From: an uncultured Acidobacteriota bacterium | GTDB lineage: Bacteria; Acidobacteriota; Vicinamibacteria; Fen-336 | Length of the DNA: 64,000 nt | Assembly (NCBI GenBank): GCA_963732935.1 | Contig: CAVTBK010000005.1 | Location: 528,736-592,735 of the forward strand | Direction: 5' to 3' | Shown: positions 1 to 64,000 of the stretch, piece after piece | Numbering within the stretch: position 1 is the stretch's first letter | Layout: each line of letters opens with the position of its first letter | Made by a program: the position numbers and the translations under genes | The notes under the pieces: model-generated | What the model saw: the letters and a program-made list of their open reading frames with translations, nothing else | What the model was told of the DNA's origin: nothing | The model's database searches: none

Positions 1-942
1 TGGCGTCACTACGAGCGGCTGGGCAGCACCTGGCCGATCCAGGCCAAGCGCGGTTGCCCGCTGCCCTGCAACTACTGCCTCTACGGCGCGATCGAGGGCC
101 CGCGCCACAGGCTGCGCCCGGTCGCGGACGTGGTCGACGAGATGGCCTCGGTGAAGGCCGCCGTGCGGCCACGCTGCTTCGAGTTCGTCGACTCGACCTT
201 CAACATCCCCGGCGAGCACGCGCTCGCCCTCTGCGGGGAGATCGAGCGGCGGGGGCTTCGCACGGCCCTCACGGCCCAGGGCGTCAACCCGCTGGGCGCG
301 ACACCGGAGCTGATCGCCGCCATGCGCCGCGCCGGCTTCAACTCCTTCATGGTGAGCGCCGAATCCGCCTCCGACCCGGTGCTGGCGCGCCTCGGCAAGG
401 GCTACACCGCCGCGCACGTCCACCGCGCCCGCGACGCGATGCGCGACTCGGGCATGGTGAGCCTCTGGTTCTTCATGCTGGGCGGCCCGGGCGAGACCGA
501 GCAGACGGTGGAGGAGACGGTGGCCTTCGCCGAACGGAAGCTGGACTGGAAGGGCTGTCTCGCCATCTTCTTCACCGGCATCAGGGTGCTGCCCGGAACC
601 GAGATGGAGCGAATCGCGAAGGCGGAGGGTCAGGTCGACGGGGACGACGACCTGGTGGAGCCTCGCTTCTACCTTTCGCCGGGGCTCGACGAGGGCCGCG
701 TGCTCGACCGAATCCGACGCGCGGTCGCCCTGCGGCCCAACCTGGTGCACGCAGCCGAGGAAGACGCGGTCATCCAGCACGCCATGAACGCGATCCTGCC
801 GCGGATGGGCGTTCCCCCGCCCTACTGGCGGTTCCTGCCCCTCGCTCTGCGCTCGTTCCCGCTCAGGCAGCTCCGTCGCCTGCGCGCCGACTTCGGCGAG
901 ATCCCGCCCCCGAGGGGCGGCCCCGCCGCCGACCTCCGATAG
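1..942 (+). CDS. Radical SAM protein, 5' end outside window (probably the C-terminal rSAM core of a B12-binding class B enzyme)
   Basis: The ORF is open to base 1 in frame 1. Translation begins [28 protein letters not shown], which carries the CxxxCxxC 4Fe-4S/SAM motif. Stop TAG at 940-942. Confidence 0.8.
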
Positions 943-956
943 AATCGCCCTCTATG
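940..956 (+). promoter_or_regulatory. TAGAAT -10-like element 8 nt upstream of the purL ATG (candidate leaderless promoter)
   Basis: TAGAAT at 940-945 overlaps the rSAM stop codon, and the purL ATG is at 954. The same hexamer sits at 31548-31553 (9 nt before the GTG of the NtrC-like gene), 29911-29916 (upstream of the GNAT-nitrilase gene, with a SD) and 37583-37588 (upstream of treY, with a SD). Its reverse complement ATTCTA at 29882-29887 faces the minus-strand TM-helix gene. Confidence 0.35.
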
Positions 957-3900
957 GCCATCCTCGAGCTGCCCGGAGGGGCGGCGCTCTCCGACTTCCG
1001 CCTGGAAAAGCTGAACGCCACGCTGCACCCGCTCGCGCTGTCGGTCCGATCCACCCGGTACTGGCACTTCGTCGAGGTGGACCGCGACCCGACGGCGGAA
1101 GAGACCGCGACGCTCGCGCGGCTCCTCCGCTATGGCCCGGGCCTCGCTCCCCCGCCGGAGCCGACCGGGGTGACCGTGCTCGTCACCCCGCGCCTGGGAA
1201 CCATCTCGCCCTGGTCCTCGAAGGCGACCGACATCGCGCGTCAGTGCGGCCTCGGGCTGGTACGTCGGATCGAGCGCGGCACCGCCTTCGACCTCGCGGG
1301 CGACGGGGAAAGAACCGCCGCGCTCCCCTTCCTGCACGACCGCATGACGGAGACGGTGCTGGCCTCGTTCCAGGAGGCGACCGCCCTCTTCCGTCACGTT
1401 CCGCCCAAGCCTCTGGCCGAGATCGACCTCCAGGGACGCGGACGCGCGGCGATCGAGGAGGCCAACGCCAGCATGGGGCTCGCCCTGGCCCCGGACGAGA
1501 TCGATTATCTGGCGGCCTACTTCGAGGGACACCACCGCAACCCGACCGACGTCGAGCTCACCATGTTCGCCCAGGCGAACTCCGAGCACTGCCGTCACAA
1601 GATCTTCAACGCCGGCTGGATCGTGGACGGCCGGAAGCAACCGCAGTCGCTCTTCCAGATGATCCGGGAGACGGAGAAGGCGAGCCCGACCGGAACGGTG
1701 AGCGCCTACTCGGACAACGCCGCCGTGATGGAGGGTCACAGCGTCCGTCGTTTCCAGGCGGACCCGGCGAGCGGACGCTACCTCTACCAGGAGCAGCTCC
1801 TCCACACCCTGATGAAGGTGGAGACCCACAACCACCCGACCGCCATCTCCCCCTTCCCGGGCGCGGCTACCGGCTCGGGAGGCGAGATCCGCGACGAGGG
1901 GGCCACCGGGCGCGGGGCGAAGCCCAAGGCGGGCCTGTGCGGCTTCTCGGTCTCGAACCTGCGCCTGCCGGGGCACGCGCGGCCCTGGGAAGGCCCGGCC
2001 GGCCAGCCCCGAGCGGATCGCCTCCCCGCTCACGATCATGATCGAGGGCCCGATCGGCGCGGCCTCCTTCAACAACGAGTTCGGCCGTCCCAACATCGCC
2101 GGCTACTTCCGCAGCTACGAGCAGGAGGTCGCCGGCAGCGGTCCGCGGGTACCACAAGCCGATCATGCTGGCGGGCGGGCGTGGGCAACGTCCAGGCCGC
2201 GGCACGCGAAGAAGGCGCGAGCTGCCCGCGGGCGCGCTCCTGATCCAGATCGGCGGACCGGCGATGCTGATCGGCATGGGCGGCGGCGCCGCCTCCTCCA
2301 TGTCGACCGGCACTAACGCCGCAGATCTCGACTTCGACTCCGTCCAGCGCGGCAACGCCGAGATCCAGCGCCGCGCCCAGGAGGTGATCGACCGCTGCAC
2401 GGCGCTCGGCGGCCGGAACCCGATCCTCTCCGTCCACGACGTGGGAGCGGGCGGGCTCTCGAACGCGCTGCCGGAGCTCGTCCACGGCTCCGGCCGGGGC
2501 GCCCGGATCGACCTGCGGGCCGCTCCCAACGAGGAGCCCGGCATGACGCCCCGCGAGGTCTGGTGCAACGAGGCGCAGGAACGCTACGTGCTGGCGATCG
2601 CGCCCGCGGACCTGGACGGTTTCCGCGCGCTGTGCGAGCGCGAGCGCTGCCCGTTCGCGGTGGTCGGCGTCGCCAGCGAGGACCAGCGCCTCGTGGTCCG
2701 ACGATCCCCTGTTCGGCAACGCGCCGGTGGACATGGAGCTGCCGGCGCTGCTCGGCAAGCCGCCGCGCATGACCCGCGAGGCGCGACGGCGTGCAGCGCG
2801 TCGCTGCGCCCTTTCGATGCCGCCGGCATCGAGATCGTCGAGGCCGCGCGACCGCGTGCTGCTGCACCCGGCGGTCGGCGACAAGACCTTCCTGATCACG
2901 ATCGGCGATCGCACCGTCGGCGGCCTGGTCGCGCGCGACCCGATGGTCGGGCCCTGGCAGGTGCCGGTCGCGGACTGCGCCACCACCCTCGCCGGCTTCG
3001 ACGGCTACGCGGGCGAGGCCTTCGCGATCGGCGAGCGCGCGCCGCTCGCGCGTCGCTCGACGCGCCGGCCTCGGGCCGGATGGCCGTCGCCGAGGCCCTC
3101 ACCAACATCGCCGCGGCGCGCGATCTCCACGCTCGCACGCGTCAAGCTCTCCGCCAACTGGATGGCGGCCGCCGGCGCACCAGGCGAGGACGCGGCTCTC
3201 TTCGACACCGTCAAGGCCGTCGCCCTGGATCTGTGTCCGGCAGCTCGGCATCGGCATTCCCGTCGGCAAGGACTCGATGTCCATGCGCACGACCTGGCGG
3301 AGGACGGTCAGGAGCGGCAGGTCGTCGCGCCGCTCTCGCTGATCGTCTCCGCGTTCGCGCCCGTGCGACGACGTGCGCGGGACGCTGGACGCCCCAGCTG
3401 CGCACGGACGCCGGGGAGACCGATCTCGTGCTGGTCGACCTCGCGAACGGGAGGGCCCGCCTCGGGCGGCTCCATCCTGGCCCAGGTCTTCGGCCAGACC
3501 GGAGACGCGCCGCCGGACCTCGACGATCCGCGCGCGCCTGCACGCGCTTCTTCGCGGCCCTCGCGGAGCTGCGGGCCGCCGGTCTCGTGCTCGCCTACCA
3601 CGACCGCTCCGACGGCGGTCTCTTCGTGGCGCCGCCGAGATGGCGTTCGCCGGCCACTCAGGCGTCACGCTCGACCTGACGCCGCTCGCGGGCGAGGCTG
3701 GAGACCCGGCCGCCGCGCTCGCCCTTCTCTTCAACGAGGAGCTGGGCGCCTGCTCCAGGTCCGGTCGAAGAGCTGCCGGCGTGTCCTGGATCTGCTCGCC
3801 GCGCGCGGCCTCCCGGCCCACGTGGTGGGCGCGCCGCGCGAGGACGAGCGCGTCCGGGTCGCGCGCTGGCCGGCCGGATGCTGCTCAACGAGAGCCGGAT

Positions 3901-4865
3901 CGCGCTCTGCACCGCGCTGTGGTCCGACACCACCTTCCGTCTGCAGTGCGCTCCGCGACAACCCGGAGGCGGCGCGCGCAGGAGTACGACCGCCTGCAGG
4001 ACGCGGGCGATCCGGGTTGTCGCCGGCGCTCAGCTTCGACCCGGACGAGGACGTCGCGGCGCCCTTCCTCGCGCGCGGCGTCCGGCCGCGCGCTGGCGGT
4101 CCTGCGCGAACAGGGCGTCAACGGGCAGGTGGAGATGGCGGCGGCGTTCGACCGAGCGGGTTTCGCGACGATCGACGTGCACATGAGCGACATCCTCTCG
4201 GGACGCGTCGTCGCTCGCCGGCTTCGCAGGCTTCGCGGCGCCGCGGCGGCTTCTCCTACGGCGACGTGCTGGGAGGCGGCGAGGGATGGGCCAAGTCCAT
4301 CCTCTTCAACCCCCGGGCCCGCGACGAGTTCGCCGCCTTCTTCGCCCGGACCGACAGCTTCGCGCTCGGCATCTGCAACGGCTGCCAGATGATGAGCGCG
4401 CTCCAGGAGCTGATCCCGGGTGCCGAGGCCTGGCCGCGCTTCGTCAAGAACCGCTCCGAGCAGTTCGAGGCGCGGCTGGTGATGGTCGAGATCCCCGAGA
4501 ACCCCTCGCTCTTCTTCCGGGGCATGGCGGGCAGCCGGATCCCGGTCGTGACCGCTCATGGCGAGGGCCGGGCCCTCTTCACAGACGGCAGGACGCCCGA
4601 GGACGCGATCGTGTGCCTGCGCTTCGTCGACAACCGCGGGCGCGTCAGCGAGAGCTATCCCTACAACGTGAATGGCTCGCCGCGCGGGATCACGGGTGTC
4701 ACCACCGCCGACGGGCGCTTCACGGCGCTCATGCCGCATCCCGAGCGGGTCTTCCGCTCCCTCCAGATGTCGTGGCATCCGGACGGCTGGGGCGAGGACA
4801 GCCCCTGGATGCGCCTCTTCCGCAACGCCCGGGCCTGGGTGGAAGAGGCGTCCGGCCCGCGCTGA
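954..4865 (+). pseudogene. purL: Phosphoribosylformylglycinamidine synthase, large single-chain type, disrupted by many frameshifts
   Basis: N-terminus [20 protein letters not shown] and C-terminus ...[22 protein letters not shown]...FTALMPHPERVF are typical large PurL. Between about 2010 and 4250, conserved PurL segments ([149 protein letters not shown]) are scattered over all three forward frames. At least 12 one-base indels are needed to join them, for example three single-base insertions within about 45 bp near 2170-2215. Confidence 0.8.
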
Positions 4866-4869
4866 CTCC

Positions 4870-5358
4870 CTATCCCGAGGCGCCCGGCTCGCCGCCTCGC
4901 CGACCCGCGCGCAAGCGGCCCAGCAGGCGCAGCAGGCCGATCCGCGAGAGCCAGGCCACGGCACGCCGCTCGGGCCCGAGCCCCAGCCGCACCCGCCGGC
5001 CGCGCCTCTCGGCCCGCGTCACGACGCCCAGGACCTCCGCCCGCGCGACGAGCGGATCGGCTTGCGGCGCCGCGTCCCCGCGCAGGAGAAGACCGTCCTC
5101 CCGGCGTGCCACCAGCCGGTGCACGAGCAGTCGATCCTCGCGCGGCGCGAAGGCCACCACCTCACCCTGAGAGGGTGAAGCGCCCTGGCACGGCGCAATC
5201 GTGAGGACGTCGCCGGCGCGCAGGAAGGGCGCCATGCTGTGGCCGGTCACCTCCAGCCGGACGGCCTGACCGGCGCGCAGCAGGTCCCCCAGCAGACGCG
5301 GAAGCCGGGCGACGGAGGCAGCAGGCGGCGGTTGCTCGGGGAGGTCGGGAGGCAGCAC
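4870..5358 (-). CDS. Small soluble S24/S26-like serine peptidase (Ser-His type, SipW/Sec11-like motifs), translationally coupled to the giant gene
   Basis: 162 aa. Motif VTGHSMAPFLRAGDVL matches the nucleophile-Ser box of LexA/signal peptidase I folds, and LLVHRLV resembles the Sec11/SipW His motif. The GTG start at 5356-5358 directly follows the TAG stop (5359-5361) of the upstream giant gene. No N-terminal TM segment is visible. Confidence 0.6.
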   Translation of the reverse strand: MLPPDLPEQPPPAASVARLPRLLGDLLRAGQAVRLEVTGHSMAPFLRAGDVLTIAPCQGASPSQGEVVAFAPREDRLLVHRLVARREDGLLLRGDAAPQADPLVARAEVLGVVTRAERRGRRVRLGLGPERRAVAWLSRIGLLRLLGRLRAGRRGGEPGASG

Positions 5359-8300
5359 CTAGTCGGGCAGCCGGCTGACCGGCTCGCCCAGCAGATTGTA
5401 CATGTAGCGCGTGGGCACGGCGCTCGCCCCGATCAGCTCCCGTAGCGCCCTCCCCACCGCGTCGCCAACCACCTTCTCGTTCCTCAGGAGGGCCGCCGTG
5501 AAGAAGGACTTGTCGAGCTTCACCGCGAGCGCGTTCTCGGAGAGCCCGGTCGGCGACCAGGCAGCGAAGGCACCCCCGTCCTTCTTGAGGACCATCGTCT
5601 CGGCGAGCGACGCGTAGCCCGGGATCGCGAAGTTCCCGGCCACGCAGGTCATCCCGAGCAGGATCGGCAGCCGGTCCGGGTTGGCGAGCCCCGCGACATC
5701 GCTGCTCGTCCACAGGCCCTCGTCCGCGAAGCGGTCGAGCCCCCCGTGGCCCACGTAGTTGAAGACACCCACGCCCGCGTTCAGGGCGTCGCGGATCGCC
5801 TTCCGCCCGGAGGCGGCCGTCGTGGTGGTGAGATAGACCTTGGCCGCGGCGTAGCCGGGCGGCAGCAGGGCGGCGACCGCGTCGCTGTCGGCCGTGAACG
5901 CCCCGGCCCCGTCGGGGTTGTCGGCGGCCATCAGCACCGCGTGCTGCCAGGCCTCGCCGGGCGCGCTCTCCTGGCGCTCGATCTTCGCGAGGTAGTCCAG
6001 AAGCTCCTGCGAGGTGACCACCGGGAGCCGGCCGATCGCGACCTCCGGGATCCCGTCGTCTCCGCGCAGATCAGCGAGACGCACGTCCGAGACGAAGAGC
6101 CCGTTGGCCGAGCTCGCCATCAGCGGCGGGACCAGGTTGTCGCCCACGCCCATCACGTCCTTGTAGTCCCAGGTGCCGCGTCCCACGAGCGTGACGTAGC
6201 GAGGCGGCGTCTGCCAGGAGGCGGTCGCGTAGCGCAGGAACGCGCGGATCGCGGTCGGTTCCGGGATCCCTCCGTTGAACTCCGAGTAGATGGCGGTGAG
6301 CGGGGCAACCATCGTGCGCAGCCCGTTGCGGTTCCGGTAGTCGGCCAGCGCCGCCGCGGCCGGCTCGAGCGAGTCGGGGGCGATCAGGACGTACTCGGCC
6401 ACGTTGTGCCGGTCCCGCAGCGTCGGCTGCCGGGAGGCCACGACCGCGAGGGGCGCCAGGGCGCGCTGCCGGACGAGCGCCAGGTAGCGCCCGCTACTGG
6501 CAGCGACGGCACCGAAACGGATCCGATAGCCTTCGCCAGGCACGGCCGTGGTCGTGTGCGAGAGCAGCCTCGGGCTCGCCGGCGTCGTCACGTCGAGCAG
6601 CAGCACGTCGGCGGACGAGAAGCCGCTGATCTCGACCGCCGCCCCGCGCGGGGCCGCGAAGGCGAGAGTATCGTCGACCGCGCGGTACTGCCGCGCGTAG
6701 CCGAGGTCGACCGAGTCCAGGTAGACGACGTCCTCGGGGACACCGGCGTCGTGAACGGCCCGGACTTCGAGCGTGTTGTCGCCTTCCCGCACCTCGCCGG
6801 CCAGCATCGGGATCTGGATCAGGTGAGGGCCGAGGCCACCCCAGGAGTCCTCGCCCACGGTGCTGCCGTTCCACGAGACGGTGACGTGGTGGTCGATCTC
6901 GGCGGCGTCGTCCGACCCGCCCGCCATCCGAATCGTGAGCGAGGCCGAGCCCGCTGCGACCACGCCCACGGCCGGGACCGTCACGCTGGCCGTGTCGAGA
7001 CCCTCGTAGCCGGCGAGTGCGTAGGCCCAGAACCAGAAATCGCCGTCCGGGTCCTGCACGACCGAAGGTGCCGCAAAGACATCCTCTTCCCGATGCACCG
7101 TCTCCTGGAAGAAGGCCGCCGCGCCGCCCCGGCCGTCGGTCGCGACGGCGCTCATCGTCGCTCCCGAGCCCACGCCGATCTGGTACACGTTCTCGTCCGT
7201 GTAGATGCCGGTTGCAGGCTCGGCGTAGAAGAAGATCCCGGCGTCGAGCGCGTCGGGCAGGTAGGGCACGGGCTGCCCGCGATGGGCCACCACCAGCTGC
7301 CGGGTACGGATCAGGACGCGGGCGGTGTCCGGCGTCAGGCCCGCCGGGACGGCGATCTCGTCGGCCGCGACGTAGTAGAGCCCGCTCTGCCGGGTCGTCA
7401 GCTCGACCCACCCGCCGCGCCAGCTGCGCCGCGCCGCGGCCGCCGCCCGCTGTTGGGCATTGGCCTCCTGGGCCCGCTGCTGGGCGAGCTGCGTCATGGG
7501 GGCGGGCTGACGACCGAAGAGCAGGTCCTTCATCGCGAGACTCCCGCCGGCCGCCGACGAGGCCACGCTGGACATGCCGCCCGCCGACGAGGCCACGCTG
7601 GACATCGCGGCCGCCTGGGCCAGGGACGCTGCCGCGGCGCCCTGTCCGCTGAGCCAGGGCGAGGGCCCCGCCAGAACGGAGAGGACCGTCTTCGCGCGGT
7701 TCCCCGCCACGGACGACCCGAGCGACCTCATGCTCGGCTCGGGGTCGGCGGCGACCGAAGCTGCCGTCTCGGACGGCGCGACCGTGTAGGGGCCGTGCGC
7801 CTGCTCGACTCCCCGCGCGTCGACCTCCACGAGCATGTAGCTCGACGGGCCCTCCGCCTCGGCCCCGAAGTCAGTGAAGCGGTAGGTCCCGCCCTCTGGA
7901 TGGCCGAGCAGGCCCGGCACCAGCCGCTCGTCGAGGCGCTTCCACTCCCGGCTGACGGTGTCGAATCGGAAGATGTGGAAGCCTCGTGTCCCGACCTCCA
8001 CCGACGTCCGCCACTCGACCACGACCGCCCCGCCCGTCAGATGGGTCCTGAACGACGCCACGTTGGCGAAGGTCACCTGTGGCGGGCGGAAACCGAAGTC
8101 GACGCCGGACACGTCGGCGCTGCTGAGGTCGACCGTCTCCTGCAGATCGAAAGGCCCTGTCGTCCCCTCCGTCCTCTCGTAGGTCGCGGAGAGTCCCGCC
8201 AGCACGCCGTTGACGTCGGTCAGCTCCACCGTGTACGTGCCGGCCGCGAGACCCTGCACGGAGTAGATCCCGTCCGCGTCGGTCGTCAAGCCAGCGATCA

Positions 8301-11300
8301 CCGTTCCACCGGAGAGGACGTCGAGCGTCACCCCGGCAATGCCCGTCTCGCCCGTATCGAGGACGCCGTTCCCGTTGGTGTCGTTCCAGACGACTCCGGA
8401 AAGCGAGCGCGACACGAGGGCCTGGAAGCCGAAGTCCGCCCCCCAGTAGCTGACGCCGCCCGTGATCGTCGCGTTCAGCTGGAGCCCCGCCAAGACCGGG
8501 TCCGCGTCCGTGCCGGTGAACGCGTAGCCGGTCAGGGCCGGCACGCTCACGACGTAGCTGCCGTCGCCCAACCCGGCGAACACGTAGTGCCCGTTGGCAT
8601 CCGTCGTGGTCGTGTAGAGCGGGGTACCACCCTGGTAGAGCTGGACCACGACTCCGGGGATGCCACCCTCGCCGGAGTCCTGCACGCCGTTGCCGTTGGT
8701 GTCGAAGTAGACCGTGTCGCCGATGGCGCGCGTCGCCCGGAAGCCGTAGCTCGGCGACGAGCGCCGATCCCGGTCCGCGGTGAGGTTGCTCTCGGCGCGC
8801 CGGCGGGCCACGGCCCAGGTCGTCGTCCCCGCAAAGTCGGCGAGCACGCCACCCGTGTCACTGACGCGCGTCGTGTAGTTCGCGCCACCGCCGGTGACGC
8901 CGCTGAAGCTGAAGGTGCCGTCGGCCGCGCTGACGGCCGTGCCGATCACGTTGAGGCTCGCGTCCAGGAGGTCGACGCTCACCCCGGCGATCCCGCTCTC
9001 GCTGCCGCTGTCCCAGAGGCCGTTGCCGTTCAGGTCGAACCAGACGCGATCGCTGATCGCGTAGGTGGTGACCGTGCTTCCCGTGAAGCCGAAATCCGCG
9101 GTCACGTACGCGGTGCCAGCGACGACGTTCGGGAAGTAGTAGGTGCCCGGCGTGGTCAGGGCGTAGCCGCCCGGCGTCTGCACGGCGACGAAGTAGTCCT
9201 CGCCGCCGGTCAGACCGCTGGCGGTCAGCAGGTAGTGGCCGTCGACGCCGCTGGTCGTGGTCTGGATCGGGGTCGTCTCGCCCGCGTCCAGGACACCGTT
9301 CCCGTTCGCGTCCAGCAGAAGGCTCACGGTGGCGCCGGCGTAGGCGACTTCGCCCGCGTCGCGCAGGCCGTTCCCGTTCGCGTCCACCCACACCTGATCG
9401 CCGAAGAGAACCGTCCCGGTCGCGGGCCGATAGCCCAGGTCCGCGCTCGTGTAGCTGTCTCCGCGGGCGAGGTTGAAGGGCACCGAGCGGTTGCCGCCGT
9501 AGACGGCCGGGTTCGGATAGGACTGCGAGACACCGGCCGGCAGCCCTCCGGTGACCTCCACGTAGTAGCCGTCCCCGGGCGCCACGGTCGGGAACAGATA
9601 GCGGCCGCCGACGTCCGTGTACAGCGTGCCGAGCGGCGTTCCCCAGACGTCCTTCAGCGTGACCTCGACGTTCGCGATCCCCGACTCGCCGAAGTCCTGG
9701 ACGCCGTCCCCGTCGGCGTCGAGCCAGATGCGTCCCGCGACACTCGCGCTCACGACACTCGGGTTCGTGACGATGTTCGTGGCCGAGGCGCTCACCTGGA
9801 TGGGAAGCTGAACCGACGTTGTCGAGGCCGTGTTGGTGATGGAGCTGATGCCGGTCGGCAGCGGTGCGTCGACGGTGACGTTGAAGGTGGCCGTCAGGGT
9901 TCGACCCGCCGCCAGCGCGTAACCGTATGCGCTCGGCAGCAGATCGGGGGGATTGCTCCCGCTCACGGCCCTGTCGTATGTGATCGAGAGATTGTCGACG
10001 TAGAAGTACTCGCCGTTCTCCGCGTAGTCGCTAGCCGCCGGAATGCTGAACCTCACCTCCGTCAGGCCAGCGGGGGCAGCCAGGGGGATCGCGAACGTGG
10101 CGACCCCGGACACGTCGTCGGAGTAGGTGGCAAGTGTCATCCAGGCGCCACCGCCTCCTAGGCGGTATTGAACCGCGATGTCGTCCGTCGGCTCGAGATT
10201 GTTCGACGTCCGGTAGTCGAAAGCGAGCTCGGCCCAGGTCGCGCCACTCCCGGCCAGGTCGACGCCGCGTGAAATGGCGGGAGTGGCCGCGCTATAGCTG
10301 ATAGCCAGGTTGTCGACGTAGAAGTACTCGTTGTTCTCGTAGCTGGTCGTGTAGATCCTTATGGTCGTCGTCGCGGACAGCAGACCGGCCGGGATCGCGA
10401 AGTTGACGGTCCCGGTGTGATCGTTCTGGAAGTTCAGCACGGTCGTCCAGGGCCCCGCGGGGCTCGAGGCGACGTCGATCCACATATAGTCGCCGTTGTC
10501 GACGTTGCCGCTCGTCGTGTAGTTGCAGGTGATCGTTGCAGCGGTGGCCCCGGCTAGGTTGACCTGCCGGTAGATCGTCTGGGCGTTGCCCCCGAGGCGG
10601 AGCTGTCCGTTCAGGATCCGGATGTCGCCCGCGTTCGGTCCGTCGCCCTGGCTGTCGACCCAGTTGCCGTTCCAGTTCGTCGTGCCGTCGTTGTTGTTGT
10701 AGGCCGCCGTTCCGAAGTCGTCTTCCACGGTGCTGGGGGGCGTCAGGTAGCTGGTGAGCCTGAGCTCGCCACCGGTCACACGCACCACCCCGGTCGCGGG
10801 GGCGGCGTCGTCTTGCGTCTCTACCCAGCTGCCGGTCCAGTTCCGCGAGCCGTTGTTGTTGCCGTACGCTACGGTGTCGAAGCGATCGGCCACCGACGAG
10901 GCACTGAGAATCGTCGTCCCCGAGACCGAGCTCACTCCTGCGGGAAGCATGTCGTAGAGGGTGACCCCGGTCAGCGTGGTTCCGGAGCCCGCGGGGTTCG
11001 AGACCGTCGTCGTGTAGGTGAGTGTGTCGCCGGGATAGACGGGGGTCGCCTCCGGGACGCTCGAGGCCTTCGTGATCTGGACCGTGGTGCCGGCGGTGCC
11101 TTCCGAGACCACGTAGGTGAAGTCCTTGGTGGTGAAGGTCTGCGTCACGCCGCTCACCGTTCGCGTCCCGACTGCCTGCACCCGGTTTTGACTCAGCGTG
11201 CCTTCGGGCAGCGCCACTGTCGTCCGGGCCGTGAACGTGACCACGATCGACTGGTTGGGGGCCATGGCCCCGCCGGTCTGTGCGGTCGACCAGACGAGAG

Positions 11301-13212
11301 TCTGGCCGGTCGCGGGCACGCCGCTGGTGGCGGGATCAGCACCTGCACCGCTGAGCGTCGTCAAGTCAGGTCGGGTGACGGTGGTCGTCCCCGAGACGTA
11401 CTGCCAGTTCGGGGGAAGGTAGTCGGTGACCGTCACGCTACCCACCGTGTATTTTTCCGACCTCACGGCGAGCGTGAAGGTCGCCTGCGAACCGGACGCG
11501 GTCGGGACCACCTGAGGTGTCACCGACTTGGTCACGCCCAGCACGAGCGAGATGAAGTCGGTGCCGGGGATTGCCACGTAGCCGAGGTCCAGCGCGGGCG
11601 CGCCAGTCGGGGCGTTGTTCGAGTTCTGGCCGTACGCCATGCTGAAGAGCCCGGTCGCCCAGATCCGGGCGCCCGAGAGGTCGCCGTCGTTCGGGTCGTA
11701 GATATACTGGCTCTGCAGGCGGCTCAGGGTGTAGGTCTGGTCGATCGTCCCGTCGTTGTCGTAGTCGACGAACACGGTCGTGTTGTCCTGGGCGGCGATC
11801 AGAAAGGCGCCCATGTCGCTTCTGTCGCCGGCGGCGCAGGTCGTCGGGTAGCAGTCGGGCGCCCAGCCGAAGAAGTGCTCCCGGTAGAGCATCGTGGACG
11901 GGAGCAGGCTGTATCCCCACTCGTGCGCCTGCCCCTCGGAGTCGTTGGAGCCCACCCCCCAGAAGACGTCGCTGCCCCGCAGGTAGAGCCCCGAGCCGGC
12001 AGGCAGGTTGCCCGCCAGCGCGCGGAAGGACACCGCGCTGGTGGCGGGGATGTTGAAGAAACCGGAGGTCGTCTCGGTGGACCAGTCGATCCTGATCGAC
12101 GCCGCGTTCGGGTTGTAGAGGTAGTAGTCGGTGTAGCCGTTCGCCGTGCTGGTGGGCTGGTCGAGCGGGGCGTAGTAGTCGGTCGTCCAGAAGCCGCGGG
12201 GGAAGGCGCTGAAGCCGCGCGTGTTGTAGGTGTCGTTGGTGTTGCCCGCGATGTACTTCACCTGCAGCGTGTCGCTGCCGGTGATGATCGCCCCCTCCGC
12301 CAGGTTGCCGGCCGCGACGTGGGCGCTGGTGTCGTCGAGCAGGAAGGTCTGCCCCTCCTGCAAGGTCACCGAGTAGGCGTCGAGGGCGCCGTTCCTGTCG
12401 GTGTCGAGCTGATCGGCCGTGCCGTCGTGGTTGAGGTCGAAGGTTACCGTCGTGTTGTTCTTGGTCGCCTGGACCAGCACGGCCACGTGCTCGAAGCCGT
12501 GCCATCCACGTGTCTCGCCGAAGGGAAGCACGTAGGTCGTGAGCTGCGGCTTGATCGGGTAGATCTCCCAGGCGGCTCCCTGGACCCCGACGGTTCCGCC
12601 CCGGGCGGCATTCTCGTCCAGCCAGCCCACCCGCGTGACCGTGACCACCCCGCCGGCGACGTAGATGCGATCCCCCCCGTCGTAGCAGGTGGTGCTGTTG
12701 GTCCCGCCCCTGATCACCGTCGAGGTGCCCCCGGCCCGGTAGAGCGTGGCCGAGTAGGTGCCGCACTGGGTCGCCGGTGGGTTGGGGGGCGCGCTGGGGT
12801 AGGTGTTCCAACGCGGGAGCGCGATCGTGCCGCTGTCGAAGACCAGACGGTCGCCGGTGTTGAGGGCGTGGCCGCTGGCCACGTCATAGGTCTCATCCGC
12901 GGTGGCGGGATTCGCGGGGTCGAAACCGTAGCCGTTCTCCCAGTGGTCGAAGTAGACGGTCGTGTTGTCCGACCAGGCCGTCACGCTGATCACGACGTGT
13001 GTGTGGACGGGGTTCGGGCACGGGTACGCCCAGGCGCCGTAGACGCAGAGGACGCGGCCCATGTTGTCCTCGTCGCCTGGGATGAAGTACTCGGAGTACC
13101 CGGCCGCGACCTGGGCCATGGCCGGCGATGCGGCCAGGACGAGGAGGAGCGCCAGGGCACCCCGGCGCCATGCCTTGAGAGCACGGAAGGTCGTCGTCAG
13201 AGCAAGAATCAT
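5359..13212 (-). CDS. Giant secreted multidomain protein (about 2617 aa): signal peptide, three N-terminal repeats, DUF11-like repeats, two lectin/CBM-like modules, about six Cna-B/SdrD-type repeats, Ala/Ser-rich linker, C-terminal peptidase C25 (gingipain-like) domain
   Basis: Single ORF. The likely start is the ATG at 13210-13212 (MILALTTTFRALKAWRRGALALLLVLAASPAMA-QV, a signal peptide); the ORF track extends to 13410 through an in-frame upstream region with no ATG start. Repeats of the SdrD-B type (VWLDADGDGVQDFGESGIANVEVTL, VWVDANGNGLRDAGE, VWFDLNGNGLWDSGSE, VYFDTNGNGVQDSGE, VWNDTNGNGVLDTGE). The C-terminal 340 aa align to gingipain catalytic-domain motifs (YVTLVG, NYVGHGG, LGMTCVAGNF). 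Confidence 0.85.
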   Translation of the reverse strand: MILALTTTFRALKAWRRGALALLLVLAASPAMAQVAAGYSEYFIPGDEDNMGRVLCVYGAWAYPCPNPVHTHVVISVTAWSDNTTVYFDHWENGYGFDPANPATADETYDVASGHALNTGDRLVFDSGTIALPRWNTYPSAPPNPPATQCGTYSATLYRAGGTSTVIRGGTNSTTCYDGGDRIYVAGGVVTVTRVGWLDENAARGGTVGVQGAAWEIYPIKPQLTTYVLPFGETRGWHGFEHVAVLVQATKNNTTVTFDLNHDGTADQLDTDRNGALDAYSVTLQEGQTFLLDDTSAHVAAGNLAEGAIITGSDTLQVKYIAGNTNDTYNTRGFSAFPRGFWTTDYYAPLDQPTSTANGYTDYYLYNPNAASIRIDWSTETTSGFFNIPATSAVSFRALAGNLPAGSGLYLRGSDVFWGVGSNDSEGQAHEWGYSLLPSTMLYREHFFGWAPDCYPTTCAAGDRSDMGAFLIAAQDNTTVFVDYDNDGTIDQTYTLSRLQSQYIYDPNDGDLSGARIWATGLFSMAYGQNSNNAPTGAPALDLGYVAIPGTDFISLVLGVTKSVTPQVVPTASGSQATFTLAVRSEKYTVGSVTVTDYLPPNWQYVSGTTTVTRPDLTTLSGAGADPATSGVPATGQTLVWSTAQTGGAMAPNQSIVVTFTARTTVALPEGTLSQNRVQAVGTRTVSGVTQTFTTKDFTYVVSEGTAGTTVQITKASSVPEATPVYPGDTLTYTTTVSNPAGSGTTLTGVTLYDMLPAGVSSVSGTTILSASSVADRFDTVAYGNNNGSRNWTGSWVETQDDAAPATGVVRVTGGELRLTSYLTPPSTVEDDFGTAAYNNNDGTTNWNGNWVDSQGDGPNAGDIRILNGQLRLGGNAQTIYRQVNLAGATAATITCNYTTSGNVDNGDYMWIDVASSPAGPWTTVLNFQNDHTGTVNFAIPAGLLSATTTIRIYTTSYENNEYFYVDNLAISYSAATPAISRGVDLAGSGATWAELAFDYRTSNNLEPTDDIAVQYRLGGGGAWMTLATYSDDVSGVATFAIPLAAPAGLTEVRFSIPAASDYAENGEYFYVDNLSITYDRAVSGSNPPDLLPSAYGYALAAGRTLTATFNVTVDAPLPTGISSITNTASTTSVQLPIQVSASATNIVTNPSVVSASVAGRIWLDADGDGVQDFGESGIANVEVTLKDVWGTPLGTLYTDVGGRYLFPTVAPGDGYYVEVTGGLPAGVSQSYPNPAVYGGNRSVPFNLARGDSYTSADLGYRPATGTVLFGDQVWVDANGNGLRDAGEVAYAGATVSLLLDANGNGVLDAGETTPIQTTTSGVDGHYLLTASGLTGGEDYFVAVQTPGGYALTTPGTYYFPNVVAGTAYVTADFGFTGSTVTTYAISDRVWFDLNGNGLWDSGSESGIAGVSVDLLDASLNVIGTAVSAADGTFSFSGVTGGGANYTTRVSDTGGVLADFAGTTTWAVARRRAESNLTADRDRRSSPSYGFRATRAIGDTVYFDTNGNGVQDSGEGGIPGVVVQLYQGGTPLYTTTTDANGHYVFAGLGDGSYVVSVPALTGYAFTGTDADPVLAGLQLNATITGGVSYWGADFGFQALVSRSLSGVVWNDTNGNGVLDTGETGIAGVTLDVLSGGTVIAGLTTDADGIYSVQGLAAGTYTVELTDVNGVLAGLSATYERTEGTTGPFDLQETVDLSSADVSGVDFGFRPPQVTFANVASFRTHLTGGAVVVEWRTSVEVGTRGFHIFRFDTVSREWKRLDERLVPGLLGHPEGGTYRFTDFGAEAEGPSSYMLVEVDARGVEQAHGPYTVAPSETAASVAADPEPSMRSLGSSVAGNRAKTVLSVLAGPSPWLSGQGAAAASLAQAAAMSSVASSAGGMSSVASSAAGGSLAMKDLLFGRQPAPMTQLAQQRAQEANAQQRAAAAARRSWRGGWVELTTRQSGLYYVAADEIAVPAGLTPDTARVLIRTRQLVVAHRGQPVPYLPDALDAGIFFYAEPATGIYTDENVYQIGVGSGATMSAVATDGRGGAAAFFQETVHREEDVFAAPSVVQDPDGDFWFWAYALAGYEGLDTASVTVPAVGVVAAGSASLTIRMAGGSDDAAEIDHHVTVSWNGSTVGEDSWGGLGPHLIQIPMLAGEVREGDNTLEVRAVHDAGVPEDVVYLDSVDLGYARQYRAVDDTLAFAAPRGAAVEISGFSSADVLLLDVTTPASPRLLSHTTTAVPGEGYRIRFGAVAASSGRYLALVRQRALAPLAVVASRQPTLRDRHNVAEYVLIAPDSLEPAAAALADYRNRNGLRTMVAPLTAIYSEFNGGIPEPTAIRAFLRYATASWQTPPRYVTLVGRGTWDYKDVMGVGDNLVPPLMASSANGLFVSDVRLADLRGDDGIPEVAIGRLPVVTSQELLDYLAKIERQESAPGEAWQHAVLMAADNPDGAGAFTADSDAVAALLPPGYAAAKVYLTTTTAASGRKAIRDALNAGVGVFNYVGHGGLDRFADEGLWTSSDVAGLANPDRLPILLGMTCVAGNFAIPGYASLAETMVLKKDGGAFAAWSPTGLSENALAVKLDKSFFTAALLRNEKVVGDAVGRALRELIGASAVPTRYMYNLLGEPVSRLPD
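5362..6395 (-). other. Peptidase C25 (clan CD, gingipain-like) catalytic domain at the C-terminus of the giant protein
   Basis: aa about 2340-2683: VLIAPDSLEPAAAALADYRNRNGL...PRYVTLVGRG...IPEVAIGRLPV...NYVGHGGLDRF (candidate His, codon about 5746-5748) ...PILLGMTCVAGNF (candidate Cys, codon about 5644-5646). No recognisable T9SS, PEP-CTERM or LPXTG C-terminal sorting signal follows. Confidence 0.7.
7551..7610. repeat. Near-perfect 30-bp tandem duplication inside the giant gene linker
   Basis: ccgccgacgaggccacgctggacatgccgc followed by ccgccgacgaggccacgctggacatcgcgg. It encodes the duplicated SSVASSAGGM/SSVASSAAGG within an Ala/Ser/Gln-rich low-complexity linker. Confidence 0.7.
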
Positions 13213-13419
13213 CGGGCCCCCGCGGCCAGAAAACGCCTGTCGGAGCATAGCCGGGGTGGCTGAGAATACGTCGTGTTTCCGGACACATCGCACCACGCCT
13301 GTGATCCAACGCAAGTGCGATGCCGCGTCGCAAGTCGCTTGTTTGCAGCAAATTCGCGACGTGATCCTGTCCGGGTTCCGGACGCGGGGTCCGATCCGGA
13401 CCCGCAACACGCCGAGTCG
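13213..13419 (-). promoter_or_regulatory. AT-richer 207-bp intergenic region upstream of the giant gene, with three TCCGGAC motifs and CGCAAGT direct repeats
   Basis: TCCGGAC occurs at about 13277-13283, 13374-13380 and 13395-13401, around the palindromic core TCCGGA. cgcaagtgcga and cgcaagtcgc lie at 13311-13338. GC is locally lower (aaattcgcgacg, ttgtttgcagcaaatt). Confidence 0.3.
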
Positions 13420-14520
13420 CTAGGTGCGGGCCACGCCCGCCAGGTAGCCCTCGACGACGTCGACCGCCGCCACCTCGGGCCGGAACTCCAGGGTCGCTGT
13501 GGGAACCGAAGACACGAGCCGGCCGCAGGTCTCGAGCGCACCGCCCACGTAGTCCCGGTCGTACCAGGGCACCGACGTCGTGCGCAGCAGCCGGGCGAGC
13601 GCGTCCTGGGCACTGACCGGACGGACCTCGTTGGTCCGTCCCTGCTCGAGGAAGAGGATGCCCGCCAGCGGGCCTTCGAGGTTCGCCGCAGCCAGTCCCT
13701 CTCCCGGCCAAGGCGTGCCGAGGAGCGAGGGGTTCCCGTCCTCGGTCCGTACGATGACCCTGTCGTCAGAGAGCGGCGTCCAGCCCGCTCTCCCGGCCGC
13801 GAGGGCGGTGAGCGTCGTCTTCCCCGCCCCGGAGACACCGACGAAGGCGAGCCCCTTCCCGCCGACGAGAGCGCCGGCCCCGTGCACGACGATGCCACTC
13901 TCGGCGAGCAGGTACATGGTGAGGATCTGATCGAGCGGATAGTGGAACGGGCTCGTGAGGACCGGGCCCGCCTCGTCGCTCACCAGAAGCCGCGGTGCGC
14001 ACTGGACCACGACTTCCGGCGAGCCGGGACGGAACTCCGCCACGTACAGCGTGTCGCCGTCGGGGTGCCGGAACGCCACCGCTCGTCGCTTGTCCCTGGC
14101 GAGGATCGACCAGGTAGCGCTGCTCCGAAAGAGCGTCTCTCCCTCGAAGGAGGGGGACTGGGTGACCGTGTGCCGGATCCGCACGGCGGACCGCGCCGCC
14201 GCAAGGCCAGGGGCCGTCGGGGCGGCGGCGACGAAGGTGCGATAGGCCGGGTCGCTCTCCAGTCGGAGCTCGAGCCCTTCCGCCGAGAGCAGGAAGTCGA
14301 CGCCGCCGAGACGGATGCGCCAGGAGGGGGGCAGGCCTAGGAGCCCTTGCCCGCGCAGCTGTGGACCATGCAGACGGGGGGGGCCGCAGAGCCCACGGCA
14401 GTCCTGCCAACCATCTTGCAGCCGACCGCGAGCACTTCCTCGGCTTTGAGGTCGACGATCAGCAGCTCGGGCTTCTCGTACGGCGCCTTCGCCGGGGGCT
14501 CCCTCGTCACCATACGTCAC
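13420..14520 (-). CDS. HPr kinase/phosphorylase C-terminal-domain-like kinase (lasso-peptide-kinase-like, HprK-related)
   Basis: HGAGALVGGKGLAFVGVSGAGKTTLTALAAGRAGWTPLSDDRVIV matches the HprK C-domain pattern HG.L....G.G.L..G.SG.GKS..A..L...G..L..DD (a P-loop). The N-terminal extent is uncertain; the track uses the farthest alternative start. Confidence 0.65.
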   Translation of the reverse strand: MTYGDEGAPGEGAVREARAADRRPQSRGSARGRLQDGWQDCRGLCGPPRLHGPQLRGQGLLGLPPSWRIRLGGVDFLLSAEGLELRLESDPAYRTFVAAAPTAPGLAAARSAVRIRHTVTQSPSFEGETLFRSSATWSILARDKRRAVAFRHPDGDTLYVAEFRPGSPEVVVQCAPRLLVSDEAGPVLTSPFHYPLDQILTMYLLAESGIVVHGAGALVGGKGLAFVGVSGAGKTTLTALAAGRAGWTPLSDDRVIVRTEDGNPSLLGTPWPGEGLAAANLEGPLAGILFLEQGRTNEVRPVSAQDALARLLRTTSVPWYDRDYVGGALETCGRLVSSVPTATLEFRPEVAAVDVVEGYLAGVART

Positions 14521-14596
14521 GTTAAGGCGACGCTGACTCGCTTGTCAAGGAAGCGCGGGCTGGTAGAGACGGGCGCCGGGAAGGTGGCCGAACGCC

Positions 14597-15631
14597 CTAC
14601 TCGTCGAGCAATGCGGCGATCGCCCGCCAGCGGGCCTCGCCGAGCGCGCAGTAGTAGTCGGACTTGCGCTGCGGGCTCCCCGTCTCCATGCCGGCCTGCG
14701 CCGGACACAGACCGCACAGGAAGCGCTTCTCGCAGGAGTGACATTCGTAGCCCGGCTCGACCGGCTGCTCCCGGAAGCCGGGCAGGACGGTCTCCCACCC
14801 TTCCCGGAAGCTGCCTCGACGCAGGTCGAAGCCGTGCGACGAGGCCATCAGACACGGCAGCAGCGTGCCCTCCGGGTCCACGTGGAAGCCGGTCAGGCCG
14901 GCCCCACACGAGAAGAGGCGCTGCTCGGGTGCTGCGCCGCGCACCTTTCGAAAGTACTCGGCGGTGAGACGCAGCAGGCCCTCGTCCTCCATCTCCAGAG
15001 CCACCGTCTGCTCCGGCGCGACGCGGTGGTCGAGCGGGGTCCGGCAGCCGTCGCGGCACGGGAAGAGCGCTCCGTCGATCCGGAACGCGAGCTGCCGCTC
15101 CTCCGCCAGCCCGCGCATTGCCCGGACCTCGTGCAGGTTCTCACGCATGACCACGGTCTTGAGGGCGACCGGGATGCGCCGGGCGACGAGCGCATCGACG
15201 CCGGCCAGGCAGCGCCGGTAGGAGCCGGGCACGCCCGTCACCCCCTCGTAGACCTCGGCGCTCGCCCCGTAGAGCGAGACCTCGACCATCTCCGGTGTGA
15301 GCCGCTCGAAGAGCGAGACGAGCCGCTCGTCGACGAGCGTGGCGTTGGTGAAGACGGTGACCAGGATGCCGCGGCGCGCGGCCCGCTCGTACACCTCGGC
15401 GAAGTCGCGTCGCAGCAGGGGCTCCCCGCCCGTGATCAGGAGGTTCAGGCATCCGGCGTCCGCCACCTGGTCGACCAGCGACAGCCAGAAGGCGGTCGCG
15501 CGCTCGCGGGGCTCGAGACCGCCCTGCCGCTCGTCGCCCAGGTAGCAGTGCAGACAGCGCAGGTGGCAGCGGTGGGTCATGGCGATCGAGCCGCTCAGGG
15601 GGACCCTGGCCGCCCGCGCACGCTCCAGCAT
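14597..15631 (-). CDS. Radical SAM/SPASM-domain peptide-modifying enzyme
   Basis: CHLRCLHCY is a CxxxCxxC motif soon after the likely start MLERARA. The C-terminal Cys-rich twitch/SPASM region reads YECHSCEKRFLCGLCPAQAG...YYC. The track ORF extends to 15763, overlapping pqqD; the true start is uncertain (ATG near 15630). Confidence 0.8.
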   Translation of the reverse strand: MLERARAARVPLSGSIAMTHRCHLRCLHCYLGDERQGGLEPRERATAFWLSLVDQVADAGCLNLLITGGEPLLRRDFAEVYERAARRGILVTVFTNATLVDERLVSLFERLTPEMVEVSLYGASAEVYEGVTGVPGSYRRCLAGVDALVARRIPVALKTVVMRENLHEVRAMRGLAEERQLAFRIDGALFPCRDGCRTPLDHRVAPEQTVALEMEDEGLLRLTAEYFRKVRGAAPEQRLFSCGAGLTGFHVDPEGTLLPCLMASSHGFDLRRGSFREGWETVLPGFREQPVEPGYECHSCEKRFLCGLCPAQAGMETGSPQRKSDYYCALGEARWRAIAALLDE

Positions 15632-15680
15632 CGCCGTGATCCGCGCGTGAACGGCGTCGGCATGCGGTGCGGCGCCCACC

Positions 15681-15983
15681 TCAGCTCCTCCGCTCGGCGA
15701 TGCCAGCCTCGGCCAGCCGCTCCACGAAGGCTCGGAGGTCCACGCGAGCCTCCTCGGCGCCAACCTCGTAGTGGTCCAGGATGGCGGCGAGCACGGCCTC
15801 CAGCGACCGCTCGCCGTCCAGCAGTTCCCAGACGAAAGCGCCGACGCCGGTCACCATGAAGATCGACTTCAGCTCGGCCGCGTCCCGCCGGATCGGCACC
15901 AGCAACCGCTCACCGGCCACGTCCCGGAGGATGACGTCGTTTCGCCGCGCGAAGACGGCGTCCGCAGCGTTCTGCTGAGGCAT
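15681..15983 (-). CDS. PqqD-family peptide chaperone (RRE domain)
   Basis: MPQQNAADAVFARRNDVILRDVAGERLLVP...IFMVTGVGAFVWELLDGERSLEAVLAAILDHYEV...RAFVERLAEAGI is the canonical PqqD fold signature. The ATG at 15981-15983 is preferred over the track's TTG at 16025. Confidence 0.8.
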   Translation of the reverse strand: MPQQNAADAVFARRNDVILRDVAGERLLVPIRRDAAELKSIFMVTGVGAFVWELLDGERSLEAVLAAILDHYEVGAEEARVDLRAFVERLAEAGIAERRS

Positions 15984-16024
15984 GGGCTGGTGGGCAGCAT
16001 ACGGCGCGCGAGCGGAGACGGTCA

Positions 16025-16042
16025 AGCGGCCCTTGGCTATAC
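16025..16042. repeat. Left copy of an 18-bp direct repeat (AGCGGCCCTTGGCTATAC) flanking the IS
   Basis: It is identical to 17556-17573. The right copy contains the TAG stop of the methyltransferase gene. Confidence 0.7.
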
Positions 16043-17555
16043 TGTTGTTGACAAGTGAAATGTCCGCTTGGTTTTGACAAGTGATCGGTCCGCTTTTCGC
16101 TAGGCCTTCGATGTGGCGTGCAGGGTCGGAGTGCCAGCCGGAGGGAGCCGGAGGCGACCGGAGGCTGGCACTGCAGCGGCGGCCGCCCGCCGCTTCGAGG
16201 GCCTGTAGCTGCTGATCGCGGGGACGACCTGAGAGTCGACCCGAGCTGCGTTCGTCGATCCTGGGGCATCCTGGCGCGTCGGTCTGCTCGGCTCGGGCGC
16301 GCGAGCCCGACCCTCCGCGCTGTAGGAGCCGAGGAGCTGGGCACCACGGCGAATCGTGTAGCCTCCGTCGAGGTGGCGGCGGACCTGGACCGCAAGCCCC
16401 GCGCAGGTGTGGCGCCCCGGCTGCTTCGCGATCTGCAGCACGGTTCCTTCGAGGCTGACCGTGTTGTCCCTACGTACCGTGCGGTCTTCGTACTCGAAGA
16501 AGATCCCATTGAGATCAACCTCACCGAGCCCCACGAAAGCACTCTCGGGATCGGAAGCCTCGCAGGCGAACTCCTCGTTGTGCGTCGGGATGTAGCGCTC
16601 GCCTAGATATCGATTCGCCGCCTCTACCGTCGTGATCCCGGCCGCGCGCAGCTCGTTCACCAGCCGGTCCTGCAAAGTGCGATTCATCCGCTCAGAGCGG
16701 CCGCGTCCTTGGGGCGAGTAGGACGGGATGTGCTCGACCCCGAGCCGATCCAGCGCCTCCCCGACTTGGGTCAAGACCGTCTTGCTGACCTTGCCCCCGG
16801 CCTTCGGAGTCTCGAAAGCCCACCCCGCTCGGTCCGTGTAGAACGACTCGGGGATGCCATGCTGCCGCACCAGCTCCGCCATCGCTGTCATCACGGCGCG
16901 GGTCGTCTCTCCTGGCCACAGTTGCGCATAGAGCACCCGCGAGGTCGCATCGTCCACCGACTGAATCAGCGTCTGCTTTTCCCCGGGCACCAGCGCCAGC
17001 CAGGCATGGAGGCTGCCGTCCAGGTGCAGCATCTGACCGAAGCGGGGCTTCCTCGGTCTCCTCATCCGGTGTCGACCTCGAGCCTTACGTTTCTCGATCA
17101 GACCCGCCCCCTGCAGGATCTGCTTCACGCACGTGTACGACAGCTTCACTCCGTGCTCCCGGCGTACCGTCGAGCAGAAGTGCCGAGCGTTGAAGCCCCG
17201 ATAGCGGTCCCGATACAGCTGCAGGATCCGCTCGATTTCCGCCACCGCTGTCCGCCGTGGAGACGGTCGGCCGCACCGCCGGTCGACAAGCCCCTCGTAC
17301 CCGAACCGCTCCATCCTCTGCCGCACCCGCCTCAAGCCTCGAGGCGTAATCCCCAGGATCTCCGCAGCCCGAAGCCAGCTGTACTCCTTGTTCATCGTCC
17401 GCAGCAGCACTTCCTTGACCTGCATGGCCCGCTCCACAGCCGAGAGCGGAAAGTCCATGGCCACCTCCACCGGCGGCCATACACCCCTTCTTCCCGGCTG
17501 GCAAAAGCGGACATTTCACTTGCTCTCGAGAGCGGACCGATCATGTGCTCTCTAC
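16043..17555 (-). mobile_element. Insertion sequence (about 1.5 kb) with IS481/ISNCY-like rve transposase and composite terminal repeats
   Basis: Single transposase ORF at 16100-17470. Each end carries two sub-repeats, CAAGTGAAATGTCCGCTT and TGATCGGTCCGCT, in inverted orientation (left 16050-16098; right 17505-17553 as reverse complement). It is bounded by the 18-bp direct repeat. Confidence 0.75.
16100..17470 (-). CDS. DDE (rve/integrase-core) transposase with N-terminal HTH, IS481/ISNCY-like
   Basis: 456 aa. N-terminal HTH region (WLRAAEILGITPRGLRRVRQR), then integrase-core DDE residues: LHLDGSLHAW, ...IQSVDDATSR (D), ...FYTDRAGW (D), ...SERMNRTLQDR (E). It appears intact. Confidence 0.85.
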   Translation of the reverse strand: MEVAMDFPLSAVERAMQVKEVLLRTMNKEYSWLRAAEILGITPRGLRRVRQRMERFGYEGLVDRRCGRPSPRRTAVAEIERILQLYRDRYRGFNARHFCSTVRREHGVKLSYTCVKQILQGAGLIEKRKARGRHRMRRPRKPRFGQMLHLDGSLHAWLALVPGEKQTLIQSVDDATSRVLYAQLWPGETTRAVMTAMAELVRQHGIPESFYTDRAGWAFETPKAGGKVSKTVLTQVGEALDRLGVEHIPSYSPQGRGRSERMNRTLQDRLVNELRAAGITTVEAANRYLGERYIPTHNEEFACEASDPESAFVGLGEVDLNGIFFEYEDRTVRRDNTVSLEGTVLQIAKQPGRHTCAGLAVQVRRHLDGGYTIRRGAQLLGSYSAEGRARAPEPSRPTRQDAPGSTNAARVDSQVVPAISSYRPSKRRAAAAAVPASGRLRLPPAGTPTLHATSKA

Positions 17556-17573
17556 AGCGGCCCTTGGCTATAC
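17556..17573. repeat. Right copy of the 18-bp direct repeat flanking the IS
   Basis: AGCGGCCCTTGGCTATAC, identical to 16025-16042. Confidence 0.7.
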
Positions 17574-19232
17574 GAGTGTGAAGGTGAGCGGTTGCGAGCC
17601 GTGCGAGACGAACCAGCAGATCTGCTCCGCGACCAGATCGACGGCGAAGCGCGCGGCACCTCGGCCGGCCGGGGCACTACGGACGTCGGTCTCCACCGAG
17701 GCGCCCGGAGCGACATCGGACGGCAGCGGGATCCGCAGGTAATCGCGGTCGCGCACGCCGCCCTCGGCGTCCAGCAGTTGCACGCCGAGGCTCACGGTCC
17801 CCCGCGCCTTCTCCGGCTCCGCGAGCCAGATCGTGTCACCCGTGTTGGTGAGCCGCAGCCGCAGCCGGAACCGCCCTGCGTCCGGGGTCGGGGGAAAGTC
17901 GCCCAGAGGCTCGATCCGCGCCTCGAAGCGGTGGGGGTCGCGGCTGTCGGACCAGCCGATCTCCATCTCGACGTCCTGCGTCGGCGAGCCCCGCTGCGAG
18001 AACCAGGCGATCCCGTCGGCCACCAGGTCCAGCCGGAGCCGGAAGCGTCCCTCCCGAGCCGGGAGGCCGAAGGAGCTCGACACCGAGACACGCTCGCCCG
18101 GGGCCACGTCGCGCGGCAGACGCTCGGTCAGGCAGCCGATCCGGATCGTGTTGCCCGCGGCGTCGAGCAGGTGCCCTCCCACGCCCACGTAGCCGCCGGT
18201 CACCCGGTTCTCGGCTGCCAGCCAGGTCGTGTCGCCGGTGTTCTCGACCTGCATGGTGAAGCCCACCAGCGTCCCGGCGCGCCCGCTGAGCCGCGTGCCC
18301 TCCGGCACCGTGATCCGCGCGCGCAGCACCCCCGGGTTGCGGCTGTCCCGCGTCGGCTGTCCCTTCAAGAGGATGAGCAGGTGGAACTGCTTCAGGCTGT
18401 CGATCATGTGGTTCATCGGGAAGAGGCTGTGATCGCCCTCCAGCAGCCGCAGGTGGGCCGCCCCGCTCAGCAGCAGGATCGGGACGTCCGGGTAGGGCTT
18501 GACCTGCACCCGATCGAAGCCCGCGCGCCGCACGCGATCCATCAGCTCCTCGAGCACGATGTCGTTCTCGAGCACGCCGAAGTTCGCCGAGTCGAACTCC
18601 GACGCGTCCGCGTGCGCGTGGCCCTCGCCCGGCTCCGCCATCACCAGCCTGCCTCCGGGCCGGAGTACCCGGAAGAGCTCGGCCAGGATCTCGTCCTGAT
18701 TGGGCACGTGGTGGAACGAGTCGAAGCACAGCGCGCGGTCGACCGAGGCGTCGACGAGCGGGATCCGGTGTCCGTCGTACGGAAGGAACTGCGGGTCCAG
18801 CTCCGGGTGGGAGTGCGGCTCCAGGGCCAGCGCCTCGCGGCCGATCGCCAGCGCGGTCGGACTCACGTCGACCGAGATCGTGCGGCAGCGCAGGCGGTTC
18901 AGGATGACCGACAGCCAGCAGCTCCCGGCGCCGAAGTCGAGCACCGTGTGACCGAGCCCGAGGTCGAGCGCCTCGAGCGCCAGGCCCAGCCGGTAGATCA
19001 TGGCCGGAGTCTCGCGCGGGCTCGCGAAGGGCTTGGCGAGCAGGTACCCGCGGCGCTCCGGGTCGGCGTTCATGGTCTGCCACTGGCGCTCCGCAGCCGC
19101 GTTGAGCTCCTCGACCCGGCCGAGCAGCTCCGCTTCCGAGTGGCGGTGGGAGTGGGTCGGAGTCCTGCGCCAGAGCGAGGCGCCCGCGAGCTTGAGGTAG
19201 CGACGGGCCTGTCCGAGCCGTGTCCTGAGCAT
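17568..19232 (-). CDS. Class I SAM-dependent methyltransferase with two C-terminal repeated beta-sandwich (CARDB/NBR1-like) modules
   Basis: VLDFGAGSCWLSV (SAM-binding motif I), LRPGGRLVMAEP. The C-terminal duplicated modules each carry (V/L)xNTGDTxWL...G.V.LGxxLLDAxG...R..L....APGxxV (aa about 330-440 and 440-554). ATG at 19230-19232, with CATAAT on the minus strand about 10 nt upstream. Confidence 0.8.
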   Translation of the reverse strand: MLRTRLGQARRYLKLAGASLWRRTPTHSHRHSEAELLGRVEELNAAAERQWQTMNADPERRGYLLAKPFASPRETPAMIYRLGLALEALDLGLGHTVLDFGAGSCWLSVILNRLRCRTISVDVSPTALAIGREALALEPHSHPELDPQFLPYDGHRIPLVDASVDRALCFDSFHHVPNQDEILAELFRVLRPGGRLVMAEPGEGHAHADASEFDSANFGVLENDIVLEELMDRVRRAGFDRVQVKPYPDVPILLLSGAAHLRLLEGDHSLFPMNHMIDSLKQFHLLILLKGQPTRDSRNPGVLRARITVPEGTRLSGRAGTLVGFTMQVENTGDTTWLAAENRVTGGYVGVGGHLLDAAGNTIRIGCLTERLPRDVAPGERVSVSSSFGLPAREGRFRLRLDLVADGIAWFSQRGSPTQDVEMEIGWSDSRDPHRFEARIEPLGDFPPTPDAGRFRLRLRLTNTGDTIWLAEPEKARGTVSLGVQLLDAEGGVRDRDYLRIPLPSDVAPGASVETDVRSAPAGRGAARFAVDLVAEQICWFVSHGSQPLTFTLV

Positions 19233-19388
19233 GGGAGCCTTCGATTATGCCTCAGACGGCTCGTCTTTCCGGGGACCCAGCCGCTCCCGCCCGCACGCGA
19301 CGCCGATCGGAGGGAGTACACGGGCGACTGCCGGACCGCCCCCCCTTGCCGGGCGGGGTATGCTGCACGACCGAAAGGACGGTGCCGC

Positions 19389-20282
19389 GTGACCGCGCTC
19401 TATCGCCACACCCAGATCGGCTGGGTGGTCCTCGTCACCCTGGCCGCCACGACGGCAATTGCGGTTCCGCTGGCCCGGGTCGAAGGCGCCCCCGAGGGTG
19501 GCTTCTTGATCGCGGGCCTGCTGCTGCTGGCGGGCCTCGTCTTCTCGACGCTCACGGTCGAGGTCGACGGCCAGGCGGTCCGGATCCACTTCACCGGCGG
19601 CCTGCCACGCCGACGCGTCCTGCTCAGCGATCTGCGCGCCTGTCGCGCGGTGCGCAACCCCTGGCGCTACGGCTGGGGCATCCACATGATCCCGGGCGGC
19701 TGGATCTGGAACGTCTCCGGGTTCGACGCGGTGGAGCTCGCGCTCGCGGACGGAAGCCTCCTGCGAGTCGGAACGGACGAGCCCGAGGCGCTGGCGCGCG
19801 CGATCAACGCGGTCGTACCGGCCTCCACGCGGGACGCCGGTCCGCTGCCGATGCCGGTGGTCCGCCGGCGGGGGGCCGGCTTCTGGATCACCGTGGCGGC
19901 GGTCGTCGCGGCGGGCGTCGGTGCTCTCGTCGTCCTCTTCACTCTGCAGGCGCGCCCGCCCGAGATCTCGATCACCCGGACGACCCTGTCCGTCCGCAGC
20001 CTCTTCTATGGTGAGGACTATCCGATCGCCGAGATCACGGCGGTGTCGCTCGAGCCCCGTCTGCCCCGCATCCTCGCGCGCACGAACGGTTTCTCGGCCG
20101 AGGGGTTGCTGCGGGGATGGTTCCGGGTATCCGGGCTCGGGGAGGGGAAGCTCTTCGTGGACGTGAGCGCCCCACCTTTCGTCCTCGTGCGTCTGCGCCG
20201 CGGTTTCGTGATCCTCAACTTCAGCCAGCCCTACCAGACACGAGCGCTCTACGCGGCGATCGAGCAGTCCCGCCGCCCCTGA
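19389..20282 (+). CDS. Membrane protein with bPH/YdbS-like (DUF304-type) PH domains
   Basis: VTALYRHTQIGWVVLVTLAATTAIAVPL (a TM segment), ...GWGIHMIPGGWIWNVSG..., a second TM at WITVAAVVAAGVGALVVLF, then a second PH-like half. The start is a GTG (assumed). Confidence 0.5.
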   Translation: MTALYRHTQIGWVVLVTLAATTAIAVPLARVEGAPEGGFLIAGLLLLAGLVFSTLTVEVDGQAVRIHFTGGLPRRRVLLSDLRACRAVRNPWRYGWGIHMIPGGWIWNVSGFDAVELALADGSLLRVGTDEPEALARAINAVVPASTRDAGPLPMPVVRRRGAGFWITVAAVVAAGVGALVVLFTLQARPPEISITRTTLSVRSLFYGEDYPIAEITAVSLEPRLPRILARTNGFSAEGLLRGWFRVSGLGEGKLFVDVSAPPFVLVRLRRGFVILNFSQPYQTRALYAAIEQSRRP

Positions 20283-20423
20283 CCCTCGGCGCTCCGAAAC
20301 CGTTATCGCGCCAGCACCCGGCGGGGCTCGGGTCGATTTGACAACCGCCGCAAGCCCGCTAAGCTCGTGCGTCCGTTTGCGTCATCCGGACTCCAGGACA
20401 AAAGCGCCCCCGGAGGGCTCTTC

Positions 20424-22271
20424 ATGAACCAGCAGATCGCCGGTATCTGGCACCCGCTCGACATCGCCGTCCTCATCGTCTACTTCATCGCGATGATCGG
20501 GATCGGCGTCGCCGTGATGCGGCGCGCCTCGCGCGGCCTCGACAGCTATTTCCTCGCGGGCAACGAGCTCCCCTGGTACGTGCTGGGGGTCTCCAACGCC
20601 TCGGCCATGTTCGACATCACCGGGACGATGTGGCTCGTCTACAACATCTTCGTCTACGGGATGAAGGGGATCTGGCTGCCCTGGCTGTGGCCCACCTTCA
20701 ACCAGGTGTTCCTCGCCGTCTACCTCGCCCGCTGGATCCGCCGCGCCAACGTGCTGACCGGCGGCGAGTGGATCACCACCCGCTTCGGCGAGGGACGCGG
20801 GGCCGAGCTCGCCCGTGCCATCGTCGTCATCTTCGCGCTGGTGAGCGTGGTCGGCTTCATCGCCTACGACTTCCAGGGCATGGGCAAGTTCACCGCCTCG
20901 TTCCTGCCCTGGGACCTCTCGGCGAACAGCTACGGCGTCATCATCATGGGGATCACGGCCATCTACGTGCTGATGGGCGGGATGATCAGCGTGGTGCTCA
21001 CCGACGTGGCGCAGTTCGTGATCATGGCGATCTGCTCCCTGGCGATCGCCGCCATCGCGATCTACAAGGTCGCCCCCGAGCAGATCGCGGCGGTCGTCCC
21101 GGCGGGCTGGACCAACCCCTTCTTCGGCTGGAGGCTGGCCCTCGACTGGCAGCCTCCGCTCGAGGTGCTGAAGACGAACGTGACGGCCGACGGCTACTCG
21201 ATCTTCGGCCTGTTCTTCATCGCCATGCTCTTCAAGGGGATCCTGGTCTCGATCGCCGGACCGGCCCCGAACTACGACATGCAGCGCGTCCTGGCGGCCA
21301 AGACCCCGCGCGAGGCCTCGCTCATGAGCGCGGTCGTCTCGGCAGCGCTCCTCCCGCGCTGGTGGATGATCGGCGGGATCACGGTGCTCGCCCTCCACTA
21401 TCGCGACAAGGTCTTCCCCGGCCTCGGCCAGCCCGGCTTCAAGCCCGATTTCGAGATGATCCTGCCCTGGGTCATCCGCGACCAGATCCCGGTGGGTCTG
21501 CTGGGCGTGCTGCTCGCGGGTCTTCTGGCCGCGTTCATGTCGACCTTCAGCGCCACCGTGAACGCCGGCGGCGCCTATCTGGTGAACGACCTCTACAAGC
21601 GCTACCTCAAGAAGGACGGCACGCAGCGGCACTACGTGCGGGTCAGCTGGACCGCCCAGATCGTGATCCTGGCCGTCGGGATCTTCTTCGGCTACCAGGC
21701 CGCCTCCATCAACCAGGTCACGCAGTGGATCGTCAATGGCCTCTGGGGCGGCTACACGGCCCCCAACATCCTCAAGTGGCACTGGCATCGCTTCAACGGT
21801 TACGGCTATTTCTGGGGCATGCTCTCCGGGATCGCCGCGGCCCTTGCCCTGCCGGCGCTCTTCCCGGGGCTCCATCCCCTCTGGGGCTTCATCCCGATCT
21901 TCACGATCTCGCTCGCCGCCAGCATCCTGGGCAGCCTGTGGAGCGAGCCGGAGCCCGACGAGGTCCTGCTCCAGTTCTACCGGCAGATCCGGCCCTGGGG
22001 CTTCTGGGGTCCCGTGCTCCGCAAGCTGCAGGCCACGGATCCCTCCTTCCAGCCGAACCGTGACGCCGTGCGCGACGGCTTCAACGTGGCGCTCGGCATC
22101 ATCGCGCAGATGACCCTCGTGACGCTCCCGCTCTACATGGTGCTGCGGGATTGGCGGGGCTTCTGGATCTCGCTGATCGTCCTGGCGGCGACCAGCCTCG
22201 TGCTCAAGAAGACCTGGTTCGATCGGCTCGAGCCCCACGGAGCCGCCGCCACCTCGGCGCGTGGCGCCTAG
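20424..22271 (+). CDS. Sodium:solute symporter family (SSF) transporter
   Basis: MNQQIAGIWHPLDIAVLIVYFIAMIGIGV..., multi-TM SSF topology. SD GGAGGG at 20413-20418. Confidence 0.85.
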   Translation: MNQQIAGIWHPLDIAVLIVYFIAMIGIGVAVMRRASRGLDSYFLAGNELPWYVLGVSNASAMFDITGTMWLVYNIFVYGMKGIWLPWLWPTFNQVFLAVYLARWIRRANVLTGGEWITTRFGEGRGAELARAIVVIFALVSVVGFIAYDFQGMGKFTASFLPWDLSANSYGVIIMGITAIYVLMGGMISVVLTDVAQFVIMAICSLAIAAIAIYKVAPEQIAAVVPAGWTNPFFGWRLALDWQPPLEVLKTNVTADGYSIFGLFFIAMLFKGILVSIAGPAPNYDMQRVLAAKTPREASLMSAVVSAALLPRWWMIGGITVLALHYRDKVFPGLGQPGFKPDFEMILPWVIRDQIPVGLLGVLLAGLLAAFMSTFSATVNAGGAYLVNDLYKRYLKKDGTQRHYVRVSWTAQIVILAVGIFFGYQAASINQVTQWIVNGLWGGYTAPNILKWHWHRFNGYGYFWGMLSGIAAALALPALFPGLHPLWGFIPIFTISLAASILGSLWSEPEPDEVLLQFYRQIRPWGFWGPVLRKLQATDPSFQPNRDAVRDGFNVALGIIAQMTLVTLPLYMVLRDWRGFWISLIVLAATSLVLKKTWFDRLEPHGAAATSARGA

Positions 22272-22357
22272 CCTCCTTCATTCGGCGGCGGGCCGCCTTT
22301 GCTAGACTGCGGGCGGGGCTCTCGTGCCCCGCCCGCAAGCACCCGAAGGAGCCCACC

Positions 22358-23296
22358 ATGACACGGCTGGCACGTTTCGCCTGGCTCGTCCTCGGCTGGA
22401 ACCTGGCCGTGATCCTCTGGGGGGCGTTCGTGCGCGCCACCGGCTCGGGCGCCGGCTGCGGCGCCCACTGGCCTCTCTGCAACGGTGAGGTCGTGCCCCG
22501 ATCGCCGACGCTCGAGACGATGATCGAGTTCCTGCACCGCGCGACCAGCGGCCTGGCGCTCCTGCTGGTGGCGGCCCTCGTGCTCTGGGTCTTCCGCGCG
22601 CTCCCGGCACGCCGTCCTGCCCGCCGTACGGCCGCCGCCGCGCTCGTCTTCATCCTCCTGGAGGCGGCACTCGGCGCGGGCCTCGTGCTCTTCCGCCTGG
22701 TCGACCGGGACGAGTCGGTCGCGCGCGCCCTGTTCATGGCCCTGCACCTCGTGAACACGCTCCTCCTGCTCGCGGCTCTCTCCCTCACGGCGCACTTCTG
22801 CGGCCGGCGGGACGCGCGCCTCACTAGACCCTCCCGGCGCGACGCGTGGGCGTTCGGCCTCGCGCTCGCCGCTCTCCTCCTGGCCGCCACCAGCGGCGCC
22901 ATCGCCGCCCTCGGGGACACGCTCTACCCCGCGCGGTCCCTGCTGGGCGGGCTCGCCCAGGACCTCTCGCCCGCCGGCAGCCTGCTCGTGCGCCTGCGTC
23001 TGGCCCACCCCATCCTGGCGCTCGGGGCCTCGCTCCTCGCGGCCCTCGCCGCCGCCCGCGTCCTGCAGACGAGAGAGGAGCCCGCGACCCGCCGCGCCGC
23101 CTGGGCCGTGCCGATCGTCGCGCTCGCGCAGGTCGCCGCGGGGCTCGTGAACCTGGCGCTGTTGGCACCCGTCTGGATGCAGCTCGTGCACCTGTTGCTC
23201 GCGGATCTGGTCTGGATCGCCTGCGTGCTCCTGGCGGCGCGCGCCCTGGCCGAAGGACCAGCCGCAGCCGCTCGGGTGGACCCGCTCGCCGCCTGA
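22358..23296 (+). CDS. ctaA: Heme A synthase (COX15/CtaA family)
   Basis: RATGSGAGCGAHWPLCNG..., EFLHRATSG, and a multi-TM fold with His motifs. Confidence 0.75.
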   Translation: MTRLARFAWLVLGWNLAVILWGAFVRATGSGAGCGAHWPLCNGEVVPRSPTLETMIEFLHRATSGLALLLVAALVLWVFRALPARRPARRTAAAALVFILLEAALGAGLVLFRLVDRDESVARALFMALHLVNTLLLLAALSLTAHFCGRRDARLTRPSRRDAWAFGLALAALLLAATSGAIAALGDTLYPARSLLGGLAQDLSPAGSLLVRLRLAHPILALGASLLAALAAARVLQTREEPATRRAAWAVPIVALAQVAAGLVNLALLAPVWMQLVHLLLADLVWIACVLLAARALAEGPAAAARVDPLAA

Positions 23297-23349
23297 CCCC
23301 CCCGGGTCGCGCTCTCGCGTCAGGCCCCGCCGGCCACCCCGCCTCGAAC

Positions 23350-24309
<960 letters not shown>

Positions 24310-24438
24310 TTAGCAGCCGCGGCGGGGCCCCGTCCGCCGCGCTTGCATCTCGTGCACGGCCGGCGAAGAATCTCGCGCGCGTCCGGAGGAAGATGGGACG
24401 CTCGAATCAGCGCGGCCGAAACCGCGCAGGAGGAGTCG

Positions 24439-24657
24439 ATGCTGCGCATCGTCGGCTTGCTGCTGCTCGTCCTGGGACTCGCCGGTCTCGCCGCCGGGGC
24501 CTTCCACTACACGCGCCACAAGACGGTCCTCGACGTGGGACCGCTCCAGCTCCACGCCAACACCCGGCAGACCGTGACCATCCCGCCGCTCCTCGCGGGC
24601 GGCGTCGCCGTGGTGGGCGCCGCGCTCACGGTGGCAGGCCTGCGTCGTCGGCGATAG
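24439..24657 (+). CDS. Small two-TM membrane protein (DUF3185-like)
   Basis: MLRIVGLLLLVLGLAGLAAGAFHYTRHKTVLDVGPL...IPPLLAGGVAVVGAALTVAGLRRRR. Confidence 0.45.
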   Translation: MLRIVGLLLLVLGLAGLAAGAFHYTRHKTVLDVGPLQLHANTRQTVTIPPLLAGGVAVVGAALTVAGLRRRR

Positions 24658-24776
24658 ACTCGCGGGCCTCGGAGCTCAGCCTCATCCCCGCCGACGGGAA
24701 CGTCCTCCTGCCTCCGGAGTCCCATCCGTCGCTCGACGCGCTGCGGGCCCGATCCGTCGCGAAGGCTTGAGCCCGG

Positions 24777-25652
24777 CTAGGAGCGGATGAGCGGCTCCTG
24801 GGGATAGGAGTGCGGCTCGATCAGGACGTCGCGCGGCGGCACGGTGCCCGTCCGGAGCCATTCCTCCACGCGCTCCAGTGCCGGTCCCGTGGTCGTGGGC
24901 GACACGATCGTCGCGGCGAGCGTTCCCGCGTCGACCAGCCGGCGCCCGCCCTGGGGCAGGCCGTCGCAGCCGGTGAAGCGCACGCCCGCCGCGCCGGTCC
25001 GTGCCAGAAACGCTCGCCGCGCACCGACGGCCATGGAGTCGTTCTGCGCCCCGACGAGATCGACCGCGGCACCGCGCGAGGCTTCGATCCATGCCAGGAC
25101 GGCCTGCTCGCCGCTCGCCTCGGTCCAGTCGCCGTTCGCGACCGTGATCTCTATCCGGGAGCCCCGGAGCCCCTCCCGCGCGCCCGCCAGCCGGTCCCGG
25201 GCCGCGGAAGTGTCCGGCGGACCCTGGACGTAGAGGATGGAGCCGCCCAGCGGCAGCAACGCCCTGAACTGACGGGCCTGGATCCGTCCAATCTCGACCT
25301 GATCGGTGCTCACCATGAAGACGGCCAGCTCTGGGCGCCTCCGCCGGAGCGAGTCGACGTAGGCGACCGTTCGGTTCACGAGCACCCAGGCGATCCCGGC
25401 GTCGACGGCCGCGCTCGCCACCTGGGCGATCCCCTCTCCCGCCACCGTCTCGGTCACGATCGCGACGGGCCGTTCCGACGCGCCGAGCGCGCGCGACAGC
25501 TGCTCGCGCTGCACCCGCGGGTCGTTGTCTGCGAACAGGACCTCGGCCTCCAGCCCGAGCCGCGCCGCCGTCTGCGTCGCGTCCTGCGCCTGCAGCACCT
25601 GGAACTCCTGGTCCCCGGTGATCAGCGAGACGACGACCCGGCGGCGCGAAGC
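24777..25652 (-). CDS. Periplasmic-binding-protein type I fold (RbsB/LacI-ligand-domain-like) protein with no signal peptide
   Basis: VVVSLITGDQEFQVLQ...VLVNRTV...QGPPDTSAARDRLAGAREGL...GCDGLP. It is a paralog of the next gene, and the start is uncertain (GTG). Confidence 0.55.
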   Translation of the reverse strand, partial: ASRRRVVVSLITGDQEFQVLQAQDATQTAARLGLEAEVLFADNDPRVQREQLSRALGASERPVAIVTETVAGEGIAQVASAAVDAGIAWVLVNRTVAYVDSLRRRRPELAVFMVSTDQVEIGRIQARQFRALLPLGGSILYVQGPPDTSAARDRLAGAREGLRGSRIEITVANGDWTEASGEQAVLAWIEASRGAAVDLVGAQNDSMAVGARRAFLARTGAAGVRFTGCDGLPQGGRRLVDAGTLAATIVSPTTTGPALERVEEWLRTGTVPPRDVLIEPHSYPQEPLIRS

Positions 25653-25675
25653 GGACCCAGCCTCGCCCGCCGAGC

Positions 25676-26578
25676 TCACCGAGCGGAGCGCCCTCGCGCG
25701 GCCAGCTCGGCCGCGCTCGGATGCGATCGGGGGGCGAGTTTCAGGTCCGCCGCCCGCTGCCCCGCGAGCGCGCGGGCCACGAGCTCCACCGCCGCCCCCG
25801 CCGGCGGCGGGGTCACGATCGTGGCCGTGAGCTCGCCCGTCCCGACCAGGCGCTGCCCGCCCTCGGGCAGCCCGTCGCAGCCCAGGAAGAAGAGCCCCCT
25901 CCACTCCGGCCGGTGCTCGGCGAGCGCGCGACGGGCGCCCACCGCGAGCGCATCGTTCTGCCCGCAGACGGCGACGGGCTGGAATCCTTCGGAGGTCTTG
26001 AGGCGCAGCCAGGTGGCGACCGCCTTCTCGCCGCTCGCCTCGGTCCAGTCGTCGTTGCTCAGCACCTTCAGCTCGACGCTGGTGCCCGCGAGAATCCGCT
26101 GCGCCCCGGACAGCCGCTCCTGGGCGGTCGAGGTGTCCTGCGGGCCCTCCAGGTACAGGACCCGTCCTCCCTCCGGAAGCAGGGCGCGCAGCTGGCGACC
26201 CTCGATCGCCCCCACCTCGTCGTTGTCGACCGAGACGCTCGCGATCGGCAGGTCGCCGCGCTCCTTCCGCAGGCTTTCCAGGTACCCGCCCGACCGGTTG
26301 AGGAGAACCCAGCCGATGCCGGCCTTGACGGCATTTCGGGCCACCCGTTCCAGTCCCTCACCGGTGACCGTCTCCACCACGATCCCCGCCGGCCGCTCAC
26401 CCTCCGGTGCGTGGATGTGCTTGAAGAGCTGATGGATCTGCAGCACCGCGTTGTTCTCGGCGAACACCAGATCGAGCGTGAGGCCGGCCTCCGCCGCCGA
26501 GCGGCGTGCCGCCGCCGCCTGGAACAACTGGAACTCCTGGTGCTCGCTCAGCAGCGCCAACACGACCTTCGCAGCCAT
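25676..26578 (-). CDS. Periplasmic-binding-protein type I fold protein with no signal peptide (paralog of the previous gene)
   Basis: MAAKVVLALLSEHQEFQLFQ...VLLNRSG...EGPQDTSTAQERLSGAQ...GCDGLPEGG. Confidence 0.6.
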   Translation of the reverse strand: MAAKVVLALLSEHQEFQLFQAAAARRSAAEAGLTLDLVFAENNAVLQIHQLFKHIHAPEGERPAGIVVETVTGEGLERVARNAVKAGIGWVLLNRSGGYLESLRKERGDLPIASVSVDNDEVGAIEGRQLRALLPEGGRVLYLEGPQDTSTAQERLSGAQRILAGTSVELKVLSNDDWTEASGEKAVATWLRLKTSEGFQPVAVCGQNDALAVGARRALAEHRPEWRGLFFLGCDGLPEGGQRLVGTGELTATIVTPPPAGAAVELVARALAGQRAADLKLAPRSHPSAAELAARGRSAR

Positions 26579-26755
26579 CACTGCCTCCGTTTCGGGCCCC
26601 CGCAGCCGCTGCTGGCGCGGGGACGATCGGCCGGCCCCGCTCTCGATATCGAGGGCAGGAGTGTACCGCCAATGTGCTTTCTCGGGGCATACCCTTGCCG
26701 TGCACACGCGACCCGAGGCACGGGCACGGGGTCCTCAGTGGCGACACGCCCCGCC

Positions 26756-28261
26756 TCACCCGTATCGCGCTTCGATCTCGCGGTAGCGCTCGGCCACGCT
26801 CTCCCAGCCGTGGCGCCGGCGCGGCTCGTAGCGCCGAGGTCGAACCACGCGCGCGACGAGCTCGCGGCCTCGGGCGAGCGACTCGATGTGCGACGAGGCC
26901 ACCGCCTGCACGAGCAGGCTGCCGCTTGCCGCCGCCTCGACCGGCCCGGCCAGCACGGGGCGGCCGAAGGCGTCCGCGGTCGCCTGGTTCAGGTACTGGT
27001 TCCGGCAACCGCCACCGACGATGTGGACCCCGGAGATCGGCTCGCCCGTGAGGGCCTCGATCGTAGACAAGAGCGAGGCATAGCGCAGGGCGAGCGAGTC
27101 GAGCACGACACGCGTCAGGCGCGCGGGGTCGTCGGGCACCTTCTGGCCGGTCTCGGCGAGAGCGGCCTGGACCTCGGCGGTCATGTTCCGGGGGTGAAAG
27201 AAGCGCGGATGGTCCGGATACACGAGCCCCGGCTGGACCTCGATCGCCGCCGCCGCCGCCAGCAGGTCGTCGAGCTCCACCGCGAGGCCCCGCTCCACCC
27301 ATTCCTGCCGGCAGGAGTCGAGGATCCAGAGTCCCATCACGTTCTTCAGGAAGCGCACGGTCCCGCCGACACCGCCCTCGTTCGTGAAGTTGGCGCCCGC
27401 CACCGCATCGCTCACGAGAGGCCCCTCGCGCTCGACCCCGACCAGCGACCAAGTGCCCGACGAGACGAAGGCCCAGCCCGGCTGGAGCGGCGTCCCGGCG
27501 ACGGCGCTCGCGGTGTCGTGCGTCGCCGGAGCCACCACCCGCAGCGAGCCGAGGCCGAGGTCCTTCTGAAGAGCCGGACGCAGCCCGCCGAGCTCCGCCC
27601 CCGGCGTCGCGAGCTCCGGCATCAGCTCCCGCGGCAGGGATAGGCGCGAGAAGAGGTCGTCCGCCCAGCGACGCGTCCTGACGTCGAGTAGCTGCGTGGT
27701 CGTCGCGTTCGTGTATTCGCCCGTGGTCGAGCCGCAGAGGGAATGATGGACGAGGTCGGCGATCATCAGCAGGCGCCGTGCGCCGGGCGGAAGCCCGCCG
27801 CGGAGCTGCTCGTGGAGCTGGAAGAGGGTGTTGTACTGCACGATCTGGACGCCCGTGCGCTGGAAGATTTCCGCGCGCGGGACCTCGCGCAGCACCCGCT
27901 CTATGGAGCCGTCGAGGGCGGGGTCGCGGTAGCAGACGGGATCCTCGACCAGCCGCCCCCCCGCGTCGAGGAGCCCGTAGTCGACGCCCCACGAGTCGAC
28001 GCCCACCGTCTCGATCCGGCCGCCCTGCCGCTCCGCCGCTCGGCCGGCGGCCCCGAGCGCCTCTTTGACACCCGCGAGCGCGGCCTCGAAGGGCCAGCGC
28101 AGGCGCCCCGCCGCGAACGCGGGCGGGTAGTGGAAGCGGTGCACCTCCTCGACCTCGAGACCGGCGGCGGAGACGGACCCGAGCATGCCCCGGCCGCTGC
28201 CTGCTCCCAGGTCGATCGCCAGGTGGAAGGCCGTCTCGGCGCGCTCACGCGTCGCTGCCAT
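26756..28261 (-). CDS. rhaB: Rhamnulokinase (FGGY carbohydrate kinase family)
   Basis: AIDLGAGSGRGMLGSV...VHRFHYPP...SWGVDYGLLD...HIVGGGCRNQYLNQ. Confidence 0.75.
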   Translation of the reverse strand: MAATRERAETAFHLAIDLGAGSGRGMLGSVSAAGLEVEEVHRFHYPPAFAAGRLRWPFEAALAGVKEALGAAGRAAERQGGRIETVGVDSWGVDYGLLDAGGRLVEDPVCYRDPALDGSIERVLREVPRAEIFQRTGVQIVQYNTLFQLHEQLRGGLPPGARRLLMIADLVHHSLCGSTTGEYTNATTTQLLDVRTRRWADDLFSRLSLPRELMPELATPGAELGGLRPALQKDLGLGSLRVVAPATHDTASAVAGTPLQPGWAFVSSGTWSLVGVEREGPLVSDAVAGANFTNEGGVGGTVRFLKNVMGLWILDSCRQEWVERGLAVELDDLLAAAAAIEVQPGLVYPDHPRFFHPRNMTAEVQAALAETGQKVPDDPARLTRVVLDSLALRYASLLSTIEALTGEPISGVHIVGGGCRNQYLNQATADAFGRPVLAGPVEAAASGSLLVQAVASSHIESLARGRELVARVVRPRRYEPRRRHGWESVAERYREIEARYG

Positions 28262-28310
28262 CGTCCCTCTTCCCGTCCCCGCGAGGGGCGGGTGGTGATG
28301 ATACTCGCGC

Positions 28311-29150
28311 CTACAGGAACCCGAAGGGACGTCCGCCCAGGACCGGCACCTCGATCGGCAGCTTGAAGAGGCGGATGGCGTTCTCGCACATCATGAGCCG
28401 CCGGTCCCGCGGCGGCAGTCGCAGCTCCTCCATGAAGTCGAGGTAGGACTCCATGGAGGCGATCGGCCAGTCCGTTCCGTAGAGGCACCTCTCCGGCTGC
28501 ACGCCGTAGAGCAGCATCTCCTGGACCTGCTTCCGCATGTAGATCTCGAAACGGTCCTCGAAGTCGCCCAGCACCAGGCCCGAGAAGTCGGTCGACACGT
28601 TGGCGTTCTTGTAGAGGACCTCCATGGTGTCGCGGATCCAGGGGTTCCCGATGTGGCAGATGACGAACTCCACCTCCGGATAGTCCACTGCCAGCTCGTC
28701 GACGTGGAGCGGATGCGAGTACTTGAGCTTCCCCTTGGGAGAGTAGGTGTCGCCCGAATGGATCATCACCGGCAGCCGATGCTCCCGCGCGAAGGCCATG
28801 GCGGGCGCGAGCTTCGGATCGGTCGGGTAGAAGGGCTCGTAGCCCGGATAGATCTTGATGCCCTTCACCCTGCCCTCCGCCACCCAGGGCCGGATCTCCT
28901 CCAGGTCCTGCTCGCGGAACTCCTCCCAGCCGAGGCCCGCGACCACGTAGAGATTGGGGTACGGGCGGGTCGCCTCCACCACCGCCCGGGTCGAGGGCCT
29001 CCCGGGTGTCACCCGGAAGGAGCTCAGTACCAACGCGGCGTCCACGCGGTTGCGGCGCATGTCCCGGAGCAGCCGCTCCAGGCACCCGGCCAGATCCTCG
29101 ACGCCTTCGTCCCGGTAGTTGTTGAGGTGGGTGTGGCAGTCGATGATCAC
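28311..29150 (-). CDS. Amidohydrolase-2 family TIM-barrel metal-dependent hydrolase (lactonase-like)
   Basis: VIIDCHTHLNNY...IKIYPGYEPFYPTD...HSGDT. The GTG start at 29148-29150 overlaps the upstream gene's stop (GTGA). Confidence 0.7.
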   Translation of the reverse strand: MIIDCHTHLNNYRDEGVEDLAGCLERLLRDMRRNRVDAALVLSSFRVTPGRPSTRAVVEATRPYPNLYVVAGLGWEEFREQDLEEIRPWVAEGRVKGIKIYPGYEPFYPTDPKLAPAMAFAREHRLPVMIHSGDTYSPKGKLKYSHPLHVDELAVDYPEVEFVICHIGNPWIRDTMEVLYKNANVSTDFSGLVLGDFEDRFEIYMRKQVQEMLLYGVQPERCLYGTDWPIASMESYLDFMEELRLPPRDRRLMMCENAIRLFKLPIEVPVLGGRPFGFL

Positions 29151-29833
29151 GCCTTGCCGCCTCGACCTGCTTTCTTGAAGAAGCCGTCCAGGATCCGGGC
29201 CGCCCACTCCCGCCCCCCCAGGCCGAAGGCGAGCGCCAGCGCGAGGCACAGGGCTCCGAAGGCGATCTGGAACGCCGAGACCAGGATCTGCCCGCCGATC
29301 GAGAGCTGCTCCAGGCTCACCGCGATCACGAACACGACCACGGCCACGTGCGCCACCGTCGAGATGGCGCGGGCGCCCGTCACCCCGAGGTTGACCAGAT
29401 ACGCGTGGGTGAGTGCGCCCACCAGCTGACCCAGCAGCACGCCCAGGATCAGCACCACCACGGCGGCGATCAGGTTGGGGACCTGGAGCGCGAGCCGGGT
29501 CACGATCCGGCCCGCCGTCTCGATCCCCAGCACGGTCAAGGCGGCGAGGATCACGGTCAGGTTGACGGCCCAGTAGACGAGCCCGCCGACCAGGCTGACC
29601 GTCGTCGCGCGCACGCCGCCCTGGACGAGAAAGTCCTCTATGCCTGCCTTCTCGGCCGCGACGTCCGCCTTCACCAGCCGCAGGCCTCGCACCACCAGGC
29701 GGCGCACGAGGCGCGCCAGCGCCCAGCCGACGGCGACGATCACCAGGGCCAGCAGGAGCCGGGGCAGGAAACCGGCAAGCTGCTGCCAGAAACCACGCAG
29801 CACGTCGAGCAGGCGCGTCAGCTGGTCGGCCAT
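29147..29833 (-). CDS. Conserved TM-helix repeat membrane protein (mechanosensitive-channel-associated type)
   Basis: MADQLTRLLDVLRGFWQQLAGFLPRLLLALVIVAVGWALARLV.... It is a paralog of 44484-45158. ATG at 29831-29833. Confidence 0.6.
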   Translation of the reverse strand: MADQLTRLLDVLRGFWQQLAGFLPRLLLALVIVAVGWALARLVRRLVVRGLRLVKADVAAEKAGIEDFLVQGGVRATTVSLVGGLVYWAVNLTVILAALTVLGIETAGRIVTRLALQVPNLIAAVVVLILGVLLGQLVGALTHAYLVNLGVTGARAISTVAHVAVVVFVIAVSLEQLSIGGQILVSAFQIAFGALCLALALAFGLGGREWAARILDGFFKKAGRGGKA

Positions 29834-29959
29834 GGTCAGGGGCCCGGTCGGCGCGTGTGCCGCCCCGCGCGACGAGCGCCCCATTCTACCGCCGTCCCTC
29901 CCCACGGAGGCTAGAATCCGAGGGCGTCCGCGGTCGGTCCGCGCGAGCGAGGAGGCGCA

Positions 29960-31531
29960 ATGGCGAAGCTCAATCTCAAGGACTTCGAGCGGCGGATCCG
30001 GGTCCGCCGCCTCACGATCGAGGACTACGATGCGATCGTGGAGCTGCAGCGCCGCAGCTTCCCCGGCATGAAGCCGTGGCTCCGCGAGCAGACCGAGAGC
30101 CAGATCCGCACCTTCCCGGAGGGACAGGTCGGCATCGAGTACCAGGGGCGGCTGGTCGCCTCCTCCAGCAGCCTGATCGTGGACTTCTCGCAATACTCCG
30201 AGTGGCACAACTGGAAGGAGATCGCGGACAGCGGATTCATCCGCAACCACGACCCCGCGGGCGACACGCTCTACGGCATCGAGATCATGGTGCACCCGCG
30301 CTTCCGCGGCCTGAAGCTCTCGCGCCGACTCTACGAGGAGCGCAAGCGCATCGCACGCGAGCGGAACCTCGCCCGCATCATCATCGGAGGCAGGATCCCC
30401 GGCTACGGTAAGCATGCCGGGAAGCTCTCGGCCCGCGAGTACGTCGAGCGAGTGATGGACAAGACGCTGGTGGACCCCGTGCTCACGGCCCAGATCTCCA
30501 ACGGGTTCGTTCTGAAGCAGCTGATCCCGGGCTACTTCCCGAGCGACAGCGAGTCGCGCGGCTACGCCACCCACCTCGAGTGGCCGAACCTCGACCACGT
30601 CCCCCAGGCGAAGCACGCCGGCCGGCCGCCCTCGACGGTCCGCATCTGTGTGGTCCAGTACGAGCTGCGGCGGGTGGGGAGCTTCGGCGACTTCGAGCGG
30701 CAGTGCGACTACTTCACGGACGTCGCCTCCGACTACAAGGCCGACTTCGTCCTCTTCCCGGAGCTTCTGACGGCCCAGCTGCTGTCGCTGGTGCGGGCGC
30801 CCCGCCCCGGCCTGGCCGCCCGCAAGATCGCCGAGTTCACCAAACGCTACCTGGAGCTCTTCACCGGGCTCGCCATCCGCTACAACGTCAACGTCATCGG
30901 CGGCTCCCACTTCACGGATGAGGGCGGCAAGCTCCACAACGTCTCCTACCTCTTCCGGCGGGACGGCACCCTCGGCAAGCAGTACAAGATGCACATCACC
31001 CCCAACGAGCGGCGCTGGTGGGGAGTCGCGCCCGGGGAGACCCTCGACGTCTTCGACACCGACCGGGGCAAGATCGCGATCCTGATCGACTACGACGTGG
31101 AGTTCCCGGAGCTCGCGCGGATCGCCGCCGACAAGGGCGCCCAGATCCTGTTCGTCCCCTTCGACACGGACAGCCGTTACGGCTACATGCGGGTGCGCAC
31201 CTGCGCCCAGGCGCGCTGCGTGGAGAACCACGTCTACGCCGCCATCGCGGGCTGCGTGGGTACCCTGCCCCTGGTCGAGAACGCCGACATCCACTACGCC
31301 CAGTCCGGCATCTACACCCCGTCCGACCTGCAGTTCAGCCGCGACCTGGTGGCCGCCGAATGCTCGCCGAACGTCGAGACGGTAATCGTCCACGAGGTCG
31401 ACCTGGAGCTGCTGCGCCGCCACCGCCTGGTCGGCACGGTACAGAACTGGAACGACCGCCGAACCGACTACTACTCGCTGCGCTACGCCGACGGGCGCGA
31501 GCAGCGGACCGTGGGCGTGCGCGAGGGCTGA
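29960..31531 (+). CDS. Bifunctional GNAT N-acetyltransferase / carbon-nitrogen hydrolase (nitrilase superfamily) fusion
   Basis: The N-terminal GNAT half has [20 protein letters not shown]. The C-terminal half reads VQYELR...FPELL...KMHITPNE...[11 protein letters not shown]...[12 protein letters not shown], with the conserved E-K-C nitrilase-type motifs. Confidence 0.8.
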
Positions 31532-31561
31532 GGTGGGCCGGAGCCGGCGTAGAATCGGCTG

Positions 31562-32944
31562 GTGGCCCGCGCCACCGTGCTGGTCGTCGACGACGAGGAC
31601 CTGATCCGCTGGTCGCTGGGCGAGCGACTGGAGCGCGAGGGGTGCGCGGTGCTACCCGCAGGCAGCATCGCCGAGGCGCGCGCGCGCCATGAGGAAGGCG
31701 TGGACCTCGTCCTCCTGGACCGCCGGCTCCCCGACGGGGACGGTCTCGAGCTGCTCGCCGAGCTGCGAAGAGACGACCCCGACCTGCCGGTCGTGTTGAT
31801 GACCGCGTTCTCGACCGTCAAGGGAGCGGTGGCGGCCATGAAGGGCGGCGCCTTCCACTACGTCGCCAAGCCCTTCGACCTCGACGAGGTCGCTCTGGTG
31901 GTGGAGCAGGCCCTGGAGACGACGCGCCTGCGCCGGGAGCTGCGGCATCTGCGCGCGCGCCACGGCGGCTCCCCGATCGCGTCACTGATCGGCGAGTCGC
32001 CGGTGATGCTGGCGGTCAAGGAGAAGCTGCGCAAGATCGCGGCCAGCCCGGCCTCCACGGTGCTGCTGACCGGCGAGAGCGGCACCGGCAAGGACCTCGC
32101 CGCTCGGGCGATCCACCACACGAGCGAGCGGGCGCCCCGCCCCTTCATGGTCGTCACCTGCTCGGCGGTGCCCGAGTCCCTCCTGGAGAGCGAGTTCTTC
32201 GGGCACGAGCGGGGCGCGTTCACGGACGCGCGCCAGCAGCGCAAGGGCCTGCTCGAGCTGGCAGAGGGTGGCACCGTCTATCTCGACGAGGTCGGCGAGA
32301 TGACCTCGGCGCTGCAGGCGAAGCTGCTGCGCTTCCTCGAGGAGAAGACCTTCAAGCGCGTGGGTGGCGCGCGCGACGTGACGGTCGACGTCCGGGTGGT
32401 GGCAGCCACCAACCGGGAGCTGGCGACCGAGGTGCGCGAGGGCCGGTTCCGCGAGGACCTCTACTACCGCCTCAACGTGGTGCCGGTCCAGCTGCCGCCG
32501 CTGCGCGCCAGGCCGGGCGACGTGCGGCTGCTGGCCGACCACTTCCTGGCCACCTTCAACCGGGAGCTGCGCAAGCAGGTGCAGGGGCTGACGCCCGGGG
32601 CGATCGCTCTCCTGGAGGCCCATGGCTGGCCGGGAAACGTCCGCGAGCTGCGCAACGTCCTCGAGCGCGCGATCCTGCTGAGCGAGGGTTCGCTCCTCGG
32701 TGAGGCCGACGTCTCGCCTTTGGGCCGTGAGCGCGGCCGAGCCGCCGCCGACCTGCGCCTGCCCGCCGAGGGAGTCGACTTCGGCGAGCTCGAGCGCGAC
32801 TTCGTGCAGGAAGCCCTGCAGCGCACCGGCGGCAGCCCCACTCGCGCCGCGGCTCTCCTCGGCATGAGCCGGGACCAGATCCGTTACCGCATCGAGAAGT
32901 TCGGCCTGGCCGCGGGGGAACCCGAGCCGGAGTCGGGGTCCTGA
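31562..32944 (+). CDS. Sigma-54-dependent response regulator (NtrC family)
   Basis: REC domain ([12 protein letters not shown]...[14 protein letters not shown]), AAA+ sigma-54 activator domain ([21 protein letters not shown]), and a C-terminal HTH. Confidence 0.85.
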
Positions 32945-32948
32945 GACG

Positions 32949-34244
32949 GTGACCGGGCGGCCCGTGCGGGCGCTGCTCGCGGCTGCGCTCGCGCTCGCCG
33001 GCTGCACGCGTCCATCGCCGGACCAGGATGGCGCGAAACGCGTCTCGCTGATCGTTCCCGCGAGCGAGACGCGTTTCTGGCGCCCGATCGTGCGCTCCTT
33101 CGAGGCCGCTCACCGGGGCGTCCAGGTCGACGTGGTCGAGGGACCGAACTCGACGGACCTGCGCGAGAACCTCTACACGACGGCGCTGCTGGCCGGCGAC
33201 GACTCGCTCGACGTCGTGTACATGGACGTGACCTGGACGGCGAAGCTGGCCGCGGCCGGCTGGCTGCTGCCCCTGGAGGCACGGGTGCCGGCGGGCGAGA
33301 CGGCGGCCTTCCTGCCGGCGGCGATCGAGGCGGGCCGCTACCGAGGCCACCTCTACCGGCTGCCGACCCGGATCGACGTGGGCCTCCTCTACTACCGCCG
33401 CGACCTGCTCGAGAGCGCGGGGCTCCCGGCGCCGCGCCGCTTCGAAGATCTCCTGCGCGCGGCGAAGCTCCTCGAGCGACCGCCGCAGCTCTGGGGATTC
33501 GTGTGGCAGGGCAGTCAGTACGAGGGCCTCGTCTGCGTCTTCCTCGAGGTGCTCCACGGCTTCGGGGGCTTCTGGATCGCGCCCGAGACGCTCGATGTGG
33601 GACTCGACCACGAACCGGCGCTCGCGGCCCTGCGCTTCCTGTGCCGCCTGCGCACGAGCGGCCTCAGCCCGCCTGGCGTCACCACCTACACCGAGGAGGA
33701 GAGCCGCCGCCTCTTCCAGGCCGGGCGCGCCGTCTTCCTCCGCAACTGGGCGTACGTCTTCCGCATCAGCCAGCGGCAGGGATCCCCCGTCGCCGGGAAG
33801 GTCGGAGTGGAGCTGATGCCGCACGCACCCGGCCACGAGAGCGCGACGACCCTCGGGGGATGGGGACTCGGGGTCTCCCGCTTCACACGGCACCCGGCGC
33901 TGGCGGCGGCCTTCGTCGTCCATGCGGCGTCCCTCGAGAGCCAGAAGGCCCTCTGCCTCCCCACGGGCTTCGTGCCGTCCCGGCTGGCGGCCTACCGGGA
34001 CCCCGAGTGGCTCGCCGCCAACCCGGTCCTGGCCGAGATCGAGCGCTTCCAGTCGCACGCGGTCACCCGGCCCGTGATCGCGCAGTACGCCCGCGCTTCG
34101 GACATCCTGCAGCGGCGCCTGAGCGCGGCCCTCGCCGGCATCGAGACGCCCGAGCGCGCCCTCGAGACCGCCGACCGCGAGACGCGTCTGCTCCTGGCCG
34201 CGAGCACGGGAGAGGCGCCGCGCGGCGCGGGGGGCGACCGATGA
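32949..34244 (+). CDS. Sugar ABC transporter substrate-binding lipoprotein
   Basis: Lipobox LALAGC, in a family-1 SBP fold. It is the first gene of a four-gene ABC operon. Confidence 0.8.
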   Translation: MTGRPVRALLAAALALAGCTRPSPDQDGAKRVSLIVPASETRFWRPIVRSFEAAHRGVQVDVVEGPNSTDLRENLYTTALLAGDDSLDVVYMDVTWTAKLAAAGWLLPLEARVPAGETAAFLPAAIEAGRYRGHLYRLPTRIDVGLLYYRRDLLESAGLPAPRRFEDLLRAAKLLERPPQLWGFVWQGSQYEGLVCVFLEVLHGFGGFWIAPETLDVGLDHEPALAALRFLCRLRTSGLSPPGVTTYTEEESRRLFQAGRAVFLRNWAYVFRISQRQGSPVAGKVGVELMPHAPGHESATTLGGWGLGVSRFTRHPALAAAFVVHAASLESQKALCLPTGFVPSRLAAYRDPEWLAANPVLAEIERFQSHAVTRPVIAQYARASDILQRRLSAALAGIETPERALETADRETRLLLAASTGEAPRGAGGDR

Positions 34245-35122
34245 GCCCGCGGGCGGAGAACGAGCGCTGGCTCCTGGCCCTGCCGGCGCTCCTGCTGGTG
34301 GCCGTCGTGGTCGCGCTGCCGGTGCTGCGGGTGGTGGAGCTGAGCTTCACCCGGGTCGCCCTCGCGCAGGGCTTCGAGGAGCACTTCGTCGGGCTCGGCC
34401 AGTACCTGCGGCTGTGGCGGGACGGCCGTTGGTGGACGGCCCTGCGCAACACGGCCGTCTTCACCTCCGCCTCGGTGCTGCTCGAGACCGTGCTCGGCGT
34501 CGCCGCCGCCCTGGTGCTGCACCGTCGCCTGCGCGGCCGCGGCCTGCTGCGCGCGATCGTCATGGTCCCGTGGGCCCTTCCGACCGCGGTGATGGCGCTC
34601 GCCTGGGCCTGGATCTTCAACGACACCTTCGGGGTCGCCAACGACCTGCTGCGTCGCGCGGGGCTGCTCGCGGGGCCGGTCGCCTGGCTCGGCGAGCCGG
34701 CCACGGCCATGGCCGCCATGGTGATCGCCGACGTCTGGAAGACCACCCCCTTCGTGGCCCTGATCGTGCTGGCCGGGCTGCAGGGCATCCCCGAGCAGGT
34801 GATCGAGGCAGCTCGGGTCGACGGCCTCTCCGGCTGGCAGCGCTTCCGGCACGTGGTGCTGCCGCTGCTCGTCCCCTCGATCGCGGTGGCGGTCGCCTTC
34901 CGGGCCGTGCAGTCCTACGGCGCCTTCGACATCGTCTACGTGATGACCGGCGGCGGACCGGGCGGCTCGACCGAGACGGTCTCCCTCTACGCCTTCCAGA
35001 CCTTCTTCCGCTACCTGGACTTCGGCTACGGCGCCGCGATCGCCACCCAGGGGGTGCTGCTCGCCGGCGCGCTCGCCCTGCTCCTCGCGCGGTTGGCCCG
35101 ATCCAGGGGGGAGGCACGATGA
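34243..35122 (+). CDS. Sugar ABC transporter permease (MalF/UgpA-like)
   Basis: Six-TM fold with the EAA-like motif region ...IEAARVDGLSGWQRFRHVVLP. Confidence 0.8.
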
Positions 35123-35958
35123 ACGTCCGCCGAGCGGCGGAGCGCGGCGGCCTGGGCTTGGCCGTCCTGCTGCTGGTCGCCTGGAGCCTGGCCCCCGCGC
35201 TCTGGCAGGTCCTGACGGCGCTCGAGACGGACGCGCAGATCACGCGGGTCCCCATCAGCTACTGGCCCGATCCGGTCACCTTCGCCCACGTGAGTGAGCT
35301 GTGGCAGCGCAAGCCCTTCGGCGCCTACCTCCGGAACAGCACGCTCGTGGCCGGCAGCGCGACGGCCATCGCCGTCCTGCTGGGCGCGCTCGCCGCGGCC
35401 GCGCTGGTGCGCATGCCGGGCCGAGGCGGCCGCCGGGTCCTGCTGGCCCTCCTCGTGGTCTCGGTCTTCCCGCCGATCCTGCTGCTCTTCCCCCTTTACG
35501 AGGGGGTGCGGGCGCTCGGCTGGCTCAACCAGCCGATCGCCCTCATCGTCCCCTACGCGGCCCTCAGCCTCCCGCTCGCGGTGTGGATCCTGGAGAGCGG
35601 CTTCCGCCAGATCCCGCGCGAGATGGACGAGGCGGCCCTCCTCGACGGCCTGGGCCCCCTGGCGCGCATCCTGCGCATCCACCTCCCGCTCGCCGTGCCC
35701 TCGCTGGTCACCGCCTTCATCCTGGGCTTCATCTTCTCCTGGAACGAGTTCATGCTCGCCCTCTCCTTCATGACCCGGGACCAGGCGAAGACCGTCACCG
35801 CCGGCATCGCGAGCGTGAGCGGCGCTTCGATGTACGAGATCCCCTGGGGCCAGCTCTCGGCCGCCATCGTGATCGCCACCGCGCCGCTCGTGCTGCTGGT
35901 GCTCTTGTTCGAGCGGCGCATCGCGGGCGGGCTGACCCGCGGCGCCCTCAAGGGATGA
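35119..35958 (+). CDS. Sugar ABC transporter permease (MalG/UgpE-like)
   Basis: ...MDEAALLDGLGPLARILRIHLPLA.... Its ATG overlaps the previous gene's stop. Confidence 0.8.
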   Translation: MNVRRAAERGGLGLAVLLLVAWSLAPALWQVLTALETDAQITRVPISYWPDPVTFAHVSELWQRKPFGAYLRNSTLVAGSATAIAVLLGALAAAALVRMPGRGGRRVLLALLVVSVFPPILLLFPLYEGVRALGWLNQPIALIVPYAALSLPLAVWILESGFRQIPREMDEAALLDGLGPLARILRIHLPLAVPSLVTAFILGFIFSWNEFMLALSFMTRDQAKTVTAGIASVSGASMYEIPWGQLSAAIVIATAPLVLLVLLFERRIAGGLTRGALKG

Positions 35959-35964
35959 CAGCTG

Positions 35965-37053
35965 ATGGGTGAGCTACGGGCCGAGGGCATCGGCAAGGTC
36001 TTCCCGGACGGAACGCGGGCGCTCGATCACGTCTCCTTCCAGGCGCGCACCGGGCGGGTGCTGACGCTGCTCGGCCCCTCCGGCTGCGGCAAGTCCACCC
36101 TCCTCCGCATCGTCGCCGGGCTCGAGACGCCCAGCGAGGGAACCCTGAGCCTCGACGGGAGCCGCCTCGACACGCTGCCGCCGGGGAAGAGGGACGTGGG
36201 CTTCGTGTTCCAGAACTACGCGCTCTACCCGCATCTGAGCGTCGCCCGGAACATGTCCCTTGCCCTGCAGGTGAGACGGCTGCCGCGCCGGGAGATCGAC
36301 GCCCGGGTGCACGAGACCGCGCGCCTGCTCGGTATCGAGCCACTGCTCGGCAAGCGGCCCGGCCAGCTCTCCGGGGGACAGCAGCAGCGCGTGGCCCTCG
36401 GCCGCGCCCTGGTCCGGCGGCCGGGCCTCTATCTGCTCGACGAGCCGCTCTCCAACCTCGACGCCTCGCTGCGCGAGACGACCCGCAGCGAGCTGAAGGC
36501 CCTGTTCGCCCGCGTCCAGTCGATCGTGCTCTACGTGACGCACGACCAGTCGGAGGCGATGAGCCTCTCGGACGAGGTGGCGGTCCTGCGGGCGGGCGCC
36601 ATCCGCCAGCTCGCCCCGCCGCTCGATCTCTACGCCCGGCCCGCCGACCTCTTCGTGGCCACCTTCGTGGGCAGCCCGCGCATGACGGTCTGGAGGGGCC
36701 GGCGCGAGGGGGAGCGGTTCCGGGTCGCGCCCGAGCAGGAAGGCGGCACGGGAGAGGTGTATCTGCCCCTGCCCCCGCGACTGCCGGGCAGCTCCGAGAC
36801 GCTCGTCGCCGGCATCCGCCCCGAGGACGTGGAGGTCGCTCTCGAACCGCTCGAGGGCGGCTGGGAAGCGCGGCGTGAGCTGGCCGAGCCGTTGGGCGCG
36901 CACGTCCTGCTCACGCTCGAGACGCGCGGGTACCGCCTGCGCGCGCTGGCGGCGGCGCGAGAGTGGCCCGAGCGGCTCTTCCTGCGCTGGCCGGCGGCGC
37001 GCACGCACTGGTTCGACGCCGTCAGCGAGCGGCGACTGGAGCCCGAGGCGTGA
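35965..37053 (+). CDS. ABC transporter ATP-binding protein (MalK/UgpC-like)
   Basis: GPSGCGKSTLLR (Walker A), LSGGQQQRVALGRAL (signature), LLDEPLSNLD (Walker B), and a C-terminal TOBE-like region. Confidence 0.85.
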   Translation: MGELRAEGIGKVFPDGTRALDHVSFQARTGRVLTLLGPSGCGKSTLLRIVAGLETPSEGTLSLDGSRLDTLPPGKRDVGFVFQNYALYPHLSVARNMSLALQVRRLPRREIDARVHETARLLGIEPLLGKRPGQLSGGQQQRVALGRALVRRPGLYLLDEPLSNLDASLRETTRSELKALFARVQSIVLYVTHDQSEAMSLSDEVAVLRAGAIRQLAPPLDLYARPADLFVATFVGSPRMTVWRGRREGERFRVAPEQEGGTGEVYLPLPPRLPGSSETLVAGIRPEDVEVALEPLEGGWEARRELAEPLGAHVLLTLETRGYRLRALAAAREWPERLFLRWPAARTHWFDAVSERRLEPEA

Positions 37054-37079
37054 GCGGCGCTGCTACCCCAATCCCCGCC

Positions 37080-37379
37080 TCAGCGCTCGGGGCCCCGCAG
37101 GAAGAAGCGCGGCGACGGCGACGCCTCCTTGTCTCCCGCCTGCTCGTCCGACGCGTCGAGCACCACCCCGTCCAGGCGGTCGGACATCGAGGCGTCGACG
37201 ATCAGCAACGGCCGCTGCTCGCTCTCCACGACGTCGTCGCCCTCCTTTGGTCGGCCGATCACCATGGCCAGGCCGCCGGACTCCCCCGGTACCAGCTTCA
37301 CGGCGCGGTCGTTCGGGGTCCCGTTCGTGGCGAGGATCTCCTTCAATCCCGTGGTGGCTCGTTCGGTCAGACGGATCAT
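37080..37379 (-). CDS. HesB/IscA-fold-like small protein lacking the cysteines
   Basis: MIRLTERATTGLKEIL...GLAMVIG...LLIVDASMSDRLDGVVLD resembles the Fe-S insertion-protein fold pattern, but no Cys is present. Confidence 0.4.
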   Translation of the reverse strand: MIRLTERATTGLKEILATNGTPNDRAVKLVPGESGGLAMVIGRPKEGDDVVESEQRPLLIVDASMSDRLDGVVLDASDEQAGDKEASPSPRFFLRGPER

Positions 37380-37520
37380 CTCCACCTCCTCTTCGGCGAA
37401 GGCCCGCTCGCTGCCATGCGGAGCGGGAGAAGCGCATCGCACCAGGGCAGGGATGCCCCCGGGAAGGGACTCCTCGATGCGTCACGACGCGCGGGTTCTT
37501 TCCCCTGAAGCTAAGCCTCG

Positions 37521-37554
37521 ATCGAGCCCTGTCAACCCGAAATCGAGCCCTGTC
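37521..37554 (+). promoter_or_regulatory. Direct repeat ATCGAGCCCTGTC x2 (21-bp period) upstream of the treY operon
   Basis: Copies at 37521-37533 and 37542-37554. A TAGAAT -10-like element lies at 37583-37588, and the treY ATG at 37634 has SD GGAGG. Confidence 0.3.
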
Positions 37555-37633
37555 GAAGCCAAAATCGCGCGTCCATCCCGGCTAGAATCGGCTTCGAGAC
37601 CGTCTGAGCCTGCTGTCCCTGGAGGGAGGTGCA

Positions 37634-40471
37634 ATGACGACGGAGAGGCCTGGTCGCGTCCCCGCCGCAACCTACCGGCTTCAGCTGAACCGAGACCTGC
37701 CCTTCGTGAAGGCCCGGGGGATCGTCAGTTACCTCGAGGCCCTCGGGGTGAGCGACGTCTACGCCTCGCCCATCTTCAAGGCACGGCCCGGCAGCAGCCA
37801 CGGCTACGACGTGCTGGACCACTCCGAGGTGAATCCCGAGCTCGGGGGCGAAGAGGCTCTGCGGGCGCTCGCGGCCGAGCTCGCCGCGCGCGGCATGGGC
37901 CTGGTCATCGACCTCGTGCCCAACCACATGTGCGTCGCCGGGGCGGAGAACCGCGCCTGGCTGGACGTGCTCGAGAACGGTCCCAGCTCGTCCTTCGCCT
38001 GCTTCTTCGACATCGACTGGAGCCCGCCCAAGGAGGACCTGCGCGACAAGGTGCTCTTCCCGATCCTGGGCGACCAGTACGGCCGCGTGCTCGAGAACGG
38101 CGAGATCCGGGTGGAGCGCGCGGGCGGCAGCTTCGTCGCCCGTTACTACGAGCATCTGCTGCCGCTCGCCCCCAAGAGCTGGACAGTGATCCTGGAGCCC
38201 GTGCGGGCGCGCCTGGAGGCCGAGCGGGAGCCGGAAGACCCGGACCGCGTGGAGCTCGAGAGCGTCCTGACCGCGATCGCGCACCTGCCCGCGCGCTCCG
38301 AGCGCGACCCCGCTCTCGTGCAGGAACGCCAGCGGGAGAAGGAGGTCGTGAAGCGCCGGCTGGGCGCGCTGCTCGACGCCTCGGCCCTGGTGCGCGAGGC
38401 CGTCATGGGCTCGCTCGACGATCTCAACGGTCGGCCGGGCGAGCCGAGGAGCTTCGACCGCCTGGAGGCGCTGCTGGCCGACCAAGCCTACCGCCTCAGC
38501 CATTGGCGGGTCGCCAGCGACGAGATCAACTATCGCCGCTTCTTCGACGTCGACGAGCTGGCGGCGATCCGGGTGGAAGACCCCGAGGTCTTCACGGCGC
38601 TGCACGCGCTGCCACTGCGCCTGGCCGGCGAGGGGATCGTGACCGGCTTCCGCATCGACCACGTGGACGGGCTGCTCGATCCCGCCGACTACCTGCAGAA
38701 GCTGCCCCGCGAGGTGTACACGGTCGTCGAGAAGATCCTGATGGGCGACGAGCGGCTGCGGCCGGACTGGGCCACGCAGGGTACGACCGGCTATGACTTC
38801 CTCAACGCCACGGGCGCCCTCTTCGTGGAGCCGGCCTCGCGGGCGGCGCTGCTCGGGATCTACTCGCGGTTCACCGGGCAGAGCGAGCGCTTCGCGGACG
38901 TCGTCTACGAGTGCAAGAAGCTGGTGATGGACGTCTCGCTCTCGAGCGAGGTCACCATGCTGGCGCGGCGCCTCGACCGCATCTCGGAGCAGCTTCGCTA
39001 CTCGCGGGACTTCACCCTGAGCAGCCAACAGGCCGCCCTGGCGGAGGTGATCGCCTGCTTCCCCGTCTACCGCAGCTACATCCGTTCGGACGGTCCGATC
39101 GACGCCGAGGACCGCCGCAACGTGCGGTTCGCCCTGCGCCGCGCCCGGCGCCGCAACCCGGCCATGGACCGCTCACTCTTCCAGTTCATCGGCTCCGTGC
39201 TCCTGCTCGAGGAGCAGGAGGGGCTCGACCCGGCCGCCCGGGCCGAGCGCCTCGACTTCACGATGCGCTTCCAGCAGCTGACCGGCCCCGTGATGGCGAA
39301 GGGGCTCGAGGACACGGCCCACTATCGCTTCTTTCCACTGGCCTCGCTCAACGAGGTCGGAGGCGAGCCGGAGCTGCGTGCCGACGCCCGGGAGCGCTTC
39401 CACTCCGCGAACGCCGAACGGCGCGGGAGCTGGCCCCGCGCGCTCCTCGCCACCTCCACCCACGACAGCAAGCGCGACGAGGACGTGCGCGCCCGGATCA
39501 GCGTCGTCTCGGAGCTGCCCGATCGCTGGGGAGACACGCTCGAGCGCTGGCGGGAGCTGAACCGCGCCCACAAGACGCTGCTGGACGAGGCCGAGGCACC
39601 CGACGGCAACGACGAGTACCTCTTCTACCAGACGCTGGTCGGGACCTGGCCCCCCTCCCTGGCCGCACGGGGACCACGCGACGACTACCTCGAGCGGATC
39701 CAGGAGTACCTGCGGAAGGCATCGCGCGAGGCCAAGGTCCACACCAGCTGGGTGAGCCCGAATGAGGCCTACGAGCAGGCAATGCGGGAATTCGTGGCCG
39801 CCGCGCTCGACTCGGACCCGAAGAACGACTTTCCGGACGACCTCGTCCGCTTCCTCGACGGCGTGCTGCTTCCGGGCTTGTGGGGCGCGGTCTCGCAGAC
39901 AATCCTGAAGGTGGCCGCGCCGGGTGTCCCCGACTTCTACCAGGGCACGGAGCTGCCGGAGTTCCACCTGGTGGATCCGGACAACCGCCACCCGGTGGAT
40001 TTCGAGAGCCGCCGCGCCCTGCTCGCCGGGCTCCAGGACGAGGCGCGCCAGGACGCGCCCGGCCTCGCCTCACGGCTCCTCGCGGCCACCGACGGCCGCC
40101 TCAAGCTGTGGGCGACCCACCGCGCGCTGGGCCTGCGGCGGAGCCGCTCTGCCCTCTTCGAGGAGGGGGCCTACCTGCCGCTCGCCGCTTCCGGTCCGAG
40201 GGGTGCGGAGACGGTCGCCTTCGCTCGGCGCCACGACCGAGCCACCGTGCTCGCCGTGGTCGGCCGATTCTTCACCCGGCTCCCCTCGCCGCCCACCGGC
40301 GAGGCGGCCTGGGGGGACTCGACGGTCGGGCTCTTCCCCGGCGCCTCCGGACTCTGGCGCGACGCGCTCTCCGGACACGAGGTGCGGACGGACGGTGCTG
40401 CGGAGCCGAGCCTGCCGCTGGCCGAGGTCTTCCGCCACCTGCCGGTGGCGCTGCTGGAGAACGTACCTTGA
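37634..40471 (+). CDS. treY: Malto-oligosyltrehalose synthase
   Basis: [60 protein letters not shown] is the TreY N-terminus. About 945 aa. Confidence 0.9.
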
Positions 40472-42627
40472 GCCCGATCCGCGTCTGGCCGGGCCAACCC
40501 TACCCATTGGGAGCGACCTGGGACGGGCTGGGCGTCAACTTTGCCCTCTTCTCGGAACACGCGACCGCCGTCGAGCTGTGTCTGTTCGGCTCGCCCGAGG
40601 ACGAGCGCGAGACGATCCGCGTCGCGGTCCCGGAGCGCACGGACCTCGTCTGGCACGTCTATCTGCCCGACGTGGAACCGGGACAGATCTACGGCTACCG
40701 CGTGCACGGGCCCTACCAGCCGGAGGCCGGACACCGTTTCAATCCCGCCAAGGTCCTGCTCGATCCCTATGCCAAGGCCGTCGCCCGCACCATCCGCTGG
40801 ACCGACGAGATGTTCGGCTACCGGATCGGCGACCCCGAGGCCGACCTCTCCCGCGACGACCGCGACAACGCGCACGTCGCCCCGCTGGCCACGATCGTCG
40901 ACTCCGCCTTCACCTGGGGAGACGACGCGCCGCCGCGCACCCCCTGGCACGAGACCGTCATCTACGAGCTGCACGTGAAGGGCTTCACCAGGCTCCACCC
41001 CGACGTGCCCCTCGAGCTCCAGGGCACCTACGCGGGGCTTGCCAGCGAGGCGCCCATCGAGCACCTCAAGAGCCTCGGCATCACGGCCGTCGAGCTGCTG
41101 CCGGTCCATCATCACGCCTACGAGCGGCACCTGGTGGAGAGGGGCCTCACGAACTACTGGGGCTACAACACCCTCGCCTTCTTCGCCCCCGACACCCGTT
41201 ACTCGGCGTCAAGGACCCCGCTCGGGTCGGTGCGCGAGTTCAAGATGATGGTGCGCGCCCTGCACGCGGCGGGGATCGAGGTGATCCTGGACGTGGTCTA
41301 CAACCACACCGCCGAGGGGAGCCATCAGGGTCCAACCCTGTCCCTGCGCGGGATCGACAACCGGTCCTACTACCGCCTGGTCCCCGACGAGCCGCGCTAC
41401 TACATGGACTTCACCGGTTGCGGCAACACGCTCAACATGCTGAGCCCGCGTGTGCTGCAGATGATCATGGACTCCCTCCGCTACTGGGTGATGGAGATGC
41501 ACGTGGATGGCTTCCGCTTCGACCTCGCGAGCGCCCTCGCCCGGGAGCTGTACGAGGTCGACCGACTGTCCGCCTTCTTCGACGTCATCCACCAGGACCC
41601 GGTCCTCTCCCAGGTCAAGCTGATCGCGGAGCCCTGGGACCTGGGCGAGGGCGGCTACCAGGTGGGCAACTTCCCGGTGGGCTGGACCGAGTGGAATGGA
41701 CGCTACCGGGACTCGGTGCGCCGTTTCTGGCGAGGCGAAGGGGGAGCCGTCTCGGAGCTGGCCACCCGGATCGCCGGCAGCAGCGATCTCTACGGCAGCA
41801 CCGGCCGGCGGCCCTACGCGAGCGTCAACTTCGTCACCTGCCACGACGGCTTCACCCTCCACGACCTGGTCAGCTACGAGGAGAAGCACAACGAGGCGAA
41901 CGGCGACGAGAACCGGGACGGCGAGAGTCACAACCTGAGCTGGAACTGCGGCGCCGAGGGCGAGACCGACGACCCGGCCATCCTCGCCCTGCGTGCGCGC
42001 CAGATGCGCAACTTCCTGGCAACGCTCCTGCTCTCGCAGGGCGTGCCCATGCTCAGCATGGGCGACGAGCTCGGCCGCAGCCAGCGGGGCAACAACAACG
42101 CCTACTGCCAGGACAGCGAGCTGAGCTGGCTCGACTGGACGCAGACGCCCGCCCGGAGGGACCTCCTGGCCTTCACCCGCTGCGTGCTCGACCTGCAGCG
42201 TCACCATCCCGTCTTCCGGCGCCGCACCTTCTTCCAGGGACGGTCGATCCGGGGCGCCGAGGTGAAGGACCTGACCTGGTTCGATCCCGCCGGCAACGAG
42301 ATGACGGACGAGGCCTGGAACGCCGGCTTCGTGAAGGCCCTGATGGTCCGTCTCGCGGGCGACGCGATCGCGGAGACCGACAGGCACGGCCACCGCATCG
42401 TGGACGACACCTTCCTGCTGCTGCTGAACGCGTCCGAGGACCCGGTCGTCTTCCGGCTGCCGAACCACCGAGAGGACCTCGCCTGGGAGCGGGTGCTCGA
42501 CACCGCGGAGGCCGACTGGGACCGCCCGTCGCTCCTGCGGAGCGACCGCTACCGGCTGCGGAGCCGGTCGCTGGCCGTGATGCGGGCGAGGCGCCGCGTG
42601 GGAGCACCATCAGGCGAGGCACCGTGA
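40468..42627 (+). CDS. glgX: Glycogen debranching enzyme (GlgX/TreX)
   Basis: [39 protein letters not shown]... in a GH13 fold. The TTG start overlaps the treY stop. Confidence 0.9.
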
Positions 42628-44474
42628 CCGCACGGTCCTGGAGGCTGGGGGCGACCTGCGAAACGGGGGGCGTGCGCTTCCGTGTCTGGGCGCCGGAGCG
42701 GAGCCGCCTCGATCTCGTCGTGGAGACGGCGGGGCGGGAGGCGGCGCACGCCCTGAGCAAGGACGAAGACGGCTGCTTCGAGGGCTTCGTGGCGGGACTC
42801 GGTCCGGGCGACCTCTACCGCTATCGGCTGGACGGCGAGGGTCCCTTCCCCGACCCGGCCTCGCGCTTCCAGCCTCGTGGCGTCCACGGTCCGTCCCAGG
42901 TCGTCGATCCGAGGCGCTTCGCCTGGGCGGACGCCGGATGGGCCGGCCTCCCGCTCTCCGAGCTCGTCGTCTACGAGCTCCATGTCGGCACCTTCTCACC
43001 GGCCGGGAGCTTCGAAGGCGTCGCCGAGAAGCTCCCGGATCTCGTCGATCTCGGCGTGACCGCCATCGAGCTGATGCCGGTCGCGGACTTCGCCGGCTCG
43101 CGCAACTGGGGCTACGACGGCGTTTCTCTCTTCGCCCCCGCGCGCTGCTACGGAGGGCCCGACCAGCTCCGTCGGCTCGTGGACGAGGCCCATCGACTCG
43201 GCCTGGGCGTCCTGCTCGACGTCGTCTACAACCACTTCGGTCCTGACGGGGCCTACTGGGCCCTCTACAGCCCCTACTACTTCTCGAAGGAGCACACGAC
43301 CCCGTGGGGCGCGGCGCTCAACCTCGACGGGCCCGAGAGCCGCCCCGTGCGCGACTTCTTCGTGGAGAACGCCGTCCGCTGGCTGGAGGAGTACCACCTC
43401 GACGGTCTGCGCCTCGACGCCACCCACGCGCTCGTCGACGACGGCCCGCGCCACTTGCTGGCCGAGCTGCAGTCGCGCGCACGGGAGGCAGTGGCGCGGC
43501 CGCTGCTCCTGATCGCGGAGGACCACAGGAACCTCGCGTCCATGCTCCGGCCCGAGAGCGAGGGAGGCTGGGGCCTCGACGCCGTCTGGGCCGACGACTT
43601 CCATCACGAGCTGCGGCGCGCCCTGGCCGGCGATCACGAGGGCTACTACGCCGACTTCACCGGCTCCGCGGCCGACGTCGCCGCGACGGTCCGGGACGGC
43701 TGGTTCTTCAAGGGACAGCCCTCACGGCACCTGGGCGGTCCCCGGGGCACGGACCCGTCGGGCCTCGACAAGGAGCGCTTCGTCGTCTGCATCCAGAACC
43801 ACGACCAGGTGGGCAACCGCGCGCTCGGCGAGCGGCTGCACCACCAGATCGAGCCGGCCGCCTACCGCGCCGCCACCGCCCTGCTCCTGTGCGCGCCCGA
43901 GACGCCGCTCCTCTTCATGGGGCAGGAGTGGGCCGCGCCGGAGCCGTTCCTCTTCTTCACCGACCACGAGCCGGGACTGGGCGGTCTCGTCACCGAGGGT
44001 CGGCGACGGGAGTTCCGGCGCTTCTCCTCCTTCTCCGATCCTGAGGCACGCGAGCGGATCCCCGATCCGCAGGCGGAGGTGACCTTCGCCCGCAGCCGGC
44101 TCGACTGGGCCTACCGCGGCCGGGAGCCGTACGCCGCGACTCTCCGCCTCTATCGGGCGCTGCTGCGCCTGCGCCGGGAGCAGGCCCTGCTCCGCGCCGC
44201 GCAACGCCGCGTGCGTGTCGAGGCGCCGGGCGAGGACGCGGTCGTGCTCGAGTACGGGGCTGGACCGCAGGCGCTCCTGGTCGTGGTGCGTCTCCGAGGG
44301 GCCGGCCCCATCGAGGTCGTCCCGGCCGGGGGAAGCGAGCGCTCCTGGGTCCCCGTCCTGAGCACCGAGGACCCGGCCTTCGCCTCGGACGCGCGGGAGA
44401 TCTCGATTGCCCGCTCCACGGCGGGCCTCGCGCTCGGCTTCGCACGCCCGGGGGCGATCGTGCTCAGGGGCTGA
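42624..44474 (+). CDS. treZ: Malto-oligosyltrehalose trehalohydrolase
   Basis: [12 protein letters not shown]...[17 protein letters not shown]...[20 protein letters not shown]. The GTG start overlaps the glgX TGA (GTGA). Confidence 0.9.
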
Positions 44475-44483
44475 GCCACCCCG

Positions 44484-45158
44484 CTAGTCGGGCTTGCGCT
44501 TCCGCTTCTCGAAGAGCTCCTCCCAGCCCCGTTGGATCGCCTTCGTCGAGCCGAGGCCGATCGAGATCGCGAAGGCGACACCCATGGCGCCGAAGGCGAT
44601 CACGAAGCCGGAGAGCACGATCTGGCGGGCGAAGTTCAGCTCCCAGAGGGCGAGCGCCGCCACCACCGCGAGCAGCACGGCCTTCAGGCCCTTGCCCACC
44701 AGCCGCGCGTAGCCGATCTCCTCCTCCTCGAGGGCGGCCTCGGCCCGCGCGGCCGCCGCGTTGGCGACCGCGATACCCGCCGCCACGATGAACGCGGCCA
44801 TCGCCAGCCGCGGCAGCGCCACCACGACCCCGTCGATCAGCCGCGACAGGACCGCGAGCCCCCAGATGGTGAGGGCGTTGTCCAGGAACACCAGCACCAC
44901 CAGGACGAACGCCGCCGTCCCCAGCAGGTCGAAGAGGGCGGCCCGCAGGTCGCCCTTGCCGAACACCGATCGCCATCCCACGCGTCCCGCCAGCCGGTCG
45001 AGACGGAGCCAGATCAGGACGCGGACCACCGCCCGCTTGGCCAGCCACCCGAGGACGAGCCCCAGGCCCAGCACCAGCAGGCCCGCCGCCAGCGTGGGCA
45101 GGTAGTCGGCGAACCGATGGAAGAGGCCCGTCACCGGCTCCGTCATCGGCTGTTGCAT
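44484..45158 (-). CDS. Conserved TM-helix repeat membrane protein (paralog of 29147-29833)
   Basis: MQQPMTEPVTGLFHRFADYLPTLAAGLLVLGLGLVLGWLAKRAV.... Confidence 0.6.
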   Translation of the reverse strand: MQQPMTEPVTGLFHRFADYLPTLAAGLLVLGLGLVLGWLAKRAVVRVLIWLRLDRLAGRVGWRSVFGKGDLRAALFDLLGTAAFVLVVLVFLDNALTIWGLAVLSRLIDGVVVALPRLAMAAFIVAAGIAVANAAAARAEAALEEEEIGYARLVGKGLKAVLLAVVAALALWELNFARQIVLSGFVIAFGAMGVAFAISIGLGSTKAIQRGWEELFEKRKRKPD

Positions 45159-45183
45159 GACGTTCTCGCTCCTGGCGAAGACC

Positions 45184-47430
45184 CTAGCTCCTGGCGAAGA
45201 AGAGACGCTCGAAGCGGTGCGCGCGGCGCGGCTCCACCCCCCGCACCACGATCACGGCGTTGCGGCCGGTGCGGGCGATGGCCCCGGGTACCGTCTCGCC
45301 CACGATCGCGGCGACCGGCCCGTCGCTCGGCGCCCCCATCAGCACCAGGTCTCCGCGGTGGATCGCCCGGATCAGCCCGCCGCTCACCTCCCGGCGCCGC
45401 AGCACCTCGAGGTTGGTCACCAGCCCCGCGGCCTCGAGGGTCGCGCTCGCCTCGGTGGTGTGGCGTTCGGCCTCGTCCGGGCTCATCCCCGCCTCGACCA
45501 CCGTCACCGCCCGGGTGGGCACGGAGAAGTGCTCGGCGAAGGCGGGCGCTAGCTCGGCGGCGAGACGTGGGTTCGCCCGTCCCGTAACCGGCACCAGCAC
45601 GGCCTTGATCCGCTCGACCTGGAGGCGCCCGTAGACGATCCCCACGTGGCAGGGCGCGTCCTGGAGCACCCGTTCGACGATCGAGGCGAAGATGCGCTCG
45701 AGCGCGGAGCCCCAGGTGGGTTGCCCGATCAGGAGGAAGTTGCACTCCTCCTCGCGGGCCGTCTCCACGATCCCGTGGCTGATGCGGCGGGCGATCCGGA
45801 TCACCGGCGTCACCCGGACGCCCCTCTCCTCCCCGTAGCGGACGGCCTCCTCGAGCAGGGGCTCGAGAGTACGCGCGAGGCCGCGCCCGGACATGAGCGT
45901 CTGGCCCTCGGGTACCTCCGCCACGGTCACCGCGACGATCTCCCCGTCGTGGCGGCGCGCGATCGCGATGGCCGCCTCCATCAGCGACGCCATGGTACGC
46001 GGGCTCGAGACGGCCACCAGCACCCGGTACTCCTGGCGCTCGATCCGCTCCATCCACTTCTCGCGCTCGACGAAGGCCGCTTCGCGCTTGCGGGAGTAGC
46101 CGTAGTAGACGACCAGCCCCACACCGATCCAGCCGCCCGCAGCCAGCCAGCTGAGCGGGTAGTGGGTGAACAGGAAGACCGCCAGGAAGAGCATGGTGGC
46201 GATCGCGAGCCCGGGCACGAAGGGCACCCAGGGTACGCGAAAGCCGCGGTCGAGATTCGGCCGCCGCCGGCGCAGTTGGACGAGCGCCAGGTTCACCTGC
46301 ACGAACAGGAGCAGGAACATGATGTCCGCCGCCGCCGCCACGTCTTCGATCGGCAGCAGCGCGGCCATCACGATCACGATCACGGCGGAGGCGAGGATCG
46401 CCACGTGGGGCGTCGCGCGCTTCTCGTGCACGCGACCCAGGATCTGAGGCAGGTTGGCGTCGCGGGCCATGGCGAAAGCCACCCGCGACGACGAGTAGAT
46501 GGTGGCGTTGAGCGCCGAGAGGGTGGAAAGCAGCCCCCCCACCAGGATCGCGATCCCGCCGCCGTGCACGAACTGGTTGGCGGCCGAGACGAGCGCCAGC
46601 TCCCTCTCGCGCGCCAGGTACTCGGTGATCGTGAGGCCGGCCGGCGGCACGACGGCGCCGATCGCCACCACCGCCACCAGCAGGTAGATGGGGACGACGA
46701 TCAGCAGGGACAGGAACACGGCGCGCGGCACGTTGCGCTTCGGGTTCTCCACCTCCTCGCTGGTCTGGGCGATGATCTCGTAGCCCTCGAAGGCGATGAA
46801 GGTGAGGCCCATCGCCGCGAAGACACCACCCCAGCCGTGGCTCAAGAAGGGCGTGAAGGCCGCCTGGTAGTCCGGCCGGACGCCCATGATCACGAGGCCG
46901 GCGGCCACGAAGAGGGCGATCACCACCACCTTGCCGACGGTGACGACGTTGCCTGCCTTGCCCGCCTCCGAGGCACCGCGGAAGTTGATGTAGGCGAAGA
47001 GCGCGCAGACAACGATCGCCAGCCCCTTCTCGAGGGTGAGGAACCCCCACTCGAAGCGCGGGACGCCCGCCGCGGTCAGCACCAGGCGGAAGTAGGCCCC
47101 GAAGCCGAGGGCGTAGAGCGAGCAGGCCACGGCGTGGGCGAACCACGACATCCAGCCGCTCAGGAAGCCGTTGGGGTCGGGAAGCGACGTCTTGACCCAG
47201 AGGTAGCCCCCGCCCGCGTCGTGAAAGGCGCTGCCCAGCTCCGCGTACGCCATCGCCGTCAGCAGCGCCACGAACCCGTTCAGCAGGAAGACCAGCAGCA
47301 GCGCCGGTCCCGCGACACCGGCCGCGATCCCGGTGAGGACGAAGATGCCGGCGCCGATCATGGCGCCGACCCCGATCATGGTGATGTCGAGGAGGCGCAG
47401 CTCCCGGCTGAGGCGGACTTGCAGGCTCAA
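45184..47430 (-). CDS. APC-family amino acid permease fused to tandem universal stress protein (UspA) domains
   Basis: N-terminal 12-TM permease (LRLLDITMIGVGAMIGAGIFVLTG). C-terminal VLVAVSSPRTMASLMEAAIAIARRHDGEIVAVTV... and a second Usp-like repeat. Confidence 0.85.
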   Translation of the reverse strand: MSLQVRLSRELRLLDITMIGVGAMIGAGIFVLTGIAAGVAGPALLLVFLLNGFVALLTAMAYAELGSAFHDAGGGYLWVKTSLPDPNGFLSGWMSWFAHAVACSLYALGFGAYFRLVLTAAGVPRFEWGFLTLEKGLAIVVCALFAYINFRGASEAGKAGNVVTVGKVVVIALFVAAGLVIMGVRPDYQAAFTPFLSHGWGGVFAAMGLTFIAFEGYEIIAQTSEEVENPKRNVPRAVFLSLLIVVPIYLLVAVVAIGAVVPPAGLTITEYLARERELALVSAANQFVHGGGIAILVGGLLSTLSALNATIYSSSRVAFAMARDANLPQILGRVHEKRATPHVAILASAVIVIVMAALLPIEDVAAAADIMFLLLFVQVNLALVQLRRRRPNLDRGFRVPWVPFVPGLAIATMLFLAVFLFTHYPLSWLAAGGWIGVGLVVYYGYSRKREAAFVEREKWMERIERQEYRVLVAVSSPRTMASLMEAAIAIARRHDGEIVAVTVAEVPEGQTLMSGRGLARTLEPLLEEAVRYGEERGVRVTPVIRIARRISHGIVETAREEECNFLLIGQPTWGSALERIFASIVERVLQDAPCHVGIVYGRLQVERIKAVLVPVTGRANPRLAAELAPAFAEHFSVPTRAVTVVEAGMSPDEAERHTTEASATLEAAGLVTNLEVLRRREVSGGLIRAIHRGDLVLMGAPSDGPVAAIVGETVPGAIARTGRNAVIVVRGVEPRRAHRFERLFFARS

Positions 47431-47513
47431 AGGAGACCCTTCCGTGAGGCCGCAGTCTCGCAGAAGGCGTCGCGCGACTCAATCCCCCTGGGGCCCTAGG
47501 ACGGCGGGATCGG

Positions 47514-47783
47514 TCAGCTCGTGAGCGCGTGCTCCATCTTGTGCTTTGCGTGGTCGAGCTTGTGCTTGGCGGCGTCGAGATCCCGCCCCAACCGGGAGGC
47601 GGTCTGCTCCAGGATGCGCTGCCCGCCGCGGCGGAGCGACCTCTTGCCCTCGTCCAGCCTCCAGCCGATCCGGCGGCGCGTCTCCTGGCCGGAGCTGGGG
47701 GCGGCGAGCAGCCCGACCGTGAGCCCGGCCGCGACGCCCACGACGAGCGCGCCGAGACATGTGAGTTGCTGCTTCATAGACAT
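47514..47783 (-). CDS. YtxH-domain membrane-anchored protein
   Basis: M(S)MKQQLTCLGALVVGVAAGLTVGLLAAPSSGQETRRRIG.... SD GGAGGG immediately upstream. Confidence 0.5.
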   Translation of the reverse strand: MSMKQQLTCLGALVVGVAAGLTVGLLAAPSSGQETRRRIGWRLDEGKRSLRRGGQRILEQTASRLGRDLDAAKHKLDHAKHKMEHALTS

Positions 47784-47989
47784 ACCCTCCTGGAGCAGCG
47801 TCGTGCAACTCCGATGCCGACTTCGTCTCACCGCCTTTTTCGGCGCGGATCCCCCGAACCTGACGACGACCGATTCTCGCCGGAGCGACTGAGCGGGCGT
47901 GATTTCCCGCGGCGTGCGCGGAATCACGCAGGTCCTCCAGTGACCCGCTGGCGACGAGCGCCGGCAGGCGAGGGCTCTGCGAAAGCCCC

Positions 47990-48814
47990 TTGCCGGCACG
48001 AACCTTGAATCTCGAGACCGTGGAGGCTGCCATGGAAACTACTGACCGGGCGAACGAGCCCCGGCCCGTCGCCACCTTCGCGAGCCTCGAGCCGAGGCAG
48101 CCGACGCGTGTCGGCTGGATTCGCGGCCGGGGTGCCCTCGTGTCGTTGGGGCTGCACGCAATCCTGGTCGCGGCCCTGGTCGTGCTGCCTGTCCTCACCT
48201 ACGGCGCGCTGCCGGCGGTCGCGGATCGCGTGACGCGTGCCTTCTTCGCCGAGCCGCTCGAGCGCACGCCGCCTCCTCCGCCGCCTCCGCCGCCCCCGGC
48301 CGCGTCTCGGAGGCCGATCCGCCACACTCCTCCCCCCAAGGTTGACACCTCCCAGCTGGTGGCGCCCGTGGAGGTGCCCGACGTCATCCCGGTCCCCGAG
48401 GAGAGCCTCGATCTAGGCGTCCAGGGCGGCGTGCCCGGCGGCGTCGAGGGAGGCGTTCCGGGCGGCGTCATCGGAGGGATCGTGGGTGGGCTTCCCCAGG
48501 CCCCGCCTCCCCCGCCGCGCCACAGGGTGGTCCGCGTCGGCGGCAACATCCTGGCGCCCGCGCTCCTGAAGAAGGTCGAGCCGGCATACCCCCCGCTCGC
48601 CCGCACCGCGCGCGTCCAGGGCATCGTCATCCTCGAGGCACACGTCGACACGCACGGCAGGGTCGCCGACGTCCAGGTCCTCCGCGGCAACCCGCTGCTC
48701 GATGACGCCGCGCTCGCGGCCGTCCGGCAGTGGCGCTACCGGCCGCTGCTCCTGAACGGCGAACCGACCGAGTTCATCCTCACGGTGACCATGAACTTCC
48801 ACCTGGACACCTGA
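47990..48814 (+). CDS. tonB: Energy transducer TonB
   Basis: TM anchor (ALVSLGLHAILVAALVVL), Pro-rich spacer (PPPPPPPPPPP), and C-terminal TonB domain (...YPPLARTARVQGIVILEAHVDTHGRV...RPLLLNGEP). Confidence 0.8.
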   Translation: MPARTLNLETVEAAMETTDRANEPRPVATFASLEPRQPTRVGWIRGRGALVSLGLHAILVAALVVLPVLTYGALPAVADRVTRAFFAEPLERTPPPPPPPPPPAASRRPIRHTPPPKVDTSQLVAPVEVPDVIPVPEESLDLGVQGGVPGGVEGGVPGGVIGGIVGGLPQAPPPPPRHRVVRVGGNILAPALLKKVEPAYPPLARTARVQGIVILEAHVDTHGRVADVQVLRGNPLLDDAALAAVRQWRYRPLLLNGEPTEFILTVTMNFHLDT

Positions 48815-48850
48815 TCCCGCCCGCGGGCGTGTCCGCTGGTCGCCTGTTCA

Positions 48851-49360
48851 GGGCGCCACCTTCTCCTGGGCCGAGGCCGTGTAGGTGTAGCCGTCATCGT
48901 CTTTGAAACCGAAGCTGACGGTGACGAGGGCCTCCTTGCCGCCGTTGGGGAGGTCGTACCAGACCTGGAAGCCGACCGACGCGTTGCCGTTGGCGGCGAC
49001 CCGGTTGCCGCTGGCCGAGGAGTTGAACCGGTAGTACTCCGTGTCGCCCCCCGAGGGAGTGATCACGATCCCGCCCGAGGCCTGCTGCACCTTGAGGTTG
49101 ACGGAGGTGATGTCCACCGCCTTGCCGCCGGTCTCCTGGATGGTCACGGTGAAGGAGGTGGTCCAGGGGTACTCGTGGGTGGAGATGGTGTCGTCGGGAT
49201 TCGTGACCTGGTACGTGACGCCATGCGACGCAGCGGCGATGGCCGGATCGGGGCTGGCAGTGAGCGTCACCTCGAGCGAGGTGGAGGCGGTGGGAGCGTC
49301 GCAGGCACAGAGGGCGACCGCCGCCAGCAGCAGCGCCGTCCTGGGGAGCTTCGTGATCAT
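48851..49360 (-). CDS. Small secreted protein (signal peptide or possible lipobox ALCAC)
   Basis: MITKLPRTALLLAAVALCACDAPTAST..., 169 aa. This is the real C-terminal part of the over-extended 637-aa track ORF. It lies immediately downstream of bamA. Confidence 0.55.
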
Positions 49361-49383
49361 GGTCTTCTCCTCGAGATCCGTGG

Positions 49384-51804
49384 TCAGAAGGTGGTGCCGA
49401 CCGCGAACTTGAAGGCCCGCGCCGGCTGGTAGTAGTCGCGGTTGAGGTTCCAGGCGTAGATGAGCCGGAACGGCACGTTGAGCACGGGCATCAGGAACCG
49501 CAGCTCGACGCCGGTGGAGGTGGTCATGGTCTTCCACCAGAACCCCTGCCCTTCCGGGTAGGCCTGACCGGCGTCGAAGAAGACGAGCAGCCGGAGCGGG
49601 CTCAGGAAGTCGAAGTAGTACTCGGCGTTCGCCAGCAGGAACTTGTCGCCCCCCGTGGCCGTCTTGGTCTTGGGGTCGAACGGCGCCACGCTCTGGACGT
49701 TGACGCCGCGGATCTGCGTCTCGCCCCCCAGGAAGTACCGCTGGTAGTAGGGCACCTCGCTGGTGTCGCCGAAGGGCCTGATCCAGCCCGCCTGCCCGCG
49801 CAGGCCCAGCGCCATCTTCCGTCCCACCGGCAGGTAGACGACGCTCTCCAGGGTCGGGCGCAGGTAGTCGACGCTGCCGCCCAGGGGCCCGCCGGTCAGC
49901 TGGAAGCTCAGGGTGTGGCGCATCCCCGAGCGCGGGGTGTAGGGGTTGTCCACGGTGTCGCGGTTGAGAGTGAGGCTCACGCTGCTCTCGTAGCGCCGCC
50001 CCAGACCCCCGAAGTAGGACGGATCGCTGATCGGCAGGCTCGTCCCGGTGGCGAGGGCCGAGGCCTCCAGGGTCTGCAAGGTCTTCTCGTCCAGGTTGTA
50101 GATGTCGATGACCTGGTACGAGTAGCCGGTGAAGAGGCGTGTGAAGCCGCGAAGCGAGACGCCCGTGTTCACCGACACGCCCTGAGCCTGCTGCCCGTAT
50201 CCCACGAAGGTCCCATAGGAGAGGTAGGTGAGCCGGCGCAGGAAGACGTCGGCCCCGACCGTGATCGGGCGGTCCAGGAAGTAGGGCTCGCTCACCGAGA
50301 GCTGGAAGTTGCGACTGCGCCGGCCGGTCTGGGCGGCGAGGGTGACCGTCTCGCCCGCGCCCAGGAAGTTGGTGGTGGAGAAGGAGGCGTTCAGGAAGGT
50401 GCCCTCCAGGCCGCTCACGCCGCCGCCGAAGGTGAACTGGTTGCGGTTCTGCTCCTCGATCTTGAAGGTCACGTCCACCTTGTTGTCGGCCCCCGGAGTG
50501 GGCCTGATGTCGGGCGGCTTCTCCATGGGCTTGAAGTAGCCCAGCTGGTTGATCCGCTTGATCGACAGCTTGAGCGCCTCGGTGTTGAAGACCTCGCCTT
50601 CGTTCAGGTACACCTCGCGCCGGATCACCTTGTCCCGGGTCGAGTCGTTGCCGGTGAAGCTCAGCGTCCCGAGCAGGTACTGCTTGTCCTCCTCCATCCG
50701 CACCGTGACGTCGACCACCTTGCGCTCGGGATCCGGCTTCCTCTGGGTGCCCCCCGTCCACTGGAAGTAGCCCAGGCTCCCGTACAGGTCACGCAGCTTC
50801 TCGTAGGCCTTCTTGAACTTCGACTCGTTGTAGACCGCACCTTCCTTGAGCTTGAAGAAGCCGCGCACGTAGGACTCCTTCAGGACCTTGAGCCCCTCGA
50901 AGTCGAGCTTGCCCATCCGGTACTGCTCGCCTTCCGTGATCGGGATCTCGAGCCGCATCCACTTGACCGGCTTCTTCTTGATGAAGCCCGACTTGCCGTC
51001 GAAGTAGCTGATCTTCGGGTTGCCCACCCGCACCGTCACGTAGCCGTGGTTGAGATACAGGTCCTCGATCCTGCCCCGGTCCCCCCGCGGGTCCTCGTCG
51101 TCCCCCAGCCACTTGCTCTCCGCGTAGGTCGACTTGCCCCCCAGCCAGCTCAGGTTGAAGAAGCCCGCCTGCTTCATCTTGCTCATCCGCCAGCGCAGCC
51201 GCCGACCCGAGAAGACCTTGTTCCCGTCGAACACGATCTCCTTGATCTTCGTCTTCGGCCCGTCGTCGATCACGAACGAGAGCTGCTGGCCCGCGGCGCC
51301 CATCGCCTTCGCCTCGTGGTGTACCTTCGCGAAGGGCTGTCCCTTCAGGACCAGCATCTCCTTGATGATCGACTCCACCCGCCGGGCCTTGGCCGGGTCG
51401 TAGAAGGTGTCGACCCGGATCGTCGCGTCCCGCTTCTTCAGCTCGTCCTCGATGTTCGTGCTGGTCAGCTGCTTGCTGCCCCGGAAGTCCACGATCTGGA
51501 TGCGCTTCCTCTCCTGCACCTTGAAGCGCACGATCTTGCCCCCCTGCGGGCCATCCACCGCCTCGATCTGCAGGTCGTCCAGGAACCCCGTGTCCCACAA
51601 ACGCCGGAAGTCCTCGCGCAGCTTGGCCACGTCGTAGCGGTCACCGGGACGCGTCTGGATGTAGAAGAGCAGCGTGTCCGTCTGCAGCAGCTGGTTGTTG
51701 ACGATCTCGACCGCCTCCACCACCGGTCCCCCGCCCGAAGGCGCCGCCGACGGGGCGGTGAAGAGCAGGGCGAGCAGGACAACGACAGTCGCGCGTGGGC
51801 ACAT
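49384..51804 (-). CDS. bamA: Outer membrane protein assembly factor BamA
   Basis: Signal peptide, POTRA repeats, and a C-terminal beta-barrel ending ...AFKFAVGTTF with an aromatic terminal residue. Confidence 0.9.
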   Translation of the reverse strand: MCPRATVVVLLALLFTAPSAAPSGGGPVVEAVEIVNNQLLQTDTLLFYIQTRPGDRYDVAKLREDFRRLWDTGFLDDLQIEAVDGPQGGKIVRFKVQERKRIQIVDFRGSKQLTSTNIEDELKKRDATIRVDTFYDPAKARRVESIIKEMLVLKGQPFAKVHHEAKAMGAAGQQLSFVIDDGPKTKIKEIVFDGNKVFSGRRLRWRMSKMKQAGFFNLSWLGGKSTYAESKWLGDDEDPRGDRGRIEDLYLNHGYVTVRVGNPKISYFDGKSGFIKKKPVKWMRLEIPITEGEQYRMGKLDFEGLKVLKESYVRGFFKLKEGAVYNESKFKKAYEKLRDLYGSLGYFQWTGGTQRKPDPERKVVDVTVRMEEDKQYLLGTLSFTGNDSTRDKVIRREVYLNEGEVFNTEALKLSIKRINQLGYFKPMEKPPDIRPTPGADNKVDVTFKIEEQNRNQFTFGGGVSGLEGTFLNASFSTTNFLGAGETVTLAAQTGRRSRNFQLSVSEPYFLDRPITVGADVFLRRLTYLSYGTFVGYGQQAQGVSVNTGVSLRGFTRLFTGYSYQVIDIYNLDEKTLQTLEASALATGTSLPISDPSYFGGLGRRYESSVSLTLNRDTVDNPYTPRSGMRHTLSFQLTGGPLGGSVDYLRPTLESVVYLPVGRKMALGLRGQAGWIRPFGDTSEVPYYQRYFLGGETQIRGVNVQSVAPFDPKTKTATGGDKFLLANAEYYFDFLSPLRLLVFFDAGQAYPEGQGFWWKTMTTSTGVELRFLMPVLNVPFRLIYAWNLNRDYYQPARAFKFAVGTTF

Positions 51805-51917
51805 CCCTCGCAATCTGCGCCCCGACGGCGCCCGAGTCTTCATGCCGGCGAAAGAACGCGGTCAGACATGTAAGCGGCGCCCGCGGCGCCCGCGCCCCTT
51901 GGGCCGCCGGCGCGCGG

Positions 51918-51932
51918 ATTTACATCGCTTAC
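51918..51932 (+). promoter_or_regulatory. 15-bp AT-rich box ATTTACATCGCTTAC (reverse complement GTAAGCGATGTAAAT), copy 1
   Basis: Exact reverse-complement match to 57544-57558. It sits 58 nt upstream of the GTG at 51990. A half-site TGTAAGCG is also present at 51868-51875. Confidence 0.45.
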
Positions 51933-51989
51933 CGACGGCTTTCACCGCCATGAAGACTGGCCGGCACGGCGGGCACAGATTCTCGGGGA

Positions 51990-53129
51990 GTGGGCTACGG
52001 CTCGACAAGACCGTTCCTCCTCCTCCTGTGGGTCTCCCTGGGTGCCGGCGCCGGGATCATCCAGTCGCTGGTCGGCGAGGTGGTCTCGGCGCCGGCAGAC
52101 GGAGGGCGGCGTCTGCTGGTGAAGAAGGACGGCGGCGGCACGGTTGCCGTCGTGATCGCGGATGGAGCGCGCATCCTGCGCCTGCCACCGGGAAAGACCG
52201 CGCTCGCAGACGCGACCCCGATCGCCCTCGACGCGATCACGGAGGGCGACCGGGTGCTCTGCCGGGCGAACGCCGGAACCGAGCCCGACACCTGGAGGGC
52301 CTCGCTGGTCGTCGTCATGAAGCGTGCCGACCTCGAAGAGCGCCGCGCGCGGGAGCGGGACGACTGGAGGCGGCGCGGCGCGGCAGGCGTCGTGACGGCA
52401 CTCGACCCCGTCGCCCTCGAGATCCGGATGCGCCTGACCGGCACGCGCGGCGAGCTGGTGGCCGTGTGCAACCCGCGGACTGTCTTCCGCCGCTACGGCT
52501 CGGGCTCGTCCCGCTTCGCCGACACCCACCTCAGCGCCTTCCACGAGCTGGCGGTCGGCGACCAGGTCCGGGTGCTGGGCGAGCGCGACGCCGCCGGCGC
52601 GCGTCTTGTCGCGGAAGAGGTCGTCTCGGGGGCCTTCCGGGTGGTGCGCGGCGTGCTCGCGGAGGCGGACGCGGCGCACGGGATCGTCCGCGTGCGCGAG
52701 AGCGGGCAGGGCCGAGCCGGCCGCGCTGGCCAGGCGATGGTCGAGCTGAAGCTCGGCCCCGCCACCCTGCTCCGCCGCCTCCCCCCCATGCTGGTGATGC
52801 GCCTGATGCGTGCTTCCGCTCGCGGCGCGACCGCGGGCGGCACGGAAGCGGACGCGCGCCCGGAGGAGGAGGAGTCGCCGCGCCTCGACCCGGACGAGAT
52901 CCTGGAAAGGCTGCCCGCCATCGGCGCGGAAGACCTGCGACCGGGCGACGAGCTGGCGGCGGTGGGGCCGAAAGGGCCGGACGGCGCCCCTCTCGCGGCC
53001 ACCAAGCTGGTGGTGTGGACGCTCCCGTCCTGGCAGGACGCACGCTCGCGCTCTCGCCGCGGCGGCAGCGAAGAGCCGACGGACCCGTTCCTGGAGGTTC
53101 TCGGCGTCGGAGGAGAGACACCTTGGTGA
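51990..53129 (+). CDS. Secreted protein with repeated beta-rich modules (DUF5666-like)
   Basis: Hydrophobic N-terminus (PFLLLLWVSLGAGAGIIQ). Repeated G.VVxV...GD.V.V segments. The stop overlaps the next gene's start. Confidence 0.55.
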   Translation: MGYGSTRPFLLLLWVSLGAGAGIIQSLVGEVVSAPADGGRRLLVKKDGGGTVAVVIADGARILRLPPGKTALADATPIALDAITEGDRVLCRANAGTEPDTWRASLVVVMKRADLEERRARERDDWRRRGAAGVVTALDPVALEIRMRLTGTRGELVAVCNPRTVFRRYGSGSSRFADTHLSAFHELAVGDQVRVLGERDAAGARLVAEEVVSGAFRVVRGVLAEADAAHGIVRVRESGQGRAGRAGQAMVELKLGPATLLRRLPPMLVMRLMRASARGATAGGTEADARPEEEESPRLDPDEILERLPAIGAEDLRPGDELAAVGPKGPDGAPLAATKLVVWTLPSWQDARSRSRRGGSEEPTDPFLEVLGVGGETPW

Positions 53130-56100
53130 CGAGACGCCCCCCGATCCTCCCGGTCGCGTCTGCCGTCGTGGTCGCGCTGCTCGGCGCAGCGATCCCTTCC
53201 CTTGCGGCACCGCCTATCTCTCCTCCTGAGACGGGCTCGCTCGAGGGCACGGTCGTCGACCCCTCGGGCGCAAGCGTCCCGGGGGCGCACGTCGAGGTGC
53301 GGGGCGCCGGCACCCGCCGCTCGGGCAAGACCGACAAGGGCGGCGCGTGGAAGCTCGAGGGACTGCGGCCCGGCCGCTACACGGTCCGCGTTACACGCGA
53401 AGGCTTCGCTGCCGACGCCCGCGAGGCGGCGGTGGTCGCGGGCGGCGAGACCTCGCTCGAGATCTCGCTCGCCCTGGCCCCGGTCGAGGAGAAGGTGAAC
53501 GTCGCCGAGCCTCACCCGACCATCGGGCTCTCCCAGGAACAGAGCGCAGGCGCGATCGTGATCGAGGGCGATGAGCTGGACGCGCTGCCGGACGATCCCG
53601 ACGAGCTGCTGGACGCACTCCAGGCCCTGGCCGGCCCGGCGGCGGGGCCGAGCGGGGGCCAGGTGTTCGTGGACGGCTTCAGCGGCGGCCGGATGCCGCC
53701 CAAGTCCGCGATCCGCCAGATCCGGATCAACGCCAGCCCCTTCTCCGCCGAGTACGACCGTCCCGGCTTCGGCCGGATCGAGATCTTCACCAAGCCGGGC
53801 AGCGAGTCCTTCCACGGCCAGGCCCAGGCGCGCCTCCGCGACAGCGCCCTGGACGCCCGCGACTCGTACGCGTCCAACAAGCCCGACTACCGTCGCCTGA
53901 CCTGGGGCGGCGGCATCGGCGGGCCGATCGTCAAGGGGCGGGCTTCCTTCTTTCTCGACTTCGACCGTCGCAGCGTCGACGACACCGAGCTGGTGAACGC
54001 CACCGTGCTCGGCGAGGACCTTCAGCCCACCTCGTACAACGATTCCCTGGTGGTCCCCCGCCACCACACCACGATCAGCCCCAGGGTCGACGCCCAGCTC
54101 GGCGCTCACACCCTCACCCTGCGCTACGCCTACACCTCGGACGACCAGCAAGGAGCGGGCGTGGGCGGCTTCTCCCTGCCGTCCCGCAGCTACGACGTCT
54201 CGAGCGCACAGCAACTGCTCCAGGCCGGCGACACGGTCTCCTTCGGCAGGCTGCTAAACGAGCTGCGCGTCCAATGGACGCGCCGGCGCCGGAGCCAGGA
54301 CCCGCTGAGCGGCCTCCCCGCCCTGGTGGTACAGGAGGCGTTCACTTCGGGAGGCGCCGACGCGGGGCTCTCCTCCTCGCGCGACCAGGGGCTCGAGATC
54401 CACGACATCCTGTCGGGCACCTGGGGCGCCCACTCGATCCGCACCGGTCTGCGCGTCCGCGGCAGCGATCACTCCGAGACCTCCCGCCAGGGCTGGAACG
54501 GCAGCGTCACCTTCGCTGGCGGCCTGGCGCCGGTCCTGGACGCCGACGGCCAGGTCGTGCTCGGACCCGACGGCAGCCCGCTGCTCGCGCCCATCTCCAG
54601 CCTGGAGCGCTACCGGCGAACGCTCCTCTTCGCCTCGCAGGGCCTCGACCCCGCGGCCATCCGCGCCCGCGGCGGCGGCGCCAGCCAGCTCGCCATCGCG
54701 GGCGGCGACGCCGAAGCCGGCGTTCGCCAGTGGGACTTCGCCGCCTTCTTCCAGGACGACTGGAAGGCACGCCGGGACCTGACCCTGGGCCTGGGCCTGC
54801 GCCTGGAGAGCCAGACCAACGTCGCGCGGACCGTCGACCTCGCCCCGCGGCTTTCGATCGCCTGGTCGCCCGGCTATCCCGGGCGCGGCCCCGCGAAGAC
54901 GGTCCTGCGCGGCGGCGTCGGGCTCTTCTACGACCGCATCGACGACAGCCTCGTGCTCGACACGCGCCGCAACGCCATCAGCGCCCCGCGCCGCTACCTG
55001 GTGAGCGACCCTTTGCTCCTCGACGAGGTCCGCTACGCTGCGGACGGCAGTGTCGCGAGCCTGCCCTCCTTCGACGCGCTGGGCGCAGCGGAACAGCCGG
55101 CCCTGGTACGCCTCTTCGCGGACGGCCTCAGGACGCCACTCGCTCTCCACACCTCGATCGGCGTCGACCGCACCTTGCCGGCGGGCTTCACGCTCACCGC
55201 GGCCTGGCTCGACTCGCGCACCTGGCGCGCCCTGCGCTCGCGTGTGGTCCCGGCACCTTCGGCCGGAGAGAACGGCGCCGCGGCGGTCGCCTACCAGTAC
55301 GAGTCCACCGGGCGGATGCGCCAGGACCAGCTGATCCTGGGGCTGAACCGCCGTTTCAGCGAGCGGCTGAGCCTGTCCATGCGCTACTTCCTCGGCTGGG
55401 CCCGCAGCGACACCGACGGGGCCGGCAGCTTCCCCGCCGATTCCAGCGATCCCGCCGCCGACTGGGGGCGTTCCTCGCACGACGTGCGCCACCGCCTGAT
55501 CCTGATGGGCAGCGTGACCCTGCCCTGGGAAGTGCGCCTGAGTCCGTTCCTGATCGCCTCCTCGGGCGCCCCCTTCAACATCACGGTCGGCCGGGACCTG
55601 AACGGCGACACGGCGTTCACGGACCGTCCCGCCTACGCGAGCGACCCCTCGAACCCGGACGCAGTCACGACGCCCTGGGGCGTCTTCGACACGTCTCCCT
55701 CCCCGGGCGAAGAGACCATCCCGCGCAACCTGGGAGAGGCGCCGGGCCTTCTCGTCTTCAACCTCCGCGTGAGCAAGACCATCCCTCTCGTGCGCCGCCG
55801 GGCGCAGGCCACGGACGACCCGGAGGCCGGCGGACACGACGGGCCCGATGGTGGTCCCGGGCCGGGTGGCCCGCCTCCGGGAGGACACGGCGGACCCGGG
55901 GGGCCGGGCGGCTTCGGCGGCCCGCCGGGTATGGGGCCGGGCGGCTTCCGGGGACGAGGCGGCCGCTTTGGCGGACGCCGGCAGACGGGGCCCTCGCTGA
56001 GCGTGTCGCTCTACGCGCAGAACGTGCTCAACAAGGCCAACGCCGGCGTGCCCGTCGGCAACCTCAGCTCCCCGACTTTCGGGCGCTCCCTCACCAGCGC

Positions 56101-56191
56101 CGGCGCCTTCGGCCGCGGCCCGGGTGGCGGCGGTCCGGGCGGGGCCACGGGCAACCGCTCGATCGAGCTGCGGGTCCGCGCGTCCTTCTGA
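53126..56191 (+). CDS. TonB-dependent receptor-like outer membrane protein with N-terminal carboxypeptidase-regulatory-like domain
   Basis: Signal peptide; LEGTVVDPSGASVPGAHVEVRG...GGAWKLEGLRPGRYTVRV (CarboxypepD_reg); a long beta-barrel region; a Gly-rich low-complexity insert near the C-terminus; terminal ...IELRVRASF. Confidence 0.8.
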   Translation: MTRRPPILPVASAVVVALLGAAIPSLAAPPISPPETGSLEGTVVDPSGASVPGAHVEVRGAGTRRSGKTDKGGAWKLEGLRPGRYTVRVTREGFAADAREAAVVAGGETSLEISLALAPVEEKVNVAEPHPTIGLSQEQSAGAIVIEGDELDALPDDPDELLDALQALAGPAAGPSGGQVFVDGFSGGRMPPKSAIRQIRINASPFSAEYDRPGFGRIEIFTKPGSESFHGQAQARLRDSALDARDSYASNKPDYRRLTWGGGIGGPIVKGRASFFLDFDRRSVDDTELVNATVLGEDLQPTSYNDSLVVPRHHTTISPRVDAQLGAHTLTLRYAYTSDDQQGAGVGGFSLPSRSYDVSSAQQLLQAGDTVSFGRLLNELRVQWTRRRRSQDPLSGLPALVVQEAFTSGGADAGLSSSRDQGLEIHDILSGTWGAHSIRTGLRVRGSDHSETSRQGWNGSVTFAGGLAPVLDADGQVVLGPDGSPLLAPISSLERYRRTLLFASQGLDPAAIRARGGGASQLAIAGGDAEAGVRQWDFAAFFQDDWKARRDLTLGLGLRLESQTNVARTVDLAPRLSIAWSPGYPGRGPAKTVLRGGVGLFYDRIDDSLVLDTRRNAISAPRRYLVSDPLLLDEVRYAADGSVASLPSFDALGAAEQPALVRLFADGLRTPLALHTSIGVDRTLPAGFTLTAAWLDSRTWRALRSRVVPAPSAGENGAAAVAYQYESTGRMRQDQLILGLNRRFSERLSLSMRYFLGWARSDTDGAGSFPADSSDPAADWGRSSHDVRHRLILMGSVTLPWEVRLSPFLIASSGAPFNITVGRDLNGDTAFTDRPAYASDPSNPDAVTTPWGVFDTSPSPGEETIPRNLGEAPGLLVFNLRVSKTIPLVRRRAQATDDPEAGGHDGPDGGPGPGGPPPGGHGGPGGPGGFGGPPGMGPGGFRGRGGRFGGRRQTGPSLSVSLYAQNVLNKANAGVPVGNLSSPTFGRSLTSAGAFGRGPGGGGPGGATGNRSIELRVRASF

Positions 56192-56236
56192 GCGCGCGGC
56201 CGGACCGCTCCTCGAGGGATCGCCTGACCGCTCCGC

Positions 56237-56542
56237 CTATCTCAGGCAGGGAGAGACGCTCGCGCTCCCGCGGATGCCGGGGTCAGGAGAGGCGTGCAGC
56301 GGCCTGCCCAGGATCCCGGCATCCAGGGACGGCCTCGCCGGTACGATCCTGATCGCACACACCGTCCGGCCTCGCCCGACCGGCAGACGGAGGCCGAACG
56401 ATCCCACGGCTCGGGCGGCAGGGCCGGGAGACGACAAGCTGAAGGGGGCGAGCCGATTCACGTACCCCCCGCCCAGCCTGAAGGGCGTCACCCGCGGGGC
56501 ATCCGCTGCGGAACCGAGGATCAGGATCAGAGCGATCAGCAT
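56237..56542 (-). CDS. Candidate small ORF with signal-peptide-like N-terminus in a 465-bp intergenic gap (weak)
   Basis: MLIALILILGSAADAP..., with a GGGAGG SD-like sequence about 10 nt upstream. The rest is Arg/Pro/Gly-rich, as expected for a chance high-GC ORF. Confidence 0.2.
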   Translation of the reverse strand: MLIALILILGSAADAPRVTPFRLGGGYVNRLAPFSLSSPGPAARAVGSFGLRLPVGRGRTVCAIRIVPARPSLDAGILGRPLHASPDPGIRGSASVSPCLR

Positions 56543-56654
56543 CTCTCAGCCTCCCGTCTCTCTCCTCCCGATCCTACCCTCTCGACACCCCCGCGACCAG
56601 GAGGCGGCGCCGCCTGAAGCGCCGCCTCCTGACCTCCGCTGGGTCTGGGAACGC

Positions 56655-57449
56655 CTACGGCGCGGGCGGCGCGTCCGGCCCCGTGGCCGGGGGCGGAGCC
56701 CCCTGGGGAGGAGGCGGCCCCTGCGGGCGAGGAGTGTCCGCAGAAGGCTCCTCTGTCTCCGCCTTGAAGGGATCGAACACCCGCTTGATCTTGACCGTGT
56801 CGCCGAAGGGACGATCCAGCTCCACGAGCACGGTCAGCTGCCGTGGCTCGGTGGTCGCTGACCACTCCTCTTTCATGCCGCCACGCTGCGACTTCGTCTC
56901 GACCAGGAGCCTGGCGCCGTCCCAGTGGGTCTTGACGGTCCGGCCCTCCGCGTTCTCATAGCCCTTGCCGTCGGCGTGCAGCGTGCGCAGCGTGGCCTCG
57001 GGGCCGACGATCGTGATCTCCGGCGTGAGGTTCGTGATCGTGATCTTGTCGGCGGTGAAGAGCATCCCCCCACCGGCGAAGCCGCCCGGGCGTCCTTCGC
57101 GCGCCATGCCGCCGCCGGGGCCGCCACCCCAGCCGCCGCGGCGAACGCCGCGGCGAACGCCGCCGCCCCAGCGACCACCGCCTCCGCCTTCGGGCGGCTC
57201 ACCTTCCCCGCCGCCCCACCGGCCGCCGCCCGGGCCGCCGCGGTTCGGCCGCCCCTCGCGCATCTTCGCGCGCGGGTCGTCGCTCAGCTGCTTGTTCAAC
57301 GACCACTCCCCCACGAATGCCTGCCGGGCAGCCGTGACGGCCGCCTCGTCCGCAGCCTTGTCCTTCGCGCTGGCAGGAGTCGACAGGCCGACCCCCGCCA
57401 GGACGATCGCTCCCGCCAGGGCGAAGAGCCGACCCACCTGCTTGTGCAT
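56655..57449 (-). CDS. Secreted glycine-rich protein
   Basis: MHKQVGRLFALAGAIVLAGVGLSTPASA (signal peptide), then GGPGGGRWGGGEG... repeats, and a C-terminal Pro-rich tail. Confidence 0.6.
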   Translation of the reverse strand: MHKQVGRLFALAGAIVLAGVGLSTPASAKDKAADEAAVTAARQAFVGEWSLNKQLSDDPRAKMREGRPNRGGPGGGRWGGGEGEPPEGGGGGRWGGGVRRGVRRGGWGGGPGGGMAREGRPGGFAGGGMLFTADKITITNLTPEITIVGPEATLRTLHADGKGYENAEGRTVKTHWDGARLLVETKSQRGGMKEEWSATTEPRQLTVLVELDRPFGDTVKIKRVFDPFKAETEEPSADTPRPQGPPPPQGAPPPATGPDAPPAP

Positions 57450-57543
57450 GGTTCCTCCGCGGCGCGACCCTCGGTCGCACACTTGCCAGTATCCACGATC
57501 GTCTCGCTCGGACCGGGAGTCATCATGCCCACGAAAGTCCTCT

Positions 57544-57558
57544 GTAAGCGATGTAAAT
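57544..57558 (+). promoter_or_regulatory. 15-bp box GTAAGCGATGTAAAT, copy 2, in a direct-repeat half-site arrangement (GTAAG-N4-GTAAA)
   Basis: It lies in the 159-bp divergent region between the Gly-rich protein gene (start 57449, minus) and the histidine kinase gene (start 57609, plus). Confidence 0.45.
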
Positions 57559-57608
57559 GACGCCCCGCCGCCGCCAGGCCCGCCTTCTCGCGCTGCTACA
57601 CTCGCCGC

Positions 57609-59354
57609 ATGTGGCGTTGGCCCCGCCAGTACGGGCTCTGGATCACACTCGGCTCGCTCGCGTTCCTGCTCCTTCTACTCGGCGTCCTCCAGTACCGGTG
57701 GATCGGCGAGATCGGACGCGCCGAGGCGGAAAGGCAGAAGGCCCAGATCGCCCGCTCCGCGAACCGTTTCGCCGCCGGCCTGGACCGCGCGCTCGGGCAG
57801 GTGATGCTGGCGCTGCACGGCGAGCCCCGGTCGGAGCCGGCCGGTCCCGGCATGCTCGACGAACGCCTCGCGCTCCTCTCGCGGAGCGACGAGGCGCGGC
57901 TCGTCTCCCGCGTCCTGCGCCTCCGGCCGCGCGCGGGCGCCGTCTCCCTGGAGGACTGCACCGTTGCCGGGCCCCACTGCCAGCCCGGTACCTGGACGCC
58001 CGCATTGGAGACGCTTCGCCGGCGTCTCCTGGCACGTGAGGAGGCCGGCGGCTCTCCCTTCGAGAGCGGGATCCGTCCCGGTGAGATGCTGGACGACCCG
58101 CCCGCCCTGCTGCTCCCCGATCTCGAGCGGGAGGACACGGCGCCGAGGCAGGCCGGTCCTCAACGCCTCCGGCTCGACAGCCTGCTGGTGATCGAGCTGG
58201 ACACCGCCTACCTGCGCGGCACGCTCCTGCCCCAGCTCGCCGAGGCCTGTTTCGGTCCCTTGCGCGAGAGCGAGTTCGCGGTGAGTGTCGTGCGCCGCGC
58301 CGACCGTCACCCCCTGTACTCGAGTGCTCCCACGGACCGCGGCGAGGGGAGCCGCGGCGACCTGGAGCTGGAGATCCCCGGCTTCCTGCGTCCGAACCCC
58401 GAACGGGAAGGCCGCCGGCGCTTCCCGGGCTTCCTGTTCGGGGCCTGGAGGGAACGGGAGCGCCGCTTCGACTCCGCACCGGCGGAGGCGCCCTGGCTGC
58501 TGGTGGTGCGTCACCGGGGAGGCTCGCTGGACCACGCCGTGACGGCGATGCGGCGGCGCAACCTGGCCCTGAGCCTCGGTGTCCTGGCCCTCCTGGGAGC
58601 CGCCGCGATCGTCCTGGTGATCGGAGCCCAGCGGGCACGGAGCCTGGCGCGCCAGCAGATCGAGCTGGTCGCCGGCGTGAGCCACGAGCTCAACACGCCG
58701 CTCGCCGCCATCCGCTCCGCCGGCGAGAACCTGGCGGAGGGCATCGTCACCGACCCCGCCCAGGTGCGCCGCTACGGTGCCTCGATCGAGCAGCAGGGCC
58801 GCCGCCTGACCGGGCTGGTCGCACAGGTCCTCGACTTCGCCGGGATCGAGTCGATGAGCCGCGCCTACGCGAGCGAGCCGGTTTCGCTCCCGCGCCTGGT
58901 CGACGATGCCCTCGCCGAGCTGCACCTGGTGCTCGAGCAGGCGGGCCTGGTCGTCCTGAAGGTGATCCCGGCCGACCTGCCGGAGCTGCGCGGAGACGCC
59001 CCCGCGCTCCGCCGGGTCCTCGCCAACCTGCTCACGAACGCGGCCAAGTTCGCCGCCGCCGGAGGTCGAGCCACGATTCGCGCCCATGCGGTCCCGGGCC
59101 GGAAGCGCGTGGTCCTGCGGGTCGAAGACGCGGGCCCCGGCATCCCGGCCGCCGAGCGCGCGCGGGTGTTCGAGCCCTTCTACCGGGGTGGCGCAGCCGG
59201 GCGGAACGAGGTCCCGGGCAGCGGGCTGGGGCTCGCCCTGGTCCGCCGCGTGGTGACGGCGCACGGCGGCAGCGTGCGGATCGAGGAGGCCGCGGGGGGA
59301 GGCACGGCCGTCGTGGTGGAGCTGCCCGCGGCCGGCCAAGGCGAGCCGTCGTGA
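57609..59354 (+). CDS. Sensor histidine kinase
   Basis: N-terminal TM (ITLGSLAFLLLLLGVL); HisKA H-box (SHELNTPLAAIRS); HATPase_c (G-boxes: EDAGPGIP, GSGLGLALV). Confidence 0.85.
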   Translation: MWRWPRQYGLWITLGSLAFLLLLLGVLQYRWIGEIGRAEAERQKAQIARSANRFAAGLDRALGQVMLALHGEPRSEPAGPGMLDERLALLSRSDEARLVSRVLRLRPRAGAVSLEDCTVAGPHCQPGTWTPALETLRRRLLAREEAGGSPFESGIRPGEMLDDPPALLLPDLEREDTAPRQAGPQRLRLDSLLVIELDTAYLRGTLLPQLAEACFGPLRESEFAVSVVRRADRHPLYSSAPTDRGEGSRGDLELEIPGFLRPNPEREGRRRFPGFLFGAWRERERRFDSAPAEAPWLLVVRHRGGSLDHAVTAMRRRNLALSLGVLALLGAAAIVLVIGAQRARSLARQQIELVAGVSHELNTPLAAIRSAGENLAEGIVTDPAQVRRYGASIEQQGRRLTGLVAQVLDFAGIESMSRAYASEPVSLPRLVDDALAELHLVLEQAGLVVLKVIPADLPELRGDAPALRRVLANLLTNAAKFAAAGGRATIRAHAVPGRKRVVLRVEDAGPGIPAAERARVFEPFYRGGAAGRNEVPGSGLGLALVRRVVTAHGGSVRIEEAAGGGTAVVVELPAAGQGEPS

Positions 59355-60037
59355 AGACGCGCGTGCTGATCGTCGAGGACGAGCCGCTGCTGGTGATGAC
59401 CCTCAGCGACCGCCTGCGGGCGGAGGGCTACGAGATCGAGTCGGCCACGAACGGCGAGCTGGGCCTGACCCGCGCGCGCACGGGCTCTTTCGACCTCGTC
59501 CTGCTCGACGTGGCCCTGCCGCTGCGCAACGGCTTCGACGTTCTGCGTGACCTGCGCCAGCAGCGCGTGGACACGCCCGTGGTCATGCTCACCGCGCGGG
59601 GCCAGGTCGTCGACCGAGTGCTGGGGCTCAAGCTGGGTGCCGACGACTACCTGCCGAAGCCCTTCGACGCCATGGAGCTGCTCGCCCGCATCGAGGCCGT
59701 CCTGCGCCGGCGCAAGGGCACCGCGACCCCCTCCGGCGGCAGCGTCGTGTTCGGCGAGGTACGGGTGGACTTCCGGCGCGCCGAGGTCCAGCGCGAGGGG
59801 AAGCCGGTCGAGCTCTCCAGCCTGGAGTTCAAGCTGCTGCGCTACTTCGTCGAGCACCGCGGCGAGCTGCTTTCGCGGCACGAGCTGCTCCAGCGCGTGT
59901 GGGGGTACCCGGCGGTCCTCCAGACGCGCACCGTCGACGTCCACGTGGCGTCTCTCCGCCAGAAGCTGGAGCCCCACCCGGCCAAGCCCGAGCACATCCT
60001 GACCGTGCACCGGATGGGCTACCGCTTCGTCGGGTGA
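59351..60037 (+). CDS. OmpR-family response regulator
   Basis: REC (VLIVEDEPLL...DLVLLDVALP) with a winged-helix trans_reg_C domain (...TVHRMGYRFVG). Its start overlaps the kinase stop. Confidence 0.9.
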   Translation: MKTRVLIVEDEPLLVMTLSDRLRAEGYEIESATNGELGLTRARTGSFDLVLLDVALPLRNGFDVLRDLRQQRVDTPVVMLTARGQVVDRVLGLKLGADDYLPKPFDAMELLARIEAVLRRRKGTATPSGGSVVFGEVRVDFRRAEVQREGKPVELSSLEFKLLRYFVEHRGELLSRHELLQRVWGYPAVLQTRTVDVHVASLRQKLEPHPAKPEHILTVHRMGYRFVG

Positions 60038-60132
60038 GCCGGGCAGCGGTCAGGGCGGTCGCGGTCGGCTGGCTGTAAGTCTATTAGGAAGAACCAGATC
60101 GGTCCGCCAGCGGTTTCGGTTTCGATCTCCCC

Positions 60133-60852
60133 TTGCGGTGGGGGTGCTCGATGGCCCATGATCCCACCCCTCGGCACGCAGCGGAGGGTCGAAGCCCCAT
60201 GCTCACCACCGACGTCGGTCGGGACGCGGCACACTGCGACGACTTCTTCGAGGCACGGCTCCGCTTCGGCATCCGCAGACCGGCGGGTTGGCGCTTCCTG
60301 TCCAGCTCCGGGTCCCCCGCCGCGCGAGCCCTGGGACGCAGAGCCGACGCGACCCGGCCCCATCCGCCGTTCGTGGCCATGGTGCGGGACGTCGCCAGTG
60401 ACCGTCATCCCCGTCCGACCATCCAGGTCAGCTGCCGCCGGGTCGGCCCGCAGGCCGAGGCGAAGCTGCGCCAGCTGCTGCGCGCGCACCTCGACTCCTT
60501 GCGCCGCCAGCTCGACGGCTTCGAGCTGCTGACGTCCTCGCTCGACAACATCGTCGGTGGCCGGCGGACCGCACACCTGCAGTACCGCTACGTCCTGCAC
60601 GTGCCCTGCGGGGCGGAGGCCTGCCCGATGCCCGTCCTGGCCCACAACTACCTGGTGCCGACCGCGGGGCTGGTCTTCACGATCGCGATGTCGAGCAGCC
60701 AGGACGGGCGCTACTTCGACGAGGGGGACTTCGCGGCGGCGCTCGCGTCGGTCCGCATCGGCTCCTCTGGCCGCCGCAGATCCGGCCCGACCTTCGACCG
60801 GCCTCGGGTGATCGGCTGGACCGGGACTCCGGCCCGCGTCTCGTCCTCCTGA
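60133..60852 (+). CDS. Hypothetical protein (weak)
   Basis: Long ORF with plausible non-repetitive segments (QLLRAHLDSLRRQLDGFELLTSSLDNIVGG...YVLHVPCGAEACPMPVLAHNYLVPTAGLVFTIAMSS) and no recognisable domain. Confidence 0.3.
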   Translation: MRWGCSMAHDPTPRHAAEGRSPMLTTDVGRDAAHCDDFFEARLRFGIRRPAGWRFLSSSGSPAARALGRRADATRPHPPFVAMVRDVASDRHPRPTIQVSCRRVGPQAEAKLRQLLRAHLDSLRRQLDGFELLTSSLDNIVGGRRTAHLQYRYVLHVPCGAEACPMPVLAHNYLVPTAGLVFTIAMSSSQDGRYFDEGDFAAALASVRIGSSGRRRSGPTFDRPRVIGWTGTPARVSSS

Positions 60853-61174
60853 AGGCCCCATCAGCTCTCCACCCGGGCGCGTCGTCCCAGCGACTCTCCG
60901 CCCGGCAGGCTCGGCATACAATTGGCGGCACCCCGTCACTTACCCGTACTTCCTCGAGAAGGTCGATGCCCGCAGACCCACGTGTCAGCATCCTGATCGC
61001 GGCCACCGCCGGCCCCCGACTGGAGCGGATTGCCGGTGCCCTGGTCCGGCAGTCGGCCTCGCTCGAGCGGGTCGGTATGCCTGCGCTTCGAGCAGCGAGA
61101 GGGAGCCCATTGGTCCTGGTGGTAGGATCGCAACGGTCCAGTCGAGCGCTCTCCCACAGAATCGTCCTGGAGGC

Positions 61175-62446
61175 GTGTCCTTGAGTGTTCCGCTACCCCT
61201 CGCGTCAGCCGCTGGCGGTGAAGGCAGCGCCGTACCGACGATCCTGCTGGCGCTCGCGTTCGTGGTCGTCGGGGCCAAGCTGGCAGGCGAGCTGGTCGAG
61301 CGGCTGGGCCAGCCCGCCGTGCTCGGCGAGCTGCTGGTCGGCATCGTGCTCGGCAACGCGACGCTCTTCGGAGGGCCCGATGCCTCGGCCCTCGCCGCCA
61401 GTGAGACCTTCACCGTGCTCGCCGAGCTCGGTGCCGTGCTGCTCCTCTTCCACGTGGGGCTCGAGTCGACGCCCAAGGAGATGGCCGCGGTCGGAGGCCG
61501 CGCCACGCTGGTGGCCATCGTGGGCGTCGTCACGCCCATGCTGCTGGGCTTCGGCGTCGGCGAGCTGCTGCGGCCCGACGAGTCGTGGCTGCTCCACGCC
61601 TTCCTGGGCGCCATGCTCGCCGCCACCAGCGTCGGCATCACCGCCCGGGTCCTGAAGGACGCCCACGCCCTGCGAACCGGCTTCGCGCGCATCATCCTGG
61701 GCGCCGCCGTGATCGACGACGTGCTCGGCCTGCTGGTGCTCGCCGTCGTCTCCGGCATCATCAGCGCGGCCGCCACCGGCGCCACCCTCTCGCTGGGCGC
61801 GATCGTCCTCATCCTGCTCAAGGCCTTCGTGTTCCTGGCCGGCGCGCTGCTGGTCGGATCGCTGGTGTCGCCCCGCGTCTTCCGCAGCGCGCTCGCCCTG
61901 CGCTCGCGCGGGGTCGTGCTCTCGCTCGCGCTCGGGTTCTGCTTCGTGCTCTCCTACCTGGCCCTGCGCGCCGGGCTGGCCCCGATCGTGGGCGCCTTCG
62001 CGGCGGGCCTGGTCCTGGAGGACGTGCACTTCGAAAAGCACGTGCAGCGCGGCGAGCCGCCCTTGCACGAGAGCCTCGAGCCCCTGATCGCTCTGCTGGT
62101 CCCCGTCTTCTTCGTCAGGATGGGGATGCTGGTGGACCTGCGCTCGTTCCTCTCGCCCGCGGTGCTCGGCTTCGCCGCACTGCTCACCGTCGCTGCCATC
62201 CTGGGCAAGCTCGCCTGCGCCGTGGCGACGCCCAAGGGCATCTCCGGCCTGACGGTGGGCCTCGGCATGATGCCGCGCGGCGAGGTGGGCCTCATCTTCG
62301 CCGGCATCGGCGCCGAGCTGGTCCTGGCCGGAAGGCCGGTCGTGGACGCCGGCACCTACGCGGCGGCCGTCTTCATGGTGGTCGCCACCACGATCGCGAC
62401 GCCGCCGCTGCTCCTCTGGTCGATCCGGAGGCGCCCGGCCGCCTAG
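61175..62446 (+). CDS. Cation:proton antiporter (CPA2/Kef-type)
   Basis: PTILLALAFVVVGAKLAGELVERLGQPAVLGELLVGIVLGNA..., with 12-13 TM helices. The start codon is uncertain. Confidence 0.8.
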   Translation: MSLSVPLPLASAAGGEGSAVPTILLALAFVVVGAKLAGELVERLGQPAVLGELLVGIVLGNATLFGGPDASALAASETFTVLAELGAVLLLFHVGLESTPKEMAAVGGRATLVAIVGVVTPMLLGFGVGELLRPDESWLLHAFLGAMLAATSVGITARVLKDAHALRTGFARIILGAAVIDDVLGLLVLAVVSGIISAAATGATLSLGAIVLILLKAFVFLAGALLVGSLVSPRVFRSALALRSRGVVLSLALGFCFVLSYLALRAGLAPIVGAFAAGLVLEDVHFEKHVQRGEPPLHESLEPLIALLVPVFFVRMGMLVDLRSFLSPAVLGFAALLTVAAILGKLACAVATPKGISGLTVGLGMMPRGEVGLIFAGIGAELVLAGRPVVDAGTYAAAVFMVVATTIATPPLLLWSIRRRPAA

Positions 62447-62586
62447 GGCCCTGGCCCCGAAGAGCCGCCCGCGCGCGGTAGCTCTCGATCCGGCCGGGGT
62501 GGCCGTGCCGGCGGTCCGCGCGCATACTACAATCATCCAAGATTTCATACGGGGGTCTTCTCCGAAGCCGCCCTCGCGGGCCGAGC

Positions 62587-63570
62587 ATGCACATCCCCGA
62601 CGGGTTCCTCGACGTCCGGACCATCGCCACCACCGGCGCGCTCTCCGCCTCCGGGCTCTCGGTCGCGCTGGCGCGGCTCCGCCGCGGCCTGCCGCGGCGG
62701 CGGATCCCGCTGATGGGGCTGACCGCCGCGTTCCTGTTCGCCGCCCAGATGCTCAACTTTCCGGTCGCGGCCGGCACCTCCGGTCACCTGCTGGGCGCCG
62801 TCCTGGCCACGGTGCTGCTCGGTCCGAGCGCGGCCGTGGTGGTGATGACGGCCGTCCTGCTCGTCCAGGCCCTGTTGTTCGCCGACGGCGGTCTGCTCGC
62901 CCTGGGCGCCAACGTCTTCAACATGGCGGTCGTCGCCGTCCTGGGGGGATTTGCCGTCCTCCAGCCTCTGCGACGGCTGCTGCCGGGGCCGCGCGGCCTG
63001 CTGACGGCGACCGCCTTCGCTTCCTGGTCCTCCGTGGTGCTCGCCTCGATCGCCTGCGCTGCGGAGCTGGCGGCCTCGCGCGTCGCACCCTGGCGGCTGG
63101 CCTTCCCCGCCATGGCCGGCACCCATGCGTTGATCGGACTCGGCGAGGCGCTGATCGCCTCCCTGGTGGTGGCCGCCATCCTGCGCACCCGTCCGGACCT
63201 GCTCGATCTCCCGCGCGGCACGGGCGCCTCCCCCGGCCGGCCGTCGGCTTCCCGCCTGCGGCTGCCGGCCGCCTATGGCCTGGCCGCCGTCCTGGGAGTC
63301 GTGGTGCTCGGCGTCCCCTTCGCCTCCACGCGGCCCGACGGCCTGGAGCGGGTGGCGGAGCAGCTCGGCTTTGCGGGCCGCGCCGAAACCACCGACGAGG
63401 CCGCGCCCATGCCCGACTACCGGCTGCCCGGCATCGGATCGGCGACCGCCGCCACCTGGGCCGCCGGCGGCGCGGGGGTGCTGCTCGTGTTCGCTCTCGC
63501 GCGGGCTCTCGCCCGCGCGCTCGTCCGCGAGCCGGATCCCGGGACGCCGCCCGGGTCGTCGAAGGGCTGA
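62587..63570 (+). CDS. cbiM: Energy-coupling-factor (cobalt/nickel) transporter substrate-capture component CbiM/NikM with C-terminal PDGLE domain
   Basis: N-terminal MHIPDGFLD motif, seven TM segments, and a C-terminal ...RPDGLERVAEQLGF... (PDGLE) plus an extra TM. Confidence 0.8.
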   Translation: MHIPDGFLDVRTIATTGALSASGLSVALARLRRGLPRRRIPLMGLTAAFLFAAQMLNFPVAAGTSGHLLGAVLATVLLGPSAAVVVMTAVLLVQALLFADGGLLALGANVFNMAVVAVLGGFAVLQPLRRLLPGPRGLLTATAFASWSSVVLASIACAAELAASRVAPWRLAFPAMAGTHALIGLGEALIASLVVAAILRTRPDLLDLPRGTGASPGRPSASRLRLPAAYGLAAVLGVVVLGVPFASTRPDGLERVAEQLGFAGRAETTDEAAPMPDYRLPGIGSATAATWAAGGAGVLLVFALARALARALVREPDPGTPPGSSKG

Positions 63571-63574
63571 CGGC

Positions 63575-64000
63575 GTGCGCCACGATTTCCTCGACAAGTG
63601 GAGCCGGCTCGACAGCCCCGTCCACCGGCTGCCGCCCGCGGCCAAGCTCCTGGGTGCGGTGGCGCTGGTGCTGGCGACCGTCGTGGTCCCGGTCCGCTCC
63701 CCCTGGCTCTTCGCCGGCGTAGGGCTGCTGCTGCTGCTGCTCGTCCTCCTGAGCCGGGTGCCCGTCCGCTTCCTGGCCCTCCGGCTGCTGCTGCTCGAGC
63801 CCTTCGTGGCCGGTGTCGCGGTCCTCTCGCTGTTCCAGCCGAACGGGCTCGTCCTCGCGTCGCTGCTCGTGCTGCGCAGCACGCTCTGCCTCGCCACCAT
63901 GATCCTGCTCACCAGCACTACACCTTTCGCGGAGATCCTGCGGGTGCTGCGGCGGATCCGGCTGCCCACGCTGCTGCTCACCACGATAGCCCTCATGTAC
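63575..64000 (+). CDS. cbiQ: ECF transporter T component (CbiQ), 3' end outside window
   Basis: GTG start 5 nt after the cbiM stop; VRHDFLDKWSRLDSPVHRLPPAAKLLGAVALVLATVV..., consistent with a CbiQ fold. It is open to the end of the window. Confidence 0.5.
   Translation, partial: MRHDFLDKWSRLDSPVHRLPPAAKLLGAVALVLATVVVPVRSPWLFAGVGLLLLLLVLLSRVPVRFLALRLLLLEPFVAGVAVLSLFQPNGLVLASLLVLRSTLCLATMILLTSTTPFAEILRVLRRIRLPTLLLTTIALMY

Follow-up and report, generated by a model that had tools for sequence, protein, structure and literature searches.

Frameshifts clustered in purL of a Vicinamibacteria contig probably reflect a local consensus failure in a long-read assembly

The purL gene of this contig is broken by 26 frameshifts that lie together in one interval of about 2.2 kb, and the coding sequence is otherwise in perfect condition. 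Judging from the sequence, it is very probable that the cluster arose where consensus building or polishing of a long-read assembly failed locally, and the organism most likely carries a normal, functional purL of the large type. The preliminary description of the locus had left two alternatives, a local assembly or polishing failure and genuine pseudogenization. Our results favor the former; the latter was unsupported, as there is no substitution decay and both ends of the gene are spared. The window, which is the whole 64-kb stretch of DNA that was analyzed, contains the gene close to one end. PurL starts with an ATG at 954 and stops at 4863-4865 on the + strand, and its parts are the following.

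954-4865, + strand: purL, gene for a large single-chain FGAM (phosphoribosylformylglycinamidine) synthase, in 27 in-frame pieces as deposited
954-2243, + strand: publicly recorded ORF (P0001; 429 aa), the last ~80 residues of which are out-of-frame read-through
954-1994, + strand: 5' part of purL, uninterrupted in frame 0 and covering the N-terminal domain, the linker, and the beginning of the synthetase domain, with no frameshift against any reference
1995-4241, + strand: indel-dense patch with 26 frameshift sites at a mean spacing of ~86 nt
1995-2218, + strand: first sub-cluster, 5 single-base insertions (1995, 2137, 2177, 2199, and 2218)
2219-2701, + strand: frameshift-free stretch of 483 nt within the patch, in frame 2
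2702-4241, + strand: second sub-cluster, 21 frameshift sites
4242-4865, + strand: 3' part of purL, uninterrupted in frame 0 (glutamine amidotransferase domain), with no frameshift
4365-7358: flank matched by Logan contig ERR11571143_405126 (here L083), which was assembled independently from k-mers of a public sequencing run

Frameshifts were counted by protein-to-DNA dynamic-programming alignment with frameshifts permitted. Against each of 3 intact full-length Vicinamibacteria PurLs (P0124, P0125, and P0127), 26 frameshifts were required; the earlier count of at least 12 was correct, yet too low. A Chromatiaceae PurL (59% identical) required 22, and the frameshift-corrected purL of the related contig L081 required 28. 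The two extra sites with L081, at 3887 and 3916, compensate for each other and are unneeded with the intact references. In addition to the 5 sites of the first sub-cluster, approximate positions were 2702, 2790, 2852, 3048, 3119, 3240, 3298, 3360, 3385, 3464, 3531, 3550, 3626, 3751, 3861, 3947, 3978, 4018, 4092, 4210, and 4241. The preliminary description had noted three insertions of one base each in about 45 bp; these are the sites at 2177, 2199, and 2218. Each event shifts the frame by one or two bases: 19 of the 26 sites have one extra base and 7 have either two extra bases or one missing base, so that insertions make up 73% of the indels in the patch.

As a result of the 26 interruptions, an uninterrupted ORF of about 1290 codons is absent from the deposited purL, and the longest product called from it has 429 aa. 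This product, P0001, derives from an NCBI/ENA contig of 1,133,459 bp and is the exact translation of 954-2243 with its out-of-frame tail included, which means that the frameshifts are present in the deposited sequence. Antisense ORFs, such as 2069-2986 and 3099-3821 (- strand), also overlie the patch and were taken to be the usual artefacts of high-GC DNA.

The boundaries of the patch are sharp. All sites are confined to 2247 of the 3912 nt of purL, for which P is about 4e-6 if sites are uniform (calculated with the 28-site list from L081). Within the patch, a gap as long as 2219-2701 is no more than mildly unusual for 26 events (about 0.09 by our own estimate). The termini had been called intact in the preliminary description, and both were found to share frame 0 with zero frameshifts. 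Frame 0 is regained exactly for the last 208 codons, and the amidotransferase motifs GICNGCQ, HGEG, and PHPER (MPHPER) are visible in the frame-0 translation of the 3' part. The Logan contig, 5.4 kb long and retrieved by an exact protein look-up of the S24-peptidase ORF, was 100% identical to 4365-7358 over 2994 nt with zero gaps; it stops at 4365, outside the patch. The same kind of look-up gave no entry for P0001 or for the malate/lactate dehydrogenase-like ORF. What defines the patch is a DNA interval and not the purL gene.

When the indels are removed, the purL translation is a complete protein of 1286 aa. It matched NCBIfam model NF003672 in a single stretch over positions 3-1290 of 1290 with 1949.9 bits (cut-off 783), compared to 1971-2009 bits for six intact homologues, and matched TIGR01735 with 1823.3 bits (cut-off 1123). 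The corrected protein therefore has the end-to-end match, normal score, and conserved motifs of the large single-chain PurL of the E. coli and Salmonella type, unlike which the deposited ORF is broken 26 times. Near-invariant columns were defined as those with at least 98% conservation across 99 homologues. Of these, 0 of 123 were altered in the 5' part, 1 of 269 in the patch, and 0 of 75 in the 3' part, so that the whole corrected protein kept 466 of 467; intact homologues had 0-3 altered under the same test. Identity to intact homologues was no lower in the patch than in the flanks. Patch identity to an outgroup PurL was 60.1%, compared to 58.7-60.5% for three close relatives and 63.0% for L001, a short-read Vicinamibacterales contig. 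At most 9 other gapped codons were found against any intact reference. No in-frame stops occur in the corrected patch codons, and GC3 is 0.935 in the corrected patch, 0.913 in the 5' flank, and 0.940 in the 3' flank. The corrected full-length PurL is indistinguishable from functional orthologues, and the damage in the patch is nearly all indels.

These results bear directly on whether purL could be a very recent genuine pseudogene in an organism that lives on purine salvage or has a second FGAM synthase (purLQS) elsewhere. The disabling frameshifts do stand in the deposited consensus, and purL as written cannot yield a full-length product. There is also no second purL within the window, so a copy may lie elsewhere in the genome. 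However, spontaneous bacterial mutation produces roughly ten substitutions per indel in mutation-accumulation studies, and the patch has zero substitution decay by any measure (stops, GC3, near-invariant columns, and HMM score). We simulated 26 random substitutions, one per indel, dropped into the patch. Even at this 1:1 ratio about 7 conserved columns were altered, and the probability of at most 1 altered column and no stop was about 0.001, which rejects the ratio; at 3:1 or 10:1, zero runs gave the observed pattern. Once the first frameshift had occurred, the whole gene would be neutral, but its first 1040 nt and last 620 nt are free of lesions, at the same P of about 4e-6 as above. Bacterial genomes are usually deletion-biased, whereas insertions exceed deletions here; the sites have no association with homopolymers, and no indel is big enough to leave an alignment gap. 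Bacterial pseudogenes of reductive evolution likewise carry multiple frameshifts in a biosynthetic gene, but purL differs from them in having no constrained-site substitutions, stops, larger deletions, or lesions at its ends. Taken together, these data make genuine pseudogenization very unlikely.

The sequence around the 26 sites was also informative. No homopolymer enrichment was found at the sites, where the mean longest run within 3 nt was 1.77 compared to 1.96 at random positions, and homopolymer slippage was rejected on this basis. A common slippery motif across the 26 sites was not found either. The latter result concerns the idea that recoding, through programmed ribosomal frameshifting or transcriptional slippage, corrects the purL frame during expression. 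The coding information is wholly preserved across the shifts, and nothing else speaks in favor of recoding. Known programmed frameshifts, to our knowledge, involve one site per gene and rarely two; purL has 26 sites of both signs. Comparison with orthologous loci, a check already proposed in the preliminary description, showed that the intact Vicinamibacteria PurLs (P0124, P0125, and P0127) and L001 are uninterrupted at these codons. Recoding is already effectively refuted by the absence of both conservation and a motif.

The remainder of the window was scanned for frame switches with a codon-position-GC Viterbi model over the 64 kb. Outside the purL patch (~60 kb), no other frame switches without a stop codon were found. 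Most of the 18 neighboring proteins tested span their Pfam models end to end. It had been stated that the other genes of the window are uninterrupted, and both results agree with this. Because the remaining window is clean, the purL lesion is local rather than genome-wide. The 3-base periodicity was 0.34-0.36 in the patch, 0.42 in coding sequence, and 0.11-0.25 in the other segments called non-coding, with the exception of 24634-24769 (136 nt, 0.37). Concealed error patches elsewhere in the window were rejected, since the other non-coding segments lack codon periodicity. No Rfam or tRNA matches were found in the window.

Two further origins of the patch were considered and rejected. A collapsed repeat, previously suggested as a cause, had no support within the window, where the patch matches itself alone and no second copy of it exists. 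A chimera with another lineage was rejected because region-wise identities follow the pattern of the relatives. Protein searches for a near-identical independent copy of the patch found none above 85% identity with a 768-aa corrected query (among proteins up to ~1.75 times the query length), and none above 82% identity with a 114-aa query adjoining the end of the Logan contig.

In related long-read MAG contigs, frame switches without stop codons numbered 31 in 17.8 kb of L082, 7 in 17.6 kb of L081, and 3 in 15 kb of L004, a Microflora Danica MAG; the short-read contig L001 had zero. The long-read relatives come from Flye-style 'contig_N' ENA assemblies and one Microflora Danica MAG. The share of +1 events was 33 of 41 in L082, L081, and L004 combined, compared to 19 of 26 in the purL patch. 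Many Vicinamibacteria assemblies have an intact purL of 1285-1296 aa. A broken purL as a lineage-specific feature was rejected, because the positions of the breaks differ between relatives and neighboring genes are broken at a similar rate. The indel density of the patch is near 1.2% (about 12 per kb), compared to ~0.2% in L082, the worst of the related contigs. Given a density so far above that of L082, something special must have happened at the purL patch.

One alternative would be a real local burst of indel-only mutation that destroyed purL in a soil Vicinamibacteria population too recently for substitutions to accumulate, for example if a ~2-kb patch had been resynthesized by an error-prone, frameshift-prone polymerase during break repair and had then been fixed. 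Sharp boundaries and near-zero substitutions are what a single patch event is expected to leave, and GCGC/CGCG was weakly enriched near the sites (12 of 26 compared to 6.3 expected; P about 0.016, uncorrected). However, such a burst would inactivate a gene of central biosynthesis and must nonetheless dominate the population, and the same +1-biased frameshifts are scattered over the related long-read contigs, where their technical nature is plain. No process known to us in bacteria would introduce single-base indels at ~1% over 2 kb and yet leave no substitutions. We regard a mutational burst as extremely unlikely.

A technical origin of the cluster could have arisen in more than one way. The source contig, like its nearest relatives in the databases, probably comes from an assembly of the Nanopore-only, metaFlye plus Medaka type, and the draft sequence of the ~2.2-kb interval may have missed effective polishing. 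A local fall in usable read depth could have been the cause; alternatively, reads of related strains that co-occur could have been drawn in. Errors in Nanopore consensus sequences are usually homopolymer deletions. The sites in the patch are off homopolymers and mostly insertions, which agrees with the relatives' contigs and not with the textbook Nanopore profile. The purL patch resembles the frameshift errors of Nanopore consensus sequences, as measured by the IDEEL test (the share of predicted proteins that are full-length), in that one-base indels split a conserved gene whose underlying coding sequence is otherwise perfect, and related long-read MAG contigs are alike in this. It differs in that typical errors are scattered, tied to homopolymers, and deletion-biased, whereas those in purL are packed into one 2.2-kb interval, off homopolymers, and insertion-rich. 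It is known that gene calls become fragmented by indels in Nanopore consensus sequences, and near-finished genomes require ~40-fold coverage (PMC9262707). The long-read MAGs of Microflora Danica were built from Nanopore data only, and this type of frameshift error has been acknowledged for them (PMC12313526).

An otherwise clean contig of a long-read MAG can conceal a kilobase-scale patch of near-raw-read quality, and genome-wide quality scores would overlook such a patch. Fragment proteins in databases that derive from this contig, such as the 429-aa P0001 with its out-of-frame tail, are artefacts. If the indels were real, they would represent an unusual, localized, indel-only mutagenesis, for which the evidence leaves little room. 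It would be wrong to count purL as missing from this contig, or to class the organism as a purine auxotroph.

Conserved PurL peptides jumped among the frames of a three-frame translation of purL, and the number of frameshifts was determined with a purpose-written protein-to-DNA alignment that tolerates frameshifts, using several PurL references. A 59%-identical Chromatiaceae PurL gave 22 shifts, and the purL of L081, a close relative, gave 28 after its own frameshifts had been corrected. Three Vicinamibacteria PurLs that are intact and full-length (79-81% identity) each gave 26 at essentially identical positions. The 2 extra sites found only with L081, at 3887 and 3916, offset one another over 29 nt; neither is required by the intact references, with which "LLNESR", read without a break, agrees. 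We, therefore, took the count to be 26, of which 19 sites have one surplus base and 7 have two surplus bases or one missing base. The preliminary description, which had noted at least 12 indels in the central part of the gene, was thus correct about the cluster but low in number, and the three insertions that it placed within about 45 bp are those at 2177, 2199, and 2218. The gene and its neighbors, in a window of approximately 72% G+C, are as follows.

130-942, + strand, radical-SAM gene ending upstream of purL
954-4865, + strand, purL, large single-chain FGAM (phosphoribosylformylglycinamidine) synthase
4870-5358, - strand, S24-like peptidase gene, 3' of purL and immediately downstream of the 2683-aa ORF
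5359-13410, - strand, 2683-aa ORF; five SdrD_B repeats, and a Peptidase_C25 (gingipain-like) domain at the C terminus

The top protein matches were from Vicinamibacteria (Acidobacteriota). In the vicinity of the giant ORF are two radical-SAM genes and one gene for an HTH_32 (homeodomain-like) protein, at 130-942 (+), 14597-15763 (-), and 16100-17470 (-). There were no tRNA genes in the 64-kb window and no matches to Rfam families at the gathering threshold.

The first frameshift lies at approximately 1995 and the last at approximately 4241, a span within purL that has P ~4e-6 under a uniform spread (computed on the 28-site L081 list). Inside this patch, 2219-2701 is free of frameshifts for 483 nt, and the patch may therefore be two adjacent error clusters. 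The same alignments showed 954-1994 and 4242-4865 to be free of frameshifts, with a single frame shared by the two ends, as first described. The database protein P0001 (429 aa, from a 1.13-Mb NCBI/ENA contig) is identical to translated 954-2243, down to its out-of-frame tail, so the frameshifts are present in the public record. A Logan contig from run ERR11571143 (L083) matched window 4365-7358 at 100% identity, and this independent support covers the flank only; for the patch itself, database protein searches found no independent sequence that was near-identical. The end of L083 at 4365 is 124 nt 3' of the last frameshift and immediately precedes ten highly conserved codons of the amidotransferase active site. 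Since k-mers common to related genomes at these codons could cut short a contig built from a de Bruijn graph, the closeness of this end to the patch was given little weight.

When the indels were removed computationally, the reading contained no stop codons. GC3 was 0.935 in the corrected patch compared to 0.913 and 0.940 in the flanks, and identity to intact homologues was as high in the patch as in the flanks. Over the same columns, outgroup identity was 60.1%, compared to 58.7-60.5% for three close relatives and 63.0% for the short-read contig L001. When the corrected sequence was aligned with 99 full-length homologues, 269 columns with conservation of 98% or more fell within the patch, which departed at 1 of these, 11 nt from an ambiguous site; intact homologues departed at 0-3 in leave-one-out comparisons. 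The corrected protein scored 1950 bits against the NCBIfam model NF003672, covering 3-1290 of 1290, compared to 1971-2009 for six intact homologues.

Random substitutions were then simulated on the patch codons, with changes at the 269 conserved columns and stops as the readout. At 0.5 substitutions per indel, 3.4 conserved-column changes were expected, and the probability of at most 1 change with no stop was 0.075; at 1 substitution per indel, the values were approximately 7 and 0.001. No simulation gave so clean an outcome at 3 (approximately 21 changes expected) or 10 substitutions per indel (approximately 65 changes and 5 stops). The lesions, therefore, arose by a process that produced essentially only indels. 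In bacteria, spontaneous mutation yields about ten base substitutions per indel, favors deletions, and places indels at homopolymers. In contrast, insertions made up 73% of the sites, and homopolymers were not enriched at the 26 sites (longest run within 3 nt, mean 1.77 compared to 1.96 for random positions). Of these sites, 12 had GCGC or CGCG no more than 4 nt away, compared to 6.3 expected, a weak enrichment (P ~0.016, uncorrected) at positions uncertain by a few bases. Moreover, a purL inactivated at 1995 would be neutral along its entire length, yet both ends carry no lesion and the amidotransferase domain returns exactly in frame 0. With no substitution decay to accompany the indels, genuine recent pseudogenization, one of the two explanations originally offered, is improbable. 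A real, localized burst of indel-only mutation is more doubtful still, and recoding of purL has a negligible probability.

Third codon positions are approximately 91-94% G+C at the base composition of the window, which allowed a seven-state Viterbi scan of G+C by codon position to track frames without a reference. Outside purL, all coding segments stopped in their own frame, allowing for same-frame neighboring genes, and by a stricter count frame switches lacking a stop occurred in purL and nowhere else in the window. This agrees with the early observation that the other genes are uninterrupted. Three-base periodicity was 0.34-0.36 in the patch compared to 0.42 in true coding sequence; other segments called non-coding were weakly periodic (0.11-0.25), except for 24634-24769 (136 nt, 0.37). 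Most of 18 neighboring proteins tested matched Pfam domains end to end. There were, then, 26 frameshifts in 2.25 kb compared to none detectable across the other ~60 kb.

Intact purL genes of 1285-1296 aa are present in dozens of relatives. Among database relatives with long contigs, the closest come from long-read metagenome assemblies: L004, a Microflora Danica MAG, and L081 and L082, "contig_N" records of ENA analyses ERZ25039596 and ERZ25039490. Their purL genes are also broken, with 2, 3, and 6 interruptions at different positions, and their neighboring genes are broken at a comparable rate. Frame switches lacking a stop numbered 31 in L082 (1-17818, 17.8 kb), 7 in L081 (1-17599, 17.6 kb), and 3 in L004 (1-15058, 15 kb), compared to none in the short-read Vicinamibacterales contig L001; 33 of the 41 (about 80%) were +1. 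Because of these switches, the annotated proteins of the three long-read contigs are widely fragmented. Microflora Danica long-read MAGs were assembled from Nanopore data only, with Flye (--meta --nano-hq) and one Medaka polishing to cut indel errors (PMC12313526), and Nanopore consensus indels fragment gene calls in a coverage-dependent manner (PMC9262707). In its +1-dominated error type, the patch therefore resembles lower-quality contigs from this kind of data, with the errors packed into a single stretch of a contig that is good elsewhere. Separately, the Serratia sp. L9 "complete genome" (NZ_CP192591.1; L007 ~8240) has one purL frameshift, where five G occur in a row.

Taken together, the indel-only damage, the pristine underlying gene, the confinement to one interval, and the agreement in error spectrum with related long-read contigs indicate that the cluster very probably arose where consensus building or polishing of a long-read assembly failed locally, the other explanation originally offered. 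Indel density in the patch is near 1.2%, with substitutions at most approximately 0.6% (a bound from the simulation), values within the range of single-read-quality Nanopore sequence. We infer which platform and assembler produced this contig, as well as the immediate cause of the patch: a local fall in usable depth could have left near-raw draft sequence, or the polisher could have been confused by reads from co-occurring related strains. The purL frameshift cluster is very probably not a real biological feature, and its practical use is as a caution in annotating this contig and its fragment proteins in databases.

Follow-up and report, generated by a model that had tools for sequence, protein, structure and literature searches.

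Several described systems share parts with the locus studied here. Gingipains (RgpB and Kgp; MEROPS C25.001-003) combine catalytic and adhesin domains, and have an N-terminal prodomain as well as IgSF and CTD regions that follow the catalytic domain. PorU (P. gingivalis PG0026; PDB 6za2; MEROPS C25), a C-terminal signal peptidase/sortase, depends on the partners PorV, PorZ, PorQ, and A-LPS, and enzymes of its type are thought to be part of Bacteroidota's type IX secretion system (T9SS). As a Cys/His peptidase, PorU cuts off the CTD and passes the cargo on to amines, and short peptides as well as amines can serve as recipients (PMC10202324). On the side of peptide modification, the closest systems are Haft's radical SAM/SPASM cassettes with HprK-related proteins, of which we compared SynChlorMet (ScmC/D/E/F), GeoRSP, and the HprK-related kinase A/B systems (NCBIfam models TIGR04248-04251, TIGR04302-04303, TIGR04352, and TIGR04355). 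A literature search returned nothing relevant on C25 peptidases with SPASM and PqqD proteins, on PorU-like C25 peptidases, or on Chloroflexi proteins that combine sortase and DUF11 domains.

Here, we studied a window of 64,000 nucleotides (the whole stretch of DNA that was analyzed) in which a gene for a giant exported adhesin is one of six co-inherited genes in a conserved cluster. By sequence and by predicted fold, the last ~680 aa of its product resemble PorU, the T9SS sortase, more than they resemble gingipains. This likeness, together with the co-inherited peptide-modifying genes, suggests an adhesin that anchors itself, not a protease that serves digestion. All results are computational and come from uncultured organisms, and their value is that of a well-defined hypothesis.

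A giant exported protein with adhesin repeats and a terminal peptidase

By ORF list and translation, the giant gene lies in an ORF at 5359..13410 on the minus strand, with 2683 uninterrupted codons. From the ATG at 13212, the product is 2617 aa long and identical to database protein P0001, including its start, and the TAG stop is at 5359-5361. Residues are numbered here from this ATG; the initial annotation counted from an upstream GTG. The parts of the gene are as follows.

13114..13212, minus strand: start codon and Sec signal peptide, aa 1-33, cleavage site AMA|Q (translation)
11548..13113, minus strand: head, aa 34-555, made up of three or four beta-sandwich modules that have no Pfam model
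9742..11547, minus strand: stalk part 1, aa 556-1157, DUF11/Ig-like modules, ~55-aa repeats, jelly-rolls, and a spacer
8077..9741, minus strand: stalk part 2, aa 1158-1712, with five repeats of the SdrD B-like, Cna-B type (Pfam SdrD_B)
7783..8076, minus strand: Fn3-like domain, aa 1713-1810, VVVEW.T..E.GT.GF...R ... YGPFTV, conserved across homologs
7411..7782, minus strand: low-complexity linker rich in Ala, Ser, and Gln, aa 1811-1934, candidate processing site
6406..7410, minus strand: PorU-type N-terminal beta-sandwich domains, aa 1935-2269 (NCBIfam PorU model, Foldseek)
5359..6405, minus strand: Peptidase C25 catalytic domain, aa 2270-2617 plus stop (Pfam, residue alignment)

The giant gene has a GC3 of 0.91, which is what a real gene in a genome of 71% GC should show, and domain matches run along the whole length of the 2617-aa product; the ORF of the giant secreted protein that had been proposed at 5359-13212 is intact, on the minus strand. 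Many long spurious ORFs arise in high-GC DNA, and the adjacent purL is interrupted by at least two frameshifts, which indicates indels in the assembly or the genome, so that one might suspect a chance ORF, a pseudogene, or an assembly error that truncated the protein and removed a C-terminal sorting domain. Such an artifact has next to no probability, given the GC3 value and the strength of the full-length domain matches, and at the level of sequence it is already refuted by the homologs, more than 115 of which are full length and share the same terminal residue pattern. The in-frame sequence 3' of the stop, which we considered as a lost sorting domain and rejected, is a separate, conserved gene for an S26-like peptidase.

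The initial annotation had a signal peptide at the N-terminus: MILALTTTFRALKAWRRGALALLLVLAASPAMA|QVAAGYSEY has the typical features of a Sec signal, with cleavage at AMA|Q, and the mature N-terminus behind it, AGYSEY[YF]IPGDE, is nearly invariant in 120 homologs. The head is predicted to be lectin-like from a structural model that was compared with PDB structures only. Three N-terminal repeats had been described for this part of the protein; repeated beta-sandwiches are clear in the model, but their sequence similarity is weak (z 3-5). Between the head and the Fn3-like domain, the stalk comprises ~1150 aa in total. Its internal repeats were scored by Smith-Waterman comparison against shuffles, a self-BLAST of the protein having listed no internal matches, and include two ~55-aa repeats (aa 775-885; z 18) and two ~100-aa jelly-roll modules (aa 886-1079; z 23.6), each of which ends in YFYVDNL[AS]I[ST]Y. 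Stalk part 1 also contains one DUF11 repeat match (aa 723-767; NCBIfam) and a weak Reelin_subrepeat-B match (Pfam), and a sequence search of aa 770-1160 against the PDB gave no match.

In stalk part 2, Pfam SdrD_B matches five stretches (E 5.6e-68), with repeat z-scores of 9-18 and a DxNGNG calcium-site motif; the number of SdrD/Cna-B-type repeats is therefore five by Pfam and repeat scoring, rather than about six as estimated previously. The repeat type (five SdrD B-like and DUF11-type modules) is all that the giant protein has in common with SdrD/MSCRAMM and DUF11 adhesins: The A-domain and LPXTG anchor of SdrD/MSCRAMM proteins are absent, and its 153 bits in NCBIfam compare with a cut-off of 2500. 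The Fn3-like domain is the last domain of the adhesin part. The disordered linker that follows varies in length and is mostly gapped among homologs, and a search of these homologs for a conserved cleavage motif in the linker found none.

The terminal module resembles PorU more than gingipains

Pfam Peptidase_C25 (PF01364) matches aa 2274-2614 with E 1.2e-78 over model positions 1-373 of 374, and the score of 265 bits against a cut-off of 23 assigns the domain to peptidase family C25. In phmmer alignments to 1cvr, 4ief, and 6za2, His2489 (NYVGHGG, nt 5746-5748) occupies the position of RgpB His211 and Cys2523 (LGMTCVAG, nt 5644-5646) that of RgpB Cys244, and the gingipains share the fold predicted for the catalytic domain as well. 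The same pair lines up with the PorU dyad, whose motifs (NY.GHGG; TC) are common to both proteins, and it is kept in 115/115 homologs that have the C25 domain. The match to Peptidase_C25 and the candidate catalytic residues of the initial annotation (His in NYVGHGG, Cys in LGMTCVAGNF) thus hold, as does the order it gave, in which Pfam and NCBIfam profiles place adhesin-type repeats first and a C25 domain, apparently active, last.

The similarity to PorU extends over the whole module. NCBIfam PorU (NF033707) is the best model, with model positions 106-732 of 1095 corresponding to aa 2003-2615, at a score of 219 bits that does not reach the equivalog cut-off of 420. A PDB sequence search returned PorU at 4e-16 versus RgpB at 1e-9. 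With a structural model of the module (pLDDT 88), Foldseek aligned PorU 6za2 over the predicted fold of the whole module (E 3.6e-32, TMq 0.60, ~800 aligned columns) and RgpB over that of the catalytic core only (E 1e-17, TMq 0.43). The multi-domain fold of PorU, in which beta-sandwich domains accompany a gingipain-type catalytic domain, is accordingly predicted for aa 1935-2617. PorU is the best match by sequence and by fold in both domain regions, at ~16% identity.

These results bear on the comparison drawn earlier, in which the protein was called an inverted gingipain. Gingipains and the giant protein alike pair a protease with adhesin-type domains, and the gingipain domain order is indeed the reverse; however, gingipains match the catalytic core only, the giant protein has none of their prodomain, IgSF, and CTD regions, and PorU is the appropriate comparison. 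Nor is the region before the catalytic domain an inhibitory propeptide of the gingipain kind, as had been considered: A Pfam search at E <= 0.1 found no Propeptide_C25 in the giant protein, and the preceding 335 aa match the N-terminal domains of PorU.

The giant protein ends three residues after the C25 match, with YNLLGEPVSRLPD and the stop. None of the Pfam or NCBIfam models for T9SS CTD, Por_Secre_tail, LPXTG, or PEP-CTERM matched, in keeping with the absence of a recognizable C-terminal sorting signal reported before, and truncation of a canonical sorting domain is not the explanation, since almost all homologs likewise stop right after C25. PorU, in contrast, has its own C-terminal CTD and stands alone, whereas the module described here is fused behind a 1900-aa adhesin. 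Among the genes examined in the 64-kb window there is no PorV, PorZ, PorQ, or other T9SS gene, and we know of no T9SS in the phyla that carry the giant gene.

Distribution of the family and variation at its C-terminus

At least 115 full-length homologs (2300-3100 aa) share the domain order of the giant protein, and the layout, taken at first to be undescribed, is therefore not rare. The family was found only in metagenome-assembled genomes (MAGs), which belong to Acidobacteriota, Nitrospirota, Desulfobacterota, and Gammaproteobacteria. The loci closest to that of the window, with its GC content of 71%, are from Acidobacteriota (Vicinamibacteria) and Binatia MAGs, which bears out the suggestion of a non-Bacteroidota setting. 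Some homologs are already labeled “C25 family cysteine peptidase” by NCBI, and one C25-type homolog carries an extra PEP-CTERM-like tail. The head domain, for which there is no Pfam or NCBIfam model, is present in ~2000 protein clusters.

Relatives that share the head differ in what occupies the C-terminal position. In L064/P0143 the chain ends right after the Fn3-like domain, and in five representatives a T9SS type A sorting domain directly follows this same domain. In relatives from Chloroflexota, the chain closes with a Pfam Sortase domain (E 3.5e-19, 2.6e-24), and [LI]PxTG lies ~30 aa upstream of it in the same protein in 11/11 sequences examined; the C-terminus of further relatives is a tail that is hydrophobic and contains basic residues. 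The Chloroflexota proteins (for example, L075, L083, P0210, and P0227) have the same signal peptide, AGYSEY head, and repeat stalk as the giant protein and, like it, a cysteine transpeptidase-type domain at the extreme C-terminus; they differ in that this domain is a classical sortase (C60 fold) behind [LI]PxTG, and in lacking the Fn3-like domain, the C25 domain, and any radical SAM cassette nearby. JGI names them “LPXTG-site transpeptidase (sortase) family protein.”

Because other anchoring devices sit at the same C-terminal position in relatives, we infer that the C25 module may be a built-in transpeptidase. A PorU-recognized sorting signal in some relatives, and LPXTG plus sortase within one chain in others, suggests a group of surface proteins that carry their own anchoring enzyme. 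These T9SS CTDs and LPXTG-sortase pairs point to a role in anchoring or transpeptidation, and away from a general protease.

A peptide-modifying cassette accompanies the giant gene

The initial annotation treated the giant gene singly, a view that is incomplete, having missed five conserved neighbors.

4870..5358, minus strand: S24/S26-like peptidase, 162 aa, whose GTG start abuts the stop codon of the giant gene
13420..14340, minus strand: HprK-related/ScmC-like P-loop protein, start codon uncertain (weak NCBIfam matches)
14337..14513, minus strand: small ORF, 58 aa, RiPP-precursor-like (ORF list, homologous ORFs)
14597..15763, minus strand: radical SAM/SPASM enzyme, 388-aa ORF whose true start may be downstream (Pfam, NCBIfam)
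15681..15983, minus strand: PqqD-family peptide chaperone (RRE), 100 aa, ATG at 15983 (NCBIfam)

Together, the five cassette genes look like a peptide-maturation pathway. The S24/S26-like peptidase has the Ser/His/Asp boxes GHSMAP, LVHRL, and RGDA and matches Pfam Peptidase_S24 (E 1.2e-6) and the NCBIfam archaeal-type signal peptidase I (E 7.7e-8, 32 bits versus a cut-off of 52). In its homologs the boxes are conserved as G[RH]SMxP, LHR[IV], and [TK]GDA; a hydrophobic C-terminal helix occurs in some members only, and neither the peptidase nor its homologs have an N-terminal membrane helix. The HprK-like protein contains Walker A GVSGAGKT, LSDDR, and GTPWPGE, motifs that are invariant in the family alignment, and has NCBIfam matches to HprK_rel_B, HprK_rel_A, and ScmC, all far below cut-off; no ATG, GTG, or TTG was found close to the start of the homology. 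The radical SAM/SPASM enzyme matches Pfam Radical_SAM (E 3.7e-20) and, below cut-off, NCBIfam MftC, ScmE, AhbD, and PqqE as its best models. The PqqD-like protein matches lasso PqqD, ScmD, GeoRSP PqqD, and PqqD (NCBIfam, E 1e-7 to 4e-4, below cut-offs). A single sigma-70-like site was found in 13.6 kb; it is at 16025-15996, just upstream of the PqqD gene, and is weak evidence.

The 58-aa peptide, for which there is no NCBIfam model, consists of a leader, YEKPELLIVDLKAEEVLAVGCK, a variable stretch, and a C-terminal C-x5-C-x4-S. Homologous ORFs occupy the place between the radical SAM gene and the ScmC-like gene in 32 loci of different phyla, and have in common the leader YEKPxL..IEL.AEEVLAVGCK, the consensus C-x4-5-C...GS, three Cys that are conserved, and a terminal Ser that never varies. 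Judged by sequence, the locus would thus be a RiPP cluster in the generic sense: A short precursor that has a conserved leader and a Cys core is encoded beside a putative modifying enzyme and an RRE/PqqD protein. Neither an export signal in the peptide nor a transporter in the cluster is present, and a peptide-like segment was looked for inside the giant proteins and not found.

With Haft's cassettes, the locus shares the PqqD-family chaperone, the radical SAM/SPASM enzyme, and the HprK-like P-loop protein. Unlike them, it has its own conserved three-Cys peptide of 55-60 aa, an S26-like peptidase, and a linked giant C25 gene. All scores stay far below the equivalog cut-offs of the mycofactocin, PQQ, SynChlorMet, and GeoRSP systems (bits/cut-off: MftC 98/265, ScmE 94/400, PqqE 91/381, GeoRSP 62/400, ScmC 22/125, ScmD 29/100).

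The linkage was assessed with PqqD, radical SAM/SPASM, peptide, and HprK-like genes as the four core cassette genes, the S26-like gene being counted separately. Among 53 species-representative loci with head and C25, at least three of the four core genes adjoin the giant gene in 31, and the S26-like gene is present in 17 of these 31. Cassette and giant gene occur in three different gene orders. No cassette is found in close position in 17/53 loci, which include a whole Thermoanaerobaculia subclade. Conversely, the C25 gene is immediately upstream in 5/5 close full-length metagenome matches to the ScmC-like protein. Between the window and other Acidobacteriota loci, homology stops at the cluster borders, and genes shared upstream of PqqD among the Acidobacteriota loci were looked for and not found. 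The S26-like gene directly follows the giant gene in the window and in other Acidobacteriota loci, whereas the gene that it follows in Nitrospirota loci is the ScmC-like one. A more distantly related form of the cassette, in which the S26-like peptidase is a core member, exists without any giant gene, which indicates that the cassette is not strictly dedicated to the giant protein.

A pilin-like gene or prepilin peptidase occurs upstream in some Nitrospirota and Acidobacteriota loci. Since such genes occur in those clades alone and not in the window, a pilus or T2SS link was rejected as part of the system.

A possible self-anchoring adhesin

The best explanation of the locus as a whole, which we favor tentatively and put a little short of an even chance, is a surface adhesin with a built-in sortase-like module of PorU type that probably needs, or is acted on by, the product of the cassette. 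The C25 module would then be a sortase-like peptidase or transpeptidase and not a nutrient-scavenging protease. After export, it would cut its own chain, or that of a neighboring copy, in or near the linker, and the adhesin part would be either set free or joined to a cell-envelope amine as acceptor, on the model of PorU's handling of T9SS cargo. The cassette product might be an acceptor, an activator, or an inhibitor for the PorU-like module; a functional tie between the two is probable, judging from gene neighborhood only. Several observations count against this account: The intact dyad is equally compatible with an ordinary protease, the linker has no conserved cleavage motif, 17/53 loci are without the cassette nearby, the distant cassette occurs where there is no giant gene, the peptide is not marked for export and the cluster encodes no transporter, and the window genes examined include no PorU partners. 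To our knowledge, such partners are not to be expected in the phyla that carry the giant gene.

If the protein were instead an adhesin-protease, the head and stalk would bind a substrate or cell, the C25 domain would degrade protein for nutrition or attack, and the cassette product would be unrelated. A full-length C25 domain with a conserved dyad, a head predicted to be lectin-like, and the precedent of gingipains, which likewise join catalytic and adhesin domains, all fit this account, as does a query Asp that aligns with S1 Asp163 of RgpB, although PorU too has Asp there. We nevertheless consider it rather unlikely, because the entire 680-aa module matches PorU rather than gingipains and has no Propeptide_C25, because it is difficult to see why a digestive domain should take the place that a sorting signal or sortase holds in relatives, and because adjacency to the cassette is kept across phyla despite rearrangements. 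The neighboring S26-like peptidase could also be a dedicated, SipW-like signal peptidase that makes the AGYSEY N-terminus, with the other cassette genes as unrelated neighbors. Its best NCBIfam match is an archaeal/ER-type signal peptidase I, with Ser/His/Asp boxes, its gene lies directly 3' of the giant gene in the window and other Acidobacteriota loci, and the mature N-terminus of the giant protein is invariant. Yet the enzyme has no N-terminal membrane anchor, is core to the distant cassette that has no giant gene, and in Nitrospirota is encoded behind the ScmC-like gene instead, which leaves this assignment only a slender chance.

Alternatively, the giant protein may act inside the peptide pathway, its PorU-like domain removing the leader of the radical SAM-modified 58-aa peptide or ligating it; the peptide might join the new C-terminus of the adhesin, or serve as anchor or acceptor. 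The cassette is specific to C25-type members, none having been seen with sortase-type relatives, Gly-Ser at the C-terminus of the peptide is invariant and its three Cys are conserved, and PorU can transfer cargo to short peptides and amines (PMC10202324). We hold this to be improbable, since the C25 module is extracytoplasmic, whereas a signal peptide is missing from the peptide and an exporter from the cluster, since the S26-like peptidase that the cassette already encodes is a more obvious candidate for removing the leader, and since the giant proteins contain no peptide-like segment. A long shot of its own is that the six genes form a T9SS-independent display system, in which the in-chain sortase would ligate the adhesin to or through the modified peptide. 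If true, this would be the first functional link of RiPP-type peptide maturation to protein sorting, with PorU-type sortases at work outside the Bacteroidota secretion system.

As to the scope of PorU-type enzymes, a PorU-like module whose active site is intact by sequence stands at the end of giant adhesins from Acidobacteriota, Nitrospirota, Desulfobacterota, and Gammaproteobacteria. The unnamed radical SAM peptide cassette gains its first candidate partner, the giant C25 protein, and its three-cysteine peptides are defined as a family new to NCBIfam.

A giant secreted protein with a PorU-like C-terminal module

The minus strand of the window carries an open frame of 2683 codons (5359..13410), in which the ATG at 13212 yields a protein of 2617 aa that is identical to a database entry (P0001). 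The third-position GC of this frame is 0.91, which is the mark of a real gene (GC content of the window, 71%), and the protein begins with a Sec signal peptide of the standard type (end AMA|Q). The initial annotation of 5359-13212 as a giant secreted protein stands. At aa 2274-2614, Pfam recognizes Peptidase_C25 over its full length (E 1.2e-78), and in this domain His2489 (NYVGHGG) and Cys2523 (LGMTCVAG) align with His211/Cys244 of RgpB and with the PorU dyad, and this pair is conserved in 115/115 homologues having a C25 domain. The chain ends 3 residues past the C25 match, and no T9SS CTD, LPXTG, or PEP-CTERM model in Pfam or NCBIfam matches the protein, in agreement with the original reading of a catalytic C-terminus that no sorting signal follows.

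Ahead of this module, the repeats initially counted as about six SdrD-type units are indeed present, but Pfam finds five of them (SdrD_B, ~aa 1158-1712). The stalk also includes two jelly-roll modules of ~100 aa each (z 23.6), and the protein has two ~55-aa repeats (z 18). The three units described at the N-terminus are clear in the structural model, although their mutual sequence likeness is weak (z 3-5). A search of the linker for a conserved motif found none.

The region directly before the catalytic domain had been proposed to be an inhibitory propeptide or an Ig-like module. For fold comparison we used a structural model of aa 1930-2617 (pLDDT 88), which resembles PorU (6za2) over its entire length (E 3.6e-32, TM 0.60), whereas RgpB and Kgp are alike over the catalytic core only (E 1e-17 and 5e-13, respectively). 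Sequence comparisons agree: PorU is favored over RgpB in the PDB sequence search (4e-16 versus 1e-9), and the NCBIfam PorU model is the top family match of the giant protein, at 219 bits, under its cut-off of 420. These matches assign the region to the PorU set of beta-sandwich domains and not to a gingipain propeptide. After cleaving off the CTD, PorU itself attaches the cargo to an amine of A-LPS; short peptides and free amines also serve as acceptors (PMC10202324).

A large family with variable C-terminal ends

The layout had been considered undescribed, but the same Pfam order recurs in at least 115 full-length homologues, 2300-3100 aa long, that were recovered from 5.8 billion proteins searched. 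NCBI names given to some of them are “C25 family cysteine peptidase,” “DUF11 domain-containing protein,” or “SdrD B-like domain-containing protein.” The mature N-terminus, AGYSEY[YF]IPGDE, is nearly invariant among them, and they share a C-terminal end, ...YNLLG[ED]P[VA]..L., directly past the C25 domain. The missing C-terminal sorting domain is thus a family trait and not a truncation. Overall, the initial observation is confirmed, and its interpretation is supported in part.

No Pfam or NCBIfam model matches the head domain of the family:

11548-13113, minus strand: head domain, ~520 aa (AGYSEY...), with invariant motifs D-W-E-G, Y-D-G-D, E-Y-P-P-Q, and P-R-G-W

With one genome scanned per species, 484 loci encoding the head domain were identified. 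All 79 distinct loci retrieved were from MAGs, assigned to Acidobacteriota (Vicinamibacteria, Thermoanaerobaculia, Holophagales), Nitrospirota, Desulfobacterota, Binatia, Gammaproteobacteria, and Chloroflexota. Among 1.84 billion representative proteins, the head-domain profile matched 2002 clusters (1050 with E <= 1e-30), and in nearly every case the domain begins at residue 30-60, right behind the signal peptide. Within this large and wholly uncharacterized family, the giant gene is typical.

Relatives differ in what follows the stalk. In Chloroflexota proteins that share their signal peptide, head, and stalk with the window protein, the last 135 aa match Pfam Sortase (E 3.5e-19 and 2.6e-24), and the motif [LI]PxTG[FY][AP]P lies ~30 aa ahead of the sortase domain in the same chain, both at the two loci and in 9/9 representatives examined.

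Sortase-type Chloroflexota proteins
L075:9962-14815, locus
L083:9922-14625, locus
P0163, P0164, P0179, P0183, P0198, P0203, P0205, P0210, P0227, database representatives

These surface proteins hold a substrate signal and a complete sortase domain within a single polypeptide, and our literature search found no paper on Chloroflexota proteins that join [LI]PxTG and sortase in one chain. A T9SS type A sorting domain (TIGR04183, 26-38 bits, cut-off 23) closes the chain in five other representatives; it sits directly after the Fn3-like domain, where the window protein has its linker and PorU-like module. Some relatives have a hydrophobic tail containing basic residues at the C-terminus, and one C25-type homologue has an extra PEP-CTERM-like tail.

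The C-terminal slot of the family is filled by a signal processed by PorU, an enzyme resembling PorU, a sortase accompanied by its signal, or a membrane tail, all of which are anchoring devices. From this comparative anatomy, we infer that the C25 module may be a built-in, sortase-like peptidase. Such an enzyme would cleave the polypeptide to which it belongs near the linker, and the cut would release or attach the adhesin. That the giant protein is instead a plain adhesin-protease, as the C25 domain with its conserved dyad behind an adhesin stalk might suggest, seems to us less likely given the devices that occupy the same slot in relatives.

Compared with known C25 peptidases, the PorU sortase, repeat adhesins, and radical SAM cassettes, what is new is the combination of a PorU-type module with a giant adhesin in one chain, its presence outside T9SS phyla, and its co-inheritance with a peptide-maturation cassette. 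Within the literature library searched, no paper joins C25 with SPASM/PqqD and none describes these giant proteins. Specialists in secretion and sorting would find the result, obtained entirely by computation, surprising; it is directly testable.

Linkage to a putative peptide-maturation cassette

The giant gene belongs to an operon that the initial annotation overlooked; the genes around it are the following:

15681-15983, minus strand: PqqD-family protein, upstream of the giant gene
14597-15763, minus strand: radical SAM/SPASM enzyme, upstream
14337-14513, minus strand: small ORF, 58 aa, upstream
13420 to ~14340, minus strand: HprK-related/ScmC-like P-loop protein, upstream
GTG directly past the TAG of the giant gene: S24/S26-like peptidase, 162 aa
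16100-17470, minus strand: ISNCY-family transposase (324 bits, cut-off 250), directly upstream of the six-gene cluster

Homologues of the 58-aa ORF are found at this position in 32 loci that range from 52 to 72% GC. They have in common the leader YEKPxL..IEL.AEEVLAVGCK, which a variable stretch separates from C-x4-5-C, and their C-terminal Gly-Ser is invariant; this pattern of conservation shows that the ORF is real. The peptide has no export signal, the cluster includes no transporter gene, and a search for a peptide-like segment inside the chains of the giant proteins found none. The scores of all five cassette proteins stay below the cut-offs of every curated NCBIfam system; the top matches are MftC, ScmE, PqqE, ScmC/D, and GeoRSP. 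The S26-like proteins have Ser/His/Asp boxes resembling those of ER/archaeal-type signal peptidases and are without an N-terminal membrane helix. The HprK-like gene (13420-14520, minus strand) lacks an ATG, GTG, or TTG codon close to the onset of homology (~14310), and its only in-frame starts are at 14184, which removes conserved residues, and 14520, which overlaps the entire peptide gene; its translation may begin at a non-standard codon or depend on translational coupling.

In 31/53 species-representative loci with both head and C25 domains, the giant gene adjoins three or more of the four core cassette genes (these lie downstream on the same strand in 22 loci, upstream on that strand in seven, which is the arrangement in the window, and upstream on the opposite strand in two), and the S26-like gene is also found in 17 of these 31. 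No cassette is in reach in 17/53 loci, among them a Thermoanaerobaculia subclade. In the reverse test, metagenomes were scanned with an alignment of the ScmC-like protein: each of the five close full-length matches has a C25 gene as its immediate upstream neighbor and is accompanied by PqqD and radical SAM genes, and a peptide ORF is visible in four of the five. At the DNA level, the window resembles other Acidobacteriota loci (65-73% similarity) within 4890-15973 only, and the genes upstream of PqqD have nothing in common among the Acidobacteriota loci compared, so the conserved unit comprises six genes. That similarity stops at the borders of the cluster, with a transposase alongside, hints that it is mobile.

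About 50 more distant cassettes, in the order S26-like, ScmC-like, PqqD, radical SAM, have no giant gene within 10 kb; the cassette type is therefore wider than this system, and the version linked to the giant gene is one branch of it. The distant type is frequent in soil metagenomes (loci L104-L107, L111, L113-L117, L129-L131, L134). In L134 (6812-13190), the sole distant locus studied further, a 731-aa secreted protein without a Pfam match precedes the cassette and an NTP_transf_5 nucleotidyltransferase gene follows it.

Some neighboring features are clade-specific and are lacking in the window. The Acidobacteriota locus L001 has a second C25 protein (1907 aa) after the giant gene and a prepilin peptidase before it, and in several Nitrospirota loci a type IV pilin-like gene lies upstream, with EPS export genes (BBP2 barrel, Wza, Wzz/kinase, Wzy-like) on the downstream side. 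Coordinates of neighboring features in L001 and a further locus, L003, are L001:17716-23439, L001:8976-9773, and L003:9068-9646.

Other genes in the window

One gene near the cluster is broken across frames:

966-4865, plus strand: purL (single-chain FGAM synthase)

PurL positions 3-355 are encoded in frame 0 (966-2013), the frame then differs for positions 408-590 (2165-2716), and frame 0 resumes for about 600-1290 (2727-4865), which implies at least two frameshifts; the gene is either a pseudogene or affected by assembly indel errors. Another frameshifted gene may lie at 37586-42627 (plus strand), where two long coding-like ORFs (37586-40471, with an alpha-amylase domain, and 39766-42627) overlap by ~700 nt. 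A partial B12-binding radical SAM gene at 1-942 (plus strand), with a top match to “lipid biosynthesis B12-binding/radical SAM protein” (181 bits, below cut-off), appears unrelated to the six-gene cluster.

Follow-up and report, generated by a model that had tools for sequence, protein, structure and literature searches.

Serine kinases related to HprK take part in lasso-peptide biosynthesis. In these systems a His-Lys-Asp-Asp motif is reported to be conserved among the kinases, PadeK is reported to phosphorylate the conserved C-terminal Ser of the precursor, and the nucleotidyltransferase-like PsmN acts on the phospho-Ser of pseudomycoidin. The combination of PqqD, a radical SAM (rSAM)/SPASM enzyme and an HprK-like protein is also already catalogued in curated models (NCBIfam SynChlorMet ScmC/D/E/F and HprK_rel_B; Pfam ScmC), and the view of the first-pass annotation of the present DNA that an rSAM/SPASM enzyme paired with an HprK-like protein outside lasso machinery had not been described is therefore corrected. 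Searches for a paper on this catalogued combination without lasso enzymes, and for experimental literature on the system examined here, found none.

Here, a 64,000-nucleotide stretch of DNA from an uncultured Acidobacteriota bacterium (the window) is examined. An interval that had been read as an orphan tailoring cassette is instead probably a complete, leader-dependent rSAM RiPP gene cluster with a recent insertion sequence inside it. Its features, in gene order along the minus strand, are as follows (the first is not a conserved member).

17568-19232, minus strand: class I SAM methyltransferase, 554 aa; its C-terminal part holds a duplicated pair of beta-sandwich-like modules (Pfam Methyltransf_11, 66 bits)
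16025-17573, minus strand: ISNCY-family insertion sequence including its duplications; body 16043-17555 (1513 bp), transposase ORF 16100-17470
15681-15983, minus strand: PqqD-family RiPP recognition element (leader-peptide chaperone), 100 aa from ATG 15983 (Pfam PqqD, 58 bits; cut-off 23.4)
14597-15679, minus strand: rSAM/SPASM peptide maturase, 360 aa from the most likely start, GTG 15679 (Pfam Radical_SAM, 73 bits)
14337-14513, minus strand: precursor peptide gene, 58 aa, MVTREPPAKAPYEKPELLIVDLKAEEVLAVGCKMVGRTAVGSAAPPVCMVHSCAGKGS (from the ORF listing; between the rSAM and ScmC genes)
13420-14334, minus strand: ScmC-family P-loop protein of HprK/PEPCK fold, about 304 aa, putative peptide Ser kinase (Pfam ScmC)
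5359-13212, minus strand: giant secreted protein, about 2617 aa from Met 13212, with Sec signal peptide, repeats of the DUF11 and SdrD-B types and, at the C-terminus, a PorU-like C25 cysteine-peptidase domain
4870-5358, minus strand: small S24/S26-type Ser/His peptidase, 162 aa, candidate leader peptidase (Pfam Peptidase_S24, 28.6 bits; cut-off 23.3)

The earlier description of a RiPP maturation cassette is thus supported, and its domain calls hold for the methyltransferase with duplicated modules, the PqqD-family recognition element, the rSAM/SPASM enzyme and the HprK/PEPCK-fold protein.

A conserved precursor peptide gene

The first-pass annotation found no plausible short precursor ORF. That statement is wrong, because the conserved 58-aa ORF lies inside the extension of the kinase ORF; it was missed because it occupies another frame of that ORF (13420-14520), which is over-extended by about 62 codons relative to homologues of about 300 aa. 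Homologous small ORFs occur at the same position between the rSAM and ScmC genes in L001, L002, L004 and all window-type loci of the genome scan, and the precursor is present in 80 of the 80 loci of the metagenome scan. In every window-type locus examined, the peptide genes at this position encode 52-64 aa with a PqqA-like leader. A profile search recovered at least 530 cluster representatives (E<=0.01), none of which has a name or a Pfam domain. The precursor itself matched no model in NCBIfam or Pfam, and the source contig has a database entry for the identical 58-aa protein (P0144).

The family is recognized by a YEKPxL leader, a GCK motif, a C-x4-C motif and a near-invariant C-terminal Gly-Ser. 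Written out, the leader follows PYEKPxL...L..EE.LA and the Cys-rich core GCK-x11-14-C-x4-C-x3-GS, in which the Lys adjoining Cys is invariant. Among the best 120 of the at least 530 homologues, every sequence ends in Ser, 119 end in Gly-Ser, 119 carry GCK and 119 have their last Cys five residues from the end, with Cys spacing fixed. A variant from Terriglobia (..CGK..C..S) has the terminal Ser in 18 of 19 loci. One precursor, that of L007, lacks a terminal Ser. Of the two things that would mark an ordinary RiPP cluster, a precursor and a cyclase or protease nearby, the precursor is thus found, whereas the neighbouring ORFs scanned include neither a lasso cyclase, as the first reading had held, nor a B-protease. 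The cluster also has no exporter gene.

Maturation enzymes

The PqqD protein matches the NCBIfam models for lasso PqqD, ScmD and GeoRSP PqqD, each below its cut-off. Sigma-70-like hexamers (TTGACC-18-TATGCT, 16025-15996) precede its gene, although these are a consensus match only, with 1 site found versus 0.6 expected. The longest ORF of the rSAM gene extends to 15763; with the most likely start at GTG 15679, the gene begins 1 nt after PqqD instead of overlapping it by 83 nt, such that the adjacency originally described stands but the overlap does not. The CX3CX2C motif and all seven SPASM cysteines are kept in 37 homologues. The best NCBIfam matches of the enzyme are MftC (98 bits over the full length, against a cut-off of 265), ScmE (94 bits) and PqqE (91 bits), all far under their cut-offs, and its closest solved structure is PqqE (6c8v; E 3.7e-13, full length).

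In ScmC, the P-loop, a His, a Lys and two Asp are invariant, in keeping with the first-pass comparison of its motifs to those of lasso-peptide Ser kinases. The top structural match is PEPCK, not HprK, and HprK is only marginally similar in sequence (E 5e-4). No ATG, GTG or TTG is present at the conserved start in the window, which has CTG at 14334 where homologues have Met, and the ScmC protein recorded for the source contig has just 254 aa. In L017, L041 and L042, NTP_transf_5 genes or an NTP_transf_5-S24 fusion are found, a parallel to PsmN of pseudomycoidin.

The two C-terminal modules of the methyltransferase are 43% identical to each other over 90 aa (E 2e-16). An orthologue lies directly upstream of PqqD in L001 only, and the 31 listed metagenome loci with a length of 5 kb or more gave no methyltransferase HMM hit, which leaves the gene known from the window and L001. 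It is either a lineage-specific accessory or a gene that simply lies alongside, and does not count among the conserved members. Of the four-gene set as initially drawn, PqqD lies beside the rSAM gene in most related loci, whereas the methyltransferase does not belong to the conserved neighbourhood.

The giant C25 protein and the S24/S26-type peptidase

The giant gene, whose longest ORF extends to 13410, encodes a hydrophobic signal segment (ALALLLVLAASPAMA, KD 1.99), five SdrD_B repeats and a Peptidase_C25 domain (Pfam, 265 bits) that scores 219 bits against the NCBIfam PorU sortase model NF033707 (cut-off 420). The catalytic His of GH[GAS] and Cys of [TS]C are kept in 11 of 11 homologues. A C25 domain adjoins the cassette in 11 of the window-type loci found via ScmC, the window included. 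Of the 31 metagenome loci with a length of 5 kb or more, 23 have one as well, and another 4-5 have a long ORF following ScmC that is truncated where the contig ends. The adjacency is seen in Vicinamibacteria-like, Nitrospirota, Thermoanaerobaculia, Anaerolinea and unclassified loci, as well as in one Methanoperedens locus whose C25 region is cut by the locus end. The coupling between cassette and giant protein proposed in the first pass is real: it holds for the majority of loci whose length allows a judgement, which span several bacterial phyla and include one archaeon. Several loci also adjoin polysaccharide-export or pilin-like genes.

The peptidase gene, coupled to the giant gene as previously noted, starts at a GTG that directly abuts the stop of the latter. 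The protein resembles the NCBIfam archaeal-type signal peptidase I (7.7e-8) and NiSOD maturation protease (1.8e-7) models, both under cut-off, and its G-x-S-M(-x-P), H-R and G-D boxes are invariant in 31 homologues. No hydrophobic segment of transmembrane strength precedes the catalytic Ser, and 28 of the 31 homologues have none anywhere, which suggests that the enzyme is probably cytoplasmic. In Terriglobia loci, the peptidase gene adjoins ScmC, and no C25 domain was detected in the flanks. This Ser/His enzyme is therefore a conserved partner in the module and a candidate leader peptidase, where the earlier reading saw no leader protease. It could, nevertheless, serve the giant protein instead of the precursor; in L043 it is fused to a transmembrane segment and an SdrD_B domain. 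A minimal variant of the L014 type lacks PqqD, the peptidase and C25, such that these three are not universally required.

An insertion sequence within the cluster

The ISNCY element, which separates the methyltransferase from PqqD and went unmentioned in the first-pass annotation, is present in a single copy in the window. Its transposase scores 324 bits against NCBIfam NF033594 (cut-off 250). The element has perfect terminal inverted repeats of 18 nt and is flanked by a perfect 18-bp target-site duplication, the direct repeat AGCGGCCCTTGGCTATAC in two copies (16025-16042 and 17556-17573). It is intergenic, just past the methyltransferase stop, whose TAG falls within the duplication, and no coding sequence is disrupted. 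Without the element and one of the two repeat copies, the stop of the methyltransferase would lie 11-53 bp from the start of PqqD. Since the element parts the methyltransferase from the rest, and since purL near the cluster is spread across three frames, the locus may have decayed in part, or its sequence may be error-prone.

Alternative explanations

What the analysis establishes is the identity of the genes, the presence of a conserved precursor, and the conservation of catalytic residues and gene neighbourhood. An orphan cassette, its rSAM enzyme and kinase targeting either an unlinked substrate or part of the giant C25 protein, would fit both the proximity of that protein in most window-type loci and the absence of an exporter and lasso enzymes. 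It is largely refuted by the precursor and is now very improbable: every window-type locus examined carries the peptide gene, the Terriglobia and minimal variants retain it with no C25 domain detected in their flanks, and the precursor HMM has no match in the giant ORF. The substrates proposed earlier are thus unnecessary. The peptide might instead be a dedicated partner of the giant C25 protein rather than a free natural product, serving as a substrate or acceptor when C25 catalyses cleavage or transpeptidation (with surface anchoring or conjugation as the outcome), or as a cognate inhibitor or activator of the protease. Gingipain-type C25 enzymes are specific for Arg or Lys, which the invariant Lys beside Cys would suit, and the tight, phylogenetically wide association, the conserved His/Cys dyad, the resemblance to the PorU sortase, the missing exporter and the polysaccharide-export or pilin-like genes beside several loci point the same way. 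This is nonetheless rather unlikely, as the Lys, Cys and C-terminal Ser persist in variants with no C25 detected in the flanks, export of the giant protein is by Sec whereas the maturation enzymes are cytoplasmic, and the PorU score lies under cut-off and implies no T9SS.

That the cluster in this genome is a decaying or inactive remnant is suggested by the intact 18-bp duplication around the element, the missing ScmC start codon with its short recorded protein, and the broken purL. We consider it quite unlikely, given that no cluster ORF is broken and none lacks a catalytic or invariant residue, that the element hit no coding sequence and that promoter-like hexamers, if by consensus match only, follow it. 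If the purL frameshifts are assembly indels, which they may be, the ScmC start-codon anomaly may likewise be an error. Doubt of a different kind attaches to ScmC itself, which might act as a phosphorylase, as an enzyme that uses pyrophosphate, as a scaffold that depends on ATP, or as a kinase whose target is another residue or a small molecule. The conserved C-terminal Gly-Ser would then be where the rSAM enzyme recognizes its peptide or reacts with it, comparable to the C-terminal Val-Tyr of MftA in the case of MftC. MftC is the top-scoring NCBIfam model for the rSAM enzyme over its full length, PEPCK heads the structural matches and similarity to HprK is slight; but the MftC score is far under cut-off, the P-loop, His, Lys and two Asp are invariant, and the NTP_transf_5 genes found alongside recall the pairing of kinase and nucleotidyltransferase in phosphorylated lasso peptides, which makes a role other than peptide Ser kinase rather improbable.

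Proposed pathway

For the complete RiPP cluster favoured here, we infer the pathway as a whole, including the kinase activity, the kinase site and the rSAM reaction, as the most likely mechanism. By analogy to its family, the discrete PqqD protein would bind the N-terminal leader of the precursor and present the peptide to the PqqE-like rSAM/SPASM enzyme, which may install one or more cross-links in the Cys-rich core; Cys-derived thioethers appear most likely, although confidence in this chemistry is low. ScmC, as an ATP-binding P-loop enzyme, would phosphorylate the near-invariant C-terminal Ser, as suggested by the conservation pattern and by the HprK-like lasso-peptide kinases PadeK, ThcoK and PsmK. 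The S24/S26-type peptidase would then cut off the leader, probably in the cytoplasm, and the methyltransferase would be a lineage-specific extra. The giant secreted PorU-like C25 protein would be a conserved functional partner of window-type systems, and may process the peptide extracellularly, take it as a transpeptidation partner or anchor, or be its target. The system is an uncharacterised variant of rSAM RiPP systems, built around a precursor family that is itself widespread and uncharacterised.

Gene organization and boundaries of the cassette

The minus strand carries eight features between positions 4870 and 19232 of the window, the G + C content of which is approximately 71%.

Features of the cassette region (window positions, scores in bits)
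17568-19232, minus: class I SAM methyltransferase (Methyltransf_11, 66)
16043-17555: ISNCY insertion sequence, transposase at 16100-17470 (NF033594, 324; cut-off 250)
15681-15983, minus: PqqD (Pfam PqqD, 58; cut-off 23.4)
likely start GTG 15679, minus: radical SAM (rSAM)/SPASM enzyme (Radical_SAM, 73)
14337-14513, minus: precursor ORF, 58 aa
end at 13420, minus: HprK-like (ScmC) gene
5359-13410 (longest ORF), minus: giant protein with Sec-type signal peptide from Met 13212, five SdrD_B repeats, and a C-terminal C25 domain (265)
4870-5358, minus: S24-like peptidase, 162 aa

The downstream limit of the cluster is purL, encoded on the opposite strand; the upstream limit is a divergent ORF without a family match that apparently encodes a membrane protein. 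Rfam identified no RNA family across 4500-20500, and a scan for promoters and terminators did not exceed chance expectation. The boundary gene purL (FGAR amidotransferase, approximately 1056-4865, plus strand) is distributed over three frames (ORFs 54-2243, 2165-3679, and 2727-4865), whereas its ortholog in the related locus L001 is intact and encodes 1271 aa. This difference suggests that the window carries assembly indels or that its purL is a pseudogene, and it reduces the trust to be placed in frames and start codons elsewhere in the window.

A conserved precursor peptide between the rSAM and ScmC genes

The first-pass annotation reported that the cassette lacked a precursor. It had taken the longest ORF (366 aa, 13420-14520) as the kinase, such that only a 76-bp gap was visible after the rSAM gene. 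Homologs of the kinase are approximately 300 aa long and their alignment begins only near residue 63 of the 366-aa ORF. The space freed by the shorter kinase holds, in another frame, the precursor MVTREPPAKAPYEKPELLIVDLKAEEVLAVGCKMVGRTAVGSAAPPVCMVHSCAGKGS, and the earlier claim gives way to a conserved 58-aa peptide gene at 14337-14513. A gene of 52-64 aa was called at the identical rSAM-to-ScmC position in three related contigs (L001, L002, and L004), and a custom HMM recovered the precursor in all loci of the genome scan that share the gene order of the window (window-type loci), as well as in 80 of 80 loci of an independent metagenome scan that was itself seeded with a five-sequence precursor alignment. 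A profile search of a 5.8-billion-protein collection returned at least 530 cluster representatives, among them an identical 58-aa protein already on record; all homologs are annotated as hypothetical, none with a Pfam domain, and the precursor matched no NCBIfam or Pfam model.

In the precursor signature, Y-x-K-P-x-L and E-E-x-L-A motifs occupy the N-terminal half; after these come G-C-K, C-x4-C, and an x3-G-S C-terminus. Across homologs, the leader and the Cys and Ser positions are conserved and the intervening core is variable. Every one of the best 120 precursors terminates in Ser, 119 of them with Gly-Ser, and 119 have their last Cys five residues from the C-terminus; of the metagenome precursors, 79 of 80 end in Ser. 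A lipobox reading of LAVGC was dropped on account of the wrong residue at -3 and the lack of a hydrophobic signal segment. SPase-like cleavage before the first Cys (A-x-G↓C) was also considered, but L007-L009 and the Terriglobia variant do not agree in their -1 and -3 residues. The possibility that the substrate is part of the giant protein was rejected, since the precursor HMM found no match in the giant ORF.

Upstream of the precursor (14513-14570, minus strand), a perfect TTGACA is located 17 nt upstream of a TTAACG that ends 6 nt before the ATG, and no obvious Shine-Dalgarno sequence precedes this ATG. The pair might be a promoter dedicated to the precursor gene, the transcript of which would then be leaderless; however, the -10 element matches poorly, and the site was not called by the consensus scan.

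The kinase-like protein ScmC

ScmC contains a P-loop kinase domain with HprK/PEPCK topology, in which H153, a Walker-A G-x-SGAGK motif (K174), SDDR (D192, D193), and G-x-P-W-x-G are invariant. It scored 33.8, 22.8, and 22.2 bits against the NCBIfam models HprK_rel_B, HprK_rel_A, and ScmC, all below the cut-offs of 200, 200, and 125, and is therefore an equivalog of none of them, including the HprK-related kinase A and B models (TIGR04352/TIGR04355) that the first-pass annotation had proposed for a check. Precomputed annotation assigns Pfam PF27840 ("ScmC") to P0001, a recorded protein 100% identical to that of the window, and to 119 of the 120 homologs listed; the assignment is that of the precomputed annotation, the match being absent from a local Pfam run on the window protein. 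The ScmC family is large: among 1.84 billion representatives, a profile search found 1,948 proteins at E ≤ 1e-30.

In lasso peptides, the C-terminal Ser hydroxyl of the precursor is phosphorylated by HprK-like kinases, of which PadeK is an example, and a C-terminal Ser is "extremely conserved" in lasso precursors wherever such a kinase is present (review of lasso-peptide tailoring, PMC9266682). The terminal Ser of the precursor and the His-Lys-Asp-Asp set of ScmC agree with the site and motif described there, and it is on these features that ScmC is proposed as a putative PadeK/ThcoK-like kinase that would phosphorylate the C-terminal Ser.

The ScmC frame contains no ATG, GTG, or TTG between 14520 and 14184. 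The conserved start, at which homologs begin with "MPP..", corresponds to CTG 14334 in the window, and the closest relative (P0002) has a GTG start where the window has CTG 14373. The recorded P0001 is a 254-aa truncation with a start at GTG 14184 that would miss approximately 50 conserved N-terminal residues. The start-codon and purL anomalies reflect either assembly errors (indels or substitutions) or a locus that is beginning to decay.

PqqD, the rSAM/SPASM enzyme, the methyltransferase, and an insertion sequence

The score of PqqD (58 bits against 23.4 in Pfam) places it among PqqD-like RiPP recognition elements (RREs). In the rSAM enzyme, the CX3CX2C motif (C66, C70, C73) and all seven SPASM/C-terminal Cys are conserved across 37 homologs, and the nearest solved structure is PqqE (6c8v; full-length match, E 3.7e-13). 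Comparison with homologs of 355-373 aa makes GTG 15679, 1 nt past the PqqD stop, the most likely start. With an rSAM/SPASM enzyme, a PqqD RRE, and an adjacent precursor gene, the locus has the three sequence features of an RRE-dependent rSAM/SPASM RiPP cluster.

The duplicated C-terminal modules that had been noticed in the methyltransferase are indeed related (43% identity over 90 aa, E 2e-16). The methyltransferase was found in the window and L001 only, and is thus a lineage-specific addition at most. The interval between the methyltransferase and PqqD genes contains an ISNCY element, overlooked in the previous inventory, that has the full set of diagnostic features: a transposase, a perfect 18-nt terminal inverted repeat bounding 1513 bp, and a target-site duplication in the form of a flanking perfect 18-bp direct repeat, AGCGGCCCTTGGCTATAC, at 16025-16042 and 17556-17573. 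It is single-copy within the window, and its relationship to ISNCY elements on alphaproteobacterial plasmids is distant (68-71% over approximately 200 bp). The element inserted right after the methyltransferase stop codon and destroyed neither a coding sequence nor a precursor gene; since this stop codon is within the target duplication, the methyltransferase and PqqD genes were just 11-53 bp apart before the insertion.

A small S24/S26-type peptidase

A leader protease had also been reported as missing, and the small S24-like peptidase is a candidate for this role. Its gene adjoins ScmC directly in Terriglobia loci, in the flanks of which no C25 domain was detected, and is present in most window-type loci, indicating that the peptidase is more than an appendage of the giant gene. 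Three boxes of ER/archaeal (SipW-type) signal peptidase I, namely G-x-S-M, H-R, and G-D, show no variation in 31 homologs, with the Pro of the G-x-S-M-x-P box present in 94%; these boxes imply a Ser/His dyad, with Ser41 and His80 as its residues in the window peptidase. Hydrophobicity at the level of a transmembrane (TM) segment was detected nowhere before the catalytic Ser, and nowhere at all in 28 of the 31 homologs. With no TM segment ahead of the catalytic Ser, the catalytic domain is probably cytoplasmic, a location that would suit a leader peptidase and not a Sec signal peptidase.

The window peptidase shares the G-x-S-M-x-P, H-R, and G-D boxes with SipW (TIGR02228) and the NiSOD maturation protease SodX but differs from them in that it lacks an N-terminal membrane anchor and gives only weak matches, below cut-offs, to the archaeal-type SPase I (32 bits against 51.85 for TIGR02228) and the NiSOD protease. 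As a precedent, SodX is a small S26-type enzyme dedicated to a single substrate, the N-terminal propeptide of which it removes. In L043 (10888-11769), the S24 domain is followed by a hydrophobic/TM segment and an SdrD_B-like domain, which is a caveat to a role as leader peptidase. In other related loci, an NTP_transf_5 nucleotidyltransferase is fused to an S24 domain (L041:2140-3804), or the precursor ORF continues in frame into the peptidase ORF, representing a fusion or a sequencing error (L020:9015-9698).

The giant C25 protein

The suspected link between the giant protein and the cassette was substantiated by the adjacency of a C25 domain across related loci (the window, L001, L002, L004-L007, L009, and L041-L043), where the domain is usually at the end of an SdrD_B-rich protein of more than 1,300 aa. 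Of the 31 loci of at least 5 kb in the metagenome sample obtained with the precursor as seed, 23 had a C25 match; in a further 4-5, ScmC is directly followed by an ORF longer than 900 aa that is cut off by the end of the contig. Organisms named in the record of the C25-linked loci are Nitrospirota, Thermoanaerobaculia, and Anaerolinea, and the closest named homologs of the window proteins are from Vicinamibacteria. A Methanoperedens locus (L040) also has an adjacent SdrD_B-rich giant protein, which ends at the locus edge before any C25 region. The catalytic His and Cys of C25 are conserved in 11 of 11 sequences.

The giant protein of the window belongs to C25 (265 bits against a cut-off of 23), with the domain at approximately residues 2070-2683. 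Its C-terminal 600 aa match C25 and the N-terminal and catalytic parts of the PorU model, and thus resemble this type IX secretion system (T9SS) sortase at 219 bits, below the cut-off of 420 for PorU itself; as compared with PorU and the gingipains, the domain is at the end of an SdrD-B protein of approximately 2,600 aa. The hosts of the giant proteins (Acidobacteriota, Nitrospirota, Chloroflexota, and an archaeon) are not known to be T9SS organisms. No C25 domain was found in the flanks of the Terriglobia loci or of the minimal variants typified by L014, which makes the giant protein a conserved partner within one branch of the family rather than a universal requirement.

Other architectures among related loci

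A scan of the genome collection with a 14-sequence ScmC alignment listed mostly distant Terriglobia loci as matches, not loci of the lineage of the window. In these Terriglobia loci (L011-L037; for example, L011:9094-12097) the order is precursor, S24 peptidase, ScmC, PqqD, and rSAM. Their precursor (..ALxCGK..C..S), encoded upstream of the peptidase, has two Cys and, in 18 of 19 loci, a terminal Ser. Downstream of the cassette there is often an NTP_transf_5 gene (L017) or a gene for a conserved secreted protein of approximately 600 aa without a Pfam domain (L011, L012), and no C25 domain was detected within 10 kb. The minimal variant (L014:8247-10510, L010, and L034) consists of rSAM/SPASM, precursor (..LAAGCKT..C..NSCFNFGS), and ScmC genes, with no PqqD, S24, or C25 found in the flanks of L014 and L034; L010 spans just 2.1 kb. 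The L014 cassette is downstream of a prepilin-type N_methyl (pilin-like) protein, a TPR protein, and a sigma-54 activator, and a great many of the highest-scoring precursors listed are peptides of the L014 type. Approximately 4 kb upstream of the cassette, L002 (2461-4668) and L003 encode a Ser/Thr kinase-TPR protein, a 700-aa radical SAM protein, and then a 30-aa ORF, a set that may be an unrelated second peptide-modification locus.

Comparison with known systems

Lasso peptide clusters with a kinase (paeninodin PadeK, ThcoK, and pseudomycoidin PsmK/PsmN) have in common with the window an HprK-related P-loop kinase and a PqqD-type RRE. The C-terminal Ser that is extremely conserved in precursors of phosphorylated lasso peptides, and is their phosphorylation site, is shared by the window family, and ScmC has an invariant H153, K174, D192, and D193, corresponding to the motif described for the lasso kinases in PMC9266682. 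NTP_transf_5 nucleotidyltransferase-like genes in some related loci are also reminiscent of phosphorylated lasso systems. In contrast to lasso clusters, the core enzyme of the window cassette is an rSAM/SPASM protein, the precursor combines a PqqA-like YEKPxL leader with three Cys (Cys32, Cys48, and Cys53), and ScmC has an extra N-terminal domain by which the protein becomes PEPCK-like. In agreement with the first-pass annotation, neither an Asn-synthetase-like cyclase nor a transglutaminase-like B2 protease was found among the ORFs scanned, which were part of those from purL to an Ldh-like gene and several of which had no match, and the cluster is on this basis not a lasso cluster. A Transglut_core3 gene occurs in the distant locus L042 only.

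The SynChlorMet (SCM) cassette (TIGR04248-04251; PF27840), with loci in Syntrophobacter fumaroxidans and Chlorobium limicola, shares with the window a PqqD homolog, PqqE-like rSAM/SPASM, and an HprK-like ScmC, without lasso enzymes. The window proteins match its models weakly, however (ScmC 22.2 against 125, ScmD 28.8 against 100, ScmE 94.2 against 400, and ScmF 61.7 against 400), SCM has two rSAM/SPASM genes where the window has one, and the window system adds the S24/S26-type peptidase and the giant C25 protein. Given the four scores under cut-offs and the single rSAM gene, it is not the NCBIfam SCM cassette. The SCM model descriptions are not known to name a precursor, nor are the curated databases known to list a substrate for such cassettes. 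The view that such a combination was undescribed needs amending, given that the pairing is catalogued in curated models (SCM, HprK_rel_B, and Pfam ScmC). Literature searches returned no papers for SynChlorMet and HprK-related kinase, and none that describes this PqqD/rSAM/HPr-kinase RiPP pairing or a linkage of C25 to an rSAM peptide cassette.

In PqqD/PqqE-type rSAM RiPP systems (PQQ, mycofactocin, and sacti- and ranthipeptides, e.g., SkfB and CteB), as in the window, a discrete PqqD RRE accompanies a SPASM rSAM with two auxiliary-cluster motifs, and PqqE, SkfB, and CteB are the nearest solved structures to the window rSAM. The window precursor is short, with a leader like the PqqA-type K-P-x-[FL] and a Cys-rich core that suits thioether formation. 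Differences are that the rSAM reaches no NCBIfam equivalog cut-off, that the precursor is in no curated family, and that those systems include neither the kinase nor the S24-type peptidase nor the C25 partner.

Proposed pathway and implications

Far from being an orphan set of tailoring genes, the cluster reads as complete, with the conserved 58-aa peptide as its putative substrate. The best reading, which is considered likely, is a leader-dependent pathway of PqqD, rSAM, ScmC, and peptidase. In this pathway, the YEKPxL leader would be bound by PqqD, the Cys-rich core would be cross-linked by the PqqE-like rSAM/SPASM enzyme, most likely through thioethers, Ser58 would be phosphorylated by ScmC, and the leader would be removed by the probably cytoplasmic S24/S26-type peptidase. 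The system would then operate like a PqqD/PqqE-type rSAM RiPP to which a lasso-type C-terminal Ser kinase has been added.

A bolder and rather improbable proposal is that the rSAM-modified and probably C-terminally phosphorylated peptide is a dedicated partner of the secreted PorU-like C25 giant and not a diffusible natural product, acting, for example, as nucleophile or acceptor, anchor, or cognate regulator in C25-catalyzed cleavage or transpeptidation. If true, this would constitute a RiPP-dependent system of surface-protein processing or conjugation common to Acidobacteriota, Nitrospirota, Chloroflexota, and at least one archaeon.

The precursor family, the non-lasso pairing of a C-terminal Ser with a kinase, the S26-type candidate leader peptidase, and the coupling to C25 appear uncharacterized. 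Together they outline a large RiPP-like family, unnamed in the sources searched, with at least 530 precursor clusters and approximately 1,900 ScmC representatives at E ≤ 1e-30, and with a sharp, testable signature (YEKPxL leader, GCK, and C-x4-C-x3-Gly-Ser-COOH). The family offers a candidate precursor type for ScmC/SynChlorMet-like cassettes, and with it the HprK-like phosphorylation of a C-terminal Ser would no longer be confined to lasso peptides. Its near-obligatory association with giant secreted C25 (PorU-like) proteins, seen in several phyla and one archaeon, may mark a new way in which lineages abundant in soil and sediment couple a modified peptide to the biology of cell-surface proteins.

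Follow-up and report, generated by a model that had tools for sequence, protein, structure and literature searches.

The locus analysed here encodes a histidine kinase and a response regulator of the OmpR/PhoB family, beside which lie bamA, genes for a DUF5666-like (CusF-like) periplasmic protein and a TonB-dependent-type outer-membrane receptor, and a gene for a Gly-rich secreted protein (Table 1); the window is the whole 64-kb stretch of DNA. The gene and Pfam analysis agrees with an earlier note on this DNA, which had described the DUF5666-like, receptor, Gly-rich, kinase and OmpR-type regulator genes. The stop codon of the DUF5666-like gene overlaps the start of the receptor gene, and the two are therefore taken as one operon (51990..56191). 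The periplasmic domain of the kinase, about 285 amino acids long, belongs to none of the known families, and the kinase lacks a HAMP domain; the best solved relatives of the response regulator are RegX3, PhoP, PrrA and KdpE. A tblastn search across the 64 kb found no LTXXQ gene in the window. Homologs of the window's proteins are named Vicinamibacteria, and more distant ones Pyrinomonadaceae and Bryobacteraceae.

Table 1. Genes, boxes and promoters of the two-component locus, in coordinates of the window
Feature	Position	Strand	Remarks
bamA	49384..51843	-	Pfam Omp85 and POTRA domains
Module copy 3, degenerate, toward bamA	51812..51875	-	Box GCTTACATGTCTGAC 51861-51875; CTTTC 51850-51854; TGAAGAC 51836-51842
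Box copy 1, ATTTACATCGCTTAC	51918..51932	+	TTTAC/CTTAC direct repeat, 9-bp spacing; toward DUF5666-like gene
Composite promoter, DUF5666-receptor operon	51918..51981	+	Box; CTTTC 51939-51943; TGAAGAC 51951-51957
DUF5666-like (CusF-like) periplasmic protein gene	51990-53129	+	Weak Pfam match, 22.8 bits vs cut-off 27
CarboxypepD_reg/OMP_b-brl_4 TonB-dependent-type outer-membrane receptor	53126-56191	+	Pfam
Gly-rich secreted protein, 264 aa, signal peptide	56655-57449	-	No Pfam family
Composite promoter, Gly-rich gene	57495..57558	-	Box; CTTTC 57533-57537; TGATGAC 57519-57525; -10-like GATCGT 57495-57500 (putative)
Box copy 2, ATTTACATCGCTTAC	57544..57558	-	Toward Gly-rich secreted protein gene; 50 nt 5′ of kinase start
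Extended -10 promoter of kinase-regulator operon, TGCTACACT	57594..57602	+	ATG 6 nt later
Histidine kinase	57609-59354	+	TM helices, residues 9-30 and 319-341
OmpR/PhoB-family response regulator	59351-60037	+	Response_reg E 5.9e-29; Trans_reg_C E 1.2e-26

The sequence GTAAGCGATGTAAAT matches the window exactly at two places (57544-57558 on the plus strand and 51918-51932 on the minus strand) against a chance expectation of 0.06, and none of 100 shuffles reached two matches; no further match was found in the window even with three mismatches allowed. The two copies are alike over about 41 nucleotides, of which 33 are identical. Both lie in divergent intergenic regions, so that orientation alone cannot tell which gene is served, a matter that the comparative data presented below have settled. 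The earlier note had recorded both the repetition of the 15-mer and the position of the second copy 50 nt upstream of the kinase gene, and both are borne out, the kinase start being at 57609. The 15-bp box that it delimited is real, but the functional unit appears to be a composite promoter of about 65 bp, here called the module, of which the box is the upstream end. Of two occurrences of TGTAAG that the note had counted as extra half-sites, the one at 51868-51873 exists as such but is part of a third, degenerate full module, and the one at 60074-60079 belongs to no module. A lone TGTAAG is unexceptional by composition (three occurrences seen vs an estimated eight or so expected), so that the occurrence at 60074-60079 is probably due to chance; the window has no module after the regulator stop codon (60038-60140), just a lone CTTACA. 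There are only three module copies in the 64 kb, all of them within 6 kb of the two-component system.

The module opens with TTTACA-N3-yTTACA, whose two half-sites are direct repeats 9 bp apart, and continues with N5-CTTkC, N7-TGArGAC, N17-18, a -10-like hexamer nAnnnT and the start codon. At the promoter of the DUF5666-receptor operon, a -35-like AAGACT (51953-51958) is separated by a 17-nt spacer from a -10-like CAGATT (51976-51981), and the GTG start codon follows 8 nt on. Copy 3 reads GCTTACATGTCTGAC...CTTTC...CATGAAGACT on the minus strand, with a -10-like CAGATT at 51812-51817 and the ATG at 51804 located 7 nt later. This ATG, rather than the one at 51843 that falls within the module, is probably the start of bamA: at the homologous locus L082 of another genome the module ATG is out of frame, whereas CAGATTGCGAGGGATG is conserved, and the 819-aa version of the protein has no match in the protein collection, which lends weak support to the start at 51804. 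Upstream of the Gly-rich gene, the putative -10 GATCGT precedes a leader of some 38 nt in which GGAGGAA is the ribosome-binding site; the assignment of GATCGT, for which locus L084 has GACGTT, is the weakest step. A separate extended -10 promoter, itself conserved, serves the kinase; relative to it the box faces the opposite way. The kinase ATG lies so close behind this promoter that the kinase-regulator mRNA is predicted to be leaderless.

Other readings of these elements were considered and rejected. If TTTACA were a -35 element, a 17-nt spacer would place the -10 on the non-conserved TCACCG/TCGTGG, and the conserved nAnnnT is not reached until about 50 nt beyond that point. For CTTTC...TGAAGAC, sigma-54 and ECF-type promoters were compared by eye, and both spacing and sequences mismatch. 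The ATG within CATGAAGACT is not a conserved start or leader peptide, as it is out of frame for the DUF5666 and Gly-rich genes; for bamA it is in frame in the window, but in L082 it does not share the frame of the conserved bamA start. No canonical sigma-70 promoter was detected.

In other genomes the module is kept upstream of orthologous genes at 40-59% protein identity, unlike the flanking intergenic sequence, which is not conserved. The box is found 5′ of orthologous DUF5666-receptor operons at loci L082, L084, L086, L088 and L089, and the boxes on the bamA side are conserved at L082, L090, L097, L111, L208 and L210. In L084, where the DUF5666 protein is 47% identical, the identical 15-mer is present in the kinase-proximal intergenic region. 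Loci anchored by protein show variants of the module elements (GGAGAC, GATGAC, GCGGAC, CTTAAGG, TGAATAC). In several genomes the DUF5666-receptor and bamA copies are not adjacent to the two-component system. The half-site spacing is 9 bp in the window and 10 bp in L086, and two further conserved elements follow at +11 and +10 bp. Half-sites of OmpR-family regulators are usually spaced 10-11 bp apart, and 9 bp lies toward the lower limit for the OmpR/PhoB family.

A scan of metagenomes by the motif only matched at least 120 stretches, with 106 non-redundant copies of the module among the matches listed. The search pattern fixes most positions of the module, and the conservation of those positions is therefore partly circular; bases that the pattern left free were nonetheless nearly invariant among the matches listed (A5 in 87/87 copies, A14 in 76/87 and T32 in 86/87). 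Among the metagenome matches listed, a hexamer nAnnnT occurs 17-18 nt after AAGACn in 98 of 100 copies, and in 26 of 100 a start codon lies 5-10 nt past the hexamer.

These observations bear on two explanations in which the module is not a promoter. The first, that it is a REP/MITE-like repetitive or mobile element or a neutral local duplication without a regulatory role, could appeal to the clustering of three copies within 6 kb and to the imperfect inverted pair that copies 1 and 3 form, centred near 51896. It is effectively refuted, with hardly any probability left to it: only three copies occur in the 64 kb, the 1.26 Mb of control sequence has none, the copies are all intergenic and face a gene at a set distance from the -10 and the start codon (among the matches listed), and they are kept where proteins have diverged to 30-60% identity and the flanking intergenic sequence has not been kept. 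The repetitive or REP element against which the earlier note had set its proposal was thus not found; there are three promoter-placed copies with no consensus structure. The second explanation, that the module is conserved because it is transcribed and acts as RNA (as a riboswitch, small RNA or leader structure), is prompted by the location of the module 5′ of coding regions and by the conservation of part of the downstream sequence (CAGATTGCAG...) in close relatives. It is very improbable, as no Rfam match was found at E<=1, RNAalifold gave no consensus structure on either strand for 53 diverse copies, and it is the primary sequence that is conserved while the spacers vary. Moreover, with a -10-like hexamer behind the module, and in many copies a start codon 5-10 nt beyond that hexamer, most of the module is placed upstream of the transcript.

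In soil Acidobacteria the module is linked to one particular two-component system. Among the matches listed, 77 of the 106 copies (73%) are on short contigs (median 3.1 kb) that also encode homologs of the kinase or regulator; 36 copies face away from the kinase, with a gap of 41-58 nt in 34 of the 36, and 30 copies begin 2-31 nt past the stop codon of the regulator. When loci were picked by homology of the kinase sensor alone (30-46% identity), the box was present at the two fixed positions in all four. The control consisted of 1.26 Mb around 80 unrelated OmpR-type systems, in which no module-like match was found. The control loci came from a scan of the genome collection with the full kinase, of which the back-translated patterns matched the generic catalytic domain and so retrieved unrelated loci (best full-length match 32% identity), which were reused as the negative control. 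In most of the 36 loci with the kinase divergent from the module, among the matches listed, TGCTAnACT of the kinase promoter is also kept.

The genes downstream of the module are overwhelmingly those of secreted or envelope proteins. Among the matches listed, the module copies are intergenic and oriented toward a gene, which is an LTXXQ (CpxP/Spy/ZraP-like) gene in 51 cases, about half of the copies and the commonest target, and a gene of the Gly-rich family, the second commonest, in 20; the others include DHOR, a small outer-membrane protein with the DUF5666-receptor pair, and bamA. The small envelope regulon that the earlier note had proposed is in this respect supported comparatively, but the note missed the bamA target, and LTXXQ, the commonest target elsewhere, is absent from the window.

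The interpretation favoured here, with good though not complete confidence, is that the box of the module is a site for an OmpR-family regulator in activator-dependent promoters of an envelope regulon that is Cpx-like but not orthologous to Cpx. The regulator, assigned by adjacency, is most likely the one encoded in the same locus. The core idea of the earlier note, a direct-repeat OmpR/CpxR-type box bound by the adjacent regulator, is as a prediction of binding strongly supported by comparative genomics, namely by the conservation at orthologs, the identical 15-mer of L084, the 77/106 linkage among the matches listed, the 4/4 kinase-anchored loci and the lack of matches in the controls. The 15-mer would be a high-affinity operator with half-sites TTTACA and yTTACA 9 bp apart. 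Relative to the predicted transcription start, the box would occupy positions -69 to -55, CTTkC would lie at about -47, TGArGAC would extend from -37 to -31 and overlap a poor -35, and the nAnnnT -10 would lie at about -12 to -7, with a spacer of 17-18 nt between the -35 and -10 elements; transcription would start a few bases before the start codon (leaderless), or else the mRNA would carry a short leader that includes a ribosome-binding site. The starts predicted for the window are near 51988-51990 (+), 51804-51806 (-), about 57488 (-) and, for the kinase-regulator operon, 57607-57609 (+). The kinase would sense some cue via its large periplasmic domain, and the phosphorylated regulator would bind the repeats, maybe as two dimers on four sites with a periodicity of 9, 11 and 10 bp, and recruit RNA polymerase to the three promoters of the window, those of bamA, of the DUF5666/CusF-like gene with the receptor gene, and of the gene for the Gly-rich protein. 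The LTXXQ periplasmic protein would be the principal target in relatives, on which account the regulon may be described as a Cpx-like envelope-homeostasis regulon of Vicinamibacteria-type Acidobacteriota.

Activation rather than repression is suggested by the design of the promoters. If instead the regulator represses its targets, or if the copy at 57544-57558 serves mainly to autoregulate the kinase-regulator operon and not the Gly-rich gene, one could understand the tight distance between box and kinase start (34/36 loci within 41-58 nt, among the matches listed) and the location of the box about midway between two divergent starts, and CpxR is reported to be active in either orientation (PMC5063474). 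This alternative is nevertheless quite improbable: the module is asymmetric and always points to the non-kinase gene, in 30 cases among the matches listed the same module drives genes past the regulator stop codon, away from any kinase promoter, the -35 of the target promoters is poor, a trait of activator-dependent promoters, and the kinase owns an extended -10. Extended -10 promoters are usually activator-independent. Autoregulation of the kinase-regulator operon, as proposed in the earlier note, is plausible.

The elements between the box and the -10 leave some room for another factor. CTTkC and TGArGAC are conserved beyond what a weak -35 would require, so that a second factor could be involved. 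Taken further, the module might be read by some other protein, be it a transcription factor or an alternative sigma factor, with the two-component genes being merely co-regulated neighbours. The near invariance of the two elements, including the unforced T32 (86/87, among the matches listed), the failure to detect a canonical sigma-70 promoter, and the occurrence of some bamA, DUF5666 and DHOR copies on contigs without the two-component system (among the matches listed) would fit such a factor. It is unlikely, however, since the positions of the module, set by the start of the kinase or the stop codon of the regulator, are fixed across 30-56% kinase identity and hard to explain if the system is not directly linked, direct repeats of the TTTAC type are typical of winged-helix binding by OmpR-family regulators, nAnnnT is a housekeeping and not an ECF-type -10, and the loci examined share no recurrent gene for a sigma or anti-sigma factor.

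Binding of an OmpR-family regulator to the box, the favoured interpretation, invites comparison with known systems, Cpx among them. The CpxR site is GTAAA(N)4-8GTAAA, and in the divergent cpxR/cpxP promoter a bona fide site precedes cpxR by about 55 nt (PMC5063474, PMC3158067). The present system resembles Cpx in having an OmpR-family regulator, directly repeated pentamers of similar sequence, envelope protein targets, and, in a divergent intergenic region, a box about 50-55 nt 5′ of the two-component operon. With one mismatch, GTAAG-N4-GTAAA can be fitted to the loose N4-8 consensus, and not to GTAAA(N)5GTAAA. In many relatives (e.g. L098, L171, L209 and L212) the divergent gene is LTXXQ, as is cpxP, whereas in the window it is the Gly-rich gene. 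The proteins are not orthologous to those of Cpx: the regulator scores 158.9 bits against the NCBIfam model of CpxR (cut-off 341), which several other named regulator models outscore, and the kinase scores 98.6 bits against that of CpxA (cut-off 486). The system also differs from Cpx in its gene order of kinase then regulator, in the family-less periplasmic domain and missing HAMP domain of the kinase, in a half-site spacing of 9 bp rather than 10, in the placement of the box within a rigid four-element promoter, and in its targets, which here include bamA and the TonB-type receptor operon, with no LTXXQ gene in the window.

Promoters of the OmpR/PhoB class have tandem direct-repeat sites upstream of the -35 or replacing it. 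The module promoters are similar in that TTTAC/GTTAC-like direct repeats lie on one face of the helix, with several sites down to a poor -35 and a housekeeping -10, but the regulator falls short of the equivalog cut-offs for OmpR (178 vs 331) and PhoB (194.8 vs 296.2), the spacing is 9-11-10 bp, and the promoter-proximal CTTkC and TGArGAC are unusually invariant. The location of the two-component system beside an LTXXQ/Metal_resist-family periplasmic gene in relatives recalls ZraPSR and BaeSR/Spy, and the LTXXQ protein of L084 matches ZraP faintly (E about 1e-3). ZraR is a sigma-54 regulator of the NtrC type, whereas the window's regulator is of the OmpR type, and the latter scores 162.8 against the BaeR model (cut-off 380). 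Homologs of the DUF5666 protein give faint CusF-like matches, which hint at metals.

It is conceivable, at somewhat less than even chances, that the present locus represents an undescribed envelope-homeostasis response of Vicinamibacteria-type Acidobacteriota, in which one system directly controls bamA, the essential outer-membrane assembly factor, and the CpxP/Spy-like, Gly-rich, and CusF-like plus receptor genes via a rigid four-element promoter, where the -35 is replaced by two regulator dimers or by the regulator and a second factor. In E. coli these tasks are divided between sigma-E, which controls bamA, and Cpx, which controls cpxP. Few groups of soil bacteria are as abundant as the Acidobacteriota, and a search of the literature found nothing on acidobacterial transcriptional regulons or on an acidobacterial LTXXQ or envelope-stress two-component system. 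The general understanding of how two-component systems work is unchanged by the finding. For Acidobacteriota, it supplies a sequence-defined candidate regulon, a promoter architecture with signs that leaderless transcripts are widespread, and a putative pathway of envelope stress or metal homeostasis with bamA among its members. The motif could be used to annotate targets in metagenome-assembled genomes, design reporters and guide DAP-seq or EMSA experiments with one purified protein.

The 15-mer GTAAGCGATGTAAAT occurs exactly once on each strand of the window, and each of the two full boxes is placed in a divergent intergenic region, one between bamA and the DUF5666-like gene and the other between the Gly-rich gene and the histidine kinase gene. 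A pattern search of the window allowing up to three mismatches found no further match, GTAAG-N4-GTAAA with at most one mismatch identified the same two sites only in 64 kb, and two 15-mer matches were reached in 0 of 100 dinucleotide-preserving shuffles. The shared 15-mer claimed in the earlier note is thereby borne out, as is the position of one copy 50 nt upstream of the kinase gene, but the repeat is part of a larger element: aligned in the direction ATTTAC-to-gene, the two sites are identical at 33 of 41 positions (ATTTACATCGCTTAC-N6-CTTTC-N5-CATGA-N-GACT), and an extended-pattern search of the window found a third, degenerate copy of this module, directed at bamA, which reads GCTTACATGTCTGAC-CGCGTT-CTTTC-GCCGG-CATGAAGACT on the minus strand. 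Of the two TGTAAG sequences proposed as extra half-sites, the one beside bamA is present but belongs to the third copy, and the one past the regulator gene has no other module element before or after it; a lone TGTAAG is an ordinary occurrence at the base composition of the window. The features, with gene calls from the ORF listing, GC3 analysis and Pfam, are as follows.

Coordinates of genes, module copies and promoter elements in the window
Feature	Coordinates	Strand	Remarks
ORF, ~2687 aa	5359-13419	-	very long; GC3 coding-like
Second receiver-domain protein, 464 aa	31553-32944	+	~26 kb off; no box nearby
bamA	49384-51843	-	Omp85 and four POTRA domains; longest-ORF ATG at 51843
-10 of bamA	51812-51817		CAGATT; ATG at 51804, 7 nt on
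Third module copy	51835-51875	-	degenerate
TGTAAG	51868-51873		in third module copy
Box	51918-51932	-	reverse complement of 15-mer
-10 of DUF5666-receptor operon	51976-51981		CAGATT; GTG at 51990, 8 nt on
DUF5666-like secreted protein	51990-53129	+	weak Pfam match
CarboxypepD_reg/OMP_b-brl_4 receptor	53126-56191	+	GTG start overlapping preceding stop
ORF, 101 aa	56237-56542	-	between receptor and Gly-rich gene; called as gene also in metagenome contig L001; no Pfam or NCBIfam family, no homolog among fetched loci
Gly-rich secreted protein, 264 aa	56655-57449	-	no Pfam family
-10 of Gly-rich gene	57495-57500		GATCGT; leader ~38 nt with GGAGGAA
Box	57544-57558	+	exact 15-mer
Extended -10 of kinase	57594-57602	+	TGCTAnACT
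Histidine kinase	57609-59354	+
OmpR-type response regulator	59351-60037	+
TGTAAG	60074-60079		lone
ORF	60088-60852	+	directly 3' of regulator; GC3 coding-like; no Pfam/NCBIfam match; not kept after regulator in related loci

Conservation was assessed by a protein-anchored comparison, which is unbiased for DNA, the loci being picked by protein homology. Homologs of the DUF5666-like protein, which carry DUF5666 and faint CusF matches, are found in Acidobacteriota, the named ones in Vicinamibacteria, Pyrinomonadaceae and Bryobacteraceae. The module is present upstream of the DUF5666-receptor operon in all contigs fetched for homologs at 40-59% identity (L082/83, L084, L086/87, L088, L089, L090). 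In L084 (identity to the window proteins 47% for the DUF5666 protein and 56% for the kinase sensor domain), synteny is kept (DUF5666, receptor, Gly-rich homolog, LTXXQ gene, then kinase and regulator), and the kinase-adjoining intergenic region contains the identical 15-mer with the CTTTC and CATGAAGACT elements. Variants of the box (TTTACAG-N3-TTTACAG; 10-bp spacing in L086) and of the -35-like element (GGAGAC, GATGAC, GCGGAC) among the orthologous loci make the constrained positions of the module discernible. Boxes on the bamA side are kept in L082, L090, L097, L111, L208 and L210, often with CTTAAGG instead of TGAAGAC; in the sub-clade of the last four, the bamA promoters keep a double TTAC box and CTTGC, and CTTAAGG is itself conserved. 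A repeat or mobile element, such as the REP family against which the earlier note had cautioned, is excluded by the few copies, all placed at promoters, and by the persistence of the module across deep divergence while its flanks are not kept. An RNA element is likewise excluded, as the conserved stretch has no Rfam match and neither strand gave a consensus structure.

A scan of metagenome contigs with TTTACA-N4-TTAC-N6-YTTKC-N8-GRAGAC returned at least 120 stretches, mostly from soil; three of those listed are AT-rich chance matches, and the matches listed include 106 non-redundant module copies. By tblastn with the window proteins, a kinase or regulator homolog lies on the same contig (median 3.1 kb) for 77 of these 106 listed copies (73%), the kinase alignments taking in the sensor domain at 28-60% identity and the regulator alignments being 50-81% identical. 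Among the matches listed, the module faces away from the kinase in 36 copies, with 41-58 nt from kinase start to box in 34 of them (50 in the window), begins 2-31 nt past the regulator stop codon in 30, and in seven more precedes a small gene, after which comes the kinase. The negative control, the surroundings of 80 unrelated OmpR-type systems (1.26 Mb in total), yielded no strict or module-like match. In an unbiased positive test, the kinase sensor domain alone (named matches being Vicinamibacteria) picked four long contigs at 30-46% identity, and in each of the four the box is found where it was predicted, pointing away from the kinase, immediately past the regulator stop codon, or both; these four ~21-kb loci contain a single further relaxed-box match, which in L211 lies 2.2 kb 3' of the regulator.

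Some relatives have extra boxes, in some cases a second box in tandem, ~45-65 nt ahead of a full module, in others a lone box that lacks the CTTkC/TGAAGAC part (L122 (-) 3763-3850; L133 (-) ~1850; L154 (+) 330-470; L213 (-) 9949; L171 (-) 6713; L174 (+) 2583), which suggests sites of differing function, e.g. cooperative or repressive. In a distant relative (L214 31-1404 (+)), a tandem array of five 89-aa genes, at intervals of exactly 276 nt, precedes a chemotaxis-like and two-component gene cluster.

Three positions left free in the search pattern are near-invariant in the non-redundant listed copies (A5 87/87, A14 76/87, T32 86/87). A hexamer nAnnnT begins 17-18 nt past AAGACn in 98 of 100 listed copies, against an estimated chance expectation of ~9% at this base composition; TAGCCT, TATGCT, TAGGAT, TAGATT and CAGATT are common. 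In 26 of the 100 a start codon (ORF of at least 90 aa) follows the hexamer by 5-10 nt, and the mRNA therefore looks leaderless; the remaining listed copies have GGAGG-type leaders. The longest-ORF start of bamA falls within the module, and the true start is most likely the ATG at 51804, judging from L082, which keeps CAGATTGCGAGGGATG but has the module ATG in another reading frame than bamA; its distance from CAGATT implies a leaderless bamA mRNA. The extended -10 of the kinase is conserved in most of the 36 divergent listed loci and in the window, 5-9 nt ahead of the start codon of the kinase, and so this mRNA would also be leaderless; the lineage seems to make frequent use of leaderless transcripts. 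The box centre is ~55 nt upstream of the kinase start, and since the box-kinase distance is fixed, autoregulation of kinase and regulator via the box is plausible. If transcription starts 6-8 nt past the -10, the box occupies ~-69 to -55, CTTkC ~-49 to -45 and TGArGAC ~-37 to -31, and the four conserved blocks, 9, 11 and 10 bp apart start-to-start, therefore lie on one helix face. A general housekeeping promoter is excluded by the presence of the module at only 3 of ~45 window genes; no canonical sigma-70 promoter was detected in either box region, which fits activator dependence.

A census of the ORFs 3' of 100 copies among the matches listed found LTXXQ/Metal_resist proteins (CpxP/Spy/ZraP family) at 51, the Gly-rich secreted family that includes the 264-aa protein at 20, a di-haem oxidoreductase at five, a small outer-membrane-like protein preceding DUF5666-receptor at five, DUF5666 or the receptor directly at three (one being an ORF mis-called into the receptor), the kinase at two (ORF picking having passed over a small gene in front), an EF-hand protein and a PKD protein at one each, and unassigned ORFs at 12. 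Nearly all of the downstream genes encode a signal peptide. CpxP is an LTXXQ protein; the window has no LTXXQ homolog.

The regulator belongs to the OmpR/PhoB family as a generic member (best solved relatives RegX3, PhoP and PrrA) and scores below every NCBIfam equivalog cut-off, including those of CpxR (158.9 vs 341), OmpR (178 vs 331), PhoB (194.8 vs 296.2) and BaeR (162.8 vs 380); its receiver is 39% identical (119 aa) to that of the second receiver-domain protein. In the kinase, two transmembrane helices flank a periplasmic domain of ~285 aa without Pfam family, and the second leads directly into HisKA, a HAMP domain being absent; its homologs form more than 100 clusters (535-605 aa), the named ones being Vicinamibacteria. 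CpxR recognises GTAAA(N)4-8GTAAA and is reported to act in either orientation (PMC5063474); in the promoter region between the divergent cpxR and cpxP, a validated site lies ~55 nt upstream of cpxR (PMC3158067). Cpx is the closest functional analogue, and the window's system may work like Cpx, yet by orthology it falls outside the Cpx family; it differs in gene order, sensor domain and half-site spacing, and in having bamA and a TonB-type receptor as predicted targets. No description of this system was found in the literature.

The likeliest mechanism, which can be put forward with good confidence, is that the adjacent regulator would bind the direct-repeat operator inside a rigid composite promoter and thereby activate the genes downstream of the module; here we infer which protein binds, whether it activates or represses, and what signal induces the system. 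The earlier prediction of a direct-repeat OmpR/CpxR-type box and a small regulon of the adjacent regulator is supported in its essentials by conservation and by linkage to the two-component system. The module and its proposed regulon are of use for annotation and research in a phylum that is under-explored.
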